Sequence record: PZ445511.1
Reading direction: 5' to 3' (one strand)
Length of the DNA: 64,000 nucleotides
From: a phage
Shown: positions 1 to 64,000 of the stretch, piece after piece
Layout of the letters: each line of letters starts with the position of its first letter
Position numbering within the stretch: position 1 is the first letter of the stretch
Notes under the pieces: generated by a model
The model's database searches: none
The model's input: the letters and a program-made list of their open reading frames with translations, nothing else
Told to the model about the DNA's origin: nothing
Translations under genes and position numbers: made by a program

Positions 1-62
1 CACATATTTATTATATCTTGTTGTAATTACGGAATAATCACCTTCCTGCTCAATTGATACAA

Positions 63-86
63 ATGCCCGTAAAGCATATACGGGCA
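63..86 (-). terminator. Possible hairpin terminator downstream of DNA polymerase gene
   Basis: Inverted repeat tgcccgta...tacgggca just past the polymerase stop; weak U-tract. Confidence 0.3.
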
Positions 87-94
87 ATTTGAAA

Positions 95-2662
95 TCAAGC
101 ACCTAAAATCCTTTTCACATTATCCAGATCTTTACATACAGCAATAAACTTATCATCCTTGTACTTGCTGTGGTCTGGATGCTCTTTATCCATTGCAGCT
201 AACTTCTTATACTCGAAATCTGCATCGAGTAATACACCCTTAACATAACGAGTATATTCATCATCATCAATACAAGCGATTGATGGGTGTTGCTTCTTCA
301 TTTTACCACAAGAGTAGTCACGAGAACCACCTTTTTCAGAGTCAGAATCAATACCGATTGGGCAGCCAGGGATACTAATACCACGATCCTTCTGGATGTT
401 ACGAATCAGAATCTCGTTATACTGATCGATCAGATCTTCACGTACAATGGCAACCACGGAGTCGTGAACCAACATGACGATCTTCATCTCTTTTCCTAGA
501 CCCAAGGACAGGATTTCTTCATCAGCATCAATAGCCCCTAACAGGAGACTATCAGAAGATGCAGACTGAATGATTGCGTTAAATCCAGAACGGATTTCTT
601 CACCCTGAACACCACGATCTTCGGAATGGATGTTATGCAGACGACGCTTACGACCAAAGTGACTATAGATGAATCCAAAGTTCTTGATCTGATCGTGGCA
701 CTTATCAATCCAACGCTTAAGCTGAGGGAACTGACCGAAGTAAGTTTCGATATAGTCCTTCGCATCTGCAACGGTACATTCAACAAACGGTTCGCCTGTC
801 TTAGCGGCCTGTTCCAGAAGAGCTTCGTTAACAGAGTGAGCTACTTTCGCTGGGCCAGAACCATACAGAATACCGAAGGTAATTGCCTTAGCAGCCTGAC
901 GCAGAGCTGGGAACAGCTTCTTAACATCACGTGGTTCACAAGTCAGTTTAAATACCATGTGCGCGATGTTTGAGTGGAAGTCAGGATATTTATCAGGCTC
1001 ATTCTTCATGTTGATAAATACTTGTTGCATATTTCTGTCACCAGACAGAACAGCAGCATAGTAAACTTCCGCAGTTGTTAAGTCCCATGCGATTACACGG
1101 TATCCAGGAGGAGCTACTACACAACCCTTGATAATAGACTCATCACGTGGTAACTGTTGCAGGTTCAGCTTACCAGAAGAACTCAGACGACCAGAAGTAG
1201 TCATGTGTTCGTGGAAGCCGGTACGAATGCAACCATCTGCATCGATGCTCAGAAGAATCTTCTCAACATAAGTAGAGATCAGCTTAGTCAGCTTACGAAT
1301 CTCTAGCAGAGTTTTAGCAATCGGGTGCTGAGTTGCTAGTTCGTTCAGAGCTTCTGCGTTTGTAGAATCTGCACCTGTATCCGTCAGTTTACCAGTTGGA
1401 GTCAAACCAACATAATCAAACAGAAGAACACGGAGTTGCTTAACAGAGTTCGGGTTAAACGCTTCGTTCTGATCCTTCTCCAGCTGAACGACTTCTGGAT
1501 AAGTATACAGCTTCTCACGAGCCATATTTAATCGATGTGTCAACTGATACTGAGCTTCTTTCAAGCGATCAACGGAAATCGGTACACCACGATCTTCAAC
1601 ACGTTGCAGGAATACACAACCAGGCATCAGAACTTCGTAGTATAGACTGCAAAGCTTTTCGTTCTTCTCAATTTTTGGTAAGAAGAAGTTATGCAGACGC
1701 AGAGTAGCATCGGTATCTTTTGCAGCATATGGCCACATAATATCAAAAGGAATCAGATCATAGCTGAAATCCTCTTTTTTGATCTTATGTGCCTTGCAAT
1801 AATCATCCTTGAACTTATCCAGTTCAAAGTCATAGTCACCCATGTCAGTGTACTTCATAGCCAGAGATTTCAAGCCGTGAGTACCACGACGTTCATCGAG
1901 AACATAGTGTTGTAACATGGTATCGTGAAGTCTACGCTCTTTATGCGCTTTCTCAAAGGAAAGTCCTAGATGATAGGAATAAAAGTGCATATCGAACTTC
2001 AAGTTATGAAAAACGATCTGATGATTCTTGCTATCCAGAATTTTCTGGAGATAATGTACAGCTACTTCGGTGATGCTGTCAGAGTCAATATAGACACCCT
2101 GATACTCTTGGTGAGACATAGAAACACCAAGAAGATAACCATCACGAGCATACAGAGCTGAGGTTTCGGAGTCGAATGCGATAGGTCCGATAACCATGTT
2201 ATACACCATCTTGATGTATTCTTCAGCTTCGTCTGGATCAGTAATAGGACGATAATCACCAGCTTTTGCAATCTTCTCACGACCATTAATAATGTCGTGA
2301 ATACTTTCAACAGTAGCATCGAAAACTGGTTTCATTTCAGGTTTAAAGTGTAGCTGAGCTGGACTAATACTTGCAATCCAGTTGGCATAGCCACCATGCT
2401 CTACACGTTTACCAGTATAATCACCGATACCTTTCTTACCTGCGAAATACAGGAAAGGTTCAGCACCGACTAGCACAACAAAATCGTAATCGTTCGGATC
2501 GAACGGGTTATCTGGAGTTCCGATTGTAATATGCTTTTTCAGCAAACGACCAGATAACTTCTCGTTACACATATGGAATACATCAACTTCCTCACCATAA
2601 AGCTGGAAGTGTTTATCATAACGAGTGTTATTTAGAGCTTTATCAACTACTGCAATTTTCAA
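95..2662 (-). CDS. Family A DNA polymerase with 3'-5' exonuclease domain (T5-type replicative polymerase)
   Basis: 855 aa; Exo I motif FDSETSAL, motif B KAITFGILYGSG, motif C LVHDSVV; strong SD aaggag before ATG. Confidence 0.95.
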   Translation of the reverse strand: MKIAVVDKALNNTRYDKHFQLYGEEVDVFHMCNEKLSGRLLKKHITIGTPDNPFDPNDYDFVVLVGAEPFLYFAGKKGIGDYTGKRVEHGGYANWIASISPAQLHFKPEMKPVFDATVESIHDIINGREKIAKAGDYRPITDPDEAEEYIKMVYNMVIGPIAFDSETSALYARDGYLLGVSMSHQEYQGVYIDSDSITEVAVHYLQKILDSKNHQIVFHNLKFDMHFYSYHLGLSFEKAHKERRLHDTMLQHYVLDERRGTHGLKSLAMKYTDMGDYDFELDKFKDDYCKAHKIKKEDFSYDLIPFDIMWPYAAKDTDATLRLHNFFLPKIEKNEKLCSLYYEVLMPGCVFLQRVEDRGVPISVDRLKEAQYQLTHRLNMAREKLYTYPEVVQLEKDQNEAFNPNSVKQLRVLLFDYVGLTPTGKLTDTGADSTNAEALNELATQHPIAKTLLEIRKLTKLISTYVEKILLSIDADGCIRTGFHEHMTTSGRLSSSGKLNLQQLPRDESIIKGCVVAPPGYRVIAWDLTTAEVYYAAVLSGDRNMQQVFINMKNEPDKYPDFHSNIAHMVFKLTCEPRDVKKLFPALRQAAKAITFGILYGSGPAKVAHSVNEALLEQAAKTGEPFVECTVADAKDYIETYFGQFPQLKRWIDKCHDQIKNFGFIYSHFGRKRRLHNIHSEDRGVQGEEIRSGFNAIIQSASSDSLLLGAIDADEEILSLGLGKEMKIVMLVHDSVVAIVREDLIDQYNEILIRNIQKDRGISIPGCPIGIDSDSEKGGSRDYSCGKMKKQHPSIACIDDDEYTRYVKGVLLDADFEYKKLAAMDKEHPDHSKYKDDKFIAVCKDLDNVKRILGA

Positions 2663-2724
2663 ATTTAGTCTCCTTTTGGTAAGTAAGTATAACTTCAGTG
2701 TTTCTTCTCTAACTTACCAATATA

Positions 2725-3615
2725 TTATACCAAATCTTTGAGCGATTCGGCAACTAAAATTTCAATACGTTGAGCCAACATATCGATCTCTTCTTTATTT
2801 AAATCACCTGGGTCTTTGCCTTCTGGAAGAAGGAAGTTACCAACTATAGGTGTTAAACGTGTTTTTGTACGAATTAGCTTCGCTAGTGCTTGGGCAGCTT
2901 TATTACCAGAGGCATCATTATCTAGCAAGATAACAACTACTCTTACTCCAGCAATAATGTAAGGACTAAACTTATCCGCAATGTTATCAGATGTAAACTG
3001 ATGTGTACCAAAGCAGCAAGAAGCATAATCTACACCATTGTCTTCTAGATTTAACATATCAAAGATACCTTCAACTAGAACAAGAACTGGTGTATTATAT
3101 CGTACAGGGAAAATCGGTGGTGAAACTTGTTTTGGTTTTACTAAGTATTTAGGAGGGGCAGAACTGTTTATAGAACGTCCCAGGAATAGGATATTGCGTC
3201 CAACAGCATCTGTTATTGGGAATACAATTCTGCCTTCCCAGTCTGCTTGATGTTGGAAAGCAAAATATTTCTTCAAGGTCTTAGAACTGATACCTCGGAA
3301 ATCACCTTCGAAAAGGTAAGCAGATTCAGGAATTGCAAGATTCGTAGATCCATTCCTAATCTCTGAAATCTTTTTACGTACTTGTGACAATCTTGGGGAC
3401 TGTCTGTACTGAGTCTCATTAAAATAATGGTAAATGCTCGGTATTCCTCTACCGAAGCCACAGCTCAAGCAATGCATAATACCTGATTCAGGATCAATAC
3501 GCAAGCTTGGGTGTTTATCATCATGATCTGGATTGAGACAACAGATGAGGATGTCCCCACCTGTGTCTTTGTATTCAATGCCTTTCAGATCAAGTAGTTC
3601 TGTTATTCTACTCAT
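2725..3615 (-). CDS. DnaG-like DNA primase
   Basis: 296 aa; N-terminal zinc-binding CxxH...CxxC region, TOPRIM-like EGxxD and DxD motifs (VLVEGIFDML, LLDNDASG). Confidence 0.8.
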   Translation of the reverse strand: MSRITELLDLKGIEYKDTGGDILICCLNPDHDDKHPSLRIDPESGIMHCLSCGFGRGIPSIYHYFNETQYRQSPRLSQVRKKISEIRNGSTNLAIPESAYLFEGDFRGISSKTLKKYFAFQHQADWEGRIVFPITDAVGRNILFLGRSINSSAPPKYLVKPKQVSPPIFPVRYNTPVLVLVEGIFDMLNLEDNGVDYASCCFGTHQFTSDNIADKFSPYIIAGVRVVVILLDNDASGNKAAQALAKLIRTKTRLTPIVGNFLLPEGKDPGDLNKEEIDMLAQRIEILVAESLKDLV

Positions 3616-5135
3616 ATATCGCTGGCCTGTTCACCTGTTGAATTTTCAGCTTTGTCTTTCTTAGCACGTTTAGGTTGAGCTGGTTTATCCTTTTCAATAG
3701 GAATAACGAACTCAGCTTCCATTTGCGCAATATCTTCCATTGCTAGGTTGGTAGTGTTATCCATTCGCAGAGTTTCCCAGTTCATCTTAGGCATAAACTT
3801 CACACTATCAGAGGAACGAGTCTTAACGAAGTCAAACATAATAGCACCTTGACCATTATCAGCTTTTGCAGCATTAAGATTAGCAGCCATATCTGCGGAA
3901 TCAAGAATCCCTTTAGACATACGCGTTCTACCATCTTGGTCAATCTGATAAGGAGCAACACCAGCCACGTTATGTTTCTGGCAGATAGATTTGAAAGACG
4001 AACTAACAACCATCTGTTCTTTCCAGTCATACATGTCAATGGTCTTTGAATCTGGAAGTCTTGTTTGGTTAATATAGTCTAGAAGAGCTACAGTAACCTT
4101 ATCACCATACTTAGCAACTAGTTTATTTAATTCTACGTCAACCGTCGTAATAGACAGTTCAGGATCGTAAACGATGATCATAGGAGTGTGAAGTTCATAG
4201 CTTTCAAGGAGTTTACTTTCCATATCATAGAAGTCACTCATTTTAGCCATAGTGTACTGCTTAACGAAACTATCGAAAAGCTCTTCACCACCATTAAACA
4301 TTCTAGCCCTAGTTCTGGCTAATCTCAACAGAGCAGCACCTTCAAGAGTGTTATTACGCATTGCTAATGCAGATACTCCAGCTAACATAGCCAGATTACG
4401 TCTAAACACTTCGTGCTCTTTCATCTCAATTGAGAAATATGGAGCAATGTCTCCATTCAAATATTGCTGAACCTGTATGTTTGAACAGATAATGGATTTA
4501 CCAGTACCACGCCAACCACCAAGCAGTAACGTTTCTGTGCGAGCTAAACCAATTTGAGCGTCGAACTCATTACAAATACCAAGAGCGATCAAGTTCAGTT
4601 TGGTATCTTCTTCTCTCTGGAAAATACGCATTGTGTCCGCGTTGAATACCTTTCCAGTATTCGTTACTTTCTCTTCTAATTTTAAGTGAAGGGAGGCAAC
4701 TCGATTGAGAATTTCTCCCTGATCCAGCATTGTTAAATCTTGAAGCACGTCTGTTTCTAGAAGTTTCAGGAATAGATCCTGTGTATATTCAGCTTCTAGG
4801 ACTTCAAGTGCCTGTTCCATGCTCACTTCTGGAATTTGAGTGTTAGCTAAGACGACAAGAGCTTGAGAAAGGCGGGCGTTCCTATTGGCCTCAAGCATCA
4901 GTGCGTCAATGGACGGCATTGCGTTATATTTCTTATAATAATTCTGGACGGCTTGGTAAATTGAGGAGAAAGCGTCATTAAAATGATCTTTATGCAGTTT
5001 TGAGAATGTTTCCAATGCTATTTGCTTCTGTTCAGAAGCGAGAAGCATCTTCAACACTACAGCTTGCACGTTAAACAAGGTCATTCTCCTTTGCACGCTT
5101 TCGTGCCTTCTAAATGCAAAAAGGGGAAGGAGCAT
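3612..5135 (-). CDS. DnaB-like replicative DNA helicase
   Basis: 507 aa; Walker A-like GGWRGTGKS; 4-nt overlap (ATGA) with primase gene; start could instead be the internal Met at 5084. Confidence 0.8.
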   Translation of the reverse strand: MLLPLFAFRRHESVQRRMTLFNVQAVVLKMLLASEQKQIALETFSKLHKDHFNDAFSSIYQAVQNYYKKYNAMPSIDALMLEANRNARLSQALVVLANTQIPEVSMEQALEVLEAEYTQDLFLKLLETDVLQDLTMLDQGEILNRVASLHLKLEEKVTNTGKVFNADTMRIFQREEDTKLNLIALGICNEFDAQIGLARTETLLLGGWRGTGKSIICSNIQVQQYLNGDIAPYFSIEMKEHEVFRRNLAMLAGVSALAMRNNTLEGAALLRLARTRARMFNGGEELFDSFVKQYTMAKMSDFYDMESKLLESYELHTPMIIVYDPELSITTVDVELNKLVAKYGDKVTVALLDYINQTRLPDSKTIDMYDWKEQMVVSSSFKSICQKHNVAGVAPYQIDQDGRTRMSKGILDSADMAANLNAAKADNGQGAIMFDFVKTRSSDSVKFMPKMNWETLRMDNTTNLAMEDIAQMEAEFVIPIEKDKPAQPKRAKKDKAENSTGEQASDI

Positions 5136-5148
5136 AGCCCCCTCCCCT
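5118..5148 (-). terminator. Rho-independent terminator after the 255-aa gene; helicase ATG sits in its loop
   Basis: On minus transcript a 9-bp GC-rich stem (aggggaggg/ccttcccct) followed by UUUU. Confidence 0.5.
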
Positions 5149-5166
5149 TAGGTTTAATTTACCAGA

Positions 5167-5934
5167 TTATTCAGCAGCCGCAGCTTTTGCATCCAGTTTA
5201 GCACGCTTAGCGGCACCATCATAGTCCTTAGCAACCAGACCACGACGAGACAGCATAGATTTAACACCGCGCTCAGACTTACCAGTTTTCTCAGCGATCT
5301 CAGCAACAGTCATGTTAGCCAGATCCAGACCTTCTAACAGATCTTCACGAGTTTTAGCACTTGAAGTTTCCTGTACCGGCATAGCAGCGATACGACCTTC
5401 ACGAAGCAGGCTCAGAGCTTTACCACGGATCTGCTTAATATTGCGACCGAAGTGAGCAGCGATAGCTTCAATAGTAGCACCAGCAACAACCTGATTAACG
5501 AAATCAGTTTCTTCGTCAGGAGTGAAGGAACGAACAGCAGCAGTTTTTTCAGTTGGCTTAACAGAAGCAGTCATTTCCAGACTCAGGATCTTACCCTGTA
5601 CCTGCTTAGCACCGAACTGACCACCAGCTACAGCAGCAGCGATTTCAGCGTAAGTATACTGACCAGCATGAGCGTTCAGGAAATCAACCAGTTCAGCTTC
5701 CTGTTCAGGAGTCCACGGGGATTTCTGTACTTCGTTAGCTTTCTGTACTTCGAAACCTTCTTTACGCAGCTTAGAGCCAACAGAGCGAGCGGTAACGTCT
5801 TTACCAGTCTCGGTAGCCAGTTCAGCAGCGATAGCAGCTACTTGTTCTTGAGAGATTACAGCAACACCCAGAGCAGTGGCTTTTGCTTTCAGAGACTCGG
5901 TTACACCTTCTACGTTCCAGTTCAGTTTAGACAT
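5167..5934 (-). CDS. Putative DNA-binding replication protein (possible T5 D5-like)
   Basis: 255 aa, Ala/Lys/Glu-rich with internal repeats; sits between ligase and helicase genes; identity inferred from position only. Confidence 0.4.
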   Translation of the reverse strand: MSKLNWNVEGVTESLKAKATALGVAVISQEQVAAIAAELATETGKDVTARSVGSKLRKEGFEVQKANEVQKSPWTPEQEAELVDFLNAHAGQYTYAEIAAAVAGGQFGAKQVQGKILSLEMTASVKPTEKTAAVRSFTPDEETDFVNQVVAGATIEAIAAHFGRNIKQIRGKALSLLREGRIAAMPVQETSSAKTREDLLEGLDLANMTVAEIAEKTGKSERGVKSMLSRRGLVAKDYDGAAKRAKLDAKAAAAE

Positions 5935-6709
5935 TATTATTTTTCTCCAATAGTTCTTTAATCGACAGGATTTCTATCCCATTCGTTTCGGCTTTCTTAT
6001 AAGATGAGGAAGAACGTTTTGATTCATCCTCACAGATTAGGTATTTGACGTCTTTGGTAACGGACTTCTTGACCGTATATCCTAGACTTTCTAAATAGTT
6101 TGTTGCATCCGTTCGATTTGCAAAATCTTGCAAAGATCCGGTAATACAGATCGTGATTCCATTTGGCTGGGCAACTAAATCATCTGTAATGATGATGTCA
6201 GCTTTAGCACCTCGGATACCAGTTGAGAATTTCCACGGTAATTCAATAACATCCTTGCCTTGTGGGGAATTTAGCCAGGTTTTGTAATTTTCTCCAGCCT
6301 TGCCGTCAGCCTTCACATCGTGGAAGCTAGTGCAATTTTGGGACAGTTTCTTTGCTGCAACCTCTCCAATAAGAGGAATTCCTAAAGAACCGAGAACTGA
6401 ACCAAAGTCAATGTCTCCGCGAACCTTAGTATTTAACTCGCTAATCAATTTAGCGGCAACCTTGCTACCCACAGCTCCGACCAAATCTTCTTCGGTCAGG
6501 TAAAACAGTTCTGAGATCTTAGTCAGCTCCAGCTTCTCAATAGTTTTCGGGCCAAAGCCCTTTAACTTCATTTTTGTGCAGAAGTTCTCGATTAACTTAC
6601 TTGATTGCGCTGGACAGTTGGACTTATTCCTACAGAATAATTGCCCGTTGACAAGATCTAGCTTAGAACCACAAGAGGGACATTGTGTTGGAATTTCGAT
6701 TTTCATCAA
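5927..6709 (-). CDS. ligB: NAD-dependent DNA ligase, C-terminal subunit (Zn finger, HhH, BRCT)
   Basis: 260 aa; zinc-finger CPSCGSKL...CRNKSNC at N-terminus, HhH-like and BRCT-like C-terminus; separate ORF from adenylation domain. Confidence 0.8.
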   Translation of the reverse strand: MMKIEIPTQCPSCGSKLDLVNGQLFCRNKSNCPAQSSKLIENFCTKMKLKGFGPKTIEKLELTKISELFYLTEEDLVGAVGSKVAAKLISELNTKVRGDIDFGSVLGSLGIPLIGEVAAKKLSQNCTSFHDVKADGKAGENYKTWLNSPQGKDVIELPWKFSTGIRGAKADIIITDDLVAQPNGITICITGSLQDFANRTDATNYLESLGYTVKKSVTKDVKYLICEDESKRSSSSYKKAETNGIEILSIKELLEKNNNV

Positions 6710-6736
6710 ATTTCTTCCTTATCAATTTATATAAAT

Positions 6737-6765
6737 ATTATAGCAAGTATTTAAGCATTTAGCAA
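6737..6765 (-). promoter_or_regulatory. Sigma70 promoter for ligB (minus strand)
   Basis: Reverse complement reads ttgcta-17bp-tataat followed by conserved atttatataaattga leader. Confidence 0.6.
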
Positions 6766-6908
6766 CTACAATTTTAACTAACTTTGCTTACCCTCGCCAT
6801 AACTTTCTATCCCTCAACTGAATGATAATAGTATATACCTAAGCGGCGAAAATGTCAATAACCACTTTATAATTCCGACATGGTAAATGGGTAGCAAAGG
6901 GTTACGAA

Positions 6909-7880
6909 TTAGTCGTATACTCGCTCTACTATACAAGGGATTACACCACCAGCACGAATCACTCGAATCTGGCAACCGATCTCTAAATCGAGAGCGTTAA
7001 TATAATCAACGTTATTAAGAGTTGCTTTAACGATTGTGGCATCATCAATAATCACCGGTTCGAAATAACCAACTGGAGTTACTTTACCAGAAGCCCCTAC
7101 TTGCCATTCAACTTTAACAAGTGTGGTAATTTCGCCTTCTTCATCCTCTTTAATAGCAAATGCACCACGAGGAAATTTATTAGTCCAACCTTCACGGAAG
7201 AATTTATTGTTGTCGTTAATGCGAACAACTTTACCATCTGTCGGAATCCATTTAAAGAAGGAACGAACATTAACAACTGTCAAGAAGTTCTCATTCTCTA
7301 GCCAAAGCATATCTTTTAAATAGGCTTCTGTAATACCGACTGTTTCCGCTGAACACTGGATACCATATGCAACGAAGATTAAACCACCTTCACCAATACG
7401 TTGGATGAAATCATCGCTGTCTTTCAGGTTAATAGCACCCGAAGCGTAGTTACGTTTGTTCTCTACTTCTTTAGTAATTAGAACTTCACCAGTGATTTGA
7501 GTTGGTACTTTTTGGGAAATAGTTTTGGGGATGTTCAGCATTTTAACATTATGCGTTACATCATTCCCTAGAATACCGTTACCACGAGTTAACGCTTGAA
7601 CAAACTCACCATTAATATATAATAGAGAAATCGCACAACCATCTAACTTATCAGTTTCAACCTGACCAAGTGGGTTGAATGGAGCTTTATCACCACGATC
7701 GTAATAGACTTTCTGCAAAGAATACATACGATACAAATGAGGGATATCACCTTTCGGTCCGATTTCTTCCTCTAGTGGGAATCTTTTAATCAGACGATCA
7801 TATTCTTCGTCAGAGATTAAAGACATACCTTGATAATATGCTTCTTGACAGCGTTTAATAAATTCTTTTACATTAGTCAT
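6909..7880 (-). CDS. ligA: NAD-dependent DNA ligase, adenylation-domain subunit
   Basis: 323 aa; KxDG adenylation motif (ETDKLDGCAISL); N-terminal Ia-like region. Confidence 0.85.
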   Translation of the reverse strand: MTNVKEFIKRCQEAYYQGMSLISDEEYDRLIKRFPLEEEIGPKGDIPHLYRMYSLQKVYYDRGDKAPFNPLGQVETDKLDGCAISLLYINGEFVQALTRGNGILGNDVTHNVKMLNIPKTISQKVPTQITGEVLITKEVENKRNYASGAINLKDSDDFIQRIGEGGLIFVAYGIQCSAETVGITEAYLKDMLWLENENFLTVVNVRSFFKWIPTDGKVVRINDNNKFFREGWTNKFPRGAFAIKEDEEGEITTLVKVEWQVGASGKVTPVGYFEPVIIDDATIVKATLNNVDYINALDLEIGCQIRVIRAGGVIPCIVERVYD

Positions 7881-7911
7881 TTATTTATATCTCTCATCAA
7901 TTTATATAAAT

Positions 7912-7940
7912 ATTATATAACAAAACTGAGTCGAAAGCAA
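7912..7940 (-). promoter_or_regulatory. Sigma70 promoter for ligA (minus strand)
   Basis: Reverse complement ttgctt-17bp-tataat plus atttatataaattgatgagag leader. Confidence 0.6.
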
Positions 7941-7950
7941 GTACATTTAT

Positions 7951-7985
7951 AAAGAAAAAGCCAAGAATGCCTAGTTCTTGGCTTT
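7951..7985 (-). terminator. Rho-independent terminator (minus strand)
   Basis: Minus transcript hairpin gccaagaa...ttcttggc followed by UUUUU. Confidence 0.6.
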
Positions 7986-8276
7986 GAGTTCTTCAGCTCG
8001 TTTCTGTACTTCATGCAATACCTCGGATTCACTGAGGATTTGCGTAAAAGCGTAAAATAGCTGTGATGTAGTTTCTAGGGTATAAGGAAAAGAGAAGCCG
8101 GATTTCGTTGGAAACCACTCTCCAGTAATATCTTGGAGCCAGTAACGAATTCCCATGTATAGATTCCCACGAAATTCAGATACGGTTAGTCTTACTTGTT
8201 CCCCCTCCTTCTCCCAAAGCATGATGGACTGGTCGTCAACGTGTCCTTCATAGTTTTGATTTACCTGATCGCTCAT
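7971..8276 (-). CDS. Hypothetical protein
   Basis: 101-aa ORF in operon context; no recognisable motif. Confidence 0.5.
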   Translation of the reverse strand: MSDQVNQNYEGHVDDQSIMLWEKEGEQVRLTVSEFRGNLYMGIRYWLQDITGEWFPTKSGFSFPYTLETTSQLFYAFTQILSESEVLHEVQKRAEELKAKN

Positions 8277-8292
8277 TTACATATCCCAAATA

Positions 8293-8318
8293 CACAAAAA
8301 GCCCCATATAGGGGCTAA
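8293..8318 (-). terminator. Rho-independent terminator (minus strand)
   Basis: agcccc-tata-ggggct hairpin followed by U-run on minus transcript. Confidence 0.55.
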
Positions 8319-8326
8319 TTGGTTTC

Positions 8327-8623
8327 TTATCGGCCTACTGGAGAAGCACGATCTAACTCTGACTGGAGGCTCGTCACACGGCGAACTTTCGCAACAGGAA
8401 TAAAACGGAAGCTATCATTAGTACGAGAGAAAACGAGGATTTCATCTTCTTTCGGCTTACGGATGCGCTCACGTTTAATACGCTCAGCCAGGTATTTATC
8501 CTGAGCTGGATCAAATTCCATCGTACCCTGAAGGTACGTGGTTCCTTTCTGACGAAGTTTTTCGTAATGAAGATAAAACTCACCAAATTTTTCGCATTGA
8601 GCAATAATTTCAGCTTTGTTCAT
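8327..8623 (-). CDS. Hypothetical protein
   Basis: 98-aa ORF with SD aggaa upstream. Confidence 0.5.
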   Translation of the reverse strand: MNKAEIIAQCEKFGEFYLHYEKLRQKGTTYLQGTMEFDPAQDKYLAERIKRERIRKPKEDEILVFSRTNDSFRFIPVAKVRRVTSLQSELDRASPVGR

Positions 8624-8659
8624 AACTGTATTCCTTGTATTGGTGGATTTATCTAAGAT

Positions 8660-9070
8660 TTACTTAGTGATAGCTCGGATAGCTTCTGCCAGATGAGCAG
8701 CTGCTTTACCGGTCAGCTTGTCGATGATTGCGTCGTCCAGGAAGTCCGGTGCTAAGCCAGCATCAGAGAATGCAGAGCGAAGATCGGAGTGAGCCTGAGC
8801 TTTGGAAGTACGAGAACCACCAGAAGCTTTTTCTCCAGTAGATGCGCTTGATTTAGAAGTAGAGCCAGCAGCTTTCTTGATATACAGACCTGCTTTGGTC
8901 AGCTTCATACGAAAACCGTTCGGAGTTACACCATTTTCCTGAGCAATTTCGCTAACAATTTCCATGCTAACGCCCGGACGTTCATCTTCTGGGAATTGCT
9001 CCATACGAGCGACGTAGTCGGAAGACATTTTTTCGAACAGTTCATCAGTCCACTGAGTTGGAGTAGTCAT
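8660..9070 (-). CDS. Hypothetical protein
   Basis: 136-aa ORF directly downstream of a minus-strand promoter. Confidence 0.55.
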   Translation of the reverse strand: MTTPTQWTDELFEKMSSDYVARMEQFPEDERPGVSMEIVSEIAQENGVTPNGFRMKLTKAGLYIKKAAGSTSKSSASTGEKASGGSRTSKAQAHSDLRSAFSDAGLAPDFLDDAIIDKLTGKAAAHLAEAIRAITK

Positions 9071-9128
9071 ATTTTTCGATTTCCTTAATTAAGAATTAAA
9101 CAGAATAGTTCTTTCAAACTATGAGAAT

Positions 9129-9157
9129 ATTATATCAAGAATTACAGGATTAAGCAA
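9129..9157 (-). promoter_or_regulatory. Sigma70 promoter (minus strand)
   Basis: Reverse complement ttgctt-17bp-tataat. Confidence 0.55.
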
Positions 9158-9177
9158 CTGAAATTTTTCAGTAACTG

Positions 9178-9411
9178 CTACACATCTAGTTCAACGATCT
9201 CCCAATCGTCGGCCAGAGCTTCTTCTAGACTAAGATTAACTACTGTTACTATCGGGCGTACGCAGTGTATACTAGGCCACTCATATAGCTTAACAGTGTC
9301 ACTATCTACATCAAATTTTAACAAGAATGTAAAGTCTCGGGTGTTCTTCCAGCTATCTCGCTGGAGATATTTTACGTCTCCAGCTTTTAACAGATCAGTT
9401 AGTTTACTCAC
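9178..9411 (-). CDS. Hypothetical protein
   Basis: 77-aa ORF, 8-nt overlap with upstream gene. Confidence 0.45.
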   Translation of the reverse strand: MSKLTDLLKAGDVKYLQRDSWKNTRDFTFLLKFDVDSDTVKLYEWPSIHCVRPIVTVVNLSLEEALADDWEIVELDV

Positions 9412-10108
9412 GGCGTTTTCCTTTCTCTTTATCGAGTTTCAGTGCAGCTTTAACAGCTTCATTAACCAACGTGATAACTTCTTCACGGCCCCATTTAAAG
9501 CCAAGAGCTTTAACATCAACTCCCAGCTTTTCCAGATGTTTAACAGAAGCTAATTCGTAGTGCATATAGTGAACGTTCTGTTGTTTACCTTCTGATAACA
9601 ACCAAACACGATAGCAACCAACTGGGTTAGTCATTGCTTTCTTGATTTCACCAATACACTGATAGCCAGGAACCCAAACAAGTTCACCAACTTCAAATTC
9701 CTCTGCCATTGCATCATCAGGAATCAACGGAGGATTCAATGGATCAACAATATCATTTAAACGAAGCAGAGCACCATAACGTTCCAGAACAGATTTAATC
9801 ATCGCTACAGAACGATAGTTACGATCTGCGATTTCTTCAAAAGAATCACCAGAAAGATACTGTTCAATTACGTTTGCAAGCTCAACACCTTCAATCAGTG
9901 TTCCGCGCTTCTTCTTTTTCATTTCCGCAACCTGAACCTGACGATCCCTCCATTCCTCGATCATTCGTTCCATAGTTGGGTTAGAAGAAACACCGAGCAT
10001 TTCACATGCTGCTTTCTTAGTACCACCGTTCTCCAGATGTTCAATGACCTTTTTAAAGGTTTCATCAGGGATTTCATGGATAAGTTTCTTTCTACGAGAA
10101 CCAGCCAT
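9404..10108 (-). CDS. Putative DNA-binding protein with helix-turn-helix
   Basis: 234 aa; HTH-like segment KKAACEMLGVSSNPTMERMI near N-terminus. Confidence 0.5.
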   Translation of the reverse strand: MAGSRRKKLIHEIPDETFKKVIEHLENGGTKKAACEMLGVSSNPTMERMIEEWRDRQVQVAEMKKKKRGTLIEGVELANVIEQYLSGDSFEEIADRNYRSVAMIKSVLERYGALLRLNDIVDPLNPPLIPDDAMAEEFEVGELVWVPGYQCIGEIKKAMTNPVGCYRVWLLSEGKQQNVHYMHYELASVKHLEKLGVDVKALGFKWGREEVITLVNEAVKAALKLDKEKGKRRE

Positions 10109-10139
10109 ATTTAAACTCCTCTCTCAAATTTATGAATCT

Positions 10140-10168
10140 ATTATACAGAAAATTTTTCCTGAAAGCAA
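10140..10168 (-). promoter_or_regulatory. Sigma70 promoter (minus strand)
   Basis: Reverse complement ttgctt-17bp-tataat plus agattcataaatttgagag leader. Confidence 0.55.
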
Positions 10169-10176
10169 ATAAATTT

Positions 10177-10431
10177 TTACGATTCTTTGAGCAAAGAAGC
10201 AAGTTCAGCATAGACTTTATCTAACTCAAAGCCAATGCGAAGAGACACACGAGTCTTCCGTTGTTTAAGTAACCATATGGAGACGTTAGGGATGCCAGCG
10301 AGACGAGGTGGTACAACCCTACATAGTTTCTCCGCAGTATCGTAAACAGAAGTTTTACGTTCTTTTACGGGAAACTTCCTTGTTTCCCACTTTTTATTCT
10401 TCACTATCATTTCTAGCTCCCAATTCAGCAA
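10177..10431 (-). CDS. Hypothetical protein
   Basis: 84-aa ORF. Confidence 0.4.
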   Translation of the reverse strand: MLNWELEMIVKNKKWETRKFPVKERKTSVYDTAEKLCRVVPPRLAGIPNVSIWLLKQRKTRVSLRIGFELDKVYAELASLLKES

Positions 10432-13306
10432 GAGCTTCCTCGTGCATCTGACGTTCTTCGTCTGTCATAAACTTAACTGGAATCGGCATACATTCGATCT
10501 TACAGTAAGTTCTGTACCAGTCCACAATCTTTTCCGTATCCAGATCTTTACCGATACCCATCATGCCAAGATACATACGAGCATATTTTGGGTTAGCACT
10601 CTGACCTGTCTTAAGGAAGAAATCCTTCTTCTTATTCTTAAGAGCTTCAATAAACGGTTTGATTGTTACGTTTGAACACTTCTTGATATCTTCCCAGAAC
10701 ATATCGTGCATCTTATGGAAAAATGCAGCTCGATCATTCGGTTTATCCTTGATATACTGTTCAACATGTTCCACTGTTACATCTTTAATAGAATCCAGAT
10801 GATAATAGCGAACCAGAAGTAACTTGGCTTCATATGCATCTGCATGACGTGGTGCGCAGTATTCAGGAGTTGAGTGCAAAATAGCTTTGATTCGCTCTTC
10901 TGTATACTCTTTGCCTGCACCTTCGATAGTTCCCCAGCTTTCACTGAAAATATCAATAGTTGCACCTTGATCGAGAAGATAATAACGCAAAGTACTGGTA
11001 TAGTTTCTAGATTCCAGCTCACGACGACGTGCGTACAGTTGCTGAGCTAACTCAATCCAACCCTCGTCAATATTATATTGCTCGGAACCCGCAGAGAATC
11101 CACTCGTAGATTTATCAATAAAATAATAAATGTTCTGAGCACCACGGTCGCGCCTGATTGCTTGGAAACGCATGTTTGGCGCTTGGTTTGAGGTTCTAGT
11201 GATTACGAATACGTTATCAAAATAGTTAAAGTCAACACCACTCGTTACAGATGGACTACATAACAAACAATCAATCTGTTGATCAATTAGCTCATTAGTT
11301 GTATAATCCAGAATACGTCGAATATCTACGTCTGATGTAGAGTTTGAGTGAATTTCTTTAACTAACGCACCAGTATTACGACGTAATGCCATTCCCTTTT
11401 CATTCAGTTCATCCGGTCCACAGTCAGATACTAGGATTGATTTCTCACCCATCTCTAGAGATGTTTGAAGTGCGACCCAAATACTGGATTCATCAGGGAA
11501 TTCATAAGCATGAGCTTTCGCCAGCATTTTACGGTGATGATTATAGAATGCAACTGGTTTATCAAAATCAATCAAAGAACCATAGGCTTCAATCGTTTCT
11601 GCACTGATATCACCATCAGATAAGATCACCGTTTTAGCAGTAATAAGAATATCGCGAAGGACCTGTATACATTCACGACGGTTTTTAACAACCGGAGCGA
11701 ATAACAGATCATTCATTACTGCGTCACATTCATCAATAAAGATCGTATCAATCTGACCCACAAAGCTCTTGAACTTATGGATAGAGTGAATAGTTGAAGA
11801 CATACGATCAATGGCACCACGTTTGAAGTTCAGCATATCAACTGACTTATCATACTGACCAGCACCGAATTTCTTCGCGTTTGAAGATACAAGTGCCCTA
11901 GTATTCGTGATTGCAATAAAGTTTCCTGGAAGAACACCTGCATCTAGCCACTTAGTTACTGCTGTGGTTTTACCTGTACCAAGACTTGCCTTAACAAATG
12001 TTAAATGTCCTTTTGGTGGTACAATGTTAATTTTCAGGTATGGAACTTCTGGCGGTGAATCTGTGTCCAGACGCTTTAGTGGTACACCTTTTAAGTTGGG
12101 TGGAATCTCACGTTTGGAGTTATTCACAAAGGCTTTTAGAGCCTGCTTACGACCGTTATTAAAGTAATCTTGAATATTACGACTATTATCTTTAGTTGCA
12201 ATATATTCAGATAAAGCTGGTTTAATCTCACGTTCTAACCACGTAAAGTCAACACCATCTTCTAACGCTCTGTGATAAAGTTTTGGGATAATACGCAGGT
12301 ACACCCCATCCTCAGCTTCTTCTAGTTCGCTGATGGTTTCTTCCACTTTATCAGATGCAGCTTTCTTGCCTTTAATTTGGTCAAGTAAGGAGTAGAATTC
12401 TTCTTTAAACTCACCTCTAGTTGTTTCAAAGTCAACTAGGTTATTGGGTAGATTCACTTTCGAACCCTTAACATACACAAGACGTGGTTTATTCTCCGCT
12501 TTAAACGGATCGACTATACCATCATCAAACAAGGGATCTGCGAAATAGTGAAGCTGAACAGAAGAATAATAAGCTAAGTCAGCAATATCAAAGCCATACT
12601 TTTGCTTACTACTGTCATTGATAGATGTAAATAAGAACTTTAACTGTCCCTGCGTTACCTTGACATTAGATTCTAGCATTAAGTGCATTCGGATACCTGG
12701 TTTTAATCCAGCCGAAGACGATGCATGGGCAATAAACCCTGCATCAAGAGGAAACATATCCTCACTAATACTATTCAACATCTTAATAATATGACGTGCC
12801 ATGCCAACAAGATTAAACTTGTCATAGCCACCAGTATCTACAATACCATCCACGTCCATAGCGATAATATGACTAGGATTGGATACGTTAAAGTTTCCTC
12901 TGGTACGACGCACATTATCTTTTGGAGCTAGACATTTACCACGAATAGCTACAATATGCGGGTCTTTGGTAAGACGACGCATGATAGGTAACATTTCAGC
13001 AAGGTTTTGCGGGTCAAGTTCTTCAAGTACATCAAATTTGAAGGGCATGGAAGCTGGTTTACCTTCTGGATGCTCTTTAGAGAATCGCTTTGCAAAGGTA
13101 TAATCTTCCACTTTGATCTCTTTCCAGATGCCAGTGGCTTTATCTCTGGAAAATCCTGCGTGACCTTGTAGGATTGAGAACACAACAATACTCCTATGTT
13201 GGTTATTCGAATATCTTTCTTTAGGACTATTCAAAAGAATAGAACAACTATTACTACCATTTACACAAACATTAATCATCATCAAGCAGTATGAATAAGT
13301 TATCAT
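10394..13306 (-). CDS. Large SF2 helicase-domain protein (possible replication-origin-binding / initiator helicase)
   Basis: 970 aa; Walker A ASLGTGKTT and DExD-like FIDECDAV; N-terminal approx 90 aa low complexity, so true start may be the internal Met at 13048. Confidence 0.6.
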   Translation of the reverse strand: MITYSYCLMMINVCVNGSNSCSILLNSPKERYSNNQHRSIVVFSILQGHAGFSRDKATGIWKEIKVEDYTFAKRFSKEHPEGKPASMPFKFDVLEELDPQNLAEMLPIMRRLTKDPHIVAIRGKCLAPKDNVRRTRGNFNVSNPSHIIAMDVDGIVDTGGYDKFNLVGMARHIIKMLNSISEDMFPLDAGFIAHASSSAGLKPGIRMHLMLESNVKVTQGQLKFLFTSINDSSKQKYGFDIADLAYYSSVQLHYFADPLFDDGIVDPFKAENKPRLVYVKGSKVNLPNNLVDFETTRGEFKEEFYSLLDQIKGKKAASDKVEETISELEEAEDGVYLRIIPKLYHRALEDGVDFTWLEREIKPALSEYIATKDNSRNIQDYFNNGRKQALKAFVNNSKREIPPNLKGVPLKRLDTDSPPEVPYLKINIVPPKGHLTFVKASLGTGKTTAVTKWLDAGVLPGNFIAITNTRALVSSNAKKFGAGQYDKSVDMLNFKRGAIDRMSSTIHSIHKFKSFVGQIDTIFIDECDAVMNDLLFAPVVKNRRECIQVLRDILITAKTVILSDGDISAETIEAYGSLIDFDKPVAFYNHHRKMLAKAHAYEFPDESSIWVALQTSLEMGEKSILVSDCGPDELNEKGMALRRNTGALVKEIHSNSTSDVDIRRILDYTTNELIDQQIDCLLCSPSVTSGVDFNYFDNVFVITRTSNQAPNMRFQAIRRDRGAQNIYYFIDKSTSGFSAGSEQYNIDEGWIELAQQLYARRRELESRNYTSTLRYYLLDQGATIDIFSESWGTIEGAGKEYTEERIKAILHSTPEYCAPRHADAYEAKLLLVRYYHLDSIKDVTVEHVEQYIKDKPNDRAAFFHKMHDMFWEDIKKCSNVTIKPFIEALKNKKKDFFLKTGQSANPKYARMYLGMMGIGKDLDTEKIVDWYRTYCKIECMPIPVKFMTDEERQMHEEALAELGARNDSEE

Positions 13307-13678
13307 ACCTCAGTGCTGCGCTCTCTTAACTCTTATCCAGATCAGAACCTAGGTCATTGGCCGCTAAGCCAATTCTGATTGCCCTCACTATCCTATTGGT
13401 AGGTGGCTACTGGACGTGTCACCATTCGCTGCTCTTTTCGTTCGCACCCCCATATAAAGCTCTGCCTATATAACGAGCTAAATATGCACGGTTTGGATTT
13501 ACCTTTCCGAATTCAGGGTACGCAGATCACTTAATTGATAATTAACTAATGCAGTATAAACACTAGTAATAGTTAAAACAACCCTTAATGGGGCAGCCTA
13601 ACTGTTCCGTATTGCGGACTGTAAACAAGAAAAATTAGCAAAATCAATTTTTACTAATGTCTCTCAATTCAATATAAA

Positions 13679-13707
13679 TATTATATCAAGATTTTGAGCA
13701 TCCTGCA
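13679..13707 (-). promoter_or_regulatory. Sigma70 promoter (minus strand) giving approx 365-nt leader before the 970-aa ORF
   Basis: Reverse complement ttgcag-17bp-tataat. Confidence 0.5.
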
Positions 13708-13799
13708 AGTAAAATTTTTCCGAAGGTGCTATCAGTGTCTTTGAGCACAGAGAAAACCGAGCCAAAATGACTCGGTAATCAGGATTGGGCTAACGAAAA

Positions 13800-14195
13800 T
13801 CAATCATCATTTAGACCTGGGACATAGATCCCAATGCGATTTAATTGACCTTTAGCTTCTTCGAGAATATCTTCGGTGTACTCCCAAATATCATCTTCTA
13901 CTTGCAAAAGATAAGGGGATTCACCAGTTTCGGGGTCACGTGTAATGGCTAAGCCACGTGGATGGAATATAGAGAAGTTGAGGGCAACAATCAAGCCCAT
14001 GCTGGACAATTCATTCCAGTCAGCTTCCCAACCATCATCTTCATCTTCGTCCACAAAGACACCTACACTAGGGTCTGTTACAGAAGTAAACGGAAATGTT
14101 ACACTAACCTTGTCAACCCCCAACCAACGTGCAAGGAGCCCCTCAGCACGCTCTACCAAACTAGGATCTATCTGACGCCAAAATACTTGTTCCAT
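13800..14195 (-). CDS. Hypothetical protein, paralog of adjacent 142-aa gene
   Basis: 131 aa; shares GLxxALN, acidic WExxWxEL and C-terminal G(Y/I)xxPGL blocks with neighbour. Confidence 0.55.
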   Translation of the reverse strand: MEQVFWRQIDPSLVERAEGLLARWLGVDKVSVTFPFTSVTDPSVGVFVDEDEDDGWEADWNELSSMGLIVALNFSIFHPRGLAITRDPETGESPYLLQVEDDIWEYTEDILEEAKGQLNRIGIYVPGLNDD

Positions 14196-14204
14196 TCTGC
14201 CTCC

Positions 14205-14633
14205 TTAAGCAGTTAAACCTGGGATCATATACCCGAAACGACGAAGTTTCTGAATCCCCTCATTTACTTCCTCGGGCGAATATGACCAGCCCTCACTTTC
14301 ATTTACCTGGAAAGCAGGAGCTTCACCAGTGCGATAATTTACAATAAGACGGTGATTTGCAGGCATAAACAGCTTATGGTTCAAGGCAAAAACCAGACCC
14401 ATTTCATCGAGTTCTTTCCAGTCTACAATCTCTTCTACTCCCTCCCCTAAATCCACGCTAACTCCAATACACGGAGCTTCCTCTAGTGGGCCTTTAAAAG
14501 ACAGGAAGATATCGTTATTCTCACACCAAATCTTAAGCAGATTGATGGTTTCATTGTACATACCATTAGGGAGAGAACGCCAGAAGTTGAGGAGCATAGG
14601 ATTTACCTCTTTCATGAAAATATTATTGAACAT
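14205..14633 (-). CDS. Hypothetical protein, paralog of adjacent 131-aa gene
   Basis: 142 aa; tandem duplicate pair. Confidence 0.55.
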   Translation of the reverse strand: MFNNIFMKEVNPMLLNFWRSLPNGMYNETINLLKIWCENNDIFLSFKGPLEEAPCIGVSVDLGEGVEEIVDWKELDEMGLVFALNHKLFMPANHRLIVNYRTGEAPAFQVNESEGWSYSPEEVNEGIQKLRRFGYMIPGLTA

Positions 14634-14635
14634 GC

Positions 14636-15176
14636 TTATACCTTAAGTTTCTGAAGAGCCTTACACATTTCAAGATCTGGACTAAATTCCAGCATATAGC
14701 TTATAGCATTTAAATCTTGAAGGTTTATTCCAGTCCTGCCATTTACAATAACAGTAGGAAATTGGTACATCATAGCACCAGCATCATCTAGGACACACCA
14801 ATGCTTGAGCTTATATTTTTTCGACGAAACGTAAAACAGAATTACCCCGAGATAAACCACCTCCAGTAAAATCTGTTGTACCAAGGAAACGATCGATCAA
14901 ACCGAGCCCGGTCATAATCTGAACGTTCTCCATCTCATTTCGTACAGAAAACCATGAAGATACCCCAACAATCATTATTGGGGATGGCTTAAGAAAGTTC
15001 TGAAAAGCCTGGAGTAATGGCTTGTAAACCCAATCACCACCAAAGAATAGCTTCTCACTATCTGGAGCATGATGGTGAGAGATGCTCGAATTGAGCACCC
15101 CATCAATATCCAGGAAAATCACAGGAGTATTACTTATTTCCACCAGTAGCATCCCACGTCCAGACTTTAACTTCAT
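14636..15176 (-). pseudogene. HAD-superfamily hydrolase-like gene split across two frames (frameshift near 14811-14896)
   Basis: N-terminal ORF carries HAD motif I FLDIDGVLN; downstream overlapping ORF in another frame carries K...VLDD (motifs III/IV). Confidence 0.45.
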
Positions 15177-15296
15177 CAGTAAAAGGAACTGGAACCTTCA
15201 ATTCACCCTTACCCCCACATAACAGATAGGAACAGAGAATAAATGGTAATCATACCGATTAGGTTGACAAACCGTACTAGACCTTTCCAGATACCC

Positions 15297-15479
15297 TTAA
15301 AAATCTTCTTCACCATATTCTCCCTCCTTAATAAGGAACTCTTTCCATTCTGCTGTATCCTCATAGATAACGCAGAAATCATCACTCTTCCATGAGAAGT
15401 CATCAGTAGCAAATTCAAAACGGTAGCACCAACTACCGTCTGGCCATACTAAAAGATCACACATGCTTTTCTGGGACAT
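15297..15479 (-). CDS. Hypothetical small protein
   Basis: 60-aa ORF from internal Met (MSQKS...), overlaps end of Sir2-like gene. Confidence 0.3.
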   Translation of the reverse strand: MSQKSMCDLLVWPDGSWCYRFEFATDDFSWKSDDFCVIYEDTAEWKEFLIKEGEYGEEDF

Positions 15480-16308
15480 AAATATTTCCCTCCATAAAAG
15501 CTTCAACTTGATCAATAAAGTGTTTATTACCAAAAACTTCGGCAGCTCCAGCACGCCATACAGTAACACCACGTTTCTCATATTCAAGCTGTTCATCATA
15601 GCGAACTTGAGGGTTAACAACCATCATCTTAGTTCCACGACATACAGCAGGGAATAGTTCCCAGTTGAAGTCAATCACTTGGTTGCTACAACCTACTACA
15701 ATAACCATATCATTGCTAGTAAGTGTATCAAACAGGTTAATCTGACCCATATACCACGGAGCCGTCTCACCAAAGAATGTTACGTTTGGTTTTACCCATT
15801 CGTAATCTTCAGGAACAATTGCAGTGTATCCAACATCTTCGATGATTTGATTGCGACCCCGACGATAGATCACCTCTTTCAAGTACCCGTGAGCGTGAAT
15901 GATTTCATCACGAGGGATACCAGCACGTTCCAGAAGGTCATCAACGTTAGTAGTGAAGTTCTTCACGCTATCCGCACCATAACGCTGGAACCATTCTGCA
16001 ATTCGCAGATGGGCAATGTTAGGCTCAACAGTCTGTAATTCCTGACGACGCATGTTGTAGAACTCATGAGTCTTGAGATACAGATCGTTACCCTCTTCAT
16101 CAATGCCAGGGAAACGAGCACTGAAGTAGTTAGGATCATCTTCACCACAGAAGCGACGGAAGCCAGCTTCAAAGTTAGGCAAGCTACATACTTCCTCTAG
16201 ATCGTACTCATCCCACAAAGATTTTCCACTAGCAGTATCAGTACGGAAAGCACGAACACCACTATCAACACTTAAACCAGCACCACTAACAATGATTAGT
16301 CTACGCAT
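15457..16308 (-). CDS. Sir2-family (sirtuin-like) NAD-dependent protein
   Basis: 283 aa; N-terminal GAGLSxxSGxxxFR sirtuin NAD-binding motif and HG catalytic motif; no CxxC zinc module. Confidence 0.6.
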   Translation of the reverse strand: MRRLIIVSGAGLSVDSGVRAFRTDTASGKSLWDEYDLEEVCSLPNFEAGFRRFCGEDDPNYFSARFPGIDEEGNDLYLKTHEFYNMRRQELQTVEPNIAHLRIAEWFQRYGADSVKNFTTNVDDLLERAGIPRDEIIHAHGYLKEVIYRRGRNQIIEDVGYTAIVPEDYEWVKPNVTFFGETAPWYMGQINLFDTLTSNDMVIVVGCSNQVIDFNWELFPAVCRGTKMMVVNPQVRYDEQLEYEKRGVTVWRAGAAEVFGNKHFIDQVEAFMEGNIYVPEKHV

Positions 16309-16502
16309 TATACGATTCCTTGCTTGAATCCTTCGATGATATTTTGGAGCAGAATTGCTTCTTCTGGGCGAACCTTCTCTTGCTTAATAAGCATATCCAA
16401 ACCAGCAATACAGGTAGCTACTCCAGCATTATACCCAGCATTCCACTGCTCCATGAGCATATTTTCTAAATTACTTTTTAGATTCTGATTCAAGAAGTCC
16501 AT
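16308..16502 (-). CDS. Hypothetical protein
   Basis: 65-aa ORF from Met with SD ggagg; stop overlaps Sir2-like start (TAATG). Confidence 0.4.
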   Translation of the reverse strand: MDFLNQNLKSNLENMLMEQWNAGYNAGVATCIAGLDMLIKQEKVRPEEAILLQNIIEGFKQGIV

Positions 16503-16674
16503 AAAGTTTTTCCTCCAATTCCATAATACGATTTTCGTAAGAAGCACGCAGCTTCTCGATGGACAAAGCACGAACTGTAACTTCATCTGAATTGATCGCT
16601 AGCTGAGCTAGATCTTCTGTTTCCATACGTCCGTTGTAAATTAAGCGATATTTAAGATGTTTTACGTTTTTCAT
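16471..16674 (-). CDS. Hypothetical protein
   Basis: 67-aa ORF. Confidence 0.4.
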   Translation of the reverse strand: MKNVKHLKYRLIYNGRMETEDLAQLAINSDEVTVRALSIEKLRASYENRIMELEEKLYGLLESESKK

Positions 16675-16683
16675 TCTTGTTCC

Positions 16684-16965
16684 TTAGTTCTGTACTGTAA
16701 ATTCATTCTTATCACAGTGAGCATAATAATACCCATACATACGATAAATTTTCACAGCCTTAGTAGACCCCTTCGATTCTTCATAATCAATCCAGAGCCA
16801 CTTGTCTTTACCTACATAATGTACCCGAAACTTCTTAACTTTCTTATCATTCCATGTTGCAACAACACGACGATAATCAAATCCGCCCAACCAATCTAGA
16901 GCCTTACGTTCTTCACTAGGCTCTCCAAGATGGGAAACATCTACTTTCGGAAGCAATTCGCTCAT
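16684..16965 (-). CDS. Hypothetical protein
   Basis: 93-aa ORF directly downstream of minus-strand promoter. Confidence 0.5.
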   Translation of the reverse strand: MSELLPKVDVSHLGEPSEERKALDWLGGFDYRRVVATWNDKKVKKFRVHYVGKDKWLWIDYEESKGSTKAVKIYRMYGYYYAHCDKNEFTVQN

Positions 16966-16993
16966 AGCTTTCTCCTCTCAAATTTATAAATCA

Positions 16994-17022
16994 ATTATAC
17001 ATAAGTTTTAGCTCGAAAGCAA
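16994..17022 (-). promoter_or_regulatory. Sigma70 promoter (minus strand)
   Basis: Reverse complement ttgctt-17bp-tataat plus tgatttataaatttgagag leader. Confidence 0.55.
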
Positions 17023-17025
17023 ATA

Positions 17026-17058
17026 AAATAAAAGCCAGGTCGACTAGCAACCTGGCTG
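17026..17058 (-). terminator. Rho-independent terminator after nrdD
   Basis: Minus transcript hairpin agccaggt...acctggct followed by UUUUAUUUU. Confidence 0.6.
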
Positions 17059-17063
17059 ATTCA

Positions 17064-18938
17064 TTATTTAGCGCGAATGTCTTGATGTTTCACTCGACCC
17101 ATAACCTCATGTTGTTTACCTGGGTTAAACGGACGAGCACCTGGATTTCCAAGATATCCACAAACTCGACGAGTTACCTCAAGAGTCTCAGGATCATGAT
17201 TGCCACAAATTGGGCATTTGAAACCATCCTCAGAAGCTATAGTTTCACCCAAGAACCCACATTCCCCACAAGAGTCTACTGGAGTATTAATACCGAAGTA
17301 ATGAACTTTACTTGCAGCATAGTTAATAACCCATTCCAGTGCATCAGGGAATCGTTTCATATCAGGCAATTCCACATAGGAAATGCACCCACCAGAAGCA
17401 ATTGGGGTAAAGTTAGACTCATAATCGAACTTCACGTTCGGAGCAACCTTACGCTCCACATCAAGGTGATGAGAGTTAGTGTAATATCCTTTAACCAGAA
17501 TATCTTCATGCTCTGGGAAATACTCACGATCTAGACGACAGAAGCGATCACATAGAGATTCAGATGGTGTAGCATACAGACTATACCCTAATTGAGTCTC
17601 TTCCTTCTTCTGATCAGCACGATCACGCATGTATTGTAGCACACGTTGAACGAACTTGATACAGGATTCAGACATTGTATCTACATCTTTACCAAACATG
17701 AACTGTAACATTTCGTGGCAGCCAATATATCCTAGAGATACAGAAGCACGCTTGTAGAAATGATCAAATACATATTCATCTGGCCCCAGACGTAATCCAA
17801 AGGCTCCTGACATATAGAGGATGGGCGCAGCTTTAGCTTGAATGTACTTTAAGCGATCAACCCTCCACTCCAATGCTTTTAACGCGGTATCCACACGCAG
17901 CTCAAGCAGATCGAAGAATAGATCAATATTACCTTCCGCTTCGATAGCAATTCGAGGTAGGTTTACAGAAACAACGCCTAAGTTGTTACGACCAGAAGTT
18001 TCACCATCTTCCGCAGCAGCCAGGAATGAACGACAGCCCATAGAGACTTTGTAGTCTCCCGTAACTTCTACAACCTTATCATAACTGATGTAGTCAGGAT
18101 ACATACGTTCAGCAGTACATTTCATAGCTAACTTCTTGATATCATAGTTAACATCACCAGGTTTCATGTTTACGCCATCACGCAAAACAAATACCAGTTT
18201 AGGGAAGATAGCTGTACGTTTATTGATACCCAAACCATCCATACGCACTTCTAGGATTGCTTTCTGTACAAGACGTGCTTCCCAAGAAGTTCCTAGACCA
18301 AACCCAAAGGTAATAAACGGACTTTGACCATTAGAGTTGAACATCGTATTGATTTCATACTCCAGGCCCTGACAGGCATCGTAAACTTCTTTCTCAGTCA
18401 TTTCCGTAGCCATTACAGATGCTTTAGCTTCATCCTTAGTCCAACGCTTTGCAAACGCATGATTCTTATCATAAGACTTACGAACATAAGGAGCCAATAC
18501 TTCATCTAATCGGTCTACAGAAGTACCCCCATATTGATGTGAACTAACCTGAGTGATAATCTGAGCTGTGATAGCAGCCGCAGTAGTAATAGAGTTTGGT
18601 GTACTGATTTCAGCATTACCAACCTTCATACCATTCTTCAACATATCTTCCAAAGCAACCAGGCAACAGTTAGTCATACCTAACGCAGCGTAATCAGCAT
18701 CATGGAAGTGAATATCACCAATCATGTGAGCATTTCGAATCTGGATTGGCATTTCTTCCAGAATCAGATGTTTACTCAATTCCCCTGCAAGCATGTCCCT
18801 TTGTGTAGGGAAACGTTCGCTTGGTTTGTTCGCATTATTAAAGAGTAGCTCTTCATCTGCTGATCCTTCGATAATTTCTTTGCAGTTTCGAATTAAGGAC
18901 TGCACTCCTTTATACTTTAGTTCTTCATTGAGATTCAT
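17064..18938 (-). CDS. nrdD: Anaerobic ribonucleoside-triphosphate reductase (class III RNR)
   Basis: 624 aa; C-terminal glycyl-radical motif RVCGYLG and Cys-rich zinc ribbon CGECG...CPICG; strong SD AAGGAGG. Confidence 0.9.
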   Translation of the reverse strand: MNLNEELKYKGVQSLIRNCKEIIEGSADEELLFNNANKPSERFPTQRDMLAGELSKHLILEEMPIQIRNAHMIGDIHFHDADYAALGMTNCCLVALEDMLKNGMKVGNAEISTPNSITTAAAITAQIITQVSSHQYGGTSVDRLDEVLAPYVRKSYDKNHAFAKRWTKDEAKASVMATEMTEKEVYDACQGLEYEINTMFNSNGQSPFITFGFGLGTSWEARLVQKAILEVRMDGLGINKRTAIFPKLVFVLRDGVNMKPGDVNYDIKKLAMKCTAERMYPDYISYDKVVEVTGDYKVSMGCRSFLAAAEDGETSGRNNLGVVSVNLPRIAIEAEGNIDLFFDLLELRVDTALKALEWRVDRLKYIQAKAAPILYMSGAFGLRLGPDEYVFDHFYKRASVSLGYIGCHEMLQFMFGKDVDTMSESCIKFVQRVLQYMRDRADQKKEETQLGYSLYATPSESLCDRFCRLDREYFPEHEDILVKGYYTNSHHLDVERKVAPNVKFDYESNFTPIASGGCISYVELPDMKRFPDALEWVINYAASKVHYFGINTPVDSCGECGFLGETIASEDGFKCPICGNHDPETLEVTRRVCGYLGNPGARPFNPGKQHEVMGRVKHQDIRAK

Positions 18939-18967
18939 TACACCCTCCTTCTCTAATTAAGACTACT

Positions 18968-18996
18968 ATTATAACTCATTCGAAGGCGGATGTCAA
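18968..18996 (-). promoter_or_regulatory. Consensus sigma70 promoter for nrdD
   Basis: Reverse complement is exact ttgaca-17bp-tataat. Confidence 0.65.
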
Positions 18997-19188
18997 CAAT
19001 ATTTTACCATAAAGTTCTGTAACATGATCTGAGTCAAAAAATTTTATTTGCCAACCTCTATTAAAAATAGTATAATCACACGCCCGTGTACGCGATATAA
19101 AATGATTATCTAGTACCATACATCTCCCAATAAAAGCAAGTAAATTTTTTATTTAAAAGCAATATCATGGGTTTATTTAAAATTATAC

Positions 19189-19217
19189 TTGCTTTTTGCT
19201 GTAAACCTTGTTATAAT
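19189..19217 (+). promoter_or_regulatory. Sigma70 promoter for phoH operon
   Basis: ttgctt-17bp-tataat with A/T-rich upstream region. Confidence 0.6.
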
Positions 19218-19293
19218 ATATTTGTAAGTTGATAAACAAGATCTCTTTGTTGATCCTCTGTTAGAAGCGAAGTACACTATAGGAGTGTTATTT

Positions 19294-20046
19294 ATGGGAA
19301 AAGCACGTCAAAAAAGAGAGAACCGCAATGGTTCAAGAAAGCGTGGCAACAAGTATGAGAGTAACGTAATTCAAGCAGATTTCTCTGGTGATTACGCCAA
19401 TCCAGTTGCTAAATCCCTAGTTGGTAAAAACCGTGAGCAAAAATCATATATCAATATGATCAAGAACAACACAGTGACTGTGGGTATTGGTGAACCAGGT
19501 ACTGGTAAAACCTTTATTCCGTCCGTTCTTGCAGCTCAGGAACTCGTAGACATTCACTCAGATATTGAGCAAGTGATCCTCGTGCGTCCGAACGAACCTC
19601 TAGGTAAATCTCTTGGTATGCTCCCAGGTGATCTGGCAGAAAAGCTAGAGCCTTGGTTGGAACCAATAGCCGATGGCATGAAATGGGCAATCGGTGATCA
19701 CGCCTACAAAGGATATGTCGAACGTCAGAAAATTAAATTCCTGGCTATCGAACATGCCCGTGGCCGAACTTTCAACAACTCCTATGTAATTGTCGATGAA
19801 GCTCAGAATATCTCCGTTGAAGCAATGATCTGTCTCCTGACTCGTGTAGGACAAGATTGTCGTTTAATTATCTGTGGGGATATAGCGCAGAAAGACATCA
19901 AGGGTGATTCAGGTCTAGCACTTCTTATGGAAGTCTATGAGAAGTATGAAAACTCTCCTTTCTCTATGATCGAACTGATCGACAACGTTCGCTCACCAGA
20001 GTCTAAAGCATTCTACGATATCTTTAAGGATATGGGGAAGGTGTAA
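19294..20046 (+). CDS. phoH: PhoH-like ATPase
   Basis: P-loop GEPGTGKTF and DEAQN motif; start set to ATG 8 nt after aggag (track GTG start overlaps the RBS). Confidence 0.85.
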   Translation: MGKARQKRENRNGSRKRGNKYESNVIQADFSGDYANPVAKSLVGKNREQKSYINMIKNNTVTVGIGEPGTGKTFIPSVLAAQELVDIHSDIEQVILVRPNEPLGKSLGMLPGDLAEKLEPWLEPIADGMKWAIGDHAYKGYVERQKIKFLAIEHARGRTFNNSYVIVDEAQNISVEAMICLLTRVGQDCRLIICGDIAQKDIKGDSGLALLMEVYEKYENSPFSMIELIDNVRSPESKAFYDIFKDMGKV

Positions 20047-20047
20047 T

Positions 20048-20290
20048 ATGGGAAACGTCGTACATCTGCACCGCAAAACTAAGATTCACCGTACTTCACT
20101 GAGTGCTGCTAATATGATTACACGTAAGGAAGGGGAAGAAAGTCCTAAGACTACCCTAGCGTGGAAAATTGTAGCCTCTAATCCAAATCGGCCTTTTAAT
20201 TATAACGAATTGAGTACTTCTATAGACATTCTTATGGCTAAGGAAATACGACAGAAACTAACTGATATGACCGATAAACTTAAATGGTAA
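20048..20290 (+). CDS. Hypothetical protein
   Basis: 80-aa ORF translationally coupled to phoH. Confidence 0.5.
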   Translation: MGNVVHLHRKTKIHRTSLSAANMITRKEGEESPKTTLAWKIVASNPNRPFNYNELSTSIDILMAKEIRQKLTDMTDKLKW

Positions 20291-20297
20291 GACAGAC

Positions 20298-20330
20298 GAG
20301 CCTGGGTATGAAAATATCCGGGCTCTTTTT
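20298..20330 (+). terminator. Rho-independent terminator
   Basis: gagcc...ggctc hairpin followed by TTTTT. Confidence 0.6.
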
Positions 20331-20346
20331 ATCTGTAAAATTGTAC

Positions 20347-20375
20347 TTGCAAAATGACCCAAAACAAAGTAGAAT
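20347..20375 (+). promoter_or_regulatory. Sigma70 promoter for nrdA
   Basis: ttgcaa-17bp-tagaat. Confidence 0.5.
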
Positions 20376-20413
20376 ATTTCCTAAATCCTGATAACTACAA
20401 AAAGGAAAGCCAA

Positions 20414-22744
20414 ATGAGCCATCGCATCGAAAAAGTAATTAAACGTGACGGTACTGTTCAGGACTTTGCTCCTGAAAAACTCAATGATTGGGCTGCATGG
20501 GCATGTAAAGATACTGACGTAAGTTGGTCTGCCGTAGTTATGGCTGCCCTGAAAAATCTACCCAAAGGTGTTGTAGACTCCGATACACTCCAAGATGTGT
20601 TAATTAAAGCCGCTGAAGGTCTTATCAAAGACAACCCAGCATATGATACTGTAGCAAAGGAATTACGTCTTGCGCAGATGCGTAAACGCCTATATGATTC
20701 CTTTGAACCTCCTTCTCTGCGTTTCTTCCACGATCATATGATTCGTGTTGGCGCCTGGGAAGACATGAGTGCATGGATTAGCGATGATCAGTTTGATGCT
20801 CTGAATCAAGTTATTGATCATGATCGCGATCGTTTATTCACCAGTGGTGGACTGAAACAGTTCTTCGACAAGTATTCCCGTCGTAATATTGCAACTGGTG
20901 AAATTTATGAAACCCCGCAGTTTGCCTACATGGGTATGGCAATGGCGATGTTATCTCAACCTAACTGGACAATTCTCGATGCAATCGACCTCTACAACGC
21001 AATGTCACTCCATAAAATCAACGTGCCGACTCCACCTCTCGTGGGTCTTAGGAGCAGCGACCGCGGTTTTGCTTCTTGTTGTCTTGTTGATAGTACTGAT
21101 ACCCTCGATTCAATCGACACAGCCGAGCACATCGTCTTCAAAATGGTCGCAGCCAGAGCGGGAATCGGGTATCATCTTGAAAGCCGATCAATTGCTGATC
21201 CGGTGCGAAATGGGGCATTCCCGCATTCCGGAAAACTGCCATATTATCGACACATTGACCGATCAGTAAAAGCTAACACTCAGCAAACCCGTGGTGGTTC
21301 TGCTACTGTGTCTTACCCATACTTCGATCCTGAAATCATTCAGTTGATGCAGGTTAAGCAGCAACGTGCTACAGACGAGAATAAAATCGATAAGATGGAT
21401 TACTCTCTGAGCTTTAACAACCTTCTGTTAAAACGTTACCTGAAAAATGAAGATATTACGCTAATGTCCTACTTCTACGCACCAGAAGTTCATGAAGCGT
21501 TTTATGGCGAAGATGAGGCTAAGTTTGAAGAAATCTACGTGGCAGCGGAGAAACGTGTGGCATCTCTTACAAAGATCGACCACGAAGGAAAAACAATTCC
21601 AGCAGCTCCTAGAATCTCTGCAAAAGAAATCCTAGATACTTGGTTACGTATCCGTATGGAAACAGGGCGTATGTATGCTCATCACATTGGTGAATCTAAC
21701 CGTCATGGTAACTTCCTTGACCCGATTCGTATGACCAACCTTTGTGTTGAAATTACTCAGCCAACCCGTCCATTCCATCACATTACGGAGCTGTATAAGA
21801 CCCAAGATCAGTTAGACGATATGCGTCCAGAAGATATTGGTGAAGTATCTCTGTGTAACTTAGGTGGTGTTGTACTAGGTCGTATGGAATCTCTGGCTGA
21901 ATGGGAGAAAACTTGCTACATTCTTCTGAAATTCGTTGATACAATCATCGAGATTCAGGATTACCCATTCCCAACTATGGAGTACACGGCTAAGAAACGT
22001 CGTAACGTTGGTATTGGTCTGATGAACGCAGCAGGTGCAATGGCAGCCGAAGGTTTGGCTTACGAAGGTGTTGAAGCCCGTAACTGGATTCACCGTGAAG
22101 CTGAAAAGCTGTCCTACTTCCTACATAAAGCCTCTGTACGTCTGGCTAAAGAACAAGGTGCATGTGACTGGTTTAATCGTACTAAACCATCCAAAGGAAC
22201 TCTGGTAATCGACACGTACAAGAAAACTGTTGATGAACTGGTAACTGTAGGTCTAGAAATGGATTGGGAATCTCTGCGTGCAGATATTCTGAAATATGGT
22301 ATGCGCAACTCTGTTCTGACTGCTCAGATGCCGGGTGAAAGTTCCTCTGTACTGCTAGGTGTTACTAACTCTATCGAGCCGCCTCGTAAGATTGTATCTA
22401 TCAAGGGTAGTGCAGTTAATAAAGTAATTGCAATTGCTCCAGGTGCAACCGATTGGGATACATTAATGAGTTATAAACTGGCTTATGATGTAGATCGTAT
22501 CGAGTGGATCAAATGGGTAGCAACCATGCAGAAATTCTTCAGTCAGTCTATCAGTACGAATATGTACTATGACTACACCAAGTTTGAGAATGAAATCATT
22601 CCTGGTCCAGTAGTAGTTCGTGATTTCATGACTGCTGTTAAGTACGGCTGGAAAACTTGGTACTACGCTAACTTCAACACTGAAAATGGTGGTGGAGCTG
22701 GTGAAGAAGCAGCAGGTTGTGCATCAGGTGGTTGTAACCTATAA
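20414..22744 (+). CDS. nrdA: Ribonucleoside-diphosphate reductase large subunit (class Ia)
   Basis: ATP-cone at N-terminus, catalytic NLCVEI motif, C-terminal Cys pair; start moved to ATG after aaaggaaag RBS (track start lies inside the promoter). Confidence 0.9.
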   Translation: MSHRIEKVIKRDGTVQDFAPEKLNDWAAWACKDTDVSWSAVVMAALKNLPKGVVDSDTLQDVLIKAAEGLIKDNPAYDTVAKELRLAQMRKRLYDSFEPPSLRFFHDHMIRVGAWEDMSAWISDDQFDALNQVIDHDRDRLFTSGGLKQFFDKYSRRNIATGEIYETPQFAYMGMAMAMLSQPNWTILDAIDLYNAMSLHKINVPTPPLVGLRSSDRGFASCCLVDSTDTLDSIDTAEHIVFKMVAARAGIGYHLESRSIADPVRNGAFPHSGKLPYYRHIDRSVKANTQQTRGGSATVSYPYFDPEIIQLMQVKQQRATDENKIDKMDYSLSFNNLLLKRYLKNEDITLMSYFYAPEVHEAFYGEDEAKFEEIYVAAEKRVASLTKIDHEGKTIPAAPRISAKEILDTWLRIRMETGRMYAHHIGESNRHGNFLDPIRMTNLCVEITQPTRPFHHITELYKTQDQLDDMRPEDIGEVSLCNLGGVVLGRMESLAEWEKTCYILLKFVDTIIEIQDYPFPTMEYTAKKRRNVGIGLMNAAGAMAAEGLAYEGVEARNWIHREAEKLSYFLHKASVRLAKEQGACDWFNRTKPSKGTLVIDTYKKTVDELVTVGLEMDWESLRADILKYGMRNSVLTAQMPGESSSVLLGVTNSIEPPRKIVSIKGSAVNKVIAIAPGATDWDTLMSYKLAYDVDRIEWIKWVATMQKFFSQSISTNMYYDYTKFENEIIPGPVVVRDFMTAVKYGWKTWYYANFNTENGGGAGEEAAGCASGGCNL

Positions 22745-22751
22745 TAAAAAC

Positions 22752-22777
22752 AAGGAGATCTTCGGGTCTCCTTTTTT
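22752..22777 (+). terminator. Rho-independent terminator after nrdA
   Basis: ggagatc-UUCG-ggtctcc hairpin followed by TTTTTT. Confidence 0.65.
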
Positions 22778-22791
22778 CTTTGAAATTTTAC

Positions 22792-22820
22792 TTGCTAATC
22801 GCTACCAGATTTGCTATAAT
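22792..22820 (+). promoter_or_regulatory. Sigma70 promoter for nrdB
   Basis: ttgcta-17bp-tataat. Confidence 0.6.
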
Positions 22821-22851
22821 ATTCCTGAAATAGTGAGAAAGAGGAAAATCA

Positions 22852-23997
22852 ATGACTACTTTACTAAACCTGAATTGGGATCATACTAACGCTGACCTTT
22901 TCCTGGGCGATTCTCTTGGTATCGCAGATTACGTTCGTGTAGCACATCCTGAACTTGAGCGTCTAGCACTTCTGCAACGTTCTCAATTTTGGACTGAAAC
23001 TGAAATCAGTCTGGAAGCTGATAAGAAACAATGGCCAAACCTCCCGCGTGATATCCAGGAAATTACTCTCCTGAACTTAGCATGGCAAACTCAAACAGAT
23101 TCTTTCATTAGTCGTGCTCCTGAGGCAGCTATTATGCCACTTGTAAGCCGTCCTGAATTGGAAGGTATGCTCAAGCAGTGGAGCTACTTCGAAGATCTAC
23201 ATAGCCGTGCGTATAGTAACATTATTCGTAACGTTCTGACTGACCCAGCAGAATTTATTGATTCTGTAACTAAAAACCAAGAAGCATTTGCACGTATCGC
23301 AGATTCTGTTGAACTGTTTGATGAATTGTATCTGTTAGGTCAGTATTTCCTTGCAGTACGTGATCATCAGGGTGATAATACTTATCCAGAAACTGAGTTC
23401 CCTGAAGTTAAACGTGAAACTCAGGCTAAACTGTTAGACGCTTACTTTGCAATCTACGGTCTGGAAGCAATGCAGTTCTACGCATCCTTTGCATGTACCT
23501 TTGCTCTAGCAGAGAACGATATTCTGCAAGGTATTGCTAAGAACCTGCAATTAATCGCTAAAGATGAAGCTCTACATACTCAAATGTCTAAAGCTATCAT
23601 CCAGATTATGTTCCAGCAGTTTGATAAAGATCTGGTAGATGAAGCATTAGCTAAAGCACCAGCACAACTCCTAAAAACTCTGAAAACTGAGATTGAATGG
23701 GGCCACTTTATCTTTAAAGGCCGCAGTCTGATTGGTTTGAACGCAGAATTGCTTGAAGAATACCTTTACTTTGTAGGACGTAACGCATTTATGCACATTG
23801 GTGTAGAATGGCCAAGCCACTTACCTGTAATTACTAAGAACCCTATTCCGTGGATTATGAACTGGTTGGATACTACATCTTTACAACCTGCTCCACAAGA
23901 GATTCAGATTGGTGCAGCGTACCGTGTAGGTCAAGTAACTGAAACCTCTGCTGATACTCTGAAAGATCTTGGCAACGAATTTGAGGATATGTTCTAA
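22852..23997 (+). CDS. nrdB: Ribonucleoside-diphosphate reductase small subunit
   Basis: 381 aa; ferritin-like di-iron ligands (E..H pairs) and radical-site Tyr region. Confidence 0.85.
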   Translation: MTTLLNLNWDHTNADLFLGDSLGIADYVRVAHPELERLALLQRSQFWTETEISLEADKKQWPNLPRDIQEITLLNLAWQTQTDSFISRAPEAAIMPLVSRPELEGMLKQWSYFEDLHSRAYSNIIRNVLTDPAEFIDSVTKNQEAFARIADSVELFDELYLLGQYFLAVRDHQGDNTYPETEFPEVKRETQAKLLDAYFAIYGLEAMQFYASFACTFALAENDILQGIAKNLQLIAKDEALHTQMSKAIIQIMFQQFDKDLVDEALAKAPAQLLKTLKTEIEWGHFIFKGRSLIGLNAELLEEYLYFVGRNAFMHIGVEWPSHLPVITKNPIPWIMNWLDTTSLQPAPQEIQIGAAYRVGQVTETSADTLKDLGNEFEDMF

Positions 23998-24527
23998 TGA
24001 TAGCAGCAATCTATGCAACTGGGCCGAATGGGGAGTTCGGCCTCAATGGTAAGCTCCCCTGGGGTTCTTTCAAAGAAGAACTAGATATCTTCTATGCTAC
24101 ATTGGATTCTCTGGCACCTGACAATATTATTGTAGGAGCAGGAACTTGGTTAGCATTCCCTGAGACTCTGCAAAAAAGAATACTAGGAGATTCTGACCTA
24201 TTTATTTATGCAAATAGACCACTACCGAACTCTATAAGATCAGCTACACGCATAAGCAACATTGGATACCGTCTGCCTGATTTTCTCAAGGAAGAGGTAA
24301 CTGTAGTATTAGGGGGAGCAACTCTGCTTCTTGAAATGTATGTCAAAAATCATCTAGATATGGCGTATATCTCTACTGTTACTTCAGCCACACCATTATC
24401 TGCTGATGTACATCTGCATCATCATATTACTTTAACTAATTCAATGGCAACTAGAATGGACTATGTGGCAGGACAGAATGCAGATAAAACGCTTTCATTC
24501 TTACAAGAATTGGTGATATTTAAATGA
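23997..24527 (+). CDS. Dihydrofolate reductase
   Basis: 176 aa; N-terminal [14 protein letters not shown]...LPW motif typical of DHFR; overlaps nrdB stop. Confidence 0.75.
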
Positions 24528-25378
24528 AGCAATATATTGAAACTGGAAAACGTATTCTTGAAGAGGGTGTATGGGTAACGAATCCTAGAACAGGGGTTCG
24601 TTGCCTAACCATTATTGATGCAGACTTTACCTTTAACGTAGGAGCAGGAGAACTGCCGCTAGTAACTACTCGTAAAGCATTTGCTAAACAAGCAATAATG
24701 GAAATGATCGGATATCTACGTGGGTACGACTCAGCAGCACAATTCCGCACTATTGGTGTTAATACATGGAATGCTAATGCAAATGAAAATATTGCCTGGC
24801 TAGGTAATCCATTCCGTAAAGGCGAGGATGATATGGGACGAGTCTATGGTGTTCAAGGACGTCATTGGACTAATTCTGATGGTATGGTATTTGATCAGTT
24901 AGCCAAAGTCTACCATAATTTGAAAAGAGGGATTGACGATCGTGGAGAAATTTTAACTTTTTGGAACCCTGGGGAATTTCGTAAAGGATGCCTACGTCCG
25001 TGTATGCATACCCATCAATTCTCTATTTTAGGTGATACACTATACCTAAACTCTTTCCAGAGGTCTAATGATTTCTTGCTGGGCCAAGTATTTAATATGG
25101 TGCAATGCTATGCACTTCTAGCTATTATGGCACAGATTACAGGTCTTAAGCCAGGTATTGCTCGTCAAAAGATTATTAATCTTCATATCTATGAAGATCA
25201 GTATAATGTTCTGATGGAGCACAAGCAATTCGATCGTGAACCTTTTGCACCTCCTACTTTAGAAATCAATCCAAATATTAGAACTTTGGATGATGTATTA
25301 ACGTGGGTAAGTAAGGATGATTTTACTGTTCGTGGCTATGAACACCATCCTGCTATTGCATATCCATTTACGGTGTAA
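24524..25378 (+). CDS. thyA: Thymidylate synthase
   Basis: 284 aa; catalytic Cys region [10 protein letters not shown] and conserved C-terminal blocks; ATGA overlap with DHFR gene. Confidence 0.85.
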
Positions 25379-25381
25379 CAT

Positions 25382-25735
25382 ATGTTAATTATACTATTAT
25401 TTGTCATATTCTTTCTAAAACATTTTATGGCCGATTATCCACTCCAAACACCATATATGCTAAGAAAGACGCATAAAATAGGGTGGAAACTTCCATTATT
25501 AACCCATTCGCTAGTACATGCTGGATTAACATTTGCAATTCTAATCCTATTCACATCACCAGGAATGTCTATAGCTTTAGCTATTATGGAATTAATTCTA
25601 CACTTTATTATAGATTATTGGAAAGCACAACGCTGTAAATACGCTATAAGCGATGCTAAGTTTTGGATAGCTTTAGGATTTGATCAGTTACTGCATTATC
25701 TGACATACGCCCTAATAATCTTGATTATAATCTAA
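25382..25735 (+). CDS. Hypothetical integral membrane protein
   Basis: 117 aa with multiple hydrophobic helices. Confidence 0.5.
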   Translation: MLIILLFVIFFLKHFMADYPLQTPYMLRKTHKIGWKLPLLTHSLVHAGLTFAILILFTSPGMSIALAIMELILHFIIDYWKAQRCKYAISDAKFWIALGFDQLLHYLTYALIILIII

Positions 25736-25740
25736 TTCAA

Positions 25741-25767
25741 ATAGCCCTTCGGGGCTATTATATTTAA
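25741..25767 (+). terminator. Rho-independent terminator
   Basis: tagccc-TTCG-gggcta hairpin then T-rich run. Confidence 0.55.
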
Positions 25768-25774
25768 ATTTCAT

Positions 25775-25803
25775 TTGCTTACTGAGTGAAATTCAAATAT
25801 AAT
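25775..25803 (+). promoter_or_regulatory. Sigma70 promoter
   Basis: ttgctt-17bp-tataat. Confidence 0.55.
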
Positions 25804-25827
25804 ATATTTTATAAATTGGAGACACTT

Positions 25828-26082
25828 ATGGGACTCTTTAAAAAGAAAGTTTATTTAACACAAAGTCAAGAACGCAGGTTCTTAGCTCTGTCTCAGTATT
25901 ACCATTTACCTTTCGATCATTTCATAGAACGGGCGTTAGAACAATTCCTAGAAAAGGAATTAAGGGCAATTAGACCTGAACCGCCAAGAGCACCAAATGA
26001 TGCACAGAGAGGTCATCCACATATCCCACCTATGCCGCCAGTTCCACCAGCGACTAGGGTCATTATAGAAGGTGAAAAATAA
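25828..26082 (+). CDS. Hypothetical protein
   Basis: 85 aa from ATG after ggagac; Pro-rich C-terminus. Confidence 0.5.
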   Translation: MGLFKKKVYLTQSQERRFLALSQYYHLPFDHFIERALEQFLEKELRAIRPEPPRAPNDAQRGHPHIPPMPPVPPATRVIIEGEK

Positions 26083-26351
26083 TGTCTATTCTTTTATCTG
26101 CTTTAGAAGCAAAACAAAATACTATTGCTAGTATTAAAAAGGAAGTAATTGACTTAGAGTCACTTATTGCCGTAGAGATTGACAAAGCCATCAAAGATAA
26201 AGAATTTAACTGTCACATCCAGGGATTGACTGAATATTCAGAAAATGCTAGAAATAGCGTCATGCAAAAACTTAGCAAACTAGGTTATGTTGTGGAAGCT
26301 AAGTATGAGCAACGTGAAGGTTTTTGGCTTGAAATTGATTGGAGCAAATAA
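26082..26351 (+). CDS. Hypothetical protein
   Basis: 89-aa ORF translationally coupled. Confidence 0.5.
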   Translation: MSILLSALEAKQNTIASIKKEVIDLESLIAVEIDKAIKDKEFNCHIQGLTEYSENARNSVMQKLSKLGYVVEAKYEQREGFWLEIDWSK

Positions 26352-26827
26352 TGTCGGTTTTCCACATATATACAGATGGTGCATGTAAGGGCAATCCTGG
26401 TTTAGGTGCGTGGGGATTCGTTGTCTATAATGATAATGATGATCGTATTGGCTCTAAATCTGGCTTCAGCCATAAAACTACTAATAACGAAATGGAACTT
26501 ACTGCAATTGTTGAAGTTCTTCGTTGGTCTACTAAGAAAGATAATCGTCCAGTAATTATCTACACTGATTCTGCTTACTGCAAAAATGGTATGGAGAGTT
26601 GGGTATTTGCCTGGCAAAAGAAAGGATGGAAAAAAGCAGATGGTGAGGCCCCTCTTAATCTAGAACTATGGAAAGAGGCATTTTCTTTACTACAGAAATA
26701 TATAAACTTCCATGACACTACGCCTACTTTTATAAAAGTCAAAGGTCACTCAGGGGACCCTAGAAATGATGAAGTAGATGCTCTATGTAACACAGTTATA
26801 ACAGAGCAAGAATTAGCTGATATATAA
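26339..26827 (+). CDS. Ribonuclease H
   Basis: 162 aa; RNase H1 motifs YTDGAC...GxGxAxWG and TDSxY. Confidence 0.8.
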   Translation: MEQIMSVFHIYTDGACKGNPGLGAWGFVVYNDNDDRIGSKSGFSHKTTNNEMELTAIVEVLRWSTKKDNRPVIIYTDSAYCKNGMESWVFAWQKKGWKKADGEAPLNLELWKEAFSLLQKYINFHDTTPTFIKVKGHSGDPRNDEVDALCNTVITEQELADI

Positions 26828-26829
26828 TT

Positions 26830-27342
26830 ATGCTAACACAAGAAATTCTCAAGCAATTGCTAGATTATGATCCACTATCCGGTATTTTTACATGGAAAAC
26901 TAGAGATCCCGATAAGGGAGGATTTAATAAGCAATTTGCAGGTAAAGTAGCTGGAACCAAAAAATCTGGATATATCAGAATACAGATTAACGGAAAACCA
27001 TACGATGCCCATAGACTAGCCTTCTTATTTATGGAGGGCTATATACCAGAGCTGATAGACCATAAAGACAGAGTGGGAACAAACAACGCTTGGGACAATC
27101 TTAGAAAAGCTACTGATAGTCAAAATGCTGCAAACCAATCCGTCCGATCTACTAATATTTCTGGATATAAAAATGTATCCTGGGATAAGGCTAGAAATAA
27201 ATGGTTAGTTAATATCATGAAGGATGGTAAAACTATATATGGTGGTAGATTCTCTGAATTAGAGGATGCAGTAAATGCTGCCAATACTCTACGTTTGTCT
27301 TTATTTGGTAGCTTTGCTCTTTACGAAGAATTTATAAAATAA
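26830..27342 (+). CDS. HNH homing endonuclease (HNH_3 plus AP2-like DNA-binding domain)
   Basis: 170 aa; AHRLAFLF...DHKDR...NN..NLR motif followed by SGYKNVSW AP2-like region. Confidence 0.75.
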   Translation: MLTQEILKQLLDYDPLSGIFTWKTRDPDKGGFNKQFAGKVAGTKKSGYIRIQINGKPYDAHRLAFLFMEGYIPELIDHKDRVGTNNAWDNLRKATDSQNAANQSVRSTNISGYKNVSWDKARNKWLVNIMKDGKTIYGGRFSELEDAVNAANTLRLSLFGSFALYEEFIK

Positions 27343-27355
27343 ATTAAAAATTCAC

Positions 27356-27384
27356 TTGCTTAAAGCCCTCGAATTTAGTATAAT
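27356..27384 (+). promoter_or_regulatory. Sigma70 promoter
   Basis: ttgctt-17bp-tataat. Confidence 0.55.
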
Positions 27385-27411
27385 ATTCGTATTGAAAGTG
27401 AGGAGGGCTTT

Positions 27412-27690
27412 ATGCGAATTTACAACTCAAATTCATTAGGATTTAAACCTTTGAGAAAACGCGCACAATCTCCGCGTCAGATCAGAAAGGCAAATATTGG
27501 TGAGCCAGAAACTAGGCTTCCACCACCTCCGGAGCAACGTCTAGTTTACTTAGACGAAGAATTAGCCGAAAGGGAACGTAAAGCTCAAGAAGAAATTGAG
27601 CGCAAGAAACTGTGTACTGCTCCTGCATATAACAAGGGTGGTTATCAGTACGTTTCCAGTGAGGAACAAGCTAAGATGATCGGCAGATAA
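27412..27690 (+). CDS. Hypothetical protein
   Basis: 92-aa ORF after SD gaggagg. Confidence 0.55.
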   Translation: MRIYNSNSLGFKPLRKRAQSPRQIRKANIGEPETRLPPPPEQRLVYLDEELAERERKAQEEIERKKLCTAPAYNKGGYQYVSSEEQAKMIGR

Positions 27691-27706
27691 TTTTTAAAAA
27701 ATTCAT

Positions 27707-27735
27707 TTGCTAAACGCTTCAAAATTTCGTATAAT
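27707..27735 (+). promoter_or_regulatory. Sigma70 promoter
   Basis: ttgcta-17bp-tataat with A-rich UP-like region. Confidence 0.6.
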
Positions 27736-27773
27736 ATATCTCATAAATTGATCAACAAAAAGGAAAACAAATA

Positions 27774-28289
27774 ATGGCTAAGCAGAAAAACGCAAAAACT
27801 CAGGCAGCTCCGGCAGTTAAAACTTTCGCTCAGACCGAAGCCAATCGTAAGGCTCGTCTGGAACGTCATCTGCGTGAGCATCCTACTGATGCTCAGGCTC
27901 AGACTGCCCTGAAGTCTGCGGCTCCGGTTCGCCAGAAGCCGAAGGCCAAGAACTCTACTCGCGCAACTGCTAAGCAGGTTGTGTTCATCAAGGGTGAAGG
28001 TCATAAGTCTGTACCTGTAACTCTGAGCTTTAATGGCGGTGCTGAGATGTTCGCCCGCAACGGTATGGCTCTGAAAGACTACGAAAAAGCAGTCAATCAG
28101 AAGCGTAAGCCAATGGCTGACGTAATGCGTGAATCCCGTGGACAGTTTGGCTCCGTTAAACCGAATATTTTCGGTGTAGAGTATAGCCGTGACAACGTTC
28201 GCGCTCTGTGCTACGGTATAGGTATTAAGTTTACTGGTGCTTCTGATCGTAAATCCGCTAAACCTACTCGTAAGCGTAAAGCGAAGTAA
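27774..28289 (+). CDS. Basic Lys/Ala-rich protein of unknown function
   Basis: 171 aa; codon usage enriched in gct/cgt/ctg unlike neighbours; antisense 190-aa ORF judged spurious. Confidence 0.6.
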   Translation: MAKQKNAKTQAAPAVKTFAQTEANRKARLERHLREHPTDAQAQTALKSAAPVRQKPKAKNSTRATAKQVVFIKGEGHKSVPVTLSFNGGAEMFARNGMALKDYEKAVNQKRKPMADVMRESRGQFGSVKPNIFGVEYSRDNVRALCYGIGIKFTGASDRKSAKPTRKRKAK

Positions 28290-28350
28290 TGATTGATGGG
28301 GCGAAAGCCCCATATACTAACTCTTTCTCTGACTAATCAAGGATATTTTT

Positions 28351-28566
28351 ATGTTCTCTAAGAAACCACGTTCCGTTACTGAAATCGTTGCTTCCTTTAC
28401 CACTATTACTGATGAACTTCAAGCTCGTATTGAAGCTGACCAGAAAACTGCTGCTGATATTCAGAAACAGCAGGAAGAACTCGCTCTGAAACTGGCTGAA
28501 ACCAATAAGAGTGAAAAATCTGCTCAAACTATTAAGGAAAATATCCTTAAACTGCTGGGCAAGTAA
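28351..28566 (+). CDS. Hypothetical coiled-coil protein
   Basis: 71-aa ORF. Confidence 0.5.
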   Translation: MFSKKPRSVTEIVASFTTITDELQARIEADQKTAADIQKQQEELALKLAETNKSEKSAQTIKENILKLLGK

Positions 28567-28607
28567 TTTAAATCAGGGGGCGAAAGCCCCTCTTATTTGG
28601 AGAAACT

Positions 28608-28820
28608 ATGCGTAACTTCGTTGCAAAGAATGATTTTAACCGTGCTAGCACTCACAAGTCTGCTAGAGACTACACTCGTCTTTCTAAACATGAGCTTCTA
28701 GAAGAAATCATGGAAGAAAACTGGGATGTTAGTGAAAATGGAACAGACCTGTTTGAAGAAGAGGAACTTCCTCTGAAAGACCCCAAACAGTGGGAGTCTA
28801 TTAAAGAGACAGCTCTTTAA
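28608..28820 (+). CDS. Hypothetical protein
   Basis: 70-aa ORF with SD ggag. Confidence 0.5.
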   Translation: MRNFVAKNDFNRASTHKSARDYTRLSKHELLEEIMEENWDVSENGTDLFEEEELPLKDPKQWESIKETAL

Positions 28821-28850
28821 TAGTTTTCTACAACAATAAAGGACATAATT

Positions 28851-29552
28851 ATGAAATTCAAGCCCTTTGGTATGCTGGACATTGAATCTCTAGGTACTCC
28901 AGGAAATTGCGGTACTACTCATATTGCAATGCCTTCTTTCGCTTTTGTAGCGATGCACGGAATTGATAAAGATCCTGATCTGGTATTCGTTACTCTAGAC
29001 GTTCAAGATCAGCTTAATGCGGGTGCTAAGGTAACTGCCTCTACTATTGCATTCTGGATGGATCAAGCTAAAAACAGTCCATCTGCGCTCCATATTATGG
29101 AGGCTCTAAATGGTCGTAATCCTAAACTGATTGCCTTCCGTGATGGTAAGCATCACTGCACTAATGACGTAGGCTCTAATTATGCTGCCTTCTCTATGGC
29201 TCAGAACATTATGGAATTGTCTCTAGGAGATAATGCTCTGTATTATGGCAATGGCCCAGAGTTTGATATGACAATCTACTCTGCAAATACGTTCCATGCC
29301 GGAACCCATGAAGAAATAGTTCCGTGGAAATTCTGGAACTTAGGTAACGTTCGATCTTTCCGTAATCAGTGGATGCAAGCTGGTTATAGCTATAAAGATC
29401 TAGAAGCCGAAGGTGCTAGCTGGGCAAAAGCTAAAATGGAAAAGATGGACACCATTCGTTATGGAATCTATCCTGTGAAGCATGATCCAGCATTCGATGC
29501 TTTAGTTGAAAGTTATTGTGTAGCCGTCATGATCGAAAAAATCAAAATTTGA
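28851..29552 (+). CDS. DEDDh-family 3'-5' exonuclease (DnaQ-like)
   Basis: 233 aa; Exo I-like LDIESLG near N-terminus and Exo III-like H..D (VKHDPAFDA) near C-terminus. Confidence 0.55.
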   Translation: MKFKPFGMLDIESLGTPGNCGTTHIAMPSFAFVAMHGIDKDPDLVFVTLDVQDQLNAGAKVTASTIAFWMDQAKNSPSALHIMEALNGRNPKLIAFRDGKHHCTNDVGSNYAAFSMAQNIMELSLGDNALYYGNGPEFDMTIYSANTFHAGTHEEIVPWKFWNLGNVRSFRNQWMQAGYSYKDLEAEGASWAKAKMEKMDTIRYGIYPVKHDPAFDALVESYCVAVMIEKIKI

Positions 29553-29553
29553 T

Positions 29554-29582
29554 TTGCTTTCAGCTCCAAAATTCTGTATAAT
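29554..29582 (+). promoter_or_regulatory. Sigma70 promoter
   Basis: ttgctt-17bp-tataat. Confidence 0.55.
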
Positions 29583-29622
29583 ATATTCATAAATTTGAGA
29601 GAACAACAAAAGGAAAATAATT

Positions 29623-29805
29623 ATGCCAGTATCTAAAAACGTCCGTAAAAATGGTAAAGTAGCAAAACGTAACCTGGGTCTGCGTCGTATGGCTGAGCGT
29701 CAGTCCGGCATCCAGAAAATCTTTAATGTGCTGAATCGCGCCAACCCGAATATTGATAACAGTTCTGATACTGTTCTGCGCACTCTGCTAGCAATCGGTC
29801 TGTAA
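29623..29805 (+). CDS. Hypothetical small basic protein
   Basis: 60-aa ORF with SD aaggaaa. Confidence 0.5.
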   Translation: MPVSKNVRKNGKVAKRNLGLRRMAERQSGIQKIFNVLNRANPNIDNSSDTVLRTLLAIGL

Positions 29806-29858
29806 TAGACCATTTTTAAAACAAATTCAAATCTCAAACTTCATATAAGGAAGAAATA

Positions 29859-30497
29859 ATGACTACTCGTATCTCTAAAACTCGTGCTCTGGCAACTATC
29901 AAGTCTCTAGAAGCTAAAATCCGTAAAGCTACTGAACAACAGCTTTTGATTGCTGTTGGTGAAGGTAAGGATAAGAACCAAGTTGTAGTTGGCGCTGCAA
30001 TCGAAGTAGATGCTCTGTCTACTCGTATTAAGACTGATTTCCAGTCTCTGTTGGATATGATGTCCCAGCGTGATCATCTGAAAGCAGCGCTGATCAAGAG
30101 CAATGCTGAAACTGTTGTAGAGATCGGTTCCCGATCTATGACTGTTGCGGAAGCAATCGAAGCTAAGCGTTCTATGGAACTCAAAGCTCAGTTGCTGGCT
30201 AACATGCGTAAGCAGTTCCATGCTGCTACTGTTAAGTTTAACACTCAGAAGGCTCAGTTTGATAACAAGTATGAGCGTTTGCAGGATACCATGGCTACCC
30301 GCGACAAGAAGACTTCTGAGGATGAAGTTAAGATGCAGCTTAACCTGCTGGAACTCAAGAACACTCCGTTCCTGATCGATCCGCTGGAGCTGGAAAAGCT
30401 GATCAAGCAACACGACGAAGAATACCAGGATTTTGCAACCAACGTTGACTTTGTTCTGTCTGAGTCCAACGCCTCTACTTTTATCGAAGTAGAGTAA
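29859..30497 (+). CDS. Hypothetical protein
   Basis: 212-aa ORF with SD aaggaag; high-expression-like codon usage. Confidence 0.6.
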   Translation: MTTRISKTRALATIKSLEAKIRKATEQQLLIAVGEGKDKNQVVVGAAIEVDALSTRIKTDFQSLLDMMSQRDHLKAALIKSNAETVVEIGSRSMTVAEAIEAKRSMELKAQLLANMRKQFHAATVKFNTQKAQFDNKYERLQDTMATRDKKTSEDEVKMQLNLLELKNTPFLIDPLELEKLIKQHDEEYQDFATNVDFVLSESNASTFIEVE

Positions 30498-30887
30498 TGA
30501 TTTAAAAGACTAGTAAATCGGTAGACGAAAGCCCAAGCATCTTACCTCGCAGCAGCGGTTGAAATACGAGGTTAAATAAGACCGCTGACCATACTATAAA
30601 GTATAATCTATTGGAGATTATCTTAATTTATTTTTCGGCAGATGTTGCATCTGTCAAAATAAAACAAGACGTCGTTGGTAGTACCAACACAACTTCAAAG
30701 ATCAACGCTCAAGTATGAAAGCTGAAAAGTTAAAAGCACTCAAACTTCTAACCTTCTAAAGCTAAAAGATGCAAAGTATTCGTTGATGATTCAAACCCTA
30801 GATCAAAGGTACATGGCTCATAAGATATGGCCTGTGGCGCCTCTAGGCTGTTTATCGGTTTACTAGTTTCACAATTTAAAAATGTAT

Positions 30888-30916
30888 TTGCTAATTAGTT
30901 TAGTTTTCTGTATAAT
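30888..30916 (+). promoter_or_regulatory. Sigma70 promoter
   Basis: ttgcta-17bp-tataat. Confidence 0.55.
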
Positions 30917-30946
30917 ATATTTTTAAATTGATGAGACGAGGCTATT

Positions 30947-31210
30947 ATGATTTTTCATATTCTTATTGATGATGTGCGTAACCTTCATGGAATGGACATT
31001 ATAATTCGAACCCCCGAAGCCGCTGTTGAGTTTCTGAATAAAACCGATACCACAGGTCATTTCGTTTATATGGATAACGATCTGGCTGTAGATGATATGG
31101 AAGGTTATCAAATTCTTCGTTTACTCCTAGAATTTGGTCAGAGACCCAAGAAAGTGGTACTAGTAACCTCGAACCCTTCGTCTAAGAGACCATGCGTAAT
31201 GATCTCTTAG
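30947..31210 (+). CDS. Hypothetical protein
   Basis: 87-aa ORF after promoter and gagacgagg RBS. Confidence 0.5.
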   Translation: MIFHILIDDVRNLHGMDIIIRTPEAAVEFLNKTDTTGHFVYMDNDLAVDDMEGYQILRLLLEFGQRPKKVVLVTSNPSSKRPCVMIS

Positions 31211-31268
31211 ACGAAGGGTATCAAGAAAGCCCTAATCGTATTGAGTACGATTGGCCGGAGTAAATAAA

Positions 31269-31718
31269 ATGAAGGCAGCTTTGCTTTTAATAGCTGCCCT
31301 AACCTATAGCTTCAATAGTCATGCTACCTACGACGCTAAACAGATTGATTGCATTGCAAAAAATGTCTATTTTGAGAGCCGAGGTGAGGGCACGAAGGGA
31401 ATGGTTGCAGTTGCACAGGTCACCAAAAACCGTGTTAACTCTGGTACATTCCCGGATTCTTACTGTAAAGTAGTATATCAGTCTAACCAGTTCTCTTGGG
31501 TATCTAAGAGACCAAAAGTTGATAAAACCGATGCGGCTTGGCAAACTGCTAAGAATGTAGCTAGAGTGATATACTACGTTGATTTACCCCATGATCCAAC
31601 ATATGGAGCGTTATACTTCCATAGTGGTAAAGAAAAGCCGTACTGGACGAAAACGTTCAAGAAAACAACTAAAATTCAAGGCCACACGTTCTATAAGCCT
31701 GTGACTAAGAAAATTTAA
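31269..31718 (+). CDS. Secreted SleB-like cell-wall hydrolase
   Basis: Signal peptide MKAALLLIAALTYSFNSHA; conserved SleB/Hydrolase_2-like block NVYFESRGEG...VTKNRV...FP...C...QFSW. Confidence 0.6.
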   Translation: MKAALLLIAALTYSFNSHATYDAKQIDCIAKNVYFESRGEGTKGMVAVAQVTKNRVNSGTFPDSYCKVVYQSNQFSWVSKRPKVDKTDAAWQTAKNVARVIYYVDLPHDPTYGALYFHSGKEKPYWTKTFKKTTKIQGHTFYKPVTKKI

Positions 31719-31726
31719 AAATTCAA

Positions 31727-31755
31727 TTGCTTTAAGCCTTAAAATTCTGTATAAT
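31727..31755 (+). promoter_or_regulatory. Sigma70 promoter
   Basis: ttgctt-17bp-tataat. Confidence 0.55.
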
Positions 31756-31787
31756 AACTGTATAAATTGATGAGAGGAAAGCGAACA

Positions 31788-31958
31788 ATGAAAACCTTAG
31801 TAATTATTGGTGTTAATACTCATGGTATTCGTACTACGAAAACAGTTAAAACTACTAACATTGCTGAAATTACTACAAATCCTAAGAAGTTTGATTTCGC
31901 CAAAGTCTCAGCAGTTATGACAGAACAATCTTTTAACCAAGCACTGGGAATTAAATAA
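31788..31958 (+). CDS. Hypothetical protein
   Basis: 56 aa from ATG after gagagg RBS. Confidence 0.45.
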   Translation: MKTLVIIGVNTHGIRTTKTVKTTNIAEITTNPKKFDFAKVSAVMTEQSFNQALGIK

Positions 31959-32401
31959 TGGAAGAGAATATTCTAGATGTTTTGCGTAGGGCTTTGCAGG
32001 AATCCAAGTTTGATGGTTCTGATAAAGAAGTAGCTAAAAGCTACCAGACCATAATCGGAGATCTTCAGCGTGTTGATAAAGACTTCATTACTTCTGAACA
32101 GTTTATATCTTATCTAAAAGCTCAACTGAAAAGCATTAATCAGACGAAAGCTAAACTTCACAGTCAAGATCTTGATAATTATAGCTTGCAGTCTGCTCAG
32201 TATGAATATATACTGAACAAATGGTTACAGCAGTATTTGCCTCCTCAGCTATCTGATTCTGAGATTCGCAAATACTTCGCAGAATTAGTTAAGCTGAATC
32301 CTGGGATTACAAAGGGTATGCTGATGAAAGCGATTAAGGAAGAGTTTCCTGGTCGTTACGACGGTGGCATTGCTGCTCAGGTTGCTGGCGAATTTAATTA
32401 A
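31958..32401 (+). CDS. GatB/YqeY-domain protein
   Basis: 147 aa; C-terminal YqeY-like block NPGITKGMLMKAIKEEFPGRYDG. Confidence 0.55.
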   Translation: MEENILDVLRRALQESKFDGSDKEVAKSYQTIIGDLQRVDKDFITSEQFISYLKAQLKSINQTKAKLHSQDLDNYSLQSAQYEYILNKWLQQYLPPQLSDSEIRKYFAELVKLNPGITKGMLMKAIKEEFPGRYDGGIAAQVAGEFN

Positions 32402-32409
32402 AAATTAAT

Positions 32410-32438
32410 TTGCTAAACGCTTCAAAATTCTGTATAAT
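32410..32438 (+). promoter_or_regulatory. Sigma70 promoter; downstream HNH ATG sits 7 nt after the -10
   Basis: ttgcta-17bp-tataat; ATG at 32445 with no Shine-Dalgarno. Confidence 0.5.
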
Positions 32439-32444
32439 ATATTC

Positions 32445-32927
32445 ATGAAAAGGAAAGAATACCCTACTAAAGAAATACTTGAAAAATATTTTGTAGCTGA
32501 TCCTGATAATGGGATACTATATAGGAAAACAAAGAAAGGTTTGAAAGAGTGTTGTGCCAATAATAAGAAATCACATCCAGATGTGGGATTTCAGGGCGAC
32601 ACCTATCAACTGCATGTCTTATTATTTATTATGTACTATGGATATAGGCCTGAAGAAGTAGATCATAAGGATACTAATCCTAGAAATAATAGGAAAAATA
32701 ATCTAAGGGACGCCTCTAGATCGCAAAATAATGCGAATAGAAACCAACAATGCAATAATACTTCTGGGTACAAAGGAGTAAGTTGGGAAGGCTCTTCCTG
32801 GAGATACCAAGTAAGACATGAAGGAAAAAATTACAGTAAAAGAGGGTTTAAAACTGCGGAAGAGGCTTTCGAGGCCTCTAAGATATTAAGAGAATCCTTA
32901 CATAAAGAATTTACTAACTTTGGTTAG
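32445..32927 (+). CDS. HNH homing endonuclease (HNH_3 plus AP2-like domain)
   Basis: 160 aa; VDHKDTNPRNN...NLR and SGYKGVSW motifs; paralog of 26830 and 37805 genes. Confidence 0.7.
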   Translation: MKRKEYPTKEILEKYFVADPDNGILYRKTKKGLKECCANNKKSHPDVGFQGDTYQLHVLLFIMYYGYRPEEVDHKDTNPRNNRKNNLRDASRSQNNANRNQQCNNTSGYKGVSWEGSSWRYQVRHEGKNYSKRGFKTAEEAFEASKILRESLHKEFTNFG

Positions 32928-32965
32928 TAATAGTGGGGTGCCGAAACCACTTATGTAACAACACT

Positions 32966-33037
32966 GCCGTCCTAGTATAATAGGTATTATTAGGGCTTCA
33001 CCGCCTGAAGATGTGGGTTCGAGTCCCACGGTCGGAA
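32966..33037 (+). other. tRNA-like element (canonical T-arm, non-canonical anticodon arm, no CCA)
   Basis: gtgggTTCGAGTcccac T-arm plus 6-of-7 acceptor pairing; 5-nt loop where anticodon loop should be. Confidence 0.3.
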
Positions 33038-33499
33038 AGAGTTGGATAACTGGTGCTTCTAATGGCGAAGCAATCGCAGGCAGTTGCGCACTGCCAAAAC
33101 CACGCGGTAGTTGGTTCCAGGCTAACCAACCACTCTTGAAAAGTATATACTACGGTTTTGCTTGTTCAGGAAGCTTCGCATCGAAAATCGGAGGTGCGAT
33201 TTTATCAGACCGCGTGGAGGACGTCTCTCCGTTAAGTGACGAAAAGTGGGACGATTCAGGTAGAGCTGGATATGGAACACCTATACATATGCGGAGTGCG
33301 CACAAAGCATATTGCGGTGGTACTAAACGAAATTAGGAGTCATGACCTGCACAAGTTTAGTATGTCATAACCGATGTACATTCAGTACAAAAACCACTGA
33401 AGCTAAGATAGATAGTCACCTTGACTTAAACTGGAAGATATTGTCTGACGGAAGGGCTGCAGAGCTTAATCTGAGGGGGCTGACCCTACCTACCGTCGG

Positions 33500-33539
33500 G
33501 TATCTTTAAGAGTTCTTACGAGAACTCTTAAAGATACCT
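33500..33539 (+). other. Perfect 18-bp inverted repeat hairpin with TACG loop
   Basis: ggtatctttaagagttct / agaactcttaaagatacc, exact complement, 18 nt upstream of the next ORF. Confidence 0.8.
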
Positions 33540-33557
33540 AAACATTAAGGAATACTG

Positions 33558-34067
33558 ATGAATCTAGGAACTACTTGTATATTTGATCACAGAGAAATGT
33601 GTTGCCCACATATTCTGTATGTAGTTCACTTTGCAGAACGTCTTACTCTGGATGAAGCTCGTGAGAAAATGGGTGGAATTACTGGATATGATTTCCGTGA
33701 AGGTGAATACTTTAGCATTGCTCTTGATTACATTGACAATACCCGTCTCTATCATCTAGTGCAGCTAGGGGAAGAAACTGATGAAGTGAAAATGGCGAAA
33801 GATACTCTACGTCGTTATCGTCCTCAGATTCTAGAACGTACACTTCGTGGAGAACGTAGTGACCCATTGTTCTTGAAGTGCTATGACGCAGATGTTAATG
33901 AGTATCTAGGACAGCAACGGTTTTACACTGAAATCAAAGAGTTTGTTCGTGAAAAATACGACGCTCTACTAATTGATTCCAGAGCACGACGTGCAGCTAA
34001 AAATGCTGAGAAATCTGCTAAAGCAGCACTAGAAAGCCAAACCAAACTGAACGAAATCGTTAAGTGA
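33558..34067 (+). CDS. Hypothetical protein
   Basis: 169-aa ORF after aaggaa RBS. Confidence 0.55.
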   Translation: MNLGTTCIFDHREMCCPHILYVVHFAERLTLDEAREKMGGITGYDFREGEYFSIALDYIDNTRLYHLVQLGEETDEVKMAKDTLRRYRPQILERTLRGERSDPLFLKCYDADVNEYLGQQRFYTEIKEFVREKYDALLIDSRARRAAKNAEKSAKAALESQTKLNEIVK

Positions 34068-34075
34068 TCTAATTT

Positions 34076-34150
34076 CGGGGTGTAGTCTAAGGGATAGGCA
34101 GGAGTCTTCTAAATTCCTTTATGCAGGTTCGAATCCTGTCACCTCGGCCA
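34076..34150 (+). tRNA. tRNA-Arg (anticodon TCT)
   Basis: Acceptor cggggtg/cacctcg, anticodon loop cttctaa, T-arm gcaggTTCGAATcctgt, CCA encoded. Confidence 0.8.
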
Positions 34151-34176
34151 ATCTTATTACCTGTTAGGAAAATAAA

Positions 34177-34377
34177 ATGAAAACACGATATATAGTAAAA
34201 GTAGTAGGTGAACATTCGCAAGTAAATACCACGGATGTTACAGCACTAGCATTTGAGGTAGTCTCCGGTATAGTCATATTTCATAATGGGGATATCAAAG
34301 CTCCTGAATTTGCTGTGGATGCTGGCCTGTTTATTTCTGCAACTAAAGTAACTGTAGTAGCTAACTCTTCTAAATAA
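34177..34377 (+). CDS. Hypothetical protein
   Basis: 66-aa ORF just upstream of SPFH gene. Confidence 0.45.
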   Translation: MKTRYIVKVVGEHSQVNTTDVTALAFEVVSGIVIFHNGDIKAPEFAVDAGLFISATKVTVVANSSK

Positions 34378-34388
34378 TAAGGAAATAT

Positions 34389-35333
34389 ATGTTTACTAAA
34401 AACACTAAAGAACTGACTTCTGAGCAAAAAGTAATTCGTACTATTAAACGTTGGGGTGTTGGTGCTGCTATTAGTCTTGGTGCTCTTATTCTGGCTCTCA
34501 ATTCCTATACAGTTGTTCAGGATGGTACTGTTAAGACCCAAACCTTCCTGGGTAAAGTTAGCCCTAATCCTGTATTGCCAGGCTTCCATATTGTTAACCC
34601 ATTTGCTTCTTTTGATACTTTTAGTACGAAAGATATTTCCATGAAACTGGATAAACTTCAGGTTCCTAGCCAGGATAAGTTTAAGTCCACTGTTGACATT
34701 ACCGTTATGTTGCAGTTTGATGGTGCTAAAGCTCCTATGAACCGTGTTAACGCAGGTACTCAGGATCAAGCTCTGAACAAGTACGTTGAAGAGAAGATGC
34801 TGTCTACGATTCGTGAGTTTGGTAAGTCTGTACCAAAAGCACAAGATCTGTTCGACGCTAAGATTCAGGCTCAACTGCAAACCGCTATTCAGCAAGAAGT
34901 AGAAGAGTATGCGCGTCCTTATGGTTACACCGTTAAGCAAGTATTCCTTCAGGATATTACTCTGCCACCGGTAATCATGGAACAGGTACAGAACACCAAA
35001 GTTCGTGAAGAACAAGTTAACGCTGCAAAAGCTGAACTGGCTCGTGTTGAACAAGAAGCACAGCAGAAAGTTAAGCAAGCTGAGGCGGATCGTTCCGCTC
35101 GTGAAAACATGGCAGTAGCTAACGAACGTGACGCAGATGCTAAACTGTACGCAGCTAAGAAAGAAGCTGAAGCTAACGCCGCTCTGCAACGTACCATTAC
35201 TCCTGAAATGATTCGTTGGAAGCAGCTGGAAGTTGAAATGCTTCGTGCTGAAAAATACCAAGGTGGTGTACCACAGACTGTTGTCGGTACTGGCTACGAT
35301 GGTCAAATGATCATGGATATGCGTAACAAGTAA
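34389..35333 (+). CDS. SPFH/band-7 (stomatin/prohibitin-like) membrane protein
   Basis: 314 aa; N-terminal TM helix, SPFH core, long Ala/Gln/Glu coiled-coil C-terminus. Confidence 0.7.
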   Translation: MFTKNTKELTSEQKVIRTIKRWGVGAAISLGALILALNSYTVVQDGTVKTQTFLGKVSPNPVLPGFHIVNPFASFDTFSTKDISMKLDKLQVPSQDKFKSTVDITVMLQFDGAKAPMNRVNAGTQDQALNKYVEEKMLSTIREFGKSVPKAQDLFDAKIQAQLQTAIQQEVEEYARPYGYTVKQVFLQDITLPPVIMEQVQNTKVREEQVNAAKAELARVEQEAQQKVKQAEADRSARENMAVANERDADAKLYAAKKEAEANAALQRTITPEMIRWKQLEVEMLRAEKYQGGVPQTVVGTGYDGQMIMDMRNK

Positions 35334-35346
35334 TAGTTACACGTAA

Positions 35347-35383
35347 TCTTCGAACCAAGCCCGCGTTTCCTTCGAGAGCGCGG
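35347..35383 (+). terminator. Rho-independent terminator
   Basis: aagcccgcg...cgcgggctt hairpin then TTTCTATATTT. Confidence 0.6.
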
Positions 35384-35537
35384 GCTTTTCTATATTTAAG
35401 GCAAAAGAAAAAGCCCATAAGTTATTCAACTAAGGTCTTTAGTATTTAATTCTTTAGAATCATATACTATTATTGCAGCAACAACGTGCTAACCTTAAGT
35501 GCCCTGCGATTTTCCTCTAAAAAGTTAAAAAATTCGA

Positions 35538-35566
35538 TTGCTTGAATGCTAAATTCTCTGTATAAT
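35538..35566 (+). promoter_or_regulatory. Sigma70 promoter for nadR-pnuC
   Basis: ttgctt-17bp-tataat; leader identical to the one at 37402-37437. Confidence 0.6.
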
Positions 35567-35596
35567 ATATTTATAAATTTGAGAGAGGAATCAAAT

Positions 35597-36652
35597 ATGA
35601 TTAAGACTGGTCTAGTAATTGGTAAGTTCGCACCATTAACGCGTGGTCATATTAACCTAATAAACACAGCAGCAACTATGTGTGAACGAGTTATTGTTGT
35701 AGTTAGTCATGATAATCGTTGGCTGGATAAGCAGAACACACGTGATAAGGAAGTATTACAGTTAAAGAATCGACTTCGTTGGTTAGAACAAACTTACGCG
35801 GATATTGAGCACATTTCGGTAGAGTACATTATTGAAGATGATATTCCTGAATATCCGAATGGTTGGCCGGAATATGCTAGAATCCTTAATGAAAATTACG
35901 GACATTTGCCTGAGATCACCGTTTTCTCTAGCGAACTAGACTATGATGCAGAATATAAGAAATATCTGCCGAAGTTTGGTCATTATATTGTAGATTCTGA
36001 TCGGACTCGTGTTCCAATCTCAGCTACAATGATTCGTAATGATCTTATGAAGTATTGGGAGTTTCTTCCTAGCGTAGTTCGTAAAGATTACGTGCGTAAG
36101 GTTGTAATCATTGGGACTGAAAGCTCGGGAAAGACTACTTTAACAAAATACCTTGCGAAGCTATACAACACTTCGTGGGTAGAAGAATATGGTCGAACGT
36201 ATTGTGAAGTTGATCTAGTTGGTAACGAAAATCTGCTTACCAGCGAAGATTATAGTAAAATTGCGTTCAGACACAAAGAGCTAGAGTTTGAAGCAGAACG
36301 TACTGCAAATAAGATCATGTTTGTGGATACAAATGCTTTTATTACTGAGTTCTACCACAGACTTTATGAACATAGTAAGAATCCTGTGGTTACAGCAATT
36401 GCAAAAGAAGAACATTATGATTTAGTAATTGTTCTAGCGCCTACTGTCAAGTGGGTAGATGATGGTTTACGTATTAACTCCGATCGTTCAATTACTTCTG
36501 AACTATTCGAGCAGATGAAGAAAGAATTTCCAAATCAGTTCCCTGAAGGGCGTACTGTTTACATCGACTCTCCGGACTACAAAGTTCGTATGGACGAAGC
36601 AGTAAACGCAGTAGACTGGCTGATTCATCACTTTAACGTTGGAGAGTTTTAA
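35597..36652 (+). CDS. nadR: NadR-type bifunctional NMN adenylyltransferase / ribosylnicotinamide kinase
   Basis: N-terminal nucleotidyltransferase GKFAPLTRGH (HxGH-class), C-terminal P-loop GTESSGKTTL kinase; start set after gagagagg RBS. Confidence 0.75.
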   Translation: MIKTGLVIGKFAPLTRGHINLINTAATMCERVIVVVSHDNRWLDKQNTRDKEVLQLKNRLRWLEQTYADIEHISVEYIIEDDIPEYPNGWPEYARILNENYGHLPEITVFSSELDYDAEYKKYLPKFGHYIVDSDRTRVPISATMIRNDLMKYWEFLPSVVRKDYVRKVVIIGTESSGKTTLTKYLAKLYNTSWVEEYGRTYCEVDLVGNENLLTSEDYSKIAFRHKELEFEAERTANKIMFVDTNAFITEFYHRLYEHSKNPVVTAIAKEEHYDLVIVLAPTVKWVDDGLRINSDRSITSELFEQMKKEFPNQFPEGRTVYIDSPDYKVRMDEAVNAVDWLIHHFNVGEF

Positions 36653-36653
36653 T

Positions 36654-37331
36654 ATGACTAACTATCTCGTAAATGACTTTAAAAACTGGAAACCTCTGGA
36701 ATATCTGTGGCTGTTCATAGCGGTTGTCTTCATTAGTTTAGCAAACTATAATGGTACAGCTCTAGATTGGGCTACTGCAATAACCAATGTGGTTTGTGTT
36801 ATTCTGGTTGCAAAAGGACGTATTTCCAACTATATTTGGGGCTTAGTGGGTGTTCTTACATATGGTATTACAGCTTTAAACGCAGATCTTTATGGTAACG
36901 CTGCACTAAACCTGCTATACTACGTTCCTATGCAGTTTTATGGAATGTACTTATGGCATAAAAATAAGCCAAGTAATCTGCCAGATGTTCCAACTAAGGT
37001 TCTGACTAAAGCCCAAGCTCTGCTGACTCTAGGGATTCTAGCAGTAGCCACGTTAGGGTATGGTAGTTTCTTAGCTACTACGGCTGATCCATTTCCAATG
37101 TTGGATGCATTTACTGCTGTAGGTAGTGTGATCGCTATGTGGCTTATGGTTAAGCAATATGCCGAGCAGTGGCTGATCTGGATTGCTATTAACATTGGTA
37201 CTGTGTACATTTGGCTTGTAACTGCTCAATCTACAGGTGCATCTTATGCAATCCTAGCAATGTGGCTAGTATTCTTAGGTAACTCTATTATAGGAGCCTA
37301 TAAAGGATACTTTGTACGCGTTAACAAATAA
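36654..37331 (+). CDS. pnuC: PnuC-like nicotinamide riboside transporter
   Basis: Multi-helix membrane protein with conserved W/Y-rich PnuC-like blocks; coupled to nadR. Confidence 0.65.
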   Translation: MTNYLVNDFKNWKPLEYLWLFIAVVFISLANYNGTALDWATAITNVVCVILVAKGRISNYIWGLVGVLTYGITALNADLYGNAALNLLYYVPMQFYGMYLWHKNKPSNLPDVPTKVLTKAQALLTLGILAVATLGYGSFLATTADPFPMLDAFTAVGSVIAMWLMVKQYAEQWLIWIAINIGTVYIWLVTAQSTGASYAILAMWLVFLGNSIIGAYKGYFVRVNK

Positions 37332-37338
37332 AGTAGTT

Positions 37339-37364
37339 ATAGCCCTCGCTTAGAGGGCTATTAT
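37339..37364 (+). terminator. Hairpin terminator after pnuC
   Basis: atagccctc-gctta-gagggctat, weak U-tract. Confidence 0.45.
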
Positions 37365-37378
37365 ACAGAAATTTTCAC

Positions 37379-37407
37379 TTGCTTAATATAGAAAATTTCT
37401 GTATAAT
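37379..37407 (+). promoter_or_regulatory. Sigma70 promoter
   Basis: ttgctt-17bp-tataat; -10 plus leader plus RBS duplicated from nadR promoter. Confidence 0.6.
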
Positions 37408-37437
37408 ATATTTATAAATTTGAGAGAGGAATCAAAT

Positions 37438-37734
37438 ATGAAACGCATTGTACTTGCATTGACTCTAGTATCTACTTCTGTATTTGCTGCTCCACAACAG
37501 GAACTTTGTCAAGTTCAAGTTTGTAATAAGCTAGAACGATTTACTCTAGACATTTGGTCCCACATTAAAGATAATATGGGTGAACAGTGTTTTGATATTG
37601 TTCTGCCAAAAGAACAAGCTGTTCCTGGGGCTGTTCTCAGCTCAGAATCACGTTGGTGGCAAGGTTCTTCTATCAACCCAACTAAGAAGTCAGTGACACG
37701 TATCAAACAAGTATATCAGTGCAACGTTCAGTAA
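37438..37734 (+). CDS. Secreted Cys-containing protein
   Basis: Signal peptide MKRIVLALTLVSTSVFA then mature domain with 4 Cys. Confidence 0.55.
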   Translation: MKRIVLALTLVSTSVFAAPQQELCQVQVCNKLERFTLDIWSHIKDNMGEQCFDIVLPKEQAVPGAVLSSESRWWQGSSINPTKKSVTRIKQVYQCNVQ

Positions 37735-37742
37735 AATTTCAC

Positions 37743-37771
37743 TTGCTTAATGCCGAAATTTTCTGTATAAT
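37743..37771 (+). promoter_or_regulatory. Sigma70 promoter
   Basis: ttgctt-17bp-tataat. Confidence 0.55.
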
Positions 37772-37804
37772 ATATTCATAAATTTGGAAGATTAGGAACT
37801 ATTT

Positions 37805-38314
37805 ATGTTAGACTATGAGTCTATACTTTATAGATTCCGTTTAGAAGATGGTGTACTGGTGTGGAATCCGCTCTCCGGAAACTCCAGAGAGGAGAAGATA
37901 TTTAATACTAAGTTTGCCAATAAACCTGCGGGATCTTTGCACAAAAGCTCTGGGTATATCAGAGTTAACGTTGATCACCAAGATTACTTAGCTCATATCA
38001 TAGTATTTATACTATGATATGGGTATAGGCCGGAAATGGTTGATCATAAAGACTGCAATAAGTTAAATATACATCCTTTAAATTTAAGAGCAGCGGATAG
38101 TACCACTAATACTCATAATGCTAGTAAATCTTCTAGGAATACTAGCGGATTTAAGGGAGTATCCTACCACAAAGCATCTGGTCAGTGGCAGGGTAGAATA
38201 ATGTTTAAAGGTAAGTCATACTCCGCAGGGCTGCACAGTACTCCTGAAGCAGCAAATGAAGCTCTAATTCAACTGAGAGAGAAACTTCATGGGGAATATG
38301 CCCGAAATAATTAA
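37805..38314 (+). pseudogene. HNH homing endonuclease interrupted by in-frame TGA at 38015-38017
   Basis: Reading continues in the same frame across TGA: ...AHIIVFIL-stop-YGYRPEMVDHKDC..., matching the paralog sequence FIMYYGYRPEEVDHKD. Confidence 0.55.
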
Positions 38315-38403
38315 GGAAGAATAGCATAACGGTATTGCAGCAGATTGCTAATCTGTCGGTTTGAAACATAGCCTTGTGGGTTCGATTCCCACTTCTTCCG
38401 CCA
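38315..38403 (+). tRNA. tRNA-Ser (anticodon GCT), class II
   Basis: Acceptor ggaagaa/ttcttcc, anticodon loop ttgctaa, long variable arm, T-arm gtgggTTCGATTcccac, CCA. Confidence 0.75.
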
Positions 38404-38408
38404 AATTT

Positions 38409-38486
38409 GGTTCTCAAGCTCATTTGGTATGAGCCGTCGCCTCATAAGCGAAAGGTAGGTAGGTTCGAATCCTCCGGGAGCCACCA
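38409..38486 (+). tRNA. tRNA with CAT anticodon (Met or Ile2)
   Basis: Acceptor ggttctc/gggagcc (two G-U), D-arm gctc...gagc, anticodon loop ctcataa, T-loop TTCGAAT, CCA; A at position 8. Confidence 0.65.
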
Positions 38487-38635
38487 GATAACTAGGAGAC
38501 TTTATGTCACGCTTTCACGAAATTAAGCAAGAACTAGAAGAATGTATGTGTACTGAATGTTGGGGTTCTGGCACTTAATGTTCCAGTGACTGGATTCCCT
38601 GATTGGCTGCAAGGTTACGAACTCTAACAAAATTT

Positions 38636-38721
38636 GGATCTGTGGTGGAATTGGCAATACACACCATGCTTAAAACGTGGCGCTTAAATGATTGAGGGTT
38701 CGAGCCCCTCCAGATCCACCA
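38636..38721 (+). tRNA. tRNA-Leu (anticodon TAA), class II
   Basis: Acceptor ggatctg/cagatcc, anticodon loop cttaaaa, 13-nt variable arm, T-arm gagggTTCGAGCccctc, CCA. Confidence 0.75.
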
Positions 38722-38737
38722 AATTAAGGAAGTAAAA

Positions 38738-38860
38738 ATGAAATCTATTAAGAAAGCTATTCGTGAACTTATCCGTTGTCGCTTCCATAACATCAAGGCT
38801 TCAACTAATGGTACTACTTACGATCGCTATGATCCTAAGTTTGGCTTACATTCTAAATAA
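38738..38860 (+). CDS. Hypothetical small protein
   Basis: 40-aa ORF with aaggaag RBS. Confidence 0.35.
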   Translation: MKSIKKAIRELIRCRFHNIKASTNGTTYDRYDPKFGLHSK

Positions 38861-38873
38861 CTGGAGAAAACAA

Positions 38874-39080
38874 ATGGCTAATCCTGAAATTACGGCACAA
38901 CGTTTTATGCTGAAAGGAATTATTGCTGAAGCAGGCGTGACACAAGAAGTGGAAGATTTCCATAAGCAGTTCCTAAATATTCTCACTCAAGCCAAAGAGC
39001 TAGGAGAGAAAGAACATGGCGCGGCTATTATGGCAATCACATTGGTTGGGCTTGATCTGGCAGAAGAATCAGGAGTTTAA
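38874..39080 (+). CDS. Hypothetical protein
   Basis: 68 aa from ATG after ggagaaa RBS. Confidence 0.45.
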   Translation: MANPEITAQRFMLKGIIAEAGVTQEVEDFHKQFLNILTQAKELGEKEHGAAIMAITLVGLDLAEESGV

Positions 39081-39110
39081 CTTCTCCAAGCAGAAATTTT
39101 AAAAATGTAC

Positions 39111-39140
39111 TTGCTTTTTACTTAAGATTTCTGCTATAAT
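39111..39140 (+). promoter_or_regulatory. Sigma70 promoter
   Basis: ttgctt-18bp-tataat. Confidence 0.5.
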
Positions 39141-39169
39141 AGTTATATAAGTTGATGAGAGGAATCAGA

Positions 39170-39445
39170 ATGTTAAAACGTTTTGCAGCAACTGGTATTG
39201 AAAGCTCAGTATGTAAATCCTGGGGTGGTTGGGAAGGTGAGATCGAGTGGCTTTATTTCTACAATGTAGAACTTCTTCCAGAGATCAAAGCTCAATGTAT
39301 TGAGGCTGGTATGGCTCCTGATGCTACGGCTGATGTTGAAATCAGCATGAATAAGCTAGAGGGTCGAGTAGTCACTGTTACTGATGAAGGTGAAGAGGTA
39401 TTCGAACTTCCATTCACTTTGAAAGTCACTCCTTCATTTGATTAA
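39170..39445 (+). CDS. Hypothetical protein
   Basis: 91 aa from ATG after gagagg RBS. Confidence 0.5.
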   Translation: MLKRFAATGIESSVCKSWGGWEGEIEWLYFYNVELLPEIKAQCIEAGMAPDATADVEISMNKLEGRVVTVTDEGEEVFELPFTLKVTPSFD

Positions 39446-39483
39446 CTGATACAGCACTTGAGCAAGTTCTTTAAAATTTGACT

Positions 39484-39512
39484 TGCTCAAGTGCCTTAAA
39501 ACTTGATATAAT
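39484..39512 (+). promoter_or_regulatory. Sigma70 promoter for tRNA transcription unit; -35 lies inside a 13-bp inverted repeat
   Basis: ttgctc-17bp-tataat; approx 124-nt leader before tRNA-Tyr. Confidence 0.55.
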
Positions 39513-39636
39513 AGTTACCTAATTTGGAAACATATCTGAATGAGAAGTAATTAAGCGAGTTGCTTTGAGGGATAAAGTCAGGATAGCCGGAAATATTCCA
39601 CCTTGAGTTTAACCGACTTACTTTTCATTCAAATAT

Positions 39637-39717
39637 GGGGGATTGGCTCAGTGGCGACGGCGCCTGGCTGTAGACCGGGTATATCACGCGGAGGTTCGAG
39701 TCCTCCATCCCCCACCA
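39637..39717 (+). tRNA. tRNA-Tyr (anticodon GTA)
   Basis: Acceptor gggggat/atccccc, anticodon stem cctgg/ccggg with loop ctgtaga, extended variable region, T-arm ggaggTTCGAGTcctcc, CCA. Confidence 0.7.
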
Positions 39718-39725
39718 AAATTAAT

Positions 39726-39800
39726 GCACCTATCGTCTAATGGTTAGGACATCAGGATTTCAATCTGAGAATTGAACTCCGATTCTCCGTGGGTGTGCCA
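39726..39800 (+). tRNA. tRNA-Glu-like (anticodon TTC) with degenerate T-arm
   Basis: Good acceptor, D- and anticodon arms (loop atttcaa); T-arm tgaac/tccgatt/ctccg pairs poorly; CCA encoded. Confidence 0.45.
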
Positions 39801-39809
39801 ATTAATAAT

Positions 39810-39880
39810 TGGGGTACACATAGGTTGCTAGTGGGCCTCCAAAACCCATGAAAAGGTTTCGAATACCTTTACCCCTGCCA
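39810..39880 (+). tRNA. tRNA-Trp-like (anticodon CCA) with truncated D-arm
   Basis: Canonical T-arm aaggtTTCGAATacctt and CCA; anticodon loop ctccaaa with C31-A39 mismatch; U1-U72 mismatch; only 15 nt for the D region. Confidence 0.35.
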
Positions 39881-39886
39881 ATATTT

Positions 39887-39961
39887 GCACCTTTAGCTGA
39901 GATGGATTAGCGCTTGCCTGAAGAGCTTGAGAGGTTCGTTCAATTCGAACAGGGTGCACCA
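39887..39961 (+). tRNA. tRNA-Phe (anticodon GAA), weak anticodon stem
   Basis: Acceptor gcacctt/agggtgc, D-arm gctg...tagc, anticodon loop ctgaaga, T-arm gttcgTTCAATTcgaac, CCA. Confidence 0.55.
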
Positions 39962-39978
39962 ATTTGAAGGAGATGCTG

Positions 39979-40251
39979 ATGCATCCTGAAAACTTCTTTA
40001 TATACTGTACTAGTCCTTTGCTTAAACGCCGGATTAATAAAGTATATCACTACAGAGCTAGTCAACAGCCTTATGTTTATGATTCTAGTGGAGATCATAT
40101 TCCACTTGAGCAACTAGGGACTGATTATATGGTTTTGAAGCACTTTAATGAGGCGAAGATCTCTAGCGTTCATAACCGACAAAACTCTAAAACGTGGTGG
40201 CATAAGAAGCGTAAGAAAGGCATCAAATTTCTTAAAAATGTAGTTGCTTAA
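39979..40251 (+). CDS. Hypothetical protein
   Basis: Track ORF begins at TTG 39964 abutting the tRNA; ATG at 39979 has aggag at proper spacing. Confidence 0.45.
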   Translation: MHPENFFIYCTSPLLKRRINKVYHYRASQQPYVYDSSGDHIPLEQLGTDYMVLKHFNEAKISSVHNRQNSKTWWHKKRKKGIKFLKNVVA

Positions 40252-40272
40252 ATCCTTAAAGTTCTGTATAAT
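40244..40272 (+). promoter_or_regulatory. Sigma70 promoter
   Basis: ttgctt-17bp-tataat overlapping upstream stop codon. Confidence 0.55.
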
Positions 40273-40300
40273 TATTACATAAATTGAACTGGAGAACTAG

Positions 40301-40489
40301 ATGAAAGCACCTAAACCGAAATTAGTTAAGTTCGACTGCTGTGATACTGAAATCTTATTTACTAAGTTTGGTGAATTTAAGATGTGTGAATGTGGAACAT
40401 GTGGTTACGATCATGGTGATGGATATTATTGCAGAACCCTAGGGCCTTCTGAACTAATCCACTTCTCATGGCCGGAAAGTAAAGAATAA
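40301..40489 (+). CDS. Hypothetical Cys-rich small protein
   Basis: 62 aa with CC...CxC...CxxC pattern; ggagaa RBS. Confidence 0.5.
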   Translation: MKAPKPKLVKFDCCDTEILFTKFGEFKMCECGTCGYDHGDGYYCRTLGPSELIHFSWPESKE

Positions 40490-40491
40490 TA

Positions 40492-40567
40492 CGACCGTTG
40501 GCTGAATGGCTTAGGCGGAGGCCTGCAAAACCTCCTTATGTGAGTTCGAATCTCATGCGGTCGTCCA
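40492..40567 (+). tRNA. tRNA-Cys (anticodon GCA)
   Basis: Acceptor cgaccgt/gcggtcg, anticodon loop ctgcaaa (C31-A39), T-arm gtgagTTCGAATctcat, CCA. Confidence 0.65.
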
Positions 40568-40719
40568 ATTTGCTGAAAGAATTGTTAAATCAATTCAGGC
40601 ACGCGTAGGAACACTGCCTCAGTAATTGAAAGATGAGGCACGGTTTGGAGAGGTATGCCGCTACACGCTACGGTGCTAACTCCGTCTAGGTGAAAATCCT
40701 AGTCAGCAATATAAATTTA

Positions 40720-40802
40720 GGGTCGTTAGCCAAGCGGTTTGGCGGTGGACTGTTAATCCATGTCGAAAGACAACGTAGGTTCGAATCCTACACGGCCCGC
40801 CA
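40720..40802 (+). tRNA. tRNA with GTT anticodon (Asn) and unusual 13-nt variable arm
   Basis: Acceptor gggtcgt/acggccc, D-arm gcca...tggc, anticodon loop ctgttaa, variable gtcgaaagacaac, T-arm gtaggTTCGAATcctac, CCA. Confidence 0.65.
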
Positions 40803-40905
40803 TATTCTATGTAGGATTAAGTAAACCGGTAGCCAACCAGCTATCATTACTGATATCGAATTCAGTCACAGATACCATTTTTCACTAACAACTGAGGAAA
40901 TAGAT

Positions 40906-41091
40906 ATGACAACTCGTGCAATTGCTCGACTAGAAGCTGATCGTGATAATCTGATTAATAATATTAAGGTTCGTGGTAATATTATTAAGGCTCTGAAAGC
41001 TGAACTTCTTGAAGAACTTCAAGGTCAAGTAGAGCGTCGTGAAGCTCTAAAAGAGGTTGAGGAAGCTATCGAAAAACTCAAGGCTGAATAA
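40906..41091 (+). CDS. Hypothetical coiled-coil protein
   Basis: 61-aa ORF with gaggaaa RBS. Confidence 0.5.
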   Translation: MTTRAIARLEADRDNLINNIKVRGNIIKALKAELLEELQGQVERREALKEVEEAIEKLKAE

Positions 41092-41094
41092 ATT

Positions 41095-41676
41095 ATGCAC
41101 GGAATATCCTTACCCATTCCAGGGTTTGAGGAGTACTTAGTAAGTTTGGATGGGTTAGTATTTAGTATCAAATCAAACAAAATACTAACCCCAATAACCA
41201 GTAATTATGGATACTTATCTATACGTCTCCATAAAAATGGTCAACAGAGAAATACCGGTGTACATAGGATTTTAGCATGTGCATTTAAGAAATTACCAAG
41301 TCTAGACTCTGAACTAGAAGTTGACCATATTAACACAGACATTACTTATTGGGGTCTTAATAACTTACAAGTGCTCACAAAAGAGCAGCATCTAGAAAAG
41401 ACTTTAAAAGATAAAGGATTTAGTAAACTAAATCATGATAATTGTTGTAAGGATTGTGGTAAAGCTATTTCTTTAAAAGCTGAAAAATGTCAGGAGTGCT
41501 CTTCACATAAACCAAAAGATATCTCTATAACTAAAGAAATAATCGAGGTTACAGTAAGAGAGCTAGGCTGGTCAGGTGCAGGGAGAAAGTTAAATTATTC
41601 AGATAATGGGTTGCGTAAAAGATACACTTCTTTAGGAGGCAATCCTAAAGAACTTAAAAAGTTAAAGGTACTATAG
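41095..41676 (+). CDS. HNH homing endonuclease (NUMOD4-like N-terminus, HNH core, C-terminal zinc ribbon)
   Basis: 193 aa; GFEEYLVSLDG, VHRILA...VDHINTD...NL, CCKDCGK...CQEC. Confidence 0.7.
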   Translation: MHGISLPIPGFEEYLVSLDGLVFSIKSNKILTPITSNYGYLSIRLHKNGQQRNTGVHRILACAFKKLPSLDSELEVDHINTDITYWGLNNLQVLTKEQHLEKTLKDKGFSKLNHDNCCKDCGKAISLKAEKCQECSSHKPKDISITKEIIEVTVRELGWSGAGRKLNYSDNGLRKRYTSLGGNPKELKKLKVL

Positions 41677-41741
41677 TCTAACGGTTAGGATACTCCCCTG
41701 TCACGGGAGAGGTAGGGTTTCGATTACCCTTAGTACCGCCA
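41667..41741 (+). tRNA. tRNA-Asp (anticodon GTC)
   Basis: Acceptor ggtacta/tagtacc, anticodon stem ctccc/gggag loop ctgtcac, T-arm agggtTTCGATTaccct, CCA; 5' end overlaps HNH gene stop. Confidence 0.8.
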
Positions 41742-41747
41742 AATTAT

Positions 41748-41824
41748 ACATCCATAGCTCAACTGGTCAGAGCTACCGCCTCTTAAGCGGAGGGTTGAAG
41801 GTTCAAGTCCTTCTGGGAGTACCA
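41748..41824 (+). tRNA. tRNA-Lys (anticodon CTT)
   Basis: D-arm gctc...gagc, anticodon loop ctcttaa, T-arm gaaggTTCAAGTccttc, CCA; one acceptor mismatch. Confidence 0.65.
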
Positions 41825-42027
41825 AACAAATAGAGTAAAGGCTACAGTAGGTGCACCCTTACGGACTGCTACACCGGACTCTATTCATTAACAAACATTC
41901 TAGCGTGGTGGAGAGGGGACACCAGCTGTGCGAGGGTAGAAGCTTGTTCGATTCAAGTGAAAGAATGGTTCTCGTAAATCCGCAGCAGTGATAGTAGGTT
42001 CAAGTCCTACCTAGATTGACTTATTAT

Positions 42028-42101
42028 GCGTTCGTAGTTAAAAGGTATAATTTTTGGTTGCCAACCAGAAGTTGAGGGTTCGATTCCCTCCGACCGCACC
42101 A
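42028..42101 (+). tRNA. tRNA-Gly (anticodon GCC)
   Basis: Acceptor gcgttcg/cgaccgc (one mismatch), anticodon loop ttgccaa, T-arm gagggTTCGATTccctc, CCA. Confidence 0.7.
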
Positions 42102-42351
42102 AATTTAGGGTTCTGCTTCCTAGAGAACGGACTCCTAGATAAACAAGGCGATGAGTTTCCGGCCGGTTCTAGTCGCTGAAAATCCTCCCGACCAGGTAGG
42201 TGTAGGTAAACGAAAGTTTACTTATTGAGTAGGTTCCGATAGATCGGCGGATCTATTCTGGCATTTAAGAGAAGTCTCGCAAACTTCTTTGTCAGCAGAG
42301 CGTTTGAAGCGTGAGGTGGCCTACACAATAAGTAAATTTATTAAAAACTCA

Positions 42352-42381
42352 TTTGCTATTTCACTTAATTCTCTTTATAAT
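42352..42381 (+). promoter_or_regulatory. Sigma70 promoter for tRNA transcription unit
   Basis: ttgcta-18bp-tataat directly upstream of tRNA-Pro. Confidence 0.55.
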
Positions 42382-42413
42382 ATATCTTATAAAGTGAGTT
42401 AACAAAGAATATT

Positions 42414-42491
42414 CTCCGTGTAGCTCAGTTTGGCCAGAGCGTTCCGTTTGGGGCGGTAGGGTCGGGGGTTCAAATCCTCCCACGGAGACCA
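42414..42491 (+). tRNA. tRNA-Pro (anticodon TGG)
   Basis: Acceptor ctccgtg/cacggag, D-arm gctc...gagc, anticodon loop tttgggg (G37), T-arm gggggTTCAAATcctcc, CCA. Confidence 0.75.
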
Positions 42492-42497
42492 AACAAT

Positions 42498-42575
42498 TGC
42501 GGGTTAGATCTCTGGTAGAGATCGCTAGTCTCATAAGCTAGAAAGAGGTAGGTTCGATTCCTACACCCGCTTCCA
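42498..42575 (+). tRNA. tRNA with CAT anticodon (Met-type; unpaired 1-72, possibly initiator-like)
   Basis: Anticodon stem ctagt/gctag loop ctcataa, T-arm gtaggTTCGATTcctac, CCA; position 1 U opposite U72. Confidence 0.6.
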
Positions 42576-42594
42576 ATTTAATAGAGGATACGAA

Positions 42595-42759
42595 ATGAAA
42601 TTATTTCGATTGGTAGTAAGTGATAGACGGTCTAGCAAAGATCGTTCGAAGTATACCTTAGCCCATTATGGGAAAGATGAAAATGAAGTAATGGCTGAAT
42701 TTGGTATTAATCATCGCTACTTAGAAGTTTACTCTATTAAGGAAGTTTATCCGTATTAA
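42595..42759 (+). CDS. Hypothetical small protein
   Basis: 54-aa ORF with agagga RBS between two tRNAs. Confidence 0.4.
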   Translation: MKLFRLVVSDRRSSKDRSKYTLAHYGKDENEVMAEFGINHRYLEVYSIKEVYPY

Positions 42760-42837
42760 GGGTCGTTAGCTCAATTGGTTAGTAGCACTTGCCTTTTAAG
42801 CAATAGGTTGAAGGTTCGAGTCCTTCACGACCCACCA
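42760..42837 (+). tRNA. tRNA-Lys (anticodon TTT)
   Basis: Acceptor gggtcgt/acgaccc, anticodon loop cttttaa, T-arm gaaggTTCGAGTccttc, CCA. Confidence 0.75.
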
Positions 42838-42846
42838 AATTACTTT

Positions 42847-42920
42847 GCTCGGTTAGTTTAATGGGAGAACCCCGTCTTTACACGGCGGTTGCGATAGTTC
42901 GATTCTATCACCGAGTACCA
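42847..42920 (+). tRNA. tRNA-Val (anticodon TAC)
   Basis: Acceptor gctcggt/accgagt, anticodon stem ccgtc/ggcgg loop tttacac, T-arm gatagTTCGATTctatc, CCA. Confidence 0.75.
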
Positions 42921-42939
42921 ATTAACTCAAAATAAGGAA

Positions 42940-43299
42940 TTGCAAATGCAATTATCAAGCAAGATTCAAGGCTATTTTGGTCATGTAACAATGGAGTTCG
43001 CTATCTCTAAAGGTTGGGATTTCGAGCAAGATCTAGCTGAGTTCTACAAAGATATTGATCTGAACGTACCATACATGGGACTCTCCACTGGTCAAGAGAT
43101 CACAGAAGGCGATGTGTTCAAGGCAAGTCAAGGTGAGGTAACACCTAATTTTGCCAAGTTCTGGTTAGGACTTACTTTGAAGGAAGATGCACCAGAGGAT
43201 GGTGTGGTTATGCAGAGTATGCACTCTGGAAGCTCTGATTACCTTTTCGTTAGCGACGTTAAGGAACTACAAGAAATCGCTAAAAATGTACTTGCTTGA
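42940..43299 (+). CDS. Hypothetical protein
   Basis: 119-aa ORF (TTG start per track; internal ATG 6 nt later) after aaggaa RBS. Confidence 0.5.
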   Translation: MQMQLSSKIQGYFGHVTMEFAISKGWDFEQDLAEFYKDIDLNVPYMGLSTGQEITEGDVFKASQGEVTPNFAKFWLGLTLKEDAPEDGVVMQSMHSGSSDYLFVSDVKELQEIAKNVLA

Positions 43300-43320
43300 T
43301 GCTTAATTTCTTGTTATAAT
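43292..43320 (+). promoter_or_regulatory. Sigma70 promoter overlapping upstream stop codon
   Basis: ttgctt-17bp-tataat then gatgagga-GAAA-tcctcatc hairpin in leader. Confidence 0.55.
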
Positions 43321-43582
43321 ATTTATATAAATTGATGAGGAGAAATCCTCATCAAAGTTCACTAAGGTATTAGCTCGACCTAGGGCTGGCTGCCAAAAAG
43401 CACAATTGCAATTAGACCCCTAATGGCGGGGGATACTTTGCAATAAGTTCTAGATTAGTCCACTAGATTCAGTGGCAACTGAATAGTGTATCGGGTTTGT
43501 GAAGAGCGGTTATCCTCTACTGGCTAATGTCTGAGGGTAATACGCACACCGAGCTAATAGCCTTAGTAAACTTAAAGATTTT

Positions 43583-43661
43583 GGGGAATGGGTCTGCTTG
43601 GAGTGGACACCTCGCTTGCACCGAGGATATCAGAAGAGTTCGAATCTCTTATTCTCCACCA
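43583..43661 (+). tRNA. tRNA-Ala-like (anticodon TGC), G3-U70 present, 7-nt variable loop
   Basis: Acceptor ggggaat/attctcc with G3-U70, anticodon stem cctcg/cgagg loop cttgcac, T-arm aagagTTCGAATctctt, CCA. Confidence 0.55.
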
Positions 43662-43666
43662 AATTC

Positions 43667-43742
43667 GGGGTCATAGGTTATTTGGTTAAACTTACTGCCT
43701 TGCAAGCAGTGGAACTCAGTTCAATTCTGAGTGACTCCACCA
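43667..43742 (+). tRNA. tRNA-Ala (anticodon TGC)
   Basis: Acceptor ggggtca/tgactcc with G3-U70, anticodon stem actgc/gcagt loop cttgcaa, T-arm ctcagTTCAATTctgag, CCA. Confidence 0.7.
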
Positions 43743-43761
43743 AACAAATTAAGGAAATAAT

Positions 43762-43980
43762 ATGGTATTCTTAGCAGCCTCTGTAGTTCTTGCAGCTTTA
43801 GCACTAGCTATCTATTTTAGAACTATTAAAGATTTAGCTAAAGAAAAGAAAACTTTCTTTACTGATTATTCTTGGGGCGCTCCATATAACGTCCGCTTTA
43901 TCAGCTTAGAAGCTATGCTGATAATGGTATTCAGTGGCATAGGTTCCATTGTTGCAGGGTTACTATTTATTTCTAACTAA
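43762..43980 (+). CDS. Hypothetical small membrane protein
   Basis: 72 aa with two hydrophobic helices; aaggaaa RBS. Confidence 0.5.
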   Translation: MVFLAASVVLAALALAIYFRTIKDLAKEKKTFFTDYSWGAPYNVRFISLEAMLIMVFSGIGSIVAGLLFISN

Positions 43981-43987
43981 ATAAAAT

Positions 43988-44068
43988 GGGGATGTGGCGA
44001 AATTGGCAGACGCGCTAGATTTAGGTTCTAGTCTTCGGGTGTGGGTTCGAGTCCCTCCATCCCTACCA
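43988..44068 (+). tRNA. tRNA-Leu (anticodon TAG), class II
   Basis: Acceptor ggggatg/catccct, anticodon stem ctaga/tctag loop tttaggt, long variable arm, T-loop TTCGAGT, CCA. Confidence 0.7.
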
Positions 44069-44084
44069 AACATTGGATTAACTC

Positions 44085-44261
44085 ATGATGAAAACTCCTA
44101 TAACTGATATCTGGTTAGCTGTTAATACATCAACTAAAGAGTATGTGTTTATAGAGTATGGTCAGAGGTATGACCAAAAGATGTATAATCTCATACTTCC
44201 AGTATCTGCTAATGAAGTTTATGATTTAATCCTGAGATCTACGGAAGAGCAAATCGATTAG
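44085..44261 (+). CDS. Hypothetical small protein
   Basis: 58-aa ORF; 3' end overlaps tRNA-Ser(GGA). Confidence 0.35.
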   Translation: MMKTPITDIWLAVNTSTKEYVFIEYGQRYDQKMYNLILPVSANEVYDLILRSTEEQID

Positions 44262-44335
44262 GTGACGAAAACCGCTTGGAAAGTGGCTGACTTGTTAAAG
44301 CAGGCTTGAGAGTTCGAATCTCTCTTCTTCCGCCA
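44243..44335 (+). tRNA. tRNA-Ser (anticodon GGA), class II
   Basis: Acceptor ggaagag/ttcttcc, anticodon loop ttggaaa, approx 20-nt variable arm, T-arm gagagTTCGAATctctc, CCA. Confidence 0.55.
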
Positions 44336-44356
44336 AACAACTAATAGGGAATATAA

Positions 44357-44599
44357 ATGAAAGTCAAGATTATGATGTTGGATTTAGCTAATGATAAGTT
44401 TTTCTTGCGTCATACATTCCCTAGTAAGCAAGCTTTAGAGTTTCATATCAAGTACGCAATGGGCATGAAACTTCCTGAGCGAGAAATATTTGATAAAGCA
44501 TGTGATACTGGAGTTATTTATGTATGGCAAACAACCTATCATGATAATCCAGAAGATCTTCGAAAAGAAGTAGAACAAATACTAGAAGATAGTACGTAG
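44357..44599 (+). CDS. Hypothetical protein
   Basis: 80-aa ORF; 3' end overlaps tRNA-Ser(TGA). Confidence 0.45.
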   Translation: MKVKIMMLDLANDKFFLRHTFPSKQALEFHIKYAMGMKLPEREIFDKACDTGVIYVWQTTYHDNPEDLRKEVEQILEDST

Positions 44600-44673
44600 T
44601 GGTATGTAACCGGTCTTGAAAACCGGCCCGCTGTAGTGATACGGTGATGGTTCGACTCCATTATCTTCTGCCA
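44584..44673 (+). tRNA. tRNA-Ser (anticodon TGA), class II
   Basis: Acceptor agaagat/atcttct, anticodon stem ccggt/accgg loop cttgaaa, long variable arm, T-arm gatggTTCGACTccatt, CCA. Confidence 0.7.
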
Positions 44674-44998
44674 AATCTTGAAGTATGCCGGAATCGGTAG
44701 ACGGGGCTTCCTAAAGGGCGTAAGGGGAACATCCACTCCTCATAAGATACCCGAAAACGAGGCTGAGATAACTGGTCTATCTCGTGAAGGTTCGAGTCCT
44801 TCTGCTTCTTGATATTCATCAATGGCTCAAAGTGTAACGGTGCTATTTGATGCTCTTAGTAAGACTTTCCCGACATGCGTTCGGGAGTAAGCTGCTAAGG
44901 CTAGAGTAGAAGAGTTTCGGAGAGCCGCCACAATTGAAGTCTTTAGAATGGGTATCGCCCTTTAGCCCCTCCGAAAGGGATAACTAGAGATTTCAATT

Positions 44999-45075
44999 GT
45001 GGCTATATCATAATTGGTTAATGATCCTGATTGTGAATCAGGCCTATGTGGATTCGAATTCCACTAGCCACCCCA
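44999..45075 (+). tRNA. tRNA-His (anticodon GTG)
   Basis: Acceptor gtggcta/tagccac, discriminator C, anticodon stem cctga/tcagg loop ttgtgaa, T-arm gtggaTTCGAATtccac, CCA. Confidence 0.75.
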
Positions 45076-45081
45076 AATATT

Positions 45082-45156
45082 GCGTCCTTATTTCAACGGA
45101 AAGAATGTAAAGCTACGAACTTTACGATCGGGGTTCGATTCCCTGAGGATGCACCA
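45082..45156 (+). tRNA. tRNA-Arg (anticodon ACG)
   Basis: Acceptor gcgtcct/aggatgc, anticodon stem taaag/cttta loop ctacgaa, T-arm cggggTTCGATTccctg, CCA. Confidence 0.75.
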
Positions 45157-45180
45157 ATTAACTTAAACAGGAAATAAAAT

Positions 45181-45381
45181 ATGGCTGATTTCTGCAAAGA
45201 ATGCTCTATTGATATGTGGGGCAGAGATACTGGTGATCTTTCTGGTCTGATTACAGAAGCCGAAGTTAAAGAAGGCTATGGTGCTGTTGTAATCTGTGAA
45301 GGTTGTGGCATTATCCGTGTTGATCATAATGGTAAACGTCTAGAAGAACCTGATCCAATCGCCACGGTTCCTGTAGAATAA
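45181..45381 (+). CDS. Hypothetical zinc-ribbon-like small protein
   Basis: 66 aa with CxxC...CxxC; ggaaataaaat upstream. Confidence 0.5.
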   Translation: MADFCKECSIDMWGRDTGDLSGLITEAEVKEGYGAVVICEGCGIIRVDHNGKRLEEPDPIATVPVE

Positions 45382-45388
45382 AAATTAT

Positions 45389-45464
45389 TGGGATGTAGAT
45401 CAATTGGTAGATCGTCGGCCTCTGACTCCGAAGGTTCCACGTTCGATCCGTGGCATCCCAGCCA
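45389..45464 (+). tRNA. tRNA-Gln (anticodon CTG)
   Basis: U1-A72 acceptor tgggatg/catccca, D-arm gatc...gatc, anticodon loop ctctgac, T-arm ccacgTTCGATCcgtgg, CCA. Confidence 0.7.
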
Positions 45465-45470
45465 AACAAT

Positions 45471-45546
45471 TGGAGAGTAGTGTAACGGTTAGCACAACGG
45501 CCTTTGACTCCGTTAATGGTAGGTTCGATTCCTCCTTCTCCAGCCA
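45471..45546 (+). tRNA. tRNA-Gln (anticodon TTG)
   Basis: U1-A72 acceptor tggagag/ttctcca, anticodon loop ctttgac, T-loop TTCGATT, CCA. Confidence 0.7.
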
Positions 45547-45552
45547 ATTTAT

Positions 45553-45627
45553 GCGTGATTAGTTCAGTGGCTAGAATAACTGGCTTCCAACCAGTAGACA
45601 CGAGTTCGACTCTCGTATCCCGCACCA
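45553..45627 (+). tRNA. tRNA-Gly (anticodon TCC)
   Basis: Anticodon stem actgg/ccagt loop cttccaa, T-arm acgagTTCGACTctcgt, CCA; one acceptor mismatch. Confidence 0.7.
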
Positions 45628-45643
45628 AATATAAGGAAACGTT

Positions 45644-45865
45644 ATGGACGTTTTTGAGTTTCGTAATAAAAATCCTAATAGACGAGTTTTAATTATTGGT
45701 GAAACATACCGAGCTTATGAACAGGAAGACGGTTCGGTTTTATTAAATGATGAAAAGCAAGGCTATAGCTTTCATCCAGAAGAAACATATGAAGAATTTC
45801 GTACTAAGTTTCTTTTACCAGACTGGCTAGCAATAGCTGAGCAAAGAGAACCCGAAGAGGGCTGA
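45644..45865 (+). CDS. Hypothetical protein
   Basis: 73-aa ORF with aaggaaa RBS. Confidence 0.5.
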   Translation: MDVFEFRNKNPNRRVLIIGETYRAYEQEDGSVLLNDEKQGYSFHPEETYEEFRTKFLLPDWLAIAEQREPEEG

Positions 45866-46032
45866 TAATCTAAAGCTAAAGGTTGATAAGCAAATGAAGT
45901 GTGTTGAGGTTGAGTTGGGTGAAGAACGTTTAAAACTCTCATTCGAATTTCTACAGCAGTTGGCTATGACAGTAATGTCTGATAAGTCCCTTATATTTGA
46001 AAAAGAAATCCCGTTGAAATAATGGGTTTATT

Positions 46033-46107
46033 GCTCCTAAAGCATTGCTGGCGATGCAGTTGCCTTGTAAGCATCTGAACCGGGTTCGATTCCAGGTGGG
46101 AGCACCA
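46033..46107 (+). tRNA. tRNA-Thr (anticodon TGT)
   Basis: Acceptor gctccta/tgggagc, D-arm gcat...atgc, anticodon loop cttgtaa, T-loop TTCGATT, CCA. Confidence 0.65.
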
Positions 46108-46123
46108 AATTTAAAAAATTCAT

Positions 46124-46152
46124 TTGCCTTCTCTCTTATTTCTTGTTATAAT
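46124..46152 (+). promoter_or_regulatory. Sigma70 promoter
   Basis: ttgcct-17bp-tataat. Confidence 0.5.
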
Positions 46153-46182
46153 ATTTATATAAATTAATTAGAGGGAAACCAA

Positions 46183-46476
46183 ATGAAACGTTATCTTTCT
46201 GTCGTGTTCCAAACTGGTGGTCAACGCTACACTTATGAATTTCCTGAGTCCTGGAAAATTAAAGAAGGTGATCAAGTTGTTGTATTAACACCTCGTGAAG
46301 GCTTCAAAGTAGTAACGGTTAAACAAGTATTTCCAAAAGATCACGAACCATCTAAGTCTATTCAGTACAAGATGATTCACGGTCTGGTACGAAAAGTACC
46401 TAGAACAGAAGTCGAAGTAGATAAAACTGGGGGAGTTAAGTATCAATATACATCCTACTTAGACGAGATGATGTAA
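46183..46476 (+). CDS. Hypothetical protein
   Basis: 97-aa ORF with gagggaaa RBS. Confidence 0.55.
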   Translation: MKRYLSVVFQTGGQRYTYEFPESWKIKEGDQVVVLTPREGFKVVTVKQVFPKDHEPSKSIQYKMIHGLVRKVPRTEVEVDKTGGVKYQYTSYLDEMM

Positions 46477-46676
46477 TGAGAATTACTTTCACAGAAAAGA
46501 TTATGTGTAATGGTGTTATGATCATTACAGCGTGGGACGGTAAATTGTGGTGTAACGTATCTGGTCTAAAGCCAGAAGATCAAACACCTGAAAACATCCG
46601 CAAAGTAAAGCGAAAAATGGCGGAACGTGCCCAACTTCCAGGTGCTCCAAGAAATGGAGGCTATTTTTCAACCTAA
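46476..46676 (+). CDS. Hypothetical protein
   Basis: 66-aa ORF, ATGA-coupled. Confidence 0.45.
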   Translation: MRITFTEKIMCNGVMIITAWDGKLWCNVSGLKPEDQTPENIRKVKRKMAERAQLPGAPRNGGYFST

Positions 46677-46677
46677 T

Positions 46678-46753
46678 GCTCCGATAGTTCAACAGGTTAG
46701 AACAGGCGACCGATAATCGTCAAATCTTGGTTCGATCCCAAGTCGGAGTACCA
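46678..46753 (+). tRNA. tRNA-Ile (anticodon GAT)
   Basis: Acceptor gctccga/tcggagt, D-arm gttc...gaac, anticodon stem ggcga/tcgtc loop ccgataa (C33), T-arm cttggTTCGATCccaag, CCA. Confidence 0.65.
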
Positions 46754-46759
46754 AATTAT

Positions 46760-46835
46760 AGTTAGTTGGCAGAACGGTTATGCACCTCCTTCATACGGAG
46801 CGACTACAGTGGTTCAACTCCACTACTAACTACCA
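46760..46835 (+). tRNA. tRNA with CAT anticodon (Met or Ile2)
   Basis: Acceptor agttagt/actaact, anticodon loop ttcatac, T-arm agtggTTCAACTccact, CCA. Confidence 0.6.
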
Positions 46836-47018
46836 AAGATAAGATCAGGCCTTTGTGCCAGATCTCTGTGTTTATTAAACTGAATGGGACTATCAATCCA
46901 CAAGCCGGACTACGAGCGATTATCGGGTATTCACTTAATAAACAGCCTGCCTCCCAGTTTTTATCTTGCTTCTGGGTTAACAAAAAGCTGAGCCAAATTC
47001 TAACATCAGGGAGATCTA

Positions 47019-47387
47019 ATGAAAGCATATCAAAGTCTTAAGTCTGGCGTAATTAACATTGTTCATAACAATCAGATCATTCAACTATATTCTAAAGATG
47101 GTAAACTTAAACAGAAAGTTCTAGTCGAAGATCTAGAAGGTATCACACCTCACTTTGACCCTGAGGCCTTTCGCATTGTAGATGTGGAAGTGGTTCCTCA
47201 AGTCGAGGGTGGTCAGCACCTAAATGTCAATGTGTTAAGCCGTGATCAGCTTTTGGATGCACAGAAACATCCTGAAAAATATCCTCAGTTGACCATCCGT
47301 GTCTCTGGCTATGCTGTTCGATTTAACGCATTGACGCGTGAACAACAGAACGACGTTATTAGTCGTACATTTACTCAGGCGATATAA
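47019..47387 (+). CDS. grcA: Autonomous glycyl-radical cofactor (GrcA/YfiD-like)
   Basis: 122 aa; C-terminus [12 protein letters not shown]...[28 protein letters not shown] closely resembles the glycyl-radical domain (RVSGY). Confidence 0.75.
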
Positions 47388-47468
47388 TGGGGTTTGGATA
47401 CGATTTCTCCCAGCTACGCAAGGTAGTCGAGCAAACTCCATTTATCTCCCAAGTTTTAGGAGAAATGT

Positions 47469-47768
47469 GTGGATCGAGCATTAAGACGCCATCACCGGCA
47501 ACGTGTGAAAAACAATCGCAAAAAGTATTGGACAGTCTTCCCACATGAAGAAAGTCCTAAGCGGTTAGGCATTATCACTACCACTCCTTGCATCTGTTCT
47601 TGTTGGATGTGTGGGAATCCTCGCAAATACTATAAGAATAGTAAAGCAGGTATGAAAATCTCGGAGATTAAAAAGATGGGTGCAATGATTATGGGCATCA
47701 CCTTTACAGGCGGTATCTCTGATGAATTCGACGGTTTTGTAACTCAGGATATTGTCGAAATTATCTAA
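47469..47768 (+). CDS. Hypothetical Cys-rich basic protein
   Basis: 99 aa (GTG start after aggag); CICSCWMCGNP cluster. Confidence 0.45.
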   Translation: MDRALRRHHRQRVKNNRKKYWTVFPHEESPKRLGIITTTPCICSCWMCGNPRKYYKNSKAGMKISEIKKMGAMIMGITFTGGISDEFDGFVTQDIVEII

Positions 47769-47778
47769 TTAATAATAA

Positions 47779-47815
47779 ACCCCAGCTATTGAATAGGTAG
47801 TCTGGGGTTTTCTTG
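47779..47815 (+). terminator. Rho-independent terminator
   Basis: accccag...ctggggt hairpin followed by TTTCTTGT. Confidence 0.6.
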
Positions 47816-47832
47816 TATGTAGGATTTTCGAA

Positions 47833-48018
47833 ATGAAAATTTTTAAAGTGAACTATAGCGGCCTGTGGTTAGGTGGTAAAGCTATTGTCGTTGCAGAAAC
47901 TGCAGAAGAAGCAATCGAACTGGCTAGAAACCATAGAAGTTCTATAGAATTCGAGGATGTGACAGTAGAAGAACTCCCGAGCAGTGGGGTAGTATACAAC
48001 GACAACGGAGATTACTGA
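47833..48018 (+). CDS. Hypothetical protein
   Basis: 61-aa ORF. Confidence 0.45.
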   Translation: MKIFKVNYSGLWLGGKAIVVAETAEEAIELARNHRSSIEFEDVTVEELPSSGVVYNDNGDY

Positions 48019-48076
48019 TGTTATATTTTGAAGTTCGCCCACATTAAGTTAATTTAAAAGACTTAATGGAGGTAAT

Positions 48077-48472
48077 ATGAGCCGTACATATCGTAAACAA
48101 TCTGGTGATCGTCACTGGCGTGATGCACATCGTTCTACTTATAATTTTCATAGCACTAATATCCGTATTCCGTATATCTACACGGATAGGGATGGTAAGC
48201 AGTGGAAGTATTATCAAGTTCGATCCAATGAAGCATGGGCTAAAACTTGGGATGAAATTGAGAAGGAGATTCAGGAAAATATCATCCGTAACGAGAAGAA
48301 AGATGGGCACTGGTGGGATTCTGTTAGTAGGAATGTTAAGTGGCATTCTAACAAAATGGTTCGTCATGGAAACCGTCGTGAACTTCACCGTGTGATGAAA
48401 GATCCAGAAAATTACGACTATAATCGTGATCATGACCTGCGTAAGCGTGGGTTATGGTGGGTTTACGACTAA
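48077..48472 (+). CDS. Hypothetical Trp/Arg-rich protein
   Basis: 131-aa ORF with ggaggtaat RBS. Confidence 0.55.
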   Translation: MSRTYRKQSGDRHWRDAHRSTYNFHSTNIRIPYIYTDRDGKQWKYYQVRSNEAWAKTWDEIEKEIQENIIRNEKKDGHWWDSVSRNVKWHSNKMVRHGNRRELHRVMKDPENYDYNRDHDLRKRGLWWVYD

Positions 48473-48489
48473 TTTCATAAATAATTCAT

Positions 48490-48518
48490 TTGCTAAAACC
48501 CTCTCCTTTTGATATAAT
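48490..48518 (+). promoter_or_regulatory. Sigma70 promoter
   Basis: ttgcta-17bp-tataat. Confidence 0.55.
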
Positions 48519-48548
48519 ATTTATATAAATTGATGAGAGGGCTTTGAA

Positions 48549-48821
48549 ATGAAAGAAGCAGAAATTAATGAAATGGCTAGAATATTCATCGTTTCCTATA
48601 TGCAAGGCAGTTGCAATAGTTTATTCGAGTCTGCTATAGTATTTCAGGAAATGTTAGCCGAGAAAGGCGTACATATGGAAGATACTGAAATTGAAGATCT
48701 TCTAATGGAAACTTGTAGTAGTGCTGAAGTCTTCCAGTGTGGTAACTGTAATTGGTGGTGTCCAGAGCATGATCGTTCTGAAGAAGGTTCCTACTGTTCC
48801 GATTGTGAAGGAGAAGAATAA
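48549..48821 (+). CDS. Hypothetical Cys-rich acidic protein
   Basis: 90 aa; CGNCNWWCPEH and CSDC motifs. Confidence 0.55.
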   Translation: MKEAEINEMARIFIVSYMQGSCNSLFESAIVFQEMLAEKGVHMEDTEIEDLLMETCSSAEVFQCGNCNWWCPEHDRSEEGSYCSDCEGEE

Positions 48822-49120
48822 TGAATAAGTTTATTATTGCTCTAGTAATTTCAGCAGTTAGTTTCGGTTCTCTGGCATCTACCAAAGTTTCTATGAAAAA
48901 TGGTAATGTTAAAGTTCAGCAGAATGGCATTACCACCGAATATGGTAAAGTACGTGATGTAAAAGAACGTAATGGCAAAGTAGAAATATATACTAATAAA
49001 AACTTCTCTACTCCGGCTGTTACTGTTAGTAAACGTGGTGAAATCACTACTCAACGTACTAATAGTTCTGATTCTTTTACTTGCCGTTATGACTGCGGCT
49101 TTGAAGGTGAAGATGAGTAA
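48821..49120 (+). CDS. Hypothetical secreted protein
   Basis: 99 aa with N-terminal signal peptide MNKFIIALVISAVSFGSLA. Confidence 0.5.
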   Translation: MNKFIIALVISAVSFGSLASTKVSMKNGNVKVQQNGITTEYGKVRDVKERNGKVEIYTNKNFSTPAVTVSKRGEITTQRTNSSDSFTCRYDCGFEGEDE

Positions 49121-49532
49121 TTTAGACCCTAGAATTAAACATGCAGTTGAAGAAATCCAAGATCAAATCGATGAGGATTTCACTGTTTGGTCAAGATTTG
49201 GTAATGGTGAAGGTTGTCAGCTTTATAACATGAAAATGGGTATCTCGATTGAACTTAGTATCAATCCCGAGGGTAACGTAGAAGCCCAACCCATGTTCAG
49301 TGTTCCAGGCTTCTCTGGATTTGTTATGGGCATGAAACTATGTCTACCAAATAAACATCTTTACCGTGTTATCTGTCAGCTAGAAACAATTAAACATTTC
49401 TTGCCAGAAGATAACATTAATGACTACTATCATGAAGTTGTAGCAGCTTACATGATGAAAGAACGCAAACGTCGGAGAGCAGAACGTGAAAGAGCTAAAT
49501 CTCAACAGTCTAGTACAGATTCCAGCAACTGA
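49113..49532 (+). CDS. Hypothetical protein
   Basis: 139 aa from ATG overlapping upstream stop. Confidence 0.45.
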   Translation: MSNLDPRIKHAVEEIQDQIDEDFTVWSRFGNGEGCQLYNMKMGISIELSINPEGNVEAQPMFSVPGFSGFVMGMKLCLPNKHLYRVICQLETIKHFLPEDNINDYYHEVVAAYMMKERKRRRAERERAKSQQSSTDSSN

Positions 49533-49782
49533 TGCTGTACTAGACTTCCCCAAGCAGGAACATATTAAGTTCTGGACTAACTATGCAGAACAGTACGAAG
49601 AAACTTCTAGTGCAATAACATTCGCGGATAAACGAATAGCTGAGTATACAGATCCTAGAGTTAAAAATGGTATGATTACCTTACCACTTTGGGATGTAAT
49701 GGAAAAGTTTGGTAAAGATTTGTGCCCAGGTTGTATACCATTGTTTGTTACTATTCTAATTGACGAAAAGGATCTTAAATGA
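49486..49782 (+). CDS. Hypothetical protein
   Basis: 98-aa ORF, GTG start, overlaps upstream gene; start uncertain. Confidence 0.35.
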   Translation: MKELNLNSLVQIPATDAVLDFPKQEHIKFWTNYAEQYEETSSAITFADKRIAEYTDPRVKNGMITLPLWDVMEKFGKDLCPGCIPLFVTILIDEKDLK

Positions 49783-50063
49783 TTATCTCTCCATTTGCTT
49801 TGTGGTTTGTTATTGGTGCAGTTGTCGCGATTTACAGTCTGATTGATGATCTGTATATCTCTAAAAATAAAGATGTTATTCTTTATGTTATAAACAAATA
49901 TCGTCCGCCAGAATTAACAGAATTTGACGATGAAAAGATGTTCAAATTCATTATGTCAGGTATGCTTATTATGGACACCTTGTTCGGGCCAGTAGCTACT
50001 TATTTCTTCTTACGTAAAACTCGTAAGATGAAAAAGTTCCGTGCTGAAATGCAGAGCAAGTAA
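49779..50063 (+). CDS. Hypothetical membrane protein
   Basis: 94 aa with two hydrophobic segments. Confidence 0.5.
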   Translation: MIISPFALWFVIGAVVAIYSLIDDLYISKNKDVILYVINKYRPPELTEFDDEKMFKFIMSGMLIMDTLFGPVATYFFLRKTRKMKKFRAEMQSK

Positions 50064-50179
50064 AGAACTCGCGTAGGACCGAGTTGCGTCACCTGCAACT
50101 GTTACGGATAAGGGAGTCGTGCCCCTTAGTGCGGTAAGTGGTGAGTTGGTCGCTGACCTCAACTTTAACTGGAGATATC

Positions 50180-50527
50180 ATGAGCTTTATTTTATTCATT
50201 GTAGCAGCATGGTTTATTATTGGTTTAGGCTATGCTATTGCAGTTATTCGTCATCTGGATGAATATTCTGCTGAATGGTTTATTAAGTACCTACGTTTAG
50301 ACGATCAAGAACACGAGTTCGACAGTGCTGAGGAAAGACAGGCTGTCCAGTCAATGACTCCCAAAGAATGCTTGCTTTACATGCGTGTAATTGGTTTCTT
50401 TGGACTGTTGGTAGCGGGGCCGTTAGGTCTTACTATTGCTCCCTACAAAGAAGTTGTTGACGACATTAAACTATGGAGAACCGCTGGATCGCTACGTCGT
50501 GCTAGAGAATTAAGTAAACAAGAGTGA
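50180..50527 (+). CDS. Hypothetical membrane protein
   Basis: Start moved to ATG after ggagat RBS; two TM helices. Confidence 0.5.
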   Translation: MSFILFIVAAWFIIGLGYAIAVIRHLDEYSAEWFIKYLRLDDQEHEFDSAEERQAVQSMTPKECLLYMRVIGFFGLLVAGPLGLTIAPYKEVVDDIKLWRTAGSLRRARELSKQE

Positions 50528-50561
50528 TGATAATCACCTCCTAGCAAGAATAATAATGACA

Positions 50562-50597
50562 AAGCCCAGCCTGCAATTTTGCGACTGGGCTATTTTT
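50562..50597 (+). terminator. Rho-independent terminator
   Basis: gcccag...ctgggc hairpin followed by TATTTTT. Confidence 0.6.
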
Positions 50598-50612
50598 GTA
50601 ATAAAATTTCAG

Positions 50613-50641
50613 TTGCTCAGATGCCACAAGTATTGTATAAT
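50613..50641 (+). promoter_or_regulatory. Sigma70 promoter
   Basis: ttgctc-17bp-tataat. Confidence 0.55.
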
Positions 50642-50672
50642 ATGTTTATAGATTGAGGCAAAAGGATAATTT

Positions 50673-51371
50673 ATGAGAATCATTTCAAAGTTCAATGATG
50701 TATACGATTTGCAGAATAGTTTATTTGATCCAGATCGTGTCTGGGAGCGTAAAACTGAAGAGCTGCTAGTAAAAGTAACTGACGATGTAGAAAAGAATAT
50801 CGTTCATAATCGTCAGGTGTTTCGTGAGGGTTCCTTATCCTTCCGTGGTGACTTCGAATACTCAGTAAATCCACTGTTTATTGCAGGTGAAGTTTACTGG
50901 TTACATGAACTGTCCTGCTGGCATCCAGCATTCAGTTTCAAAACGTTCAACATCGATGCTGTGTTCGATAAAATGGAAGAAATGGGATTACATGCCCGTT
51001 CTTACTTACTAGATAAGAATCGTGGTGATGTTCGTGAAACCATGCGAGATATGTTGGTTGAAGCAAAACCTAAAGCAGAACGTATCTTATCTGAACTGCG
51101 CGTACCAATTGCATATGTGAAAGGTATTAAGAAGAACGATAACGATGATGTTCGTAACTTCGTAATTCAGACAAACATTCGTTTCCATCAGTCAGGTATT
51201 CCGTGGCAGGAAATTGAAAGTAACTTATACCGTTTACACCAAGTTCTCGAACAGTATATTTTCGGTGTACTAGGAACTGGTGAGCCTGATATGATTACCG
51301 TATCAGATAAAGACAGGTTAGCAGCACATGGATTTGATACAAAAACTTCTTTCAGGAATATGGCAAGGTAA
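50673..51371 (+). CDS. Hypothetical protein
   Basis: 232-aa ORF with aaaagga RBS. Confidence 0.6.
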   Translation: MRIISKFNDVYDLQNSLFDPDRVWERKTEELLVKVTDDVEKNIVHNRQVFREGSLSFRGDFEYSVNPLFIAGEVYWLHELSCWHPAFSFKTFNIDAVFDKMEEMGLHARSYLLDKNRGDVRETMRDMLVEAKPKAERILSELRVPIAYVKGIKKNDNDDVRNFVIQTNIRFHQSGIPWQEIESNLYRLHQVLEQYIFGVLGTGEPDMITVSDKDRLAAHGFDTKTSFRNMAR

Positions 51372-51777
51372 GTGGTATATCCTGGGAGCTGGTCTTGCGA
51401 TAGGTATCGGATTCGGTGCTTATCACTTAGTAAATAAGGTTGAAACTCTAGCTGGGGATCTTGCAGTTGCGGCTAAAAAGATCTCCACTCTAGAGACTTC
51501 CCTTAATAAGGTGAAAACTGAAAGTGAACTTCGGGAGACTCGAATGAACCAGTATTTCACAATGAATAATATTTCGCAAGCAGATCTAGACAAAAAGATT
51601 AAGCAGTTAGATAAAGCTCTTAATCGTCAAGATGTTATCGCTGCAAAGCCTGGATTGGTAACATTAATTGCTAAAAAGCAGAATAAAGAGTTCGAGGAAA
51701 GATTAGCGTGTTTAACTGGAAACTTGGAGTACTGCTCGCAGCCGCAATCACAATCACAGGCTGTGCAGAAGAAATAA
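51328..51777 (+). CDS. Putative i-spanin-like type II membrane protein
   Basis: 149 aa; N-terminal TM helix then coiled-coil periplasmic region; next gene starts inside its 3' end. Confidence 0.4.
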   Translation: MDLIQKLLSGIWQGKWYILGAGLAIGIGFGAYHLVNKVETLAGDLAVAAKKISTLETSLNKVKTESELRETRMNQYFTMNNISQADLDKKIKQLDKALNRQDVIAAKPGLVTLIAKKQNKEFEERLACLTGNLEYCSQPQSQSQAVQKK

Positions 51778-52061
51778 AACCAGAGCCATCCCATGAGTTA
51801 AAGCAAGCTCATATCGATTGGCCTAAAGGACTTCAGCCTTGTAGTTTTGATTTCAAATTCGAAAAGAAATTAGCTACAAATGGTGAAGATGGCGTAGTAG
51901 TTGTTGTACCTTACAAAGATTGGAATGCAAAAGCAAAATGCGAGGAAGCAGTTTACTCTTACATTTCACGACTGACCGGTATGGTTTGCTTCTATCGTCA
52001 GGATTTACAAGAAAAACGTTGCTTAGTTTATTATCCACCCATTACAAATAGGAAAGATTAA
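51708..52061 (+). CDS. Putative outer-membrane lipoprotein (o-spanin-like)
   Basis: GTG start after gagga; lipoprotein signal with lipobox ITGC; embedded in another frame in upstream gene. Confidence 0.4.
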   Translation: MFNWKLGVLLAAAITITGCAEEIKPEPSHELKQAHIDWPKGLQPCSFDFKFEKKLATNGEDGVVVVVPYKDWNAKAKCEEAVYSYISRLTGMVCFYRQDLQEKRCLVYYPPITNRKD

Positions 52062-52813
52062 TGTCAGTATTAGTCGGTTTACATGGTGAGGCTGGTGCGG
52101 GAAAAGATACTGTTGCAAAATTAATGATTGACTGGTGTAATGACACGTTCCCAACGTGTTTATCCCGTCGTTATAGTTTTGCTAAACCCGTTTACGAACT
52201 TGCATCCGTAATCCTCGGGGTAACTCCAGAGTTTCTGGGAGAGCGCAGGGGAAAAGAGATTGACCAATGGTTTACGATCACACAATCTCAATTGGAGCGA
52301 GCTAGAGACGTATGGTTTAAGTATGGTATCGATAAGTTTGAGGACTTCTCGTACGTTTGGCCGATTTTTGAAGGAAAATACCTTGATCCTCAGCAGTTAA
52401 TTGGGCAAGCTGATGATGCGCTGTATAGCGTGTTTATCTCCCCAAGAAAAATGCTACAGCTTGTAGGTACTGAGTTAGGAAGGCAGCTGGTGCATGAACG
52501 CATTTGGCTCATAATTCTGGAGCAATCCATCGATAAAGACGACCCAGACGTCGCAATCGTTACCGATGTGCGTTTCCCCAATGAGGGAGAGCTAATCATG
52601 GAAACCAATACTCTAGATATGGATTCCATGCTTATTAAGGTTGAATCTGGTATTACTAATAAGTATCGCATCGAGACAGATCATCCGTCTGAAAGCGGTA
52701 TTCCTGAAAAATACATTTCTCATAAATTTGAGAATACCTTCAACGGACTTGATGCACTTCGTACCGATGTGTACCACTTCTGTGACTTAGAGCTAGAACC
52801 ACTAGTTGGATAA
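52061..52813 (+). CDS. Deoxynucleoside monophosphate kinase
   Basis: 250 aa; P-loop GEAGAGKDT and DVRFPNE block similar to phage dNMP kinases. Confidence 0.6.
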   Translation: MSVLVGLHGEAGAGKDTVAKLMIDWCNDTFPTCLSRRYSFAKPVYELASVILGVTPEFLGERRGKEIDQWFTITQSQLERARDVWFKYGIDKFEDFSYVWPIFEGKYLDPQQLIGQADDALYSVFISPRKMLQLVGTELGRQLVHERIWLIILEQSIDKDDPDVAIVTDVRFPNEGELIMETNTLDMDSMLIKVESGITNKYRIETDHPSESGIPEKYISHKFENTFNGLDALRTDVYHFCDLELEPLVG

Positions 52814-52825
52814 TTAAGGATCACT

Positions 52826-53425
52826 ATGACTAATAAGAAAGAAGAAAAGACTAACTTGTTTCACACTGTTCGCCAATCTAACGAATATACCTTTTTCTTT
52901 GATGAAGAATTAGGCTCACCGGATGAGTATCGTGACCTATCCATGATACTTATGCAGGCTGGTGAAGAAGATGAAATTAATCTGATGATTAATGGGCCTG
53001 GTGGTTACGTTGATACTGCTGCACAACTATCTAACCTAATCGCTAACTGTCGTGGAACGGTTATTGGACACCTGCTCGGTCCTAGTGCTTCTGCTTACTG
53101 TACAATCTTCCTGTCTTGCCACGGTTGGGTTGTACATCCACATGCTACGCTTATGGGACATACGTTCTCTGGCGGATTCTGCGAGAAAGGTCAAGAAATC
53201 AAGAAAGCCTATGAATCCTACAACCAGTTTGTAGAAGATATGATGCTAGATATTTACTTTCCGTTCTTCTCTGTCGACGAAATCGAGGATATGGTAAAAG
53301 AGAATAAGAATATCTATCTCAACAGCAAAGAAATCAATAAGCGTATTGAAATTTTGGCGAATTATCGTAAAGAGCAGTGTAGTAAAGCTCAAGCCCCGCA
53401 TCCAGAAGAACATGGAGAAGTGTAA
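52826..53425 (+). CDS. ClpP-like serine protease
   Basis: 199 aa; INGPGGYV motif resembling ClpP INSPGG. Confidence 0.5.
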   Translation: MTNKKEEKTNLFHTVRQSNEYTFFFDEELGSPDEYRDLSMILMQAGEEDEINLMINGPGGYVDTAAQLSNLIANCRGTVIGHLLGPSASAYCTIFLSCHGWVVHPHATLMGHTFSGGFCEKGQEIKKAYESYNQFVEDMMLDIYFPFFSVDEIEDMVKENKNIYLNSKEINKRIEILANYRKEQCSKAQAPHPEEHGEV

Positions 53426-53434
53426 GTAGTTTTA

Positions 53435-53468
53435 AGCCAGAGTTTAACGACTCTGGCTTTTCTTTTGC
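53435..53468 (+). terminator. Rho-independent terminator
   Basis: agccagag...ctctggct hairpin followed by TTTCTTTT. Confidence 0.6.
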
Positions 53469-53528
53469 CTAAAATTCTTCTTGACAACGACAAAAAATTG
53501 TGCTCCAGAAGTGATCTTAAAAAACACA

Positions 53529-53557
53529 TTGTAATTTTACTCTAGAATTAGTATAAT
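53529..53557 (+). promoter_or_regulatory. Putative sigma70 promoter for lysis genes
   Basis: ttgtaa-17bp-tataat; a ttgaca without matching -10 lies 40 nt upstream. Confidence 0.4.
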
Positions 53558-53581
53558 GGTAGTGGTTAGAGGAGGTTACAA

Positions 53582-54238
53582 GTGGAAAAGTTTATACAAC
53601 TATTAACGATACTGCTACAAGAAGCGAAAGATCCAGCTTCGCTACTAAAACGTCTGCTAACTATCTTAGTTGCTGTCATTATTTTCTTGTTTATAAGTAA
53701 CACTAGCGAGGTGATGTCATTTTTAAAGACTTTCTCCACGTCTTCGGTTTTACAGGATGTTCAAACCCAAAGGATAGATAACTTTCCTAATGTAGCACGA
53801 GAAAAGAGTATGGTTCTTTTCTCCCAGACTGGTGCGGATGCCGTTTTTGTAGTAAAGTATAAACCAGATGCTATAAATGATTATTCAAACATTATTGCAT
53901 GGGAAAGCAATGCGCAATTGGATAGGGCTGACTTGGCCGATAAAGCAGTAAACAAGACGTCTGAACTTTATAGACGTCACCTGGAAGGCTTTAACTATGC
54001 TGCGGATTTAAGTGTAAAAGTAAATAAATATACGGGGTCAAATATACCAGCGTTTAAGAACATTACTTTTAATTACGTCTACACTTGTCCATATTTCAAC
54101 CTAAATAATATCTATGCTGGATACATAGGTATTGCATGGAAGGATAAACCCGTAGATACAGCTGATTCGGAACAATTTAATGAGTACTTAGCAAAGCTCT
54201 GTTCCCCACAACGGAGATCATTAGGTAGATCTATATGA
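53582..54238 (+). CDS. Holin
   Basis: 218 aa; N-terminal TM segment, GTG start with aggagg SD, immediately upstream of and overlapping endolysin gene. Confidence 0.6.
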   Translation: MEKFIQLLTILLQEAKDPASLLKRLLTILVAVIIFLFISNTSEVMSFLKTFSTSSVLQDVQTQRIDNFPNVAREKSMVLFSQTGADAVFVVKYKPDAINDYSNIIAWESNAQLDRADLADKAVNKTSELYRRHLEGFNYAADLSVKVNKYTGSNIPAFKNITFNYVYTCPYFNLNNIYAGYIGIAWKDKPVDTADSEQFNEYLAKLCSPQRRSLGRSI

Positions 54239-54648
54239 GTTTTAAATTTGGTAAAAATAGCGAAAAACAATTAGCAACTGTTAAGCCCGAGCTACAGAAG
54301 GTAGCTCGTAGGGCTTTAGAATTATCTCCATATGATTTCACAATCGTACAGGGTATTCGTACAGTAGCACAAAGTGCCCAAAACATTGCTAATGGTACTT
54401 CATTTTTGAAAGACCCTAGCAAAAGTAAGCATGTAACTGGAGACGCTATCGATTTTGCACCATATATTAATGGTAAGATTGATTGGAAAGATCTGGAAGC
54501 ATTTTGGGCTGTTAAGAAGGCTTTTGAACAAGCTGGTAAGGAACTTGGTGTCAAACTTCGTTTTGGTGCCGACTGGAATAGTTCTGGTGATTATCATGAT
54601 GAGATCGATCGTGGTACTTACGACGGTGGTCACGTAGAATTAGTCTGA
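54235..54648 (+). CDS. Endolysin, zinc-dependent L-alanyl-D-glutamate peptidase (M15-like)
   Basis: 137 aa; H...D...H metal-ligand pattern (SKHVTGDAIDF ... DGGHVE). Confidence 0.75.
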   Translation: MSFKFGKNSEKQLATVKPELQKVARRALELSPYDFTIVQGIRTVAQSAQNIANGTSFLKDPSKSKHVTGDAIDFAPYINGKIDWKDLEAFWAVKKAFEQAGKELGVKLRFGADWNSSGDYHDEIDRGTYDGGHVELV

Positions 54649-54658
54649 TAATAAATCA

Positions 54659-54682
54659 AGGCGGGGTAATTCCCGCCTTTTA
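54659..54682 (+). terminator. Rho-independent terminator after endolysin
   Basis: aggcggg...cccgcct hairpin followed by TTT. Confidence 0.55.
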
Positions 54683-54723
54683 AAGCAAAGGGGGCTTTAA
54701 AAACTTAATGATAGGAGAAAGCC

Positions 54724-55140
54724 ATGTTTGCAGAACTATTCACCATGATATTACTAGGAATATGGAAAATAAGCCTAGTAGTTTTCATCTTAATGATAAT
54801 TCTCACTGTTGTCGCACTAGTTACCCAAAATGATACATTAAAGAAAGTCGTTCATGGGCTAGAGTATATAATTATGGGCACATTCGGCGTTTGCAAATGC
54901 AACTGCCAGAGGAATACGAAATATTGTTGGCTTTGGATGGAGTTAGAGAACTGCATCACAGTAGCCTTGGCTGTCTCATTCGGTATGATTCTTATGGCCC
55001 TTACTCTAGCATTGATACCACTAATGTTAGCTGGGGGAGTCACGGCTTATTTCACCCTTTTCTCCCCTATACTTATGTATTCAATATACCCAATAACTAT
55101 GTACTTAGTTAGGAAGAGATTCCCACATCAAGCACACTAA
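54724..55140 (+). CDS. Hypothetical membrane protein
   Basis: 138 aa with several hydrophobic helices. Confidence 0.5.
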   Translation: MFAELFTMILLGIWKISLVVFILMIILTVVALVTQNDTLKKVVHGLEYIIMGTFGVCKCNCQRNTKYCWLWMELENCITVALAVSFGMILMALTLALIPLMLAGGVTAYFTLFSPILMYSIYPITMYLVRKRFPHQAH

Positions 55141-55153
55141 TATAAAAAAGTAG

Positions 55154-55182
55154 TTGACTTTCCGCTGAAATTTTTATATAAT
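55154..55182 (+). promoter_or_regulatory. Sigma70 promoter
   Basis: ttgact-17bp-tataat. Confidence 0.55.
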
Positions 55183-55215
55183 ATTTGTATAAATTGAATC
55201 AGAGGAGTTTCACAA

Positions 55216-55626
55216 ATGTCAGATCGTTACTATACTCAGATGGCTAACCATTACAATATGGCTCCGTATGAATTGAACATCGCATTACGTGACCTCGATT
55301 CACCAGAGCGTGCAAAACTTGAGAAAAAGGCGGGAATTCGTATGTCTAGCAAGGGCAAGAAACTTACTCGTATTGACTTAAATACCATGCTAATGGAAGA
55401 GCTTGGCGTGAATATTGAAGGTCAGAAGTTGCCTCTCAATGTTCTTGAAACGATGCTGGATAAAGTCAAGAAGAAAACCTATAAGAAAGTACAAGTACCG
55501 GAAGGCAGGCTAAAAGCCCCTTATCAAGCTGCTGTATCCGAGTGCTTAGGTGCTACCTTAGATCTTAGCACTGCAACTGTCAAGGTAATGAAAGGCTTTT
55601 TGGAGGCCATTAATAAACATGAGTAA
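55216..55626 (+). CDS. Hypothetical protein
   Basis: 136-aa ORF with gaggag RBS. Confidence 0.6.
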   Translation: MSDRYYTQMANHYNMAPYELNIALRDLDSPERAKLEKKAGIRMSSKGKKLTRIDLNTMLMEELGVNIEGQKLPLNVLETMLDKVKKKTYKKVQVPEGRLKAPYQAAVSECLGATLDLSTATVKVMKGFLEAINKHE

Positions 55627-55909
55627 ATTAATATATCTATTAAAAGGTTCCACTTGCAACCCATGTAAACTTTTCGAGCCTGTATTCGATAAAGTAGTAC
55701 AGGGCTACAGTCTAGAAGTTCATAAAGAGACTGATAATACAGAACTTATGCAGAAGTTCGGTGTTAGACAAGTTCCTGTAGTAGTTCTAGCAGATCGTCT
55801 ACCGAATGGTCGTGTGGAAGCCAACCACATTCTGATTGGTCGTCAGCTTCGTAAGGAAACTATGCACGATGCAATCAAAAACTTCCTGGAAGATAATCCA
55901 GAAGATTAA
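55619..55909 (+). CDS. Thioredoxin/glutaredoxin-like protein
   Basis: 96 aa; CxxC active site STCNPCK near N-terminus. Confidence 0.55.
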   Translation: MSKLIYLLKGSTCNPCKLFEPVFDKVVQGYSLEVHKETDNTELMQKFGVRQVPVVVLADRLPNGRVEANHILIGRQLRKETMHDAIKNFLEDNPED

Positions 55910-55918
55910 TAAATCCAA

Positions 55919-55946
55919 CCCAGATCTTAGCTGATCTGGGTTTTTC
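55919..55946 (+). terminator. Rho-independent terminator
   Basis: cccagatc-ttagct-gatctggg followed by TTTTT. Confidence 0.65.
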
Positions 55947-55951
55947 TTTAT

Positions 55952-55980
55952 TTGCTAAACGCTTAAAATTTTGATATAAT
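55952..55980 (+). promoter_or_regulatory. Sigma70 promoter
   Basis: ttgcta-17bp-tataat. Confidence 0.6.
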
Positions 55981-56011
55981 ATACCTATAAACTTGAGAAA
56001 GGAACCAGATA

Positions 56012-56875
56012 ATGAAAAAAGAATTTAACCTGCATGAAATGTTAGTAGTACCAGACGATGTTAACCTGTTCTTCGTAGGAGATATTCACGGCTGTAATGA
56101 TATGCTGGAAGATGCTCTTAAACTAGCAGGATATAAAGAGAAGCGTGACTATGTTGTCTGTGTTGGCGACTTAATTGACCGTGGCCCGCAGAACTTACAG
56201 GTTCTAGCCAAATTCTTATATAACCCACGCTTCCGCAGCGTTCGTGGCAACCATGATCAGTTTATGATTGCTGGTGACTACGCCAACTGGATGTATAATG
56301 GTGGAATGTGGGCAATGAATGATCTGGATACCGATACAATTAAAGGTATCGCAGAAGATATGGCAGTTAAAATGCCAGTATTCATGACTGTACTCCATCG
56401 TGGCAAGAAATACGGTGTTGTTCATGGTGGAATACCATTCCAATATAAAGATGCGGGATTCGATGTACATACACCTAATTGGGACGATATTATTGATCAT
56501 ATCGCTGCAAGTGAAAATGATCCTAATGACCATCCTAGTTATTATATTGAACCATATTTGTGGGATCGTGATGTAATTCAGGAAATTGGTTTTCATCTAT
56601 CTAAGCAAGGTGCAGAACATCCTTATTTCCAGCGTTATACAGGCTTTAAAGATGAATTGACGGTGGAAGTACCAGAAGTTGAAAGTGTGGATTTCGTATT
56701 CCACGGCCACACTGGTGTTCCTTACCCGATTCTATATAAGAACCGTGTTTATCTTGATACTGGCGGTGTTTTCAACGGGCAGTTGACGGTTGCGCAAGTT
56801 AATGATGAAGCCGGTAAAATCATGACATTTACCACAGATAAAAATGATAGCTGTGGTGTACAGAGGATTCTATAA
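56012..56875 (+). CDS. Ser/Thr protein phosphatase (calcineurin-like, PPP family)
   Basis: 287 aa; GDIHG, GDLIDRG and RGNHD motifs. Confidence 0.8.
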   Translation: MKKEFNLHEMLVVPDDVNLFFVGDIHGCNDMLEDALKLAGYKEKRDYVVCVGDLIDRGPQNLQVLAKFLYNPRFRSVRGNHDQFMIAGDYANWMYNGGMWAMNDLDTDTIKGIAEDMAVKMPVFMTVLHRGKKYGVVHGGIPFQYKDAGFDVHTPNWDDIIDHIAASENDPNDHPSYYIEPYLWDRDVIQEIGFHLSKQGAEHPYFQRYTGFKDELTVEVPEVESVDFVFHGHTGVPYPILYKNRVYLDTGGVFNGQLTVAQVNDEAGKIMTFTTDKNDSCGVQRIL

Positions 56876-57243
56876 TGGAACGTGAAGAACGTTATGTAGT
56901 AATAAAGTTGTCTGATATTGAGAAAGCCCTAGAATTAGGGCATATCACTCAAAGCAACTTTACCACTTTGGAACATATCTTATCCAAACTGTGGTATAGT
57001 CGAGCACAACGTGGAAAAGAGGATCTCAAAACCGTTGTGGTAGAGCATGACTGGCCAGAGTATGAAGAAGTCTGGAAAATGCTAGAGAATCGTGTTGATT
57101 TTGAGCAAGCACGACAAGAAGAACTTGACAAAGGATATCAAGAAGCAAAAGAACATCATGAGATTCATGATGAAATATTCAAACTTCGTGGTATTAGTAG
57201 TTATTGTCAGGGTTGGAATAAATATGCGGAGGAAGTTCTGTAA
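56875..57243 (+). CDS. Hypothetical protein
   Basis: 122-aa ORF, ATGA-coupled. Confidence 0.5.
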   Translation: MEREERYVVIKLSDIEKALELGHITQSNFTTLEHILSKLWYSRAQRGKEDLKTVVVEHDWPEYEEVWKMLENRVDFEQARQEELDKGYQEAKEHHEIHDEIFKLRGISSYCQGWNKYAEEVL

Positions 57244-57761
57244 TGAAAGTTTATTTTTGGAGCGACCTACACTTAGGGCATGTTAATATCCCTAAGTTTC
57301 GAACTATGTTCTCTAGTATGGAAGAGCACGACGAATTTATCATGGATACTATTACGTCTATGAAGGATAAACGTACTGTATTTTTCATTTTAGGGGACGC
57401 ATTTGTATCTAGAAAGGGTCTGGAGAAGTTTGAAAAACTATTTAGCAATGTTAGGACTACTTTAGTTCTGGGGAACCACGATTTGGAACGAGAAGGCTTA
57501 TCTTTTACAGACTTAGTAGGTGTAGTAGATAATGTGCAGTCTTTAGTTAAATATAAGAACTTCTGGCTTTCTCATGCCCCCGTGCACCCAGGAGAGTTAA
57601 GGGGTAAAAAGAATTTACATGGGCATACTCACTTTGAATTAATGGGAGATCCACGTTACATTAACGTTTGTGTTGAGTATGCAAAGTCGCCTGTACGATT
57701 AGAAGATATTATGAGTGGTAAGTATACTTCTCATGATAAAACTAGCTGGATGTTGGAATGA
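57243..57761 (+). CDS. Calcineurin-like metallophosphoesterase
   Basis: 172 aa; DLHLGH, GDAF and GNHD motifs. Confidence 0.65.
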   Translation: MKVYFWSDLHLGHVNIPKFRTMFSSMEEHDEFIMDTITSMKDKRTVFFILGDAFVSRKGLEKFEKLFSNVRTTLVLGNHDLEREGLSFTDLVGVVDNVQSLVKYKNFWLSHAPVHPGELRGKKNLHGHTHFELMGDPRYINVCVEYAKSPVRLEDIMSGKYTSHDKTSWMLE

Positions 57762-58225
57762 TATGGATACAAATTACAGAATATCCTAACTATGCTGTAT
57801 CAGAAGATGGTGAAGTTAAGAATATATCACGAGGTAGACTTTTAACTCCCCATATAGATAGAGATGGATATGTTATTTATACACTATATAACAAGGGTAA
57901 ACCTAAAAAGTTAAAAGCCCATAGATTAGTCGCGCAATACCATCTAGATTTACCAGATAACTGGGAAAACCTACCTGTTAATCACAAGGATGGGGATAAG
58001 CAGAATAACCATAAATCTAATGTAGAATGGTCTACTATACTGGAAAATAATAGACATGCTAGAATTAATGGGTTAACTACAGATGCGCTTACAGTAGAAC
58101 AAGTATGGGAAATTAGAAGTCTGCTTATACAAGGCAGATCTAATACCGAAATTGCCAAAATCTATAAAGTAGATCAGTCTACTATCAGTAATATAAAGAC
58201 AGGAAGAACGTGGAATTATGTTTGA
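57758..58225 (+). CDS. HNH homing endonuclease with C-terminal HTH
   Basis: 155 aa; NUMOD4-like YPNYAVSEDGEV, HNH AHRLVA...NHKDGDKQNN, C-terminal sigma-r4-like HTH. Confidence 0.7.
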   Translation: MIWIQITEYPNYAVSEDGEVKNISRGRLLTPHIDRDGYVIYTLYNKGKPKKLKAHRLVAQYHLDLPDNWENLPVNHKDGDKQNNHKSNVEWSTILENNRHARINGLTTDALTVEQVWEIRSLLIQGRSNTEIAKIYKVDQSTISNIKTGRTWNYV

Positions 58226-58327
58226 TTTTGATGGCATGGCTCGTGAGATATTTATAGCAATAGGGATAGTAGTTCTTATCTCTTTCTTTACGGGCCTAGG
58301 CTTAGGCCTTTTATTTTAAAACTTCAT

Positions 58328-58356
58328 TTGCTAAAATGCTTAGTTTTCTGTATAAT
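58328..58356 (+). promoter_or_regulatory. Sigma70 promoter
   Basis: ttgcta-17bp-tataat. Confidence 0.55.
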
Positions 58357-58387
58357 TACTTTATAAATTGATGAGAAGGAATCAAAA

Positions 58388-58819
58388 ATGCAAAAGATTG
58401 ATAAAGCACTTTTAATCGCAACAGCAGATAAGTTTGAGCAAGTTAAAACTACTTTTAAGGCAGTCTTTCAGTCCTATGTTCAAGACAAATCGAACCCGAT
58501 TTCTGAGCGTTTGATGATGTGGGAATGTTTTACTTGCAATGCTCTGCTAATTTCCGATTATAGGGGAGAAGTATCTGAGGAATTGCAGGAGATCTTTATT
58601 AATGAAGATACTCCACGCTATCAGTTAGTGAACTTCCAGGATCTAGCCGAGCAAGTTATTCCAGATGATCTTTGGGACAAGTATTACGGTGATCCTGAAG
58701 AAGATGGTATGGAACCTGAGAAGTGCATCGAACTGATCTGTAAGGATTATCCTGAAATTGCTGAGAAATTTGAGTTAGTATTTGCTTCGGAGTTCTCAGG
58801 TTTCGTTAACGATTGGTAA
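58388..58819 (+). CDS. Hypothetical protein
   Basis: 143-aa ORF with gaagga RBS. Confidence 0.55.
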   Translation: MQKIDKALLIATADKFEQVKTTFKAVFQSYVQDKSNPISERLMMWECFTCNALLISDYRGEVSEELQEIFINEDTPRYQLVNFQDLAEQVIPDDLWDKYYGDPEEDGMEPEKCIELICKDYPEIAEKFELVFASEFSGFVNDW

Positions 58820-58832
58820 ATAAATAATTTAC

Positions 58833-58861
58833 TTGCTAAATGTCCAGAAATCTTATATAAT
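58833..58861 (+). promoter_or_regulatory. Sigma70 promoter
   Basis: ttgcta-17bp-tataat. Confidence 0.55.
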
Positions 58862-58893
58862 ATATTTATAAATTAATGAGAGAGGAAGTTCAA

Positions 58894-59154
58894 ATGGAAA
58901 ACATGACTAAAACTGAAATGGCAAACGTATTGGCTATCCTGCTGGACATGCAAGGGTTTGAAGGTCAGCTCATGAAGATGTCTATTCCGGCAATGAAAAA
59001 GATGTATGATTCTCTGAACAAGAATGCTATGGCATTCAACCTAGCAAAACAGGAAGCACGTTTTGCGAAAGAGCATCAGGCAACTGCCGAACGTCGTGCA
59101 GCATCTTTTGAGCGTGAAGTTAAGCAACTGAAAGGTAAGAAAAATGGAAGCTAA
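58894..59154 (+). CDS. Hypothetical protein
   Basis: Start moved to ATG after agaggaag RBS (track start lies in promoter). Confidence 0.5.
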   Translation: MENMTKTEMANVLAILLDMQGFEGQLMKMSIPAMKKMYDSLNKNAMAFNLAKQEARFAKEHQATAERRAASFEREVKQLKGKKNGS

Positions 59155-59286
59155 ACTAGCTATATTAGTAGTATTAGCTTTCCAAGCAATGGTATTAGGA
59201 TTTATTCATGGTAAAGTGTCCCATTTAGAGAATTCAGTGAAGGAATTAAAAGTAGAAATGTGCAAAAATATCCCAGATAATGAAAA

Positions 59287-59583
59287 ATGCAGGAGCACTT
59301 AATGATTACAGAAATTTTAATTGGATTGCTGGTTCTTACTACTTTAGCAGCAATTGGAGGAATCATTGGCATTCTTAATGCTAGTAAAAATATGGAAGCA
59401 ATGAAGGCTACCAACAATGCGCTTTGGGAAAAATATATAGCTGCGGAAAAAGATATCGAGGACACACAAAGACGTTCAGATCTTCTTAAAGAAAAGCTAA
59501 AGAATGTTGAAACTCTTGTTGGTAACACTAAACTTCCTATTAAAGTCCTGCGCGCTCAGGTAATCACGGAGATTAAGAAATGA
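59287..59583 (+). CDS. Hypothetical membrane-anchored coiled-coil protein
   Basis: 98 aa with N-terminal hydrophobic helix. Confidence 0.45.
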   Translation: MQEHLMITEILIGLLVLTTLAAIGGIIGILNASKNMEAMKATNNALWEKYIAAEKDIEDTQRRSDLLKEKLKNVETLVGNTKLPIKVLRAQVITEIKK

Positions 59584-59825
59584 TGTTAATTATCTTAGCT
59601 TTTTATCTGGTTATTGTTGGTGTTCTGGTTACTAAGTATCACACCTGGACTCCGAAGAACGTTGGTAAAGTAGCACTGTTTGTTCTGCCAGTTCCTATCA
59701 TCATCGTTGCAATGCTGTTCACGATGTTGGCCGGTAAAGTGACAAAAACTGACGTTAAACGCATTGTAGACGAACTACAGCAATCTTCTGACATGATCGA
59801 GGATATTCTGAAAGATGAAGCTTAA
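59580..59825 (+). CDS. Hypothetical membrane protein
   Basis: 81 aa, ATGA-coupled. Confidence 0.45.
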   Translation: MMLIILAFYLVIVGVLVTKYHTWTPKNVGKVALFVLPVPIIIVAMLFTMLAGKVTKTDVKRIVDELQQSSDMIEDILKDEA

Positions 59826-60147
59826 TTTTAGTGAATTAACCCTGCTGGACGAGTTTCTAGGTTTTGTTACTGAACGTGGGTTTATTAACGTAGACCACCA
59901 GACACTAGAAGTCCTTCAATCTATCCAGAATAAAACTAAAACAGATCTGGAAGACTTATGGCGACCGCTTTCTGAGTTAACTCCTCTTAATATGAAAGTG
60001 ATTGTTAAAAATATTGAAACTGGTGAAGAACGTGAGATGGTTCGTAAAGAACTGGCTAATAGTTATTCTCCAGAGTCCCTAGTGATGCATCATGACGATG
60101 AACCAGAAACACTTTGGACAGCCCATTATATTTGGCGTCTGCCTTGA
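59815..60147 (+). CDS. Hypothetical protein
   Basis: 110-aa ORF. Confidence 0.45.
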   Translation: MKLNFSELTLLDEFLGFVTERGFINVDHQTLEVLQSIQNKTKTDLEDLWRPLSELTPLNMKVIVKNIETGEEREMVRKELANSYSPESLVMHHDDEPETLWTAHYIWRLP

Positions 60148-60246
60148 TTGATTTAACAACTGTTACGGCAATCTTAATCTTCGGTTTAGTGGTTGCAGTT
60201 TTCATAATCGTTGAGCAGGCCAAAGTAATACGGAGACTTAAAAACA

Positions 60247-60447
60247 ATGCTAAGACTTCTTAGTTCCAAGCTCTCCCAATCCATTTGGGAGTATTTTATA
60301 ATTCTACCAGCTTTTATGTTAAGTTGTGCAATCATTAACATTATGTATCAAGAAGCTGGTTGGACAGTCCAAGATTTCCACATTTCACAAGTTCTTCCCT
60401 TCATGTATGAAGGCGTTATCGCAGCAATAAATGGAGTTCGTAAATGA
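60247..60447 (+). CDS. Hypothetical small membrane protein
   Basis: 66-aa ORF. Confidence 0.4.
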   Translation: MLRLLSSKLSQSIWEYFIILPAFMLSCAIINIMYQEAGWTVQDFHISQVLPFMYEGVIAAINGVRK

Positions 60448-60911
60448 CAGCACTGCAAAGATTACAAAATTACTGGTTTGATGGCCAATTTAATGATTTA
60501 TTCATCCAGTTGTTTGTCGAAACGAATGGACGCTTTAACTACCGCTTCTTTAATACCTTCCATGAAACGAAGTTCTCACATACAGAGATTAATGCGGCGA
60601 TTCAAGATCTCACCGGTTCTAAGGTAGTTCCTTATCGTGATGTAGATTTTGCACCTGACTGTTTTGGTTTTGAACTGTTCAAGAAAGCATATAAGTTCGG
60701 TAAGTTTGAAAATGCACGACATTGGGTTCATGACTTCTGGTATAATACCGATATCGTTCCTAGCCGTGTACTGATCCTCAACTGGATTGCTAAACAACAT
60801 CCGCCGAAAGCACAATCGGCATTCCTTCCAACTGATACAGGAAACCTTTACCATGACACAAAAGAAAAATCCAGTGCTAGAGCAGATGAAGCAGTTGGAG
60901 AAGCAGATTGA
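60444..60911 (+). CDS. Hypothetical protein
   Basis: 155-aa ORF, ATGA-coupled. Confidence 0.5.
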   Translation: MTALQRLQNYWFDGQFNDLFIQLFVETNGRFNYRFFNTFHETKFSHTEINAAIQDLTGSKVVPYRDVDFAPDCFGFELFKKAYKFGKFENARHWVHDFWYNTDIVPSRVLILNWIAKQHPPKAQSAFLPTDTGNLYHDTKEKSSARADEAVGEAD

Positions 60912-61236
60912 GGAAGGAAGCGTTGATGGGCAGTCAATTGTCAATCATGCTTTCGATCTTACAGTAGGATGTGCTAATCCGCTGGTGGCAGGTGAAACAA
61001 CAGATATTCTTGGGCTTTTAATGGCTGTTGGCCAGTTAATTGAGATTACCAAAGAAGAGTTAGACAAGGATGAAGAAGTAACTGTTCATGATGTTCTTGG
61101 TGCTCTAGATCTGATTGTTAATGCTTATGCCTATAAACGCCGCCACTCAATTGATGAATATCTAGTTTCTCGAGAGATTACCGAATCTCTTCTGGAAACT
61201 GCTGATATGGCCTTAAACGGCAAGCAACTTCACTAA
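60853..61236 (+). CDS. Hypothetical protein
   Basis: Overlaps upstream gene; start uncertain (track 60787, internal Met 60853). Confidence 0.35.
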   Translation: MTQKKNPVLEQMKQLEKQIEEGSVDGQSIVNHAFDLTVGCANPLVAGETTDILGLLMAVGQLIEITKEELDKDEEVTVHDVLGALDLIVNAYAYKRRHSIDEYLVSREITESLLETADMALNGKQLH

Positions 61237-61242
61237 TCCTAG

Positions 61243-61272
61243 AGGCCAGGACTTAATTGTTCTGGCCTTTCG
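61243..61272 (+). terminator. Rho-independent terminator
   Basis: ggccag...ctggcc hairpin followed by TTTCGTG. Confidence 0.5.
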
Positions 61273-61290
61273 TGTATACAGGAATATAAC

Positions 61291-61488
61291 ATGAAATCAC
61301 TAGATAATTACTTAAAGGCTAAATACAGTCCTATAGAAGATCAATCTGCTGTAACTTGTGAAATAAGTCGAAATAATACATTACGATTAGCTCAAAAAGG
61401 TGGAGGAGCATCCGCCAGCATTATTTGGCTATCCGAAGAACAAGCAAAAGACTTGTACCATAAGCTAGACAAGTTATTTAATAAGTAA
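61291..61488 (+). CDS. Hypothetical protein
   Basis: 65-aa ORF. Confidence 0.45.
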   Translation: MKSLDNYLKAKYSPIEDQSAVTCEISRNNTLRLAQKGGGASASIIWLSEEQAKDLYHKLDKLFNK

Positions 61489-61489
61489 T

Positions 61490-62008
61490 ATGAGAGATAA
61501 AATAAACGAATTACTTTATGAGGAAGCACTACAATTCCCCATAAATAGATTCACTAAATCAGATGGATCTATTAATAGAACTAAACTCAAACAACTTCAT
61601 CCAGACTTCCAGCAAGATGCACTTAATCTAATCTTTATTAGAAGATCTGTAGAAGCACATGGCAAGTTCTTTGGGTATGAAAGAGTTAAGTATAGAACTA
61701 TGCAACAGCAGGTTGAGATCTATTGTCCAGATCATGACGGTTACTTCCTGCAAACTGCACGATCTCACTTAGAAGGACATGGTTGCCGATTATGTGCTCA
61801 TAAAGTTGTGACACGCTTAACAGAATATGGAGTGTACACCGTACCAGCACCTTTCCACAAATTTGTAGTTGACGGTGAGCATATAATTTGGTATAATAAA
61901 GATCAAAAGTTAAAACAGGAGTTAAAGAAAGATGGAGTACGTAGTCTGGTCAAACCCATTAGCTCTACTCTCCCACAAACTGTTCAAGACGACGTGGGGA
62001 AGGCATGA
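61490..62008 (+). CDS. Hypothetical protein
   Basis: 172 aa; CxxH...CxxC cluster. Confidence 0.5.
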   Translation: MRDKINELLYEEALQFPINRFTKSDGSINRTKLKQLHPDFQQDALNLIFIRRSVEAHGKFFGYERVKYRTMQQQVEIYCPDHDGYFLQTARSHLEGHGCRLCAHKVVTRLTEYGVYTVPAPFHKFVVDGEHIIWYNKDQKLKQELKKDGVRSLVKPISSTLPQTVQDDVGKA

Positions 62009-62217
62009 AGTCTTTATAGATACAAATCCTTATCCAAATAGCCCTCCATTAGTTCCTACATTATTTAAGGTAAAAATTGATGGTAAAGAATATTTACTAG
62101 ATTCTTTTGGGCATGAGTTTGTAATAGAAGCTGTAGAAAATAATAGTATCTCTATGCGTGAAGTAATTAATAGAGCAGCCACCTTTGATAAGAGTTGGAT
62201 GTTAATCTGGGGTTAAT

Positions 62218-62451
62218 ATGGAAATTATAGTAAGTGTCTTAGTAGTTATGTTATTCATCGTAATACTCGTATCTTTCGCTATTATGCGTAGAGCTAGAGA
62301 ACTAGCAGCAGATCTAACAAAGTTACGTGGCGAAGTAGCTGGTTTTAAACTACAACGTGAAGCTCTCAAGTTATTCGTGGCTCAAGGTAGCCTAGAACAT
62401 AAAGCGGAAGACTTTATCGTATATCTTAAACATTACATGGGAATCAAATAA
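62218..62451 (+). CDS. Hypothetical membrane protein
   Basis: 77 aa with N-terminal TM helix. Confidence 0.45.
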   Translation: MEIIVSVLVVMLFIVILVSFAIMRRARELAADLTKLRGEVAGFKLQREALKLFVAQGSLEHKAEDFIVYLKHYMGIK

Positions 62452-62636
62452 TGGAAACATTACTTCTTGTATTACTAGGCGGCTCACTCTTAACCATCCT
62501 AGGCTTGATAATTGTGTGCAGTCGCCTCAATACTAAGAATCTAGAGTTAATCTGTGAGAATGAAATTCTCAATAATGAACTCTTTCAATATAACATCGCA
62601 GCTCATAAACTGTTAGACAAACTGGAGAATATATAA
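62451..62636 (+). CDS. Hypothetical membrane protein
   Basis: 61 aa, ATGA-coupled. Confidence 0.4.
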   Translation: METLLLVLLGGSLLTILGLIIVCSRLNTKNLELICENEILNNELFQYNIAAHKLLDKLENI

Positions 62637-63241
62637 TGTTTACACAACAACCTATTCAAGTAGTACCGGATCATGAACTGAACACATGGGATTATAGCTT
62701 TAAAGATTTAACTGCTACTGTACAATTCAAATCTATGAAGCTAACATTTGCACACAATGACCTTAGAGCATGTAAAGATCTTGAGGGTAAGCTCGAAGAT
62801 GCTCGCAAGATTTTTGGTAAGGCTCGCATCCCGGCGGATAATCTGATTAATGCACTGATCGATGCAGGATACAAACTCGTGAAGACTGAGGTGAACCGCC
62901 CGAGTACTACAACTATTCCTCGTAATGACCCTTGGCATATTACTGCACTGACTAATTCTGATAAAAGATTAATGTCGGATATGCACAATGTTCCTTGTGG
63001 TGGCGTGGTAAGCAATACGCAATCATATAAGTTTGGGGAGGATTGCAGTCCTTCTGTACAATTGAAACATACTCAAGAAGCTCTTGAATCTGATATGCGA
63101 AGCGTAGCACCAGCGGATACTGGAGTTTCTAGGAACTCATACACCATTCATCTGAGTACACCATCTAGTAGAAATGAGAGCTTTGCTGATGCAGTTATGG
63201 AAGCTCTTGTTGATCTGACTAATAGTAAGGGTTTTAATTAA
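62636..63241 (+). CDS. Hypothetical protein
   Basis: 201-aa ORF. Confidence 0.55.
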   Translation: MFTQQPIQVVPDHELNTWDYSFKDLTATVQFKSMKLTFAHNDLRACKDLEGKLEDARKIFGKARIPADNLINALIDAGYKLVKTEVNRPSTTTIPRNDPWHITALTNSDKRLMSDMHNVPCGGVVSNTQSYKFGEDCSPSVQLKHTQEALESDMRSVAPADTGVSRNSYTIHLSTPSSRNESFADAVMEALVDLTNSKGFN

Positions 63242-63591
63242 TGGAACTAGTTACTGAATTTACTATAGGCCACTGCAAGGTGGCTTTTCTTAATGAAAAG
63301 TCTTTTAATAACGAAGAAACTATTGGGATCTTTGAAATTAAGGAGGATGAATATGAACGTGTGGAAAGGCTAGCGTATTTATTCTTTGCTGATGGTCATT
63401 TAATGAATGATCTCAAAGAGCTAGTATTTAGGCTGCCAAAAGATATACCTTTCACAGCTAGAAACATGTCTCATATTGTTGCTCAACTAAATCTAATATG
63501 GATTAAATTAGATCCCGCTATAGATAGAGTCATAACATTAAAAGAAAGACCAGTTAAAAAATTTACAGGTGATCAAGCCTGTGATATCTAG
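63241..63591 (+). CDS. Hypothetical protein
   Basis: 116-aa ORF, ATGA-coupled. Confidence 0.5.
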   Translation: MELVTEFTIGHCKVAFLNEKSFNNEETIGIFEIKEDEYERVERLAYLFFADGHLMNDLKELVFRLPKDIPFTARNMSHIVAQLNLIWIKLDPAIDRVITLKERPVKKFTGDQACDI

Positions 63592-63667
63592 TAATAAAGC
63601 ATGAGCCTCTACGGAGGCTCTAAAATAAAAAGAAGGTCACAATGACCTTAAAAACGAGATATAACTA

Positions 63668-64000
63668 ATGTATAACTTTAAAGATAAACTAAGACAAAAT
63701 GCTGGTAAAGGAAAAGCTAAAGAGAACAATAATATTCCTAGTGCTAAAATATTATCTTTTCCTGAACTAACACAGGAAGAAAAAGATAAACTAGCATTTA
63801 TGTTCGATGCACTTATAGGATTAAGTGGACGCCTATATTCCACTCTTAGTATTAATGAGAAACGTCTAGTAGAGATGTTCTGCAAACGTTATCAAGTTAC
63901 TTCAAAAGGTAACTCTTATAAAGAAGGTGAAAAAGCATTCACAGTCTTAAAAATCAGTGCGTATGCACATCGTTTCTTAGTTTATGGATTACAGATGGAA
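63668..64000 (+). CDS. Hypothetical protein, 3' end beyond window
   Basis: Open frame from ATG 63668 to window end; antisense 82-aa ORF judged less likely. Confidence 0.4.
   Translation, partial: MYNFKDKLRQNAGKGKAKENNNIPSAKILSFPELTQEEKDKLAFMFDALIGLSGRLYSTLSINEKRLVEMFCKRYQVTSKGNSYKEGEKAFTVLKISAYAHRFLVYGLQME

What the first reader, a model, noticed from the sequence alone, without database searches (positions are those of the whole stretch)
5118..5148. Helicase start codon embedded in the loop of a terminator hairpin
On the minus-strand transcript a 9-bp GC-rich stem plus U-tract ends the upstream gene, and the helicase ATG (5135) with its SD lies within this hairpin. Terminator formation would occlude helicase translation initiation, suggesting coupled attenuation.
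Basis: inference. Interest (0 to 1): 0.4.

Follow-up and report, generated by a model that had tools for sequence, protein, structure and literature searches.

The report
Ordinary terminator; helicase start mis-called
The hairpin is a real, conserved transcription terminator after the abundant D5 gene of a T5-like phage, but the ATG in its loop is almost certainly not the helicase start; the helicase most likely begins about 57 bases downstream at its own ribosome-binding site, so this is ordinary operon design plus a common annotation error.

Summary
The window is a T5-like phage, 100% identical here to Salmonella phage S147. On the minus strand a 13-bp hairpin (5149-5121, loop UAU, -22.4 kcal/mol) followed by a U-tract lies 17 nt after the D5 stop codon. 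It is the strongest terminator-like hairpin in the 64 kb, and no shuffle comes near it. An equivalent hairpin plus U-tract follows D5 in 14 Demerecviridae lineages. In the structure alignment of 12 of them, 12 of 13 stem pairs carry compensatory changes, so the terminator reading is well supported.

The ATG at 5135 does sit in the loop, with GGAGG in the 5' arm. It is in frame and open only in the T5 group. Every other lineage has an in-frame stop between the hairpin and a conserved N-terminus M-[F/Y/I]-N-[V/T]-Q, which aligns with TTG 5078 (AGGAG 5090-5086, 7-nt spacing, the same design as the pol gene). Opening the site at 5135 costs about 24 kcal/mol, against about 10 for 5078 or 5084. No antiterminator partner exists, and a terminating D5 ribosome cannot reach the stem.

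The translational "coupled attenuation" idea is therefore not supported. The likely effect is transcriptional: only read-through from the P-K28 promoters supplies helicase and primase. At least one public record already annotates this layout. Interest is low.

The parts
5167..5934 (-). D5 gene (255 aa DNA-binding/late-transcription factor); stop TAA at 5169-5167
   Evidence: ORF list. Same length and position as T5.118 D5 in NC_005859 and as D5 in phage Seafire. Pfam sigma-70 region 4 / HTH hits.
5121..5149 (-). Terminator hairpin: 5' arm 5149-5137, loop 5136-5134 (UAU), 3' arm 5133-5121; 13 pairs, -22.4 kcal/mol
   Evidence: Strongest such hairpin in the window, unmatched by shuffles. Conserved with covariation in relatives. 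The antisense strand folds at only -14.6 kcal/mol.
5112..5122 (-). U-tract UUUUUGCAUUU (its first two U are the last two stem bases)
   Evidence: At least 5 T in the 8 nt after the stem in the relatives scanned.
5133..5135 (-). Loop ATG: start of the longest ORF (507 aa). Used by most public annotations but probably not a real start
   Evidence: Opening cost 23.9 kcal/mol. In frame and open only in the T5 group.
5141..5145 (-). SD-like GGAGG inside the 5' arm, fully paired
   Evidence: Sequence, structure. Annotated as the RBS in phage Seafire.
5093..5106 (-). Mini-hairpin GCACG-AAAG-CGUGC, 2 nt upstream of the helicase SD; role unknown
   Evidence: -5.8 kcal/mol, z = -3.1. Positional analogues in 8 lineages, but whole spacers are not better than shuffles.
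5086..5090 (-). Shine-Dalgarno AGGAG of the helicase
   Evidence: Sequence. Annotated as the RBS in phage Lindwurm. It lies 7 nt before TTG 5078 and 1 nt before ATG 5084.
5082..5084 (-). ATG 5084, alternative start (M-T-L-F-N...), too close to the SD
   Evidence: No equivalent codon in Pantoea, Klebsiella, Serratia, Proteus or Vibrio relatives.
3612..5078 (-). DnaB-like replicative helicase D6, best-supported CDS, starting at TTG 5078-5076 (488 aa)
   Evidence: Pfam DnaB_C. N-terminus aligns with the ATG/GTG/TTG starts of 13 lineages. Lindwurm annotates this start.
6737..6858 (-). Two strong sigma-70 promoters upstream of ligB (equivalents of T5 P-K28b and P-K28a) that drive ligB-D5 and, by read-through, helicase-primase
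   Evidence: 11/12 and 10/12 matches. T5 reference annotation.
2724..2753 (-). Next promoter downstream, in front of the DNA polymerase gene
   Evidence: TTGCCG-18-TATAAT with TG. A promoter is annotated at the same place in T5.

Best explanation
The hairpin plus U-tract at 5149-5112 (minus strand) is a canonical intrinsic (Rho-independent) terminator. It closes the very strongly transcribed early unit P-K28a/b -> ligB -> D5. Most transcripts end here, giving a stable 3' hairpin on the D5 mRNA. A fraction of polymerases read through and supply the only mRNA for the DnaB-like helicase D6 and the primase, which have no promoter of their own. The helicase is translated from its own ribosome-binding site downstream of the terminator: AGGAG 5090-5086, start most likely TTG 5078, possibly ATG 5084. 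The ATG in the loop and the GGAGG in the 5' arm are by-products of the purine-rich stem and the conserved GC-UAU-GC apex. They are locked in a -22 kcal/mol helix and happen to be in frame only in the T5 group, which leads gene callers to over-extend the ORF by 19 codons. Shown here: the structure, its conservation and covariation, the conserved N-terminus, and the absence of promoter-like sites or an antiterminator. Inferred: actual termination, partial read-through, and the resulting dosage difference.
For: 1. The structure is strong and non-random.
2. A hairpin of -13.7 to -24.3 kcal/mol with a T-tract follows D5 in 14 lineages: T5 group, Kenya-K42, Enterobacter KKP_3711, Klebsiella Sugarland, L036, L034, Serratia Kamaji, Pantoea AAS21, Proteus phage 2, three Vibrio phages, Aeromonas AhSzw-1 and Shivani.
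3. In a structure-guided alignment of 12 of them, 149 of 150 cells are canonical pairs and 12 of 13 pairs show double-sided changes. Slid controls give 55-83% canonical and 3-6 pairs.
4. Kenya-K42 keeps all 13 pairs while changing the putative peptide (L2P).
5. The sense strand folds at -22.4 and the antisense at -14.6 kcal/mol, so this is an RNA-level, strand-specific element.
6. The HNH cassette that replaces the spacer in Shivani, L037 and L027 brings its own terminator and gives the helicase an ATG exactly at the TTG 5078 position.
7. Every non-T5 lineage has an in-frame stop 3-60 nt upstream of the conserved start. The loop ATGs in Vibrio 70E35-1 and KKP_3711 are out of frame.
8. Opening cost is 23.9 kcal/mol for 5135, 10.7 for 5084 and 10.1 for 5078.
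9. The pol gene in the same gene cluster uses the same design, AAGGAG + 7 nt + TTG.
10. No promoter-like site lies on the minus strand between 5934 and 5078. The T5 reference annotates P-K28b/a before ligB and the next promoter only before pol.
11. Phage Lindwurm annotates a terminator, an RBS at the equivalent of 5090-5086 and the helicase start at the equivalent of 5078.
Against: There is no transcript-end or read-through measurement for T5 at this site; none turned up in the literature searches. The U-tract is interrupted (UUUUU-GCA-UUU), so termination efficiency is unknown. About three quarters of annotated T5-like records, including RefSeq T5, start D6 at the loop ATG, though these are automatic longest-ORF calls. 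TTG 5078 and ATG 5084 cannot be told apart by sequence alone. The intergenic region is invariant within the T5 group, so no dN/dS test of the extension was possible there.
Confidence: 0.85

Rival explanations
1. One reading: the helicase really starts at ATG 5135 with GGAGG as its SD. Terminator hairpin formation occludes this site, so transcription termination and helicase translation are coupled.
For: ATG 5135 is in frame, opens the longest ORF and has a perfect GGAGG 5 nt upstream. Most annotations use it.
Against: The extension is absent or closed by stops in all other lineages. HNH-cassette relatives lack it altogether. The site costs about 24 kcal/mol to open. There is no antiterminator or other alternative structure. 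The D5 stop codon lies 17 nt before the stem, so a terminating ribosome does not melt it (geometry, inference). The Kenya-K42 changes preserve the pairs rather than the peptide.
Confidence: 0.03
2. Two isoforms: a minor long helicase from ATG 5135 and a major short one from TTG 5078 / ATG 5084. This would parallel the two in-frame products of T7 gene 4 (own knowledge).
For: Both starts are in frame and each has an SD-like motif. The reading frame is open and invariant in more than 400 T5-group records.
Against: The invariance covers the whole 125-nt region, including non-coding spacer, so it is not evidence for coding. The long form is not conserved outside the T5 group. The hairpin should reduce initiation by many orders of magnitude.
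Confidence: 0.03
3. The hairpin is mainly an mRNA-processing or stability element (a 3' stabiliser after endonucleolytic cleavage, or a nuclease site) rather than a site where RNA polymerase stops.
For: Any stable 3' hairpin protects against 3' exonucleases (own knowledge). The interrupted U-tract could make termination weak.
Against: A U-rich tract directly after the stem is retained in all 14 lineages. That is the defining requirement for termination, not for stability. A 13-bp stem is short for RNase III (own knowledge). The two roles are not exclusive.
Confidence: 0.07

Closest known systems
Intrinsic (Rho-independent) terminators placed inside operons to step down expression of distal genes, e.g. 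the rplL-rpoB attenuator of E. coli (own knowledge)
   Same: GC-rich hairpin plus U-tract after a highly expressed gene. The distal genes have no promoter of their own and depend on read-through.
   Different: Termination efficiency and read-through were not measured here. No regulatory factor is known or implied.
The same element as annotated in Escherichia phage Lindwurm (OK143207.1) and its functional counterpart in Salmonella phage Shivani (NC_028754.1)
   Same: Lindwurm has the identical sequence, annotated as a terminator, with the RBS and helicase start equivalent to window 5090-5086 and 5078. Shivani annotates a terminator right after D5.
   Different: Lindwurm marks the terminator on the opposite strand. 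Shivani's hairpin has a different sequence, brought in with an HNH cassette. RefSeq T5 and about 74% of sampled records annotate no terminator here and start D6 at the loop ATG.
Translational control by RBS sequestration in a hairpin (e.g. ermC leader, MS2 replicase start; own knowledge)
   Same: An SD-like motif and an AUG are buried in a stable hairpin.
   Different: The buried AUG is not the conserved start. No alternative conformer or trigger exists. It works neither like these systems nor as a member of them.
T7 gene 4A/4B, two in-frame starts giving two helicase-primase isoforms (own knowledge)
   Same: Two in-frame candidate starts at the 5' end of a phage replicative helicase gene.
   Different: The upstream start here is structurally blocked and not conserved.

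Membership tests
Intrinsic (Rho-independent) terminator | Stable GC-rich stem (roughly 5-14 bp) with a short loop (3-8 nt) | tested here: met
   13 pairs, 8 G-C, loop of 3 nt, -22.4 kcal/mol, z = -3.2.
Intrinsic (Rho-independent) terminator | U-rich tract immediately 3' of the stem | tested here: met
   UUUUUGCAUUU, counting the two basal U. At least 5 T in 8 in this window and in all 14 lineages.
Intrinsic (Rho-independent) terminator | Lies downstream of a stop codon on the coding strand, out of reach of the terminating ribosome | tested here: met
   The D5 stop is at 5169-5167 and the stem begins at 5149, a 17-nt gap. The sense strand folds 7.8 kcal/mol better than the antisense.
Intrinsic (Rho-independent) terminator | Structure, rather than sequence, maintained in relatives | tested here: met
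   149/150 canonical cells, and 12/13 pairs with compensatory changes across 12 lineages. Slid controls are much lower. The alignment was fitted to the model, which favours the structure somewhat.
Intrinsic (Rho-independent) terminator | RNA polymerase actually releases the transcript at the U-tract | not testable with these tools
   Needs in vitro transcription or Term-seq. No such data for T5 were found.
Translation start regulated by hairpin sequestration / translational coupling | The sequestered AUG is the true, conserved start of the downstream gene | tested here: not met
   The conserved N-terminus M[FYI]N[VT]Q aligns with TTG 5078. All other lineages have in-frame stops upstream, and other loop ATGs are out of frame.
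Translation start regulated by hairpin sequestration / translational coupling | An alternative structure or an upstream ribosome can open the hairpin | tested here: not met
   The best upstream partner for either arm gives -12.4 kcal/mol, against -23.7 for arm-arm pairing. The stop codon is 17 nt before the stem.
Ribosome-mediated transcription attenuator (leader-peptide type) | A leader ORF overlapping mutually exclusive terminator and antiterminator helices | tested here: not met
   No antiterminator. The upstream ORF is the full-length D5 gene, not a leader peptide.

The most novel reading that the evidence does not exclude
The three features between D5 and the helicase could form a tuned dosage module for helicase and primase: the terminator, the small GC hairpin 2 nt upstream of the helicase SD (5106-5093), and a weak TTG start. 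The mini-hairpin could serve as a protein-binding translational operator, in the manner of the T4/RB69 gene 43 operator. The loop AUG could give a trace long isoform when the hairpin is melted. The absolute invariance of the 125-nt region in more than 400 T5-like genomes would then reflect several overlapping constraints.
Probability: 0.07. Interest if true: 0.4.

Novelty: already known. Interest (0 to 1): 0.1.

Why it matters
The main value is practical. The D6 replicative helicase of T5 and of most T5-like phages, RefSeq T5 included, is probably annotated 19 codons too long, with the extra residues (MLLPLFAFRRHESVQRRMT) being translated terminator RNA. Anyone cloning or modelling D6 should start at (M)FNVQ. 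The work also documents that a terminator after D5 is a conserved feature of the early replication gene cluster across Demerecviridae. This implies that helicase and primase are made from read-through transcripts at a lower level than D5. It does not open a new mechanism.

Tried and rejected
- An Rfam scan of 4950-5300 gave only chance hits (E about 0.7, far below gathering scores).
- A PDB sequence search with the long helicase gave no hit, so no experimentally defined N-terminus is available.
- Literature searches for T5 transcript maps, terminators or the D6 N-terminus turned up nothing site-specific.
- A plain MAFFT alignment of the hairpins was out of structural register. It was replaced by a covariance-model alignment with my own pair count on the D5-downstream rows.
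- A dN/dS-type test of the 17-codon extension within the T5 group was impossible, because the region is invariant.
- The phage INF11 variant, with three homopolymer deletions that would shift the frame of the loop ATG, was dismissed as probable sequencing error. Its genes are fragmented in the record.
- The antiterminator search found only a -17 kcal/mol partner about 150 nt downstream. That sequence is transcribed too late to matter.
- The mini-hairpin upstream of the SD recurs by position, but the spacers do not fold better than shuffles, so it is left as a side observation.

Full report
**Identity of the region.** The window is a T5-like phage. Bases 3600-6000 are 100% identical to Salmonella phage S147 (Epseptimavirus) and 94-99% identical to several hundred Tequintavirus and Epseptimavirus genomes. 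All genes here run on the minus strand:
- ligB, 5927-6709
- D5, 5167-5934 (255 aa, HTH / sigma region 4-like)
- a DnaB-like helicase (T5 D6), whose longest ORF is 3612-5135
- primase, 2725-3615
- DNA polymerase, 95-2662

The minus-strand RNA reads ...GAAUAA(stop, 5169-5167)-17 nt-AAGGGGAGGGGGC-UAU-GCUCCUUCCCCUU-UUUGCAUUU...
- The stem has 13 pairs (5149-5137 with 5133-5121; 8 G-C, 3 A-U, 2 G-U) and a 3-nt loop. It folds at -22.4 kcal/mol alone (z = -3.2).
- A and U of ATG 5135-5133 are loop bases, and the G pairs with C5137. GGAGG at 5145-5141 lies in the 5' arm.
- I scanned both strands of the 64 kb for hairpins followed by a T-rich tail. This one is the strongest (-22.6 kcal/mol in a 34-nt frame). 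Ten dinucleotide shuffles never reached -18.
- The antisense strand folds at only -14.6 kcal/mol, because the two G-U pairs become A-C mismatches. The element is therefore read as RNA on the gene strand.

**It is a conserved terminator.** I collected the D5-helicase junction from relatives in IMG/VR and GenBank phages.
- Fourteen lineages carry a hairpin of -13.7 to -24.3 kcal/mol with at least 5 T in the next 8 nt, starting 10-25 nt after the D5 stop. They are the T5 group, Kenya-K42, Enterobacter KKP_3711, Klebsiella Sugarlandvirus, L036, L034, Serratia Kamaji, Pantoea AAS21, Proteus phage 2, Vibrio KIT04, Chester and 70E35-1, Aeromonas AhSzw-1 and Shivani.
- The sequences differ widely but keep a purine-rich 5' arm and a pyrimidine-rich 3' arm.
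- A covariance model built from four equal-geometry hairpins found the others. On the 12 D5-downstream rows, 149 of 150 cells are canonical pairs and 12 of 13 pairs show changes on both sides. With the 3' partner slid by 1-3 columns the figures are 55-83% canonical and 3-6 pairs. The alignment was model-fitted, which helps the structure somewhat, but the margin is large.
- Kenya-K42 differs from the window by four substitutions in the stem. They keep all 13 pairs (A-U to U-A at pair 7) while changing the would-be peptide (Leu2 to Pro).
- In Shivani, L037 and L027, a 633-nt cassette with an HNH endonuclease gene replaces exactly the 89-nt spacer. It brings its own terminator directly after D5. 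This suggests that a terminator after D5 is itself under selection.

**The loop ATG is not the helicase start.**
- The helicase N-terminus is conserved as M-[F/Y/I]-N-[V/T]-Q-A-V-V-L-K. This aligns with the window's TTG 5078 (L/fMet-F-N-V-Q).
- Start codons at that position are ATG in Klebsiella, Serratia, Enterobacter, Proteus, Vibrio and the HNH-cassette T5 relatives, GTG in L036, and TTG in Pantoea and the T5 group.
- Every lineage outside the T5 group has an in-frame stop 3-60 nt upstream of it. In the cassette phages TAG lies two codons upstream.
- ATGs also occur in the hairpin apex of Vibrio 70E35-1 (same GC-UAU-GC apex) and KKP_3711, but both are out of frame with the helicase (by my reading, the KKP_3711 one stops after 8 codons). 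The ATG is therefore a by-product of the apex sequence.
- Making -15..+12 single-stranded costs 23.9 kcal/mol for 5135, 10.7 for 5084 and 10.1 for 5078.
- AGGAG (5090-5086) lies 7 nt before TTG 5078 but only 1 nt before ATG 5084. By established spacing rules (own knowledge) this favours 5078.
- The polymerase gene in the same gene cluster uses the same design, AAGGAG + 7 nt + TTG.
- Phage Lindwurm's curated annotation has a terminator, an RBS equivalent to 5090-5086 and a helicase start equivalent to 5078.
- In an evenly spaced sample of 57 annotated T5-like records, 42 still place a CDS over the terminator and 15 do not. RefSeq T5 uses the loop ATG and annotates no terminator there.

**Why the coupled-attenuation model fails.**
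- If the terminator acts, the helicase message is not made. If it is read through, the hairpin still forms and the loop ATG stays buried.
- No upstream sequence can compete for either arm. The best duplex is -12.4 kcal/mol, against -23.7 for the arms. The only better partner lies about 150 nt downstream and is transcribed too late.
- The D5 stop codon is 17 nt before the stem, beyond the reach of a terminating ribosome (inference from ribosome footprint size, own knowledge).

**Most likely mechanism.**
- Two strong promoter-like sites lie at 6858-6830 and 6765-6737 on the minus strand (11/12 and 10/12 matches). They correspond to T5 promoters P-K28b and P-K28a upstream of ligB.
- No promoter-like site lies on the minus strand between there and the helicase. 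The next annotated promoter precedes pol.
- So ligB and D5 are made from abundant transcripts that mostly stop at this terminator. Helicase and primase are translated from the read-through fraction, with a weak TTG start.
- The structure and its conservation are shown. Termination, its efficiency and the dosage effect are inferred.

**Comparison with known systems and novelty.** This is a textbook intrinsic terminator used as an intra-operon step-down. All sequence-level defining features were tested and met; only actual transcript release could not be tested. It fails the defining features of RBS-sequestration or leader-peptide attenuation systems. It has no Rfam family, and the helicase has no solved homologue by sequence. 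The element and the downstream start are already annotated in at least one public record, so nothing here is new in kind. The useful by-product is a correction of a widespread 19-codon over-extension of D6.

**Residual uncertainty.** TTG 5078 and ATG 5084 cannot be told apart by sequence alone. A trace long isoform cannot be excluded. The role of the small hairpin at 5106-5093, and the reason for the complete invariance of 5166-5045 in the T5 group, remain open.

Noticed in passing
window 5093-5106 (minus strand): A small hairpin, GCACG-AAAG-CGUGC (-5.8 kcal/mol, z = -3.1), sits 2 nt upstream of the helicase SD. A 4-5 bp GC-rich hairpin occurs at the same relative place in 8 enterobacterial Demerecviridae lineages. 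It is identical in Pantoea AAS21 and has a different, still complementary sequence in Enterobacter KKP_3711 (ACGCA-AGCA-UGCGU). It is absent in the Vibrio phages. Whole spacers do not fold better than shuffles. It could be an RBS insulator, a 5' stabiliser or a translational operator.
   Followed up: partly
window 5045-5166: About 125 nt, from just after the D5 stop to helicase codon ~12, have no variable site in 26 distinct T5-group loci. The flanking coding sequence has 2-5 variable sites per 30 nt. 411 of 426 phage records are at least 99% identical over 101 nt. This is stronger conservation than in the neighbouring genes and its cause was not established.
   Followed up: partly
L046 1367-2003; L037 and L027 (Shivani, SHSML-45 type): A 633-nt cassette (own terminator AAGGAGAAC-TTCG-GTTCTCCTT plus an HNH homing endonuclease gene) replaces exactly the 89-nt D5-helicase spacer. 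It ends at the helicase start codon, which becomes ATG, and the HNH stop overlaps helicase codons 2-3. The invariant spacer may be a homing target.
   Followed up: partly
window 2660-2685 (minus strand): The DNA polymerase gene (855 aa) starts with TTG, 7 nt after AAGGAG. This is the same RBS design as proposed for the helicase. A promoter (TTGCCG-18-TATAAT with TG) lies at 2753-2724.
   Followed up: partly
public records of T5-like phages: Helicase start annotation is inconsistent. In an evenly spaced sample, 42 of 57 annotated records, like RefSeq T5 itself, place a CDS over the terminator (loop ATG start). Lindwurm uses the TTG. Pantoea AAS21 uses a GTG inside the mini-hairpin.
   Followed up: partly
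window +35387, +20325, -50563 / +50591, +47810: These are other strong terminator-like hairpins with T-tracts (-17.7 to -19.6 kcal/mol). The pair at about 50563/50591 looks like a bidirectional terminator between convergent genes.
   Followed up: no
phage records MG065642.1 and others: Genomes labelled Campylobacter phage and Listeria phage are about 99% identical to Salmonella / E. coli T5-like phages in this region. The host labels are probably wrong or reflect contamination.
   Followed up: no
L052 (Aeromonas phage AhSzw-1) and L054 (Salmonella phage INF11): D5 and the helicase are split into several short CDSs in AhSzw-1. INF11 shows homopolymer-length differences in the terminator. Both look like sequencing or assembly errors rather than biology.
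   Followed up: no

What the first reader, a model, noticed from the sequence alone, without database searches (positions are those of the whole stretch)
5927..7880. NAD-dependent DNA ligase split into two genes separated by a promoter-containing spacer
The adenylation domain (KxDG) and the Zn-finger/HhH/BRCT part are separate ORFs about 200 bp apart, each with its own promoter. A two-subunit ligase is unusual and may reflect an ancient insertion scar.
Basis: partly seen in the sequence, partly recalled or inferred. Interest (0 to 1): 0.45.

Follow-up and report, generated by a model that had tools for sequence, protein, structure and literature searches.

The report
T5-type two-subunit NAD-dependent DNA ligase
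This is the well-known split DNA ligase of T5-like phages: two neighbouring genes, ligA and ligB, with two strong early promoters between them, and a related phage's version has been solved as a heterodimer on nicked DNA, so the finding is real but ordinary.

Summary
On the minus strand, 6909..7880 encodes a 323-aa protein with domain Ia, the adenylation domain (K78-L-D-G81) and the OB fold. 5927..6706 encodes a 259-aa protein with a Cys4 zinc finger, HhH repeats and BRCT. The roughly 200-bp spacer carries two sigma-70 promoters. A third promoter lies upstream of ligA.

The window is an Epseptimavirus-type T5-like phage, 99.8% identical to phage MSP1. These genes are the ligA and ligB annotated in phage T5 and in hundreds of relatives. 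The T5 record names the two spacer promoters P-K28b and P-K28a. [quoted passage not shown]

PDB entries 9HU3 and 9I5I (released 2026) are the [quoted passage not shown]. That enzyme is an ortholog, about 54% identical (Foldseek, LigA).

In 86 related loci the break lies at the same OB|zinc-finger junction, and none is fused. A sequencing error is therefore excluded.

The "insertion scar" idea has no positive support. The spacer is conserved promoter DNA. Short gaps of 57-140 bp dominate the environmental clade. Cargo genes in the gap, including a T5orf172/GIY-YIG-like ORF, are confined to particular lineages.

Verdict: already known, low interest.

The parts
6909..7880 (-). [quoted passage not shown] Contains domain Ia, the nucleotidyltransferase/adenylation domain with K78xDG, and the OB fold.
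   Evidence: ORF. Pfam PF01653 (E 1.8e-23) and PF03120 (E 9.1e-22). phmmer to 9hu3_A gives E 2.3e-106. About 96% aa identity to T5 ligA. Catalytic residues aligned to E. coli LigA.
5927..6706 (-). ligB: NAD-dependent DNA ligase subunit B, 259 aa from ATG 6706 (the ORF tool's TTG at 6709 would add one residue). Contains a Cys4 zinc finger (C9, C12, C25, C31), HhH repeats and BRCT.
   Evidence: ORF. BRCT E 7.7e-9. phmmer to 9hu3_B 'DNA ligase subunit B' gives E 1.5e-79, and to E. coli 2owo_A residues 402-529 and 585-666. Annotated ligB in S114 and T5.
6707..6908 (-). Intergenic spacer between ligA and ligB (199-202 bp). It holds two tandem promoters and the ligB ribosome-binding site (AAGGAAG, 7 nt before the ATG).
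   Evidence: Sequence. Alignment with T5, TrudiRoth and Klebsiella phage P5010. Rfam finds nothing here.
6830..6858 (-). Promoter, P-K28b-like (TTGACA-17-TATACT).
   Evidence: Scan (11 of 12 matches). Annotated 'T5 promoter P-K 28b-like' in S114 and 'promoter P-K 28b' in T5. The hexamers are invariant in 4 phages.
6722..6765 (-). Promoter, P-K28a-like (TTGCTA-17-TATAAT), plus the conserved initial transcribed block ATTTATATAAATTGA.
   Evidence: 10 of 12 matches, TG before the -10. (exact member of an 11-copy promoter family in the window, 0 expected by chance). Annotated P-K 28a in T5 and S114.
7897..7940 (-). ligA promoter (TTGCTT-17-TATAAT) with the same conserved downstream block.
   Evidence: 0 mismatches to the family pattern. 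(25-nt direct repeat, 6718-6742 and 7893-7917). Annotated as a promoter in T5 and S114.
7957..7985 (-). Intrinsic terminator of the upstream gene. It insulates the ligA promoter.
   Evidence: 11-pair stem followed by a T run.
5167..5934 (-). D5 DNA-binding protein gene. Its ATG overlaps the ligB stop by 8 nt (ATGTCTAA), so it is co-transcribed, and probably translationally coupled, with ligB from the spacer promoters.
   Evidence: ORFs, sequence, annotation.
5121..5149 (-). Intrinsic terminator after D5, the likely end of the ligB-D5 transcription unit.
   Evidence: 13-pair stem with 8 GC pairs, followed by a T run.

Best explanation
The region encodes the two-subunit NAD+-dependent DNA ligase of a T5-like phage (family Demerecviridae, Epseptimavirus type).

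**What each subunit does.**
- LigA (323 aa) carries domain Ia, the adenylyltransferase domain with the active-site lysine K78, and the OB fold. It performs self-adenylation with NAD+ and the chemistry at the nick.
- LigB (259 aa) carries the zinc finger, HhH and BRCT modules. In one-piece bacterial LigA these modules supply DNA binding and close the clamp around nicked DNA.
- The two polypeptides assemble non-covalently into a heterodimer on nicked duplex DNA. The complex reproduces the domain order of bacterial LigA, with the chain broken in the OB-to-zinc-finger linker.

**Transcription.**
- The genes are co-directional early genes.
- ligA is transcribed from its own T5-type sigma-70 promoter.
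- No terminator separates ligA from ligB, so that transcript should continue into ligB.
- Two further strong tandem promoters in the spacer (P-K28b and P-K28a of T5) add transcription of ligB and of the overlapping D5 gene.

**Evolution.** The fission is ancient. It is shared, at the same junction, by all sampled Demerecviridae and by a large environmental sister clade.

**Shown here:** gene structure, domain content, conserved catalytic residues, promoter motifs and their conservation, orthology, and the phylogenetic breadth of the split.

**Taken from public records:** heterodimer formation on nicked DNA (titles of PDB 9HU3 and 9I5I, for the PR1 ortholog) and promoter identity (T5 GenBank annotation).

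**Inferred:** the division of labour between the subunits, read-through from ligA into ligB, and a higher output of ligB and D5.
For: - **Domains.** Pfam domains.
- **Catalytic and structural residues** aligned to E. coli LigA: Y16, D24, Y27, D28 of domain Ia; K78, D80, G81; R99; E132; R143; D215; K244; R309. The four zinc-finger cysteines were read directly from the sequence (C9, C12, C25, C31).
- **T5 record.** ligA 65364..66335, promoters P-K28b and P-K28a, ligB 66538..67317. The S114 record has the same layout.
- **Promoters.** Scan. An 11-member promoter family in the window against 0 expected. Promoter hexamers invariant across the window, T5, TrudiRoth and Klebsiella phage P5010.
- **Solved ortholog.** 9hu3_A matches at E 2.3e-106 and 9hu3_B 'DNA ligase subunit B' at E 1.5e-79. 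The source is identified as Providencia phage vB_PreS_PR1. The entry titles read 'PR1 phage heterodimeric DNA ligase in complex with 21-mer nicked DNA...'.
- **Breadth of the split.** All 120 best protein homologs of LigA are 240-337 aa and carry only the aden+OB domains. In 86 related loci the LigA ORF stops just after the OB fold. ligB lies downstream on the same strand in 78 of them, with gaps of 57-1559 bp.
[quoted passage not shown] PMC3632103 and PMC4319617 list the A and B subunits.
Against: - No biochemical data exist for this particular phage's proteins. Heterodimer formation is extrapolated from an ortholog about 54% identical (Foldseek, LigA).
- Some residues essential in E. coli LigA are not matched in the pairwise alignment: H23->Q, R208->N, K290->R, R333->A, R277 in a gap. 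The alignment is unreliable in those low-identity stretches.
- The Pfam HHH_2 hit is below its gathering score (21.6 against 27 bits).
- I could not find or read the primary paper behind 9HU3/9I5I in the held library.
- Promoter activity in this phage is inferred from sequence identity to the annotated T5 promoters. It was not measured.
Confidence: 0.93

Rival explanations
1. Historical origin by insertion. An ancestral one-piece ligase gene was cut in two by a mobile element, such as a free-standing homing endonuclease gene. The present spacer would be what remained after that element was lost. This concerns origin only and is compatible with the best explanation of present function.
For: - The gap accepts foreign genes in relatives: a 64-aa ORF in six Epseptimaviruses, a NADAR-domain gene, a DprA-like gene, a 2OG-Fe(II) oxygenase and DUF6552.
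- A roughly 122-aa T5orf172-like (GIY-YIG superfamily) ORF lies directly upstream of ligB in 13 of the 15 IMG/VR loci that carry it.
- From my own knowledge there is a precedent: phage Aeh1 nrdA is split by the homing endonuclease gene mobE.
Against: - The window's spacer has no ORF or remnant. It is occupied by two conserved promoters.
- Rfam finds no intron-like RNA.
- The T5orf172 match is marginal (21.9 bits against a cut-off of 20).
- The T5orf172-like ORF is confined to two neighbouring groups inside one environmental sub-clade (with T5orf172-free loci nested among them) in a rough NJ tree. Most environmental loci have gaps of 57-140 bp. This points to later gain rather than an ancestral cause.
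- No fused close relative exists to polarise the event.
Confidence: 0.15
2. Artefact or pseudogene. A frameshift or assembly error has broken a single ligase ORF.
For: None beyond the bare fact of two ORFs.
Against: - The same two-gene layout appears in 459 independently sequenced phage records and in 80 IMG/VR contigs.
- About 200 bp of non-coding promoter DNA lies between the ORFs.
- Both ORFs are intact and conserved.
- The ortholog has been solved as two chains.
Confidence: 0.01
3. A single ligase polypeptide is made after all, by translational bypassing, RNA splicing or protein trans-splicing through a split intein.
For: Phages do use such tricks elsewhere: T4 gene 60 bypassing, group I introns, split inteins (own knowledge).
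Against: - The frames differ and the gap is about 200 nt containing promoters.
- There is no Rfam intron hit.
- LigA plus LigB (582 aa) align end to end with E. coli LigA domains, leaving no extra residues for intein halves.
- In relatives the gap holds up to 1.5 kb of other genes.
- The PR1 enzyme is deposited as a heterodimer.
Confidence: 0.01
4. The two proteins are not obligate partners. LigB, a zinc-finger/HhH/BRCT protein co-transcribed with D5, would have a separate DNA-binding or scaffolding role, and LigA would act alone or with another partner.
For: - ligB has its own strong promoters and overlaps D5 rather than ligA.
- In seven environmental loci no ligB was found within 1-5 kb downstream of ligA.
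Against: - ligA and ligB co-occur, co-oriented and adjacent, in 78 of the 86 related loci.
- The break point is conserved.
- PMC1684257 reports that a LigA-type enzyme lacking the ZnF/HhH/BRCT part still adenylates, and that this C-terminal part plays an important role in steps after adenylation.
- The PR1 heterodimer has been solved on nicked DNA.
Confidence: 0.03

Closest known systems
Bacteriophage T5 ligA/ligB (T5.116 and T5.117, NC_005859; Wang et al. 2005, as cited in PMC1684257)
   Same: Same gene order, same sizes (972 and 780 nt), about 96% amino-acid identity, the same roughly 200-bp spacer with promoters P-K28b and P-K28a, and the same downstream D5 and D6 genes.
   Different: Only species-level sequence differences. 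The window belongs to the EPS7/S114-type Epseptimavirus group rather than to Tequintavirus.
Providencia phage vB_PreS_PR1 heterodimeric DNA ligase, PDB 9HU3 and 9I5I (released 2026)
   Same: Orthologous two-chain enzyme: chain A 339 aa and chain B 248 aa. The break point and domain content are the same.
   Different: About 54% identity (Foldseek, LigA). The PR1 B chain lacks about 11 residues before the BRCT domain. No structure or assay exists for the window's own proteins.
Bacterial one-piece LigA (E. coli LigA, 671 aa; PDB 2OWO on nicked DNA-adenylate)
   Same: Same domain order: Ia, NTase, OB, zinc finger, HhH, BRCT. The key adenylation and zinc-binding residues are conserved.
   Different: The phage enzyme is two polypeptides with a combined length of 582 aa. 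Identity is about 26% in the Foldseek match (184 identical of 566 aligned columns in the MAFFT alignment). The domain Ia-to-NTase linker and the HhH region are shortened. The OB-to-zinc-finger linker is replaced by a stop, a promoter-bearing spacer and a new start.
Genes-in-pieces made by homing-endonuclease insertion (phage Aeh1 nrdA-a/nrdA-b split by mobE; own knowledge)
   Same: An essential phage DNA-metabolism enzyme encoded as two polypeptides that reassemble.
   Different: The window has no endonuclease gene and no remnant of one between the halves. T5orf172-like ORFs occur in the gap only in a derived environmental sub-clade.

Membership tests
NAD+-dependent DNA ligase (LigA family) | Nucleotidyltransferase motif I KxDG with the adenylated lysine, plus motifs III, IV and V | tested here: met
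   K78-L-D80-G81, E132, D215 and K244 align with E. coli K115, D117, G118, E173, D285 and K314. PF01653 E 1.8e-23.
NAD+-dependent DNA ligase (LigA family) | N-terminal domain Ia with the NMN-binding residues that confer NAD+ specificity (E. coli Y22, D32, Y35, D36) | tested here: met
   Y16, D24, Y27 and D28 are conserved. H23 is replaced by Q17. A14, Y15, E25, Y27 and D28 are invariant among 10 diverse split homologs.
NAD+-dependent DNA ligase (LigA family) | OB-fold domain following the NTase domain | tested here: met
   PF03120 E 9.1e-22, residues 252-321. Aligns to 1v9p, 2owo and 1dgs residues of about 284-390.
NAD+-dependent DNA ligase (LigA family) | Cys4 zinc finger, HhH domain and BRCT domain | tested here: met
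   LigB C9, C12, C25 and C31 are read from the sequence. LigB residues 3-122 align to 2owo_A 402-529, and residues 169-253 to 585-666. BRCT PF00533 E 7.7e-9. The Pfam HHH_2 hit is below its cut-off.
NAD+-dependent DNA ligase (LigA family) | All domains on one polypeptide | tested here: not met
   There are two ORFs in different frames, separated by 199-202 bp. This is the feature that defines the T5-type variant.
NAD+-dependent DNA ligase (LigA family) | NAD+-dependent nick-sealing activity | not testable with these tools
   Requires an enzyme assay.
T5-type heterodimeric LigA/LigB ligase (Demerecviridae) | Two co-directional genes with the break in the OB-to-zinc-finger linker | tested here: met
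   LigA ends ...GGVIPCIVERVYD* and LigB starts MKIEIPTQCPSCGS. The same junction is found in the Klebsiella, Proteus, Providencia and Vibrio phages and in 80 IMG/VR loci.
T5-type heterodimeric LigA/LigB ligase (Demerecviridae) | Orthology to T5 ligA/ligB and to the PR1 chains A and B | tested here: met
   About 96% identity to the T5 genes. E 2.3e-106 and 1.5e-79 to 9hu3_A and 9hu3_B. The AlphaFold model matches 9hu3_A with TM 0.80.
T5-type heterodimeric LigA/LigB ligase (Demerecviridae) | Physical heterodimer on nicked DNA | not testable with these tools
   Known for the PR1 ortholog only, from the PDB entry titles.
Gene split by a resident homing endonuclease or intron (genes in pieces) | An endonuclease gene, intron RNA or intein between or within the halves | tested here: not met
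   The spacer holds no annotated or conserved coding ORF (the only ORFs in it, 53 and 37 aa, overlap the end of ligA). There is no Rfam hit. There are no extra residues relative to E. coli LigA. T5orf172-like ORFs occur only in distant environmental loci.

The most novel reading that the evidence does not exclude
The OB|zinc-finger junction may be more than a passive fission. It could be a long-lived landing site for accessory and selfish genes: a T5orf172/GIY-YIG-like ORF, NADAR, DprA-like and small ORFs in different lineages. On this reading the original split was made by such an element. The separation is now exploited for regulation, with ligB expressed together with D5 from the strong P-K28a/b promoters at a different level from ligA.
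Probability: 0.12. Interest if true: 0.35.

Novelty: already known. Interest (0 to 1): 0.1.

Why it matters
It matters little as a discovery. The split ligase of T5-like phages has been annotated since the T5 genome was published in 2005 and is now structurally characterised.

The locus is still a clean natural example of a multidomain DNA-repair enzyme working as two non-covalently associated chains. That is relevant to ligase engineering and to how T5-type phages handle their nicked genomes.

The comparative survey adds two modest points. The fission predates the divergence of the cultured Demerecviridae from a large environmental clade. The gap between the genes repeatedly gains and loses cargo genes.

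Tried and rejected
- **Rfam scan of 5700-8100 at E<=1.** The only hit was a chance-level match (Ysr251, 16.9 bits against a gathering score of 100). There is no intron or riboswitch.
- **Literature searches for the paper behind 9HU3/9I5I and for 'split', 'heterodimeric' or 'two-subunit' DNA ligase.** Nothing relevant is in the held library.
- **Search for 'PK28a/PK28b'.** It returned only unrelated K28A mutants. The identity of the promoters therefore rests on the T5 and S114 GenBank annotations and on my recollection of Gentz and Bujard 1985.
- **Retron Eco2 and jumbo-phage papers.** Neither bears on this ligase.
- **Sequencing error, translational bypass or read-through, and split intein.** All rejected on comparative and alignment grounds.
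- **Homing-endonuclease scar.** I looked for endonuclease ORFs in the ligA-ligB gap of 86 related loci. No HNH endonuclease was found. A marginal T5orf172-like ORF occurs in one environmental sub-clade.
Full report
**What is in the sequence**

On the minus strand, ORF 6909..7880 encodes 323 aa. ORF 5927..6709 encodes 260 aa from a TTG start, or 259 aa from the ATG at 6706.

- The first ORF matches the Pfam NAD-dependent ligase adenylation domain (E 1.8e-23) and the ligase OB-fold domain (E 9.1e-22).
- The second matches BRCT (E 7.7e-9) and, weakly, HHH_2.
- The second starts with a Cys4 zinc-finger sequence, CPSCGS...FCRNKSNC.

The upstream gene also carries domain Ia and the OB fold, so the break lies between the OB fold and the zinc finger. 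The ATG at 6706 is the start used in the S114 and T5 annotations. It also matches the N-terminus of the solved ortholog.

The two frames differ (1174 nt between the starts, which is 1 mod 3). The intervening 199-202 bp is non-coding.

**The spacer and the promoters**

A consensus scan finds two sigma-70 promoters on the coding strand inside the spacer:
- TTGACA-17-TATACT at 6858..6830
- TTGCTA-17-TATAAT at 6765..6737

It finds no terminator between the genes. Upstream of ligA lies TTGCTT-17-TATAAT (7940..7912), directly after an intrinsic terminator at 7985..7957.

The ligA promoter and the ligB-proximal promoter share a 25-nt block. Both belong to a family, TTGCT-N18-TATAATATTTATATAAATTGA, that occurs 11 times in the window against 0 expected.

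The ligB stop overlaps the start of the next gene, D5, by 8 nt. A strong terminator follows D5 at 5149..5121. My inference is that ligA transcripts run on into ligB, and that the spacer promoters add transcription of ligB and D5.

**Identity of the phage and prior annotation**

The 2.4-kb region is 99.8% identical to phage MSP1. It matches 459 phage records, mostly Salmonella and Escherichia T5-like phages. [quoted passage not shown]

The S114 record (Epseptimavirus) labels the two spacer promoters 'T5 promoter P-K 28b-like' and 'P-K 28a-like'. The T5 reference genome has exactly the same layout:
- ligA 65364..66335
- promoter P-K 28b
- promoter P-K 28a
- ligB 66538..67317
- then D5 and D6

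An alignment of the spacer from the window, T5, TrudiRoth and Klebsiella phage P5010 shows both -35/-10 pairs and their downstream blocks invariant. This holds even though the Klebsiella phage is only about 72-74% identical in the ligase genes.

[quoted passage not shown] PMC3632103 and PMC4319617 list the A and B subunits.

**Structural knowledge**

Sequence searches of the PDB gave these results:
- LigA hits 9hu3_A ('DNA ligase (NAD(+))', 339 aa) at E 2.3e-106.
- LigB hits 9hu3_B ('DNA ligase subunit B', 248 aa) at E 1.5e-79.
- Weaker matches go to the corresponding halves of one-piece bacterial LigA: 2OWO, 1DGS, 1V9P.

The 9HU3 A-chain sequence is 100% identical to Providencia phage vB_PreS_PR1.

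An AlphaFold model of the window's LigA (pLDDT 78) matches 9hu3_A with TM 0.80. The entry titles are 'PR1 phage heterodimeric DNA ligase in complex with 21-mer nicked DNA containing phage nick sequence' (released 2026-01-14) and the same '(random sequence)' (released 2026-02-18).

The two-subunit enzyme has therefore been demonstrated for an ortholog. I could not find the associated paper in the held library.

**Catalytic competence**

I aligned LigA+LigB against E. coli LigA, translated from NC_000913. The following are conserved:
- domain Ia residues Y16, D24, Y27, D28
- motif I K78-x-D80-G81
- R99, E132, R143, D215, K244, R309
- HhH glycines G52, G80, G114 of LigB

The four zinc-finger cysteines are present. 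The aligner mis-gapped one of them, but by direct reading C25 and C31 have the same 5-residue spacing as E. coli C426 and C432.

The combined 582 aa are fully accounted for by ligase domains. That leaves no room for intein halves.

A few E. coli-essential residues are not matched (H23->Q, R208->N, K290->R, R333->A). They fall in poorly aligned stretches.

**How old and how general the split is**

All 120 best protein homologs of LigA, down to about 47% identity, are 240-337 aa and carry only the adenylation and OB domains.

Annotated relatives show the same two genes with different gap contents:

| Phage | Gap | Gap contents |
|---|---|---|
| Klebsiella phage P5010 | 199 bp | none |
| TrudiRoth | 358 bp | 64-aa ORF |
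| Proteus phage M4H10_20 | 344 bp | small ORF |
| Vibrio phage D254 | about 770 bp | two or three small ORFs |
| Vibrio phage Cody | 1048 bp | hypothetical gene plus a DprA-like gene |

I also fetched 80 IMG/VR loci using a LigA alignment.

Across 86 related loci the LigA ORF always stops right after the OB fold. In 78 of them ligB follows on the same strand at 57-1559 bp. In seven, no ligB lies within the 1-5 kb of available downstream DNA. One locus ends at the contig edge. No fused form was seen.

**Testing the 'insertion scar' idea**

The gap ORFs of relatives include:
- a NADAR-domain protein
- a 2OG-Fe(II) oxygenase
- DUF6552
- a DUF1281_C protein
- a recurring ORF of about 122 aa that marginally matches T5orf172, a GIY-YIG-superfamily domain (21.9 bits against a cut-off of 20)

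That last ORF is present in 15 loci, and in 13 of them it sits just upstream of ligB.

A rough neighbour-joining tree of LigA places the T5orf172-bearing loci in two neighbouring groups within one environmental sub-clade, with T5orf172-free loci nested among them. The rest of the environmental clade has gaps of 57-140 bp (apart from one 591-bp gap, L042), and the cultured Demerecviridae have gaps of about 190-1050 bp.

The 64-aa TrudiRoth ORF occurs, 100% identical and at the same site, in only six Epseptimaviruses.

The gap is therefore a recurrent site of cargo gain and loss. Nothing indicates that a mobile element caused the fission. The window's spacer is conserved regulatory DNA rather than a decaying remnant. 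Rfam finds no intron-like RNA. The idea remains possible but unsupported.

**Verdict**

The 'two-subunit ligase' interpretation is correct but already known, and now structurally established in an ortholog. 'Resequencing shows a continuous ORF' is ruled out by hundreds of independent genomes. The 'ancient insertion scar' remains speculation. Novelty: already known. Interest: low.

Noticed in passing
IMG/VR loci L025, L030, L032, L037, L043, L049-L052, L058, L060, L067, L069, L078, L084 (for example L030 7066-7455): A conserved ORF of about 122 aa with a marginal T5orf172 (GIY-YIG superfamily) match. In 13 of the 15 loci (environmental relatives) it sits immediately upstream of ligB, inside the ligA-ligB gap. 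In the LigA tree it falls in two neighbouring groups of one environmental sub-clade.
   Followed up: partly
L018 5999-6800; L005 3469-4517; L042; L043; L046 and L049 downstream of ligA: The ligA-ligB gap holds varied cargo in relatives. L018, a Proteus-phage-like genome, has a NADAR-domain gene. Vibrio phage Cody has a DprA-like gene. Others have a 2OG-Fe(II) oxygenase or DUF6552. In L046 and L049 more than 2-5 kb, including radical-SAM-like and QueC-like ORFs, follows ligA with no ligB in reach.
   Followed up: partly
L008 2079-2273 (TrudiRoth); also phages bastian, smaug, 1-23, S132, 8sent65: A 64-aa ORF with no detectable homologs is inserted right after the ligA stop in six Epseptimaviruses. 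It is 100% identical among them and absent from the window and from T5. This is an insertion/deletion polymorphism of the spacer among close relatives.
   Followed up: yes
window 6722-6765, 7897-7940, 30888-30931, 31727-31770, 40244-40287, 43292-43335, 46124-46167, 48490-48533, 50613-50656, 55154-55197, 58833-58876: Eleven copies of a T5-type early promoter with a conserved initial transcribed block (TTGCT-N18-TATAAT ATTTATATAAATTGA). None is expected by chance. The two on the minus strand flank ligA, and the other nine are on the plus strand in the 30-59 kb part of the window.
   Followed up: partly
window 5927-5934: The ligB stop codon and the D5 start codon overlap by 8 nt (ATGTCTAA). This suggests translational coupling of ligB with the D5 DNA-binding protein gene.
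   Followed up: no
window 5084-5149 (start of the D6/dnaB-like ORF 3612..5135): The longest start of the replicative-helicase ORF (5135) lies inside the terminator hairpin at 5121-5149. T5 D6 is annotated 5 aa shorter, so the true start is probably further downstream.
   Followed up: no
Database records OR848168.1 (Listeria phage LM 4-14-1), the 'Campylobacter' phage records, and P0023 (Enterococcus faecalis partial protein): Records labelled as Listeria or Campylobacter phages, and as an Enterococcus faecalis protein, are 94-95% identical to this enterobacterial T5-like ligase locus. They are probably contaminated or mislabelled.
   Followed up: no
L006 (MG969412.1, Salmonella phage GE_vB_N5, UNVERIFIED): In this record ligA and ligB appear only as fragmented, low-identity pieces. 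That is consistent with a low-quality, frameshifted assembly rather than a biological variant.
   Followed up: no

What the first reader, a model, noticed from the sequence alone, without database searches (positions are those of the whole stretch)
13307..13672. About 365-nt untranslated leader between a minus-strand promoter and the 970-aa helicase gene
A good promoter at 13679-13707 is separated from the ORF start at 13306 by a GC-enriched stretch with no ORF on either strand. It may be a structured regulatory leader, a small RNA, or a DNA element such as a replication origin next to the putative initiator helicase.
Basis: inference. Interest (0 to 1): 0.55.

Follow-up and report, generated by a model that had tools for sequence, protein, structure and literature searches.

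The report
Large structured leader RNA before T5 helicase D2
The long "empty" stretch in front of the replication helicase gene of this T5-like phage encodes a roughly 490-base, intricately folded RNA that is conserved across the T5 phage family, matches no catalogued RNA family, and whose job, probably control or processing of the helicase message, is still unknown.

Summary
The window is a T5-like phage (Epseptimavirus). The flagged gene is the ortholog of T5 D2, a characterised bipolar SF2 helicase similar to origin-binding proteins.

The promoter is real: -35 at 13708-13703, TG-extended -10 at 13685-13680. The ORF start at 13306 is an annotation artefact. The conserved start is GTG 13183 behind AGGAG, so the leader is about 490 nt (13673-13184), not 365.

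The leader is a conserved, multi-helix structure on the sense strand.
- Every Demerecviridae lineage examined has the order terminator, promoter, 475-770 nt non-coding leader, D2.
- Unbiased MAFFT plus RNAalifold on 19 T5-type leaders gives 153 pairs, 99.8% kept, 12 with compensatory changes, against 0-1 when partners are slid.
- On 7 more divergent leaders it gives 101 pairs, 51 compensatory, against 9-15 slid.
- A 35-bp long-range helix encloses a core with invariant loops (CUUAGCGG, GAACAGUUNGGCUGC).
- 18% of pairs are G.U.

There is no Rfam match, no host homolog, no conserved ORF and no paper found.

The function is not resolved. My best guess is a cis-acting leader, with a binding platform plus an RNase III-type stem, that governs D2 mRNA. 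Rivals are an excised trans-acting RNA and an origin or primer element. It looks like a new RNA family in a classic model phage.

The parts
13756..13776 (-). Intrinsic terminator ending the upstream operon (stem ACCGAGTCA/TGGCTCGGT followed by a T-run)
   Evidence: The sequence is conserved in the alignment. A terminator is annotated at the equivalent place in Klebsiella phage Spivey.
13680..13708 (-). Early-class sigma-70 promoter: -35 TTGCAG (13708-13703), 17-nt spacer, extended -10 TGaTATAAT (13688-13680), then an ATATT-type discriminator
   Evidence: Read. Annotated as a putative promoter in T5 and S114. A TTGNNN-N16-18-TATAAT site lies 475-770 nt upstream of D2 in all 36 loci. Klimuk 2020 (PMC7472727) reports ATATT in the discriminator of T5 early promoters.
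13673..13673 (-). Inferred transcription start (A, 7 nt after the -10 box)
   Evidence: Inference from promoter geometry only. Not mapped.
13627..13665 (-). H1: 5'-terminal hairpin (GAGAGA.CAUUAGUAAAA / UUUUGCUAAU.UUUUCUU) followed by a U-rich tract
   Evidence: RNAalifold (16 pairs). Recovered in single-sequence folds of most of the 12 lineages. 6 of 8 core pairs covary across genera.
13578..13622 (-). P2: irregular hairpin carrying the near-invariant motif GAUACGGAACAGUUAGGCUGCCCCAU (13613-13588)
   Evidence: helix 2. The motif is conserved in Klebsiella, Pectobacterium, L047 and L061 lineages. The CAGU/GCUG pair changes to CGGU/GCCG in L061 (pair 97-105).
13535..13575 (-). P3 5' arm: long-range irregular helix, 35 bp in two segments
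   Evidence: It pairs with 13285-13245. The homologous helix has a different sequence in B-type, L047, L061, My1 and Klebsiella leaders.
13245..13285 (-). P3 3' arm. It lies inside the 41 codons wrongly annotated as the start of the helicase ORF.
   Evidence: (helices 3 and 4, over 99% of cells paired).
13515..13531 (-). P4 5' strand (AGUGAUCUGCGUACCCU; core CUGCG) closing the central domain
   Evidence: It pairs with 13326-13312. The core is CUGCG/CGCAG here, CUGUG/CACAG in T5, CUACA/UGUAG in L054, L047 and My1, CUGUA/UACAG in L061, CUAGA/UCUAG in Klebsiella phage and CCAUA/UAUGG in phiR2-01.
13312..13326 (-). P4 3' strand
   Evidence: (helix 5).
13327..13514 (-). GC-richer central multi-helix domain (P5 13492-13446, GNRA-like GCGAA loop region, helices h11 and h12, P6). 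It exists as at least two diverged cassette types in close relatives.
   Evidence: helices 6-14. This segment is 92% identical in T5 but 57-59% in B-type phages, while the flanks are 84-98% identical.
13341..13379 (-). P6 hairpin: outer helix AUCAGAAUU/GGUUCUGAU, inner GGC/GCC, invariant loop in CUUAGCGG (13368-13361)
   Evidence: CUUAGCGG is invariant in all 12 lineages. The outer helix has a different sequence in every lineage: 7 of 8 pairs covary (helix 5) and 7 of 8 in the unbiased alignment (helix 15).
13288..13309 (-). P7 hairpin (GGUAUGA-UAACUUAU-UCAUACU). It contains the ATG (13306-13304) that many records use as the helicase start.
   Evidence: helix 15, 2 compensatory pairs within the T5 type. 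The stem is GUGG/CCAC, GGGG/CCCC, GGAGG/CUUCC, AAGGG/CCCUU or GAGG/CCUC in other lineages.
13227..13242 (-). P8 hairpin (CUAUUC-UUUU-GAAUAG) between P3 and the ribosome-binding site
   Evidence: helix 16. Covaries across genera: CUAUC/GAUAG, CUUUC/GAAAG, UACUA/UAGUA (helix 7).
13181..13195 (-). Shine-Dalgarno AGGAG (13195-13191) and the true start codon GTG (13183-13181) of D2
10394..13183 (-). D2 gene (929 aa): T5 D2-type SF2 helicase, 'replication origin binding protein'
   Evidence: PF02399 Herpes_ori_bp. phrog_3712 over the full length. T5 annotation D2/T5p106. Wong et al. 2013, PMC3632103.

Best explanation
The stretch is the DNA for a large structured RNA of about 490 nt. It is the 5' leader of the mRNA for the replication helicase D2.

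Shown:
- It is transcribed-strand specific and non-coding.
- It sits behind its own early-type sigma-70 promoter, with no terminator before D2.
- Its fold is conserved through compensatory changes across Demerecviridae genera. The fold has a 5' hairpin (H1), a hairpin with an invariant motif (P2), a 35-bp long-range helix (P3) that encloses a multi-helix core (P4-P7) with invariant loops, then a small hairpin (P8) and the ribosome-binding site.

Inferred mechanism:
- The leader acts in cis on D2 production after transcription has started.
- The invariant loops and junctions of the core form a binding platform, for a phage or host protein (possibly D2 itself) or for a small ligand.
- The long P3 duplex is an RNase III-type processing and stability element. 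It separates the core from the D2 message and leaves the message with a 5' hairpin (P8).

Confidence, split:
- It is a functional, conserved structured RNA: about 0.9.
- Its role is cis control or processing of D2 mRNA rather than a trans or origin role: about 0.4.
For: Architecture. Terminator, promoter, 475-770 nt ORF-free leader, D2 is found in every lineage examined.

Conservation. The 5' 97 nt are 98% identical where D2 is 83-87% identical.

Structure, unbiased alignments.
- 19 T5-type leaders: 153 pairs, 99.8% of cells paired, 12 pairs with double changes. Shuffles give 4.6+-1.3 (0 of 500 reach 12). Slid partners give 0-1.
- 7 divergent leaders: 101 pairs, 51 with double changes. Shuffles give 20.6+-3.4 (0 of 500). 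Slid partners give 9-15. 91.7% of cells are paired against 40-46% slid.

Structure, hand-extracted. Eight helices in 12 lineages, with colinearity checked: 38 of 43 pairs covary.

Independent single-sequence folds recover H1, P3, P6, P7 and P8 in most lineages. MFE z-scores run from -2 to -5 in 8 of 10 lineages.

Strand. 27 of 153 pairs are G.U. The sense strand folds at -140.7 kcal/mol (z -4.16), the antisense at -103.5 (z -2.67).

No terminator-like site lies between promoter and D2. No conserved ORF.

P3 is 19+16 bp around an internal loop. That geometry matches RNase III substrates, which I state from established knowledge of T7 and rRNA processing stems.
Against: - No experimental transcript data exist for this region in the literature I could search.
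- No conserved long-range helix sequesters the Shine-Dalgarno or start codon. The best partner of the SD region differs in every lineage. The classic riboswitch or translational-operator geometry is therefore not seen.
- In Providencia and Proteus phages the core lies at least 250 nt from the D2 start.
- Proteus phage Stubb has a consensus TTGACA-N18-TATAAT only 37 nt before D2. There D2 may be expressed without the leader.
- RNase III cleavage is pure inference.
- The fold is equally favourable with DNA parameters (z -4.34). Thermodynamics therefore cannot separate RNA from sense-strand ssDNA.
Confidence: 0.55

Rival explanations
1. An excised, trans-acting non-coding RNA. The P3 duplex works like the processing stalks of rRNA precursors. 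The roughly 270-nt core is cut out and acts on its own, for example as an RNP scaffold, a decoy for a host factor or defence system, or a catalytic RNA. Its position before D2 only provides early transcription.
For: - The core has invariant loops and junctions while its helices vary freely. This is typical of RNAs with a tertiary fold or a partner.
- The core is bounded exactly by a long duplex.
- Core cassettes are exchanged as modules between close relatives: 57-59% identity inside against 84-98% in the flanks.
- The distance to the D2 start is not conserved in Providencia and Proteus phages, and Stubb has a promoter between the RNA and D2.
- There is no conserved pairing with the ribosome-binding site.
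Against: - The element is always directly upstream of D2, on the same strand, in every lineage seen. A free-standing RNA gene would be expected to move.
- No terminator follows the core.
- No second copy was looked for beyond an exact CTTAGCGG scan of the window. That scan gave two other matches, at the chance level, and I did not examine them.
Confidence: 0.22
2. A replication-origin element. Transcription from the early promoter through this region yields a structured primer or R-loop RNA, as with ColE1 RNA II or the T4 and T7 transcription-dependent origins. Alternatively, the sense-strand ssDNA folds into hairpins that recruit D2 or a primase next to the initiator gene.
For: - The neighbour is the only T5 protein with similarity to herpesvirus origin-binding helicases.
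- In T5 the site lies at 48.9% of the genome (D2 start 59545 of 121750).
- The T5 origin has never been mapped at sequence level.
- A strong promoter is followed by an AT-rich, ultra-conserved 150 nt.
- The only perfect copy in 64 kb of the HSV UL9 box I core CGTTCGCAC lies in the leader, at 13439-13447.
- The fold is as good with DNA parameters.
Against: - The cumulative GC-skew minimum is at about 19.5-20 kb, where transcription diverges, not at 13.5 kb.
- The UL9-like 9-mer is absent from B-type and other genera. With one mismatch the motif is at chance frequency.
- No iterons or direct repeats were found.
- Recombitron strand bias in T5 suggested dominant unidirectional replication from one genome end (PMC10055335).
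- 18% G.U pairs are more natural in RNA than as G.T in DNA.
Confidence: 0.18
3. The region encodes small proteins, or the first 41 codons of the helicase, as annotated in many GenBank records. On this view the conservation is coding conservation.
For: Records annotate a 970-aa ORF from the ATG at 13306. They also annotate small ORFs of 33-61 aa in the region.
Against: - The longest minus-strand ORF in the leader is 21 aa.
- The annotated small ORFs differ from record to record.
- 1-nt indels break the 41-codon extension.
- Eight lineages have no in-frame upstream start.
- Substitutions follow a base-pairing pattern, not a codon pattern.
Confidence: 0.02
4. Non-functional spacer or debris of mobile elements. 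On this view the apparent structure is a by-product of relatedness and composition.
For: Mobile DNA does visit the locus. An HNH homing-endonuclease cassette lies just upstream in some relatives, and a 97-nt insertion lies after H1 in others. Two of ten lineages have unremarkable folding z-scores.
Against: - Compensatory changes exceed both shuffled and slid controls in two unbiased alignments.
- The same helices sit at the same relative positions in genera whose sequences no longer align. nhmmer finds nothing, yet P4, P6 and H1 are present.
- Invariant loops persist across genera.
Confidence: 0.03

Closest known systems
RNase III processing stems in phage and rRNA transcripts (T7 early mRNA sites, the lambda N leader, the 16S/23S precursor stalks)
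   Same: A long irregular duplex, here 19+16 bp around an internal loop. It is formed by sequences that flank a structured domain, lies inside a phage early transcript, and is followed by the ribosome-binding region of the next gene.
   Different: Cleavage is untested. Those sites are simple hairpins or stalks. Here the duplex encloses a conserved core of about 200 nt with invariant loops, which a mere processing site would not need.
Large, complex-folded bacterial and phage RNAs of unknown function (GOLLD, ROOL, HEARO, OLE, raiA)
   Same: Several hundred nucleotides long. Many helices are supported by covariation. Invariant nucleotides are concentrated in loops and junctions. Phage-borne. Function not deducible from sequence.
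   Different: No match to any of these Rfam models, even at E<=10. It is fixed in the 5' leader of one gene family (D2), not near tRNA clusters or free-standing. It was found only in T5-like phages.
ColE1 RNA II and the transcription-primed origins of T4 (oriF, oriG) and T7
   Same: A strong promoter about 0.5 kb upstream, a long structured transcript, and a position next to replication genes.
   Different: No antisense regulator, no mapped origin, no RNase H site, and no skew signal. The transcript continues into a protein-coding gene.
Autogenous translational operators of phage replication genes (T4 gene 32 pseudoknot, gene 43 hairpin) and riboswitch leaders
   Same: A structured 5' UTR of a replication gene. 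It is consistently located upstream of one gene family, which is the usual signature of cis-regulation.
   Different: About ten times larger than the T4 operators. There is no conserved helix that occludes the Shine-Dalgarno or start codon. No terminator or antiterminator pair was detected. No known aptamer was detected.

Membership tests
Any Rfam 15 family (riboswitches, RNase P, tmRNA, 6S, group I/II introns, HEARO, GOLLD, ROOL, ribozymes, sRNAs) | Covariance-model score at or above the family's gathering threshold | tested here: not met
   No hit in 13000-13900 at gathering threshold or at E<=10, apart from chance-level fragments. None in the Klebsiella, Pectobacterium or Providencia loci at E<=1.
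Structured cis-regulatory leader RNA (generic class) | Non-coding, on the sense strand, between a promoter and the regulated gene, consistently upstream of the same gene family | tested here: met
Structured cis-regulatory leader RNA (generic class) | Secondary structure conserved through compensatory substitutions | tested here: met
Structured cis-regulatory leader RNA (generic class) | An expression platform: alternative pairing with the SD or start codon, or a terminator/antiterminator | tested here: not met
   No conserved partner of the SD region. No terminator-like site in the leader. Only a weak local 5-bp hairpin over AG..GUG (helix 17).
Structured cis-regulatory leader RNA (generic class) | A change in downstream gene expression when the element or its effector is altered | not testable with these tools
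   Needs reporter fusions or phage mutants.
RNase III substrate | About two helical turns or more of mostly Watson-Crick dsRNA, often interrupted by an internal loop | tested here: met
   P3 is 19 + 16 bp around a 3x4 internal loop. An equivalent helix is present in other lineages.
RNase III substrate | Staggered cleavage in vivo that depends on rnc | not testable with these tools
   Needs RNA-end mapping in wild-type and rnc hosts.
Transcription-primed replication origin (ColE1 RNA II, T4 ori, T7 primary origin type) | A promoter upstream of an AT-rich or unwinding region next to replication genes | tested here: met
   The promoter and the 31% GC 5' leader lie next to D2.
Transcription-primed replication origin (ColE1 RNA II, T4 ori, T7 primary origin type) | Mapped initiation of DNA synthesis or an R-loop at the site | not testable with these tools
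   There is no sequence-level origin map for T5.
Transcription-primed replication origin (ColE1 RNA II, T4 ori, T7 primary origin type) | A compositional-skew switch at the origin | tested here: not met
   The cumulative GC-skew minimum is at about 19.5-20 kb, not at 13.5 kb. It is confounded by the direction of transcription.
Herpesvirus-type origin (UL9 boxes) | Two or more conserved copies of the initiator recognition box flanking an AT-rich spacer | tested here: not met
   One perfect CGTTCGCAC at 13439-13447 only. It is not conserved in B-type or other genera. The box sequence itself is recalled from memory.

The most novel reading that the evidence does not exclude
The D2 leader is a new class of large functional RNA, and it may be the missing cis element of T5 replication initiation. 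On this reading the early transcript folds into a specific core that is recognised by the D2 helicase. It is then converted, by P3 processing or R-loop formation, into the primer or loading site for the first replication forks. This would be an RNA II-like origin in a virulent phage. Failing that, the core may be a new ribozyme or riboswitch class.
Probability: 0.2. Interest if true: 0.9.

Novelty: new variant of a known kind. Interest (0 to 1): 0.68.

Why it matters
T5 has been a textbook phage for 70 years, yet its replication origin and the control of its initiator helicase are unknown.

A multi-helix RNA of about 490 nt sits directly in front of that helicase. It has family-wide covariation and invariant loops, and it is absent from Rfam and from the literature I could search. 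It would add a new member to the very short list of large complex-folded prokaryotic RNAs.

It is also directly testable in a tractable system: T5 and BF23 in E. coli K-12, rnc mutants, and cloned D2.

There is a practical consequence as well. Many GenBank records give the helicase a spurious 41-residue N-terminus, or invent small ORFs in this region. That misleads protein expression and comparative work.

Tried and rejected
- Rfam at gathering and at permissive thresholds, on the window and on three distant loci: nothing.
- Host origin of the RNA: blastn of 13240-13600 against 5,426 E. coli genomes gave no match.
- IMG/VR scan for the P2 motif ACRGAACAGTNNGGCTGC. The 32 hits on T5-like genome contigs are true hits. 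The 9 hits on metagenomic contigs, when examined, looked like chance matches in apparently protein-coding sequence.
- Anti-Shine-Dalgarno idea. The U/C tract after H1 can pair with AGGAG in some lineages, and RNAalifold proposed this (helix 1). A systematic scan shows that the best SD partner differs in every lineage. Rejected as a conserved feature.
- UL9 box I as a D2 binding site: a single copy, not conserved. Kept only as a lead.
- GC skew as origin evidence: the minimum is elsewhere.
- Iterons and direct repeats: only short two-copy chance matches.
- nhmmer profile of the leaders against the Vibrio, Aeromonas, Proteus and Providencia loci: no hits. Membership of Providencia and Proteus therefore rests on the CUUAGCGG hairpin plus hand-found P4 and H1 helices. 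Vibrio is unresolved.
- MAFFT alignment of trimmed P6 hairpins misaligned the 3' strands. I therefore used an equal-length helix-only alignment rather than a covariance model. No CM was built.
- AlphaFold2 of the D2 N-terminal 380 aa without an alignment gave pLDDT 39 and was unusable. PDB sequence search of that domain was uninformative.
- Pfam and PHROGs of the neighbouring genes gave only DUF7415 and unknown function.
- Bourguignon 1976 (T5 origins by electron microscopy) is not held in the library.
- Five literature searches found no description of this RNA. A sixth, on the T5 origin and intergenic region, also found nothing.
Full report
WHAT THE WINDOW IS

The 751 bases around the finding are 99% identical to Salmonella Epseptimavirus phages and 84-92% identical to Tequintavirus phages, including T5. 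538 phage records match. The window carries 28 tRNA genes, as T5-like phages do. The "970-aa helicase" is the ortholog of T5 gene D2 (T5p106). It matches phrog_3712 'replication origin binding' end to end and Pfam Herpes_ori_bp. Wong et al. 2013 characterised D2 biochemically as an unusual bipolar SF2 helicase and proposed it as a replication initiator (PMC3632103).

CHECK OF THE OBSERVATION

The promoter exists.
- The -35 is TTGCAG at 13708-13703, followed by a 17-nt spacer.
- A TG lies at 13688-13687 and the -10 TATAAT at 13685-13680.
- The simple scan missed it because the -35 matches only 3 of 6. The extended -10 compensates for that.
- The site is annotated as a putative promoter in T5 and S114.
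- TTGNNN-N16-18-TATAAT is found 475-770 nt upstream of the D2 start in all 36 loci tested.
- Its discriminator fits the ATATT signature that Klimuk et al. report for T5 early promoters (PMC7472727).
- An intrinsic terminator at 13776-13756 precedes it. No terminator-like site follows it before D2.

The ATG at 13306 is not the start codon.
- AGGAG-N7-GTG (13195-13181) is identical or nearly so in all 15 loci first examined.
- tblastn and the protein alignment show conservation from residue 1 (MFSILQGH...) out to Klebsiella, Pectobacterium and Providencia phages.
- T5-type leaders carry 1-nt indels between the two candidate starts.
- Eight lineages have no in-frame upstream start at all.
- T5 itself and many records annotate the 929-aa form.

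The leader is therefore about 490 nt, from 13673 (inferred +1) to 13184. The GC-rich character applies only to about 13300-13500. The first third is 31% GC.

CONSERVED ARCHITECTURE

The order terminator, promoter, long ORF-free leader, D2 holds in every lineage looked at:
- Tequintavirus and Epseptimavirus
- Yersinia phiR2-01
- Klebsiella Sugarlandvirus
- Pectobacterium My1
- Providencia (Priunavirus)
- Proteus Stubb
- two unnamed metagenomic and viral lineages, L047 and L061

Sequence motifs survive across genera. They are GAUACGGAACAGUUNGGCUGCCCCAU, (G/U)AUCU, GAGAAGUG, CUUAGCGG, and GUUGCCA in a loop.

Within Markadamsvirinae the first 97 nt of the leader are 98% identical, even between phages whose D2 genes are 83-87% identical. 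The central part comes in at least two diverged cassettes. The T5 and window type is found in 277 records. A second type is 57-59% identical. That second type resembles the L047, L061 and My1 version.

SECONDARY STRUCTURE AND COVARIATION

I ran three analyses.

(1) Unbiased, close relatives. MAFFT plus RNAalifold on 19 distinct T5-type leaders predicts 153 pairs. On that alignment:
- 99.8% of cells are standard pairs.
- 12 pairs carry changes on both sides. Shuffles give 4.6+-1.3, and 0 of 500 reach 12. Slid 3' partners give 0-1.
- The covariation score is 0.066, against 0.006-0.018 slid.

(2) Unbiased, divergent. The same procedure on 7 leaders of the second type plus L061, L047 and My1 gives 101 pairs, 51 with compensatory changes. 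Controls:
- Shuffles give 20.6+-3.4 (0 of 500).
- Slid partners give 9-15.
- 91.7% of cells are paired, against 40-46% slid.

(3) Hand-extracted. For 12 lineages I extracted the strands of eight helix segments and verified by script that they occur in the same order in each leader. I placed them in an equal-length alignment. In that alignment 98.9% of cells pair and 38 of 43 pairs covary. The covariation score is 0.642, against 0.165 shuffled and 0.05-0.09 slid. This third set is biased by my selection and should be read as a summary, not as a test.

Independent support comes from single-sequence folding. Minimum-energy folds of 12 lineages recover the 5' hairpin, the long-range helix, the UUAGCG hairpin, P7 and P8 in most cases. 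Folding z-scores run from -2 to -5 in 8 of 10 lineages. L061 and the Klebsiella phage are unremarkable.

THE FOLD IN WINDOW COORDINATES

- H1: 13665-13627.
- P2, with the invariant motif: 13622-13578.
- P3: 13575-13535 pairs with 13285-13245. It is 35 bp in two segments.
- P4: 13531-13515 pairs with 13326-13312 and closes the core.
- P5: 13492-13446.
- P6: 13379-13341, with CUUAGCGG at 13368-13361.
- P7: 13309-13288. It contains the mis-annotated ATG.
- P8: 13242-13227.
- Then AGGAG and GTG.

Two examples of covariation:
- P4 core: CUGCG/CGCAG (window), CUGUG/CACAG (T5), CUACA/UGUAG (L054, L047, My1), CUGUA/UACAG (L061), CUAGA/UCUAG (Klebsiella), CCAUA/UAUGG (phiR2-01).
- P6 outer helix: AUCAG/CUGAU, AAUAG/CUAUU, AUUGA/UCAAU, CAAAU/AUUUG, GUGGU/ACCAC, GUGCG/UGCAC, AUACG/CGUAU, CCACA/UGUGG, CACCU/AGGUG, CCACG/CGUGG.

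WHICH STRAND, AND RNA OR DNA?

27 of the 153 pairs in the window are G.U. These would be A.C mismatches on the other strand. The sense strand folds at -140.7 kcal/mol (z -4.16) and the antisense at -103.5 (z -2.67). The structure therefore belongs to the strand that is transcribed into the D2 mRNA.

With DNA parameters the sense strand folds similarly (z -4.34). Thermodynamics alone cannot exclude a structure in the displaced sense-strand DNA. The dedicated promoter in every lineage and the G.U content favour RNA.

WHAT IT IS NOT

- Not coding.
- Not any Rfam family.
- Not derived from the host.
- Not found outside T5-like genomes by motif scan.
- Not described in the papers I could search.

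MODULARITY

- 51 phage records carry an extra 97-nt, GC-rich, hairpin-forming module right after H1. There is one copy per genome, between UUUUUCUU-like repeats.
- Some relatives carry an HNH homing-endonuclease cassette between the upstream gene and the leader. In mar003J3 that cassette has its own promoter and is followed by a fresh TTGCAA-17-TATAAT directly before the leader. The leader therefore keeps a promoter.
- Homing-associated co-conversion could explain the near-identity of the 5' leader among otherwise diverged phages. This is inference.

HOW IT MIGHT WORK

Shown: a conserved, strand-specific, multi-domain fold, co-linear with D2, with no terminator between them.

Inferred: the strict position upstream of one gene family is the usual signature of cis-regulation. 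The invariant loops suggest a bound partner. The P3 duplex has the size and interrupted geometry of RNase III substrates. Cleavage there would free the core and leave the D2 message starting near hairpin P8.

Against a classic riboswitch or operator:
- No conserved helix occludes the ribosome-binding site.
- The core is at least 250 nt from the start codon in Providencia and Proteus phages.
- Stubb has a consensus promoter between the RNA and D2.

These points keep an excised trans-acting RNA as a serious rival.

The origin hypothesis has some attractions:
- The neighbour is similar to origin-binding helicases.
- The site lies at the genome midpoint in T5.
- The T5 origin is unmapped.
- One perfect UL9-box-like 9-mer lies in the leader.

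It also has weaknesses. It has no skew support and no repeats. The 9-mer is not conserved. Recombitron data suggested replication mainly from one genome end.

I put about 0.9 on 'functional structured RNA'. Within that, I put roughly 0.4 on cis control or processing of D2 mRNA, 0.2-0.25 on a trans-acting excised RNA, and about 0.2 on an origin or primer role.

COMPARISON AND NOVELTY

The element works most like a structured leader combined with an RNase III-type processing stalk, as in the lambda N leader, T7 early sites and rRNA stalks. In size and complexity it resembles the large orphan RNAs GOLLD, ROOL, HEARO and OLE. It is a member of none of them, because the defining model scores are not met. 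I rate it a new variant of a known kind: a new RNA family in a familiar genomic role.

LIMITS

- There are no transcript or probing data.
- No full-length covariance model was built and no R-scape statistics were run.
- The core structure between P4 and P6 differs between the two cassette types and is only partly solved.
- Providencia and Proteus membership rests on motifs and hand-found helices. nhmmer finds no similarity.
- Vibrio and Aeromonas T5-like phages also have 0.7-1.3 kb gene-poor regions before D2. Homology there is not established.

Noticed in passing
window 13184-13306 (-): Many GenBank and RefSeq records of T5-like phages start the D2 helicase at an upstream ATG (970 aa here). 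This adds 41 spurious residues that are in fact the P7 hairpin and the P3 3' arm of the leader RNA. Other records invent ORFs of 33-61 aa in the leader.
   Followed up: yes
L031:701-1303, L013, L005 (equivalent to an insertion after window 13627): An optional 97-nt GC-rich module with its own 8-bp hairpin (AUUUACGG/CCGUAAAU) is inserted right after hairpin H1, between UUUUUCUU-like repeats. It occurs in 51 phage records, with one copy per genome. The records include both Tequintavirus and Epseptimavirus phages (taxonomy).
   Followed up: partly
L003:1050-1680, L004, L008 (equivalent to window about 13790-13686): An HNH homing-endonuclease cassette is inserted between the upstream gene and the leader in some relatives. 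In mar003J3 it has its own promoter and is followed by a new TTGCAA-17-TATAAT promoter directly before the leader. Homing co-conversion might explain the 98% identity of the 5' leader across diverged phages.
   Followed up: partly
window 13439-13447 (+): The only perfect copy in the 64-kb window of CGTTCGCAC lies inside the leader. This is the core of the HSV UL9 origin-binding box I (sequence recalled from memory). It sits next to the UL9-like gene. It is not conserved in B-type leaders or in other genera.
   Followed up: partly
window 13316-13521 versus L032, L054, L040: The central domain of the leader is mosaic. It is 57-59% identical between two groups of close relatives, while the flanks are 84-98% identical. 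The second cassette resembles that of distant lineages (L047, L061, My1). This suggests exchange of the RNA core as a module bounded by the P3 arms.
   Followed up: partly
L064:705-1416, L065:329-1431, L066:773-1500, L067:1-1308: Vibrio and Aeromonas T5-like phages also have 0.7-1.3 kb GC-rich regions before D2 that are gene-poor or hold only tiny annotated ORFs. The Vibrio regions start with promoter-like sequence at the 5' end. Aeromonas phage TS3 holds three UUAGCGG motifs, and one of them is the loop of a perfect 10-bp hairpin. Homology to the T5-type leader is not established.
   Followed up: partly
L049:about 1235-1264 (Proteus phage Stubb): A consensus TTGACA-N18-TATAAT lies only 37 nt upstream of the D2 start, downstream of the structured region. 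In this lineage D2 may be transcribed without the leader.
   Followed up: no
window 13076-13104 (+): A promoter-like site (TTTAGA-17-TATAAT, 10 of 12) lies inside the first D2 codons and points antisense towards the ribosome-binding site and leader. The count of such sites in the region is at the chance level.
   Followed up: no
window 32965-46835 (+): A cluster of 28 tRNA genes. It includes one that ARAGORN calls tRNA-SeC with anticodon TCA, which would read UGA. Its Rfam score of 33 bits is only just above threshold.
   Followed up: no
window 13800-14633 (-): Two tandem paralogous genes (131 and 142 aa; DUF7415, phrog_2502) lie directly upstream of the terminator. Records annotate them variously as RNA-binding protein, exonuclease or tRNA amidotransferase.
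   Followed up: partly
window about 19500-20000: The cumulative GC-skew minimum of the window lies here. I take this to be a switch from minus-strand to plus-strand genes, but I did not list the genes around 20 kb.
   Followed up: no
window 13646-13720 (-) versus H90-H100: The promoter plus the first transcribed bases (TTGAGAGA...) is similar to sequences at other loci of Klebsiella, Proteus and Providencia T5-like phages (two places per record in several Klebsiella phage records). It looks like a shared T5-type early promoter module.
   Followed up: no
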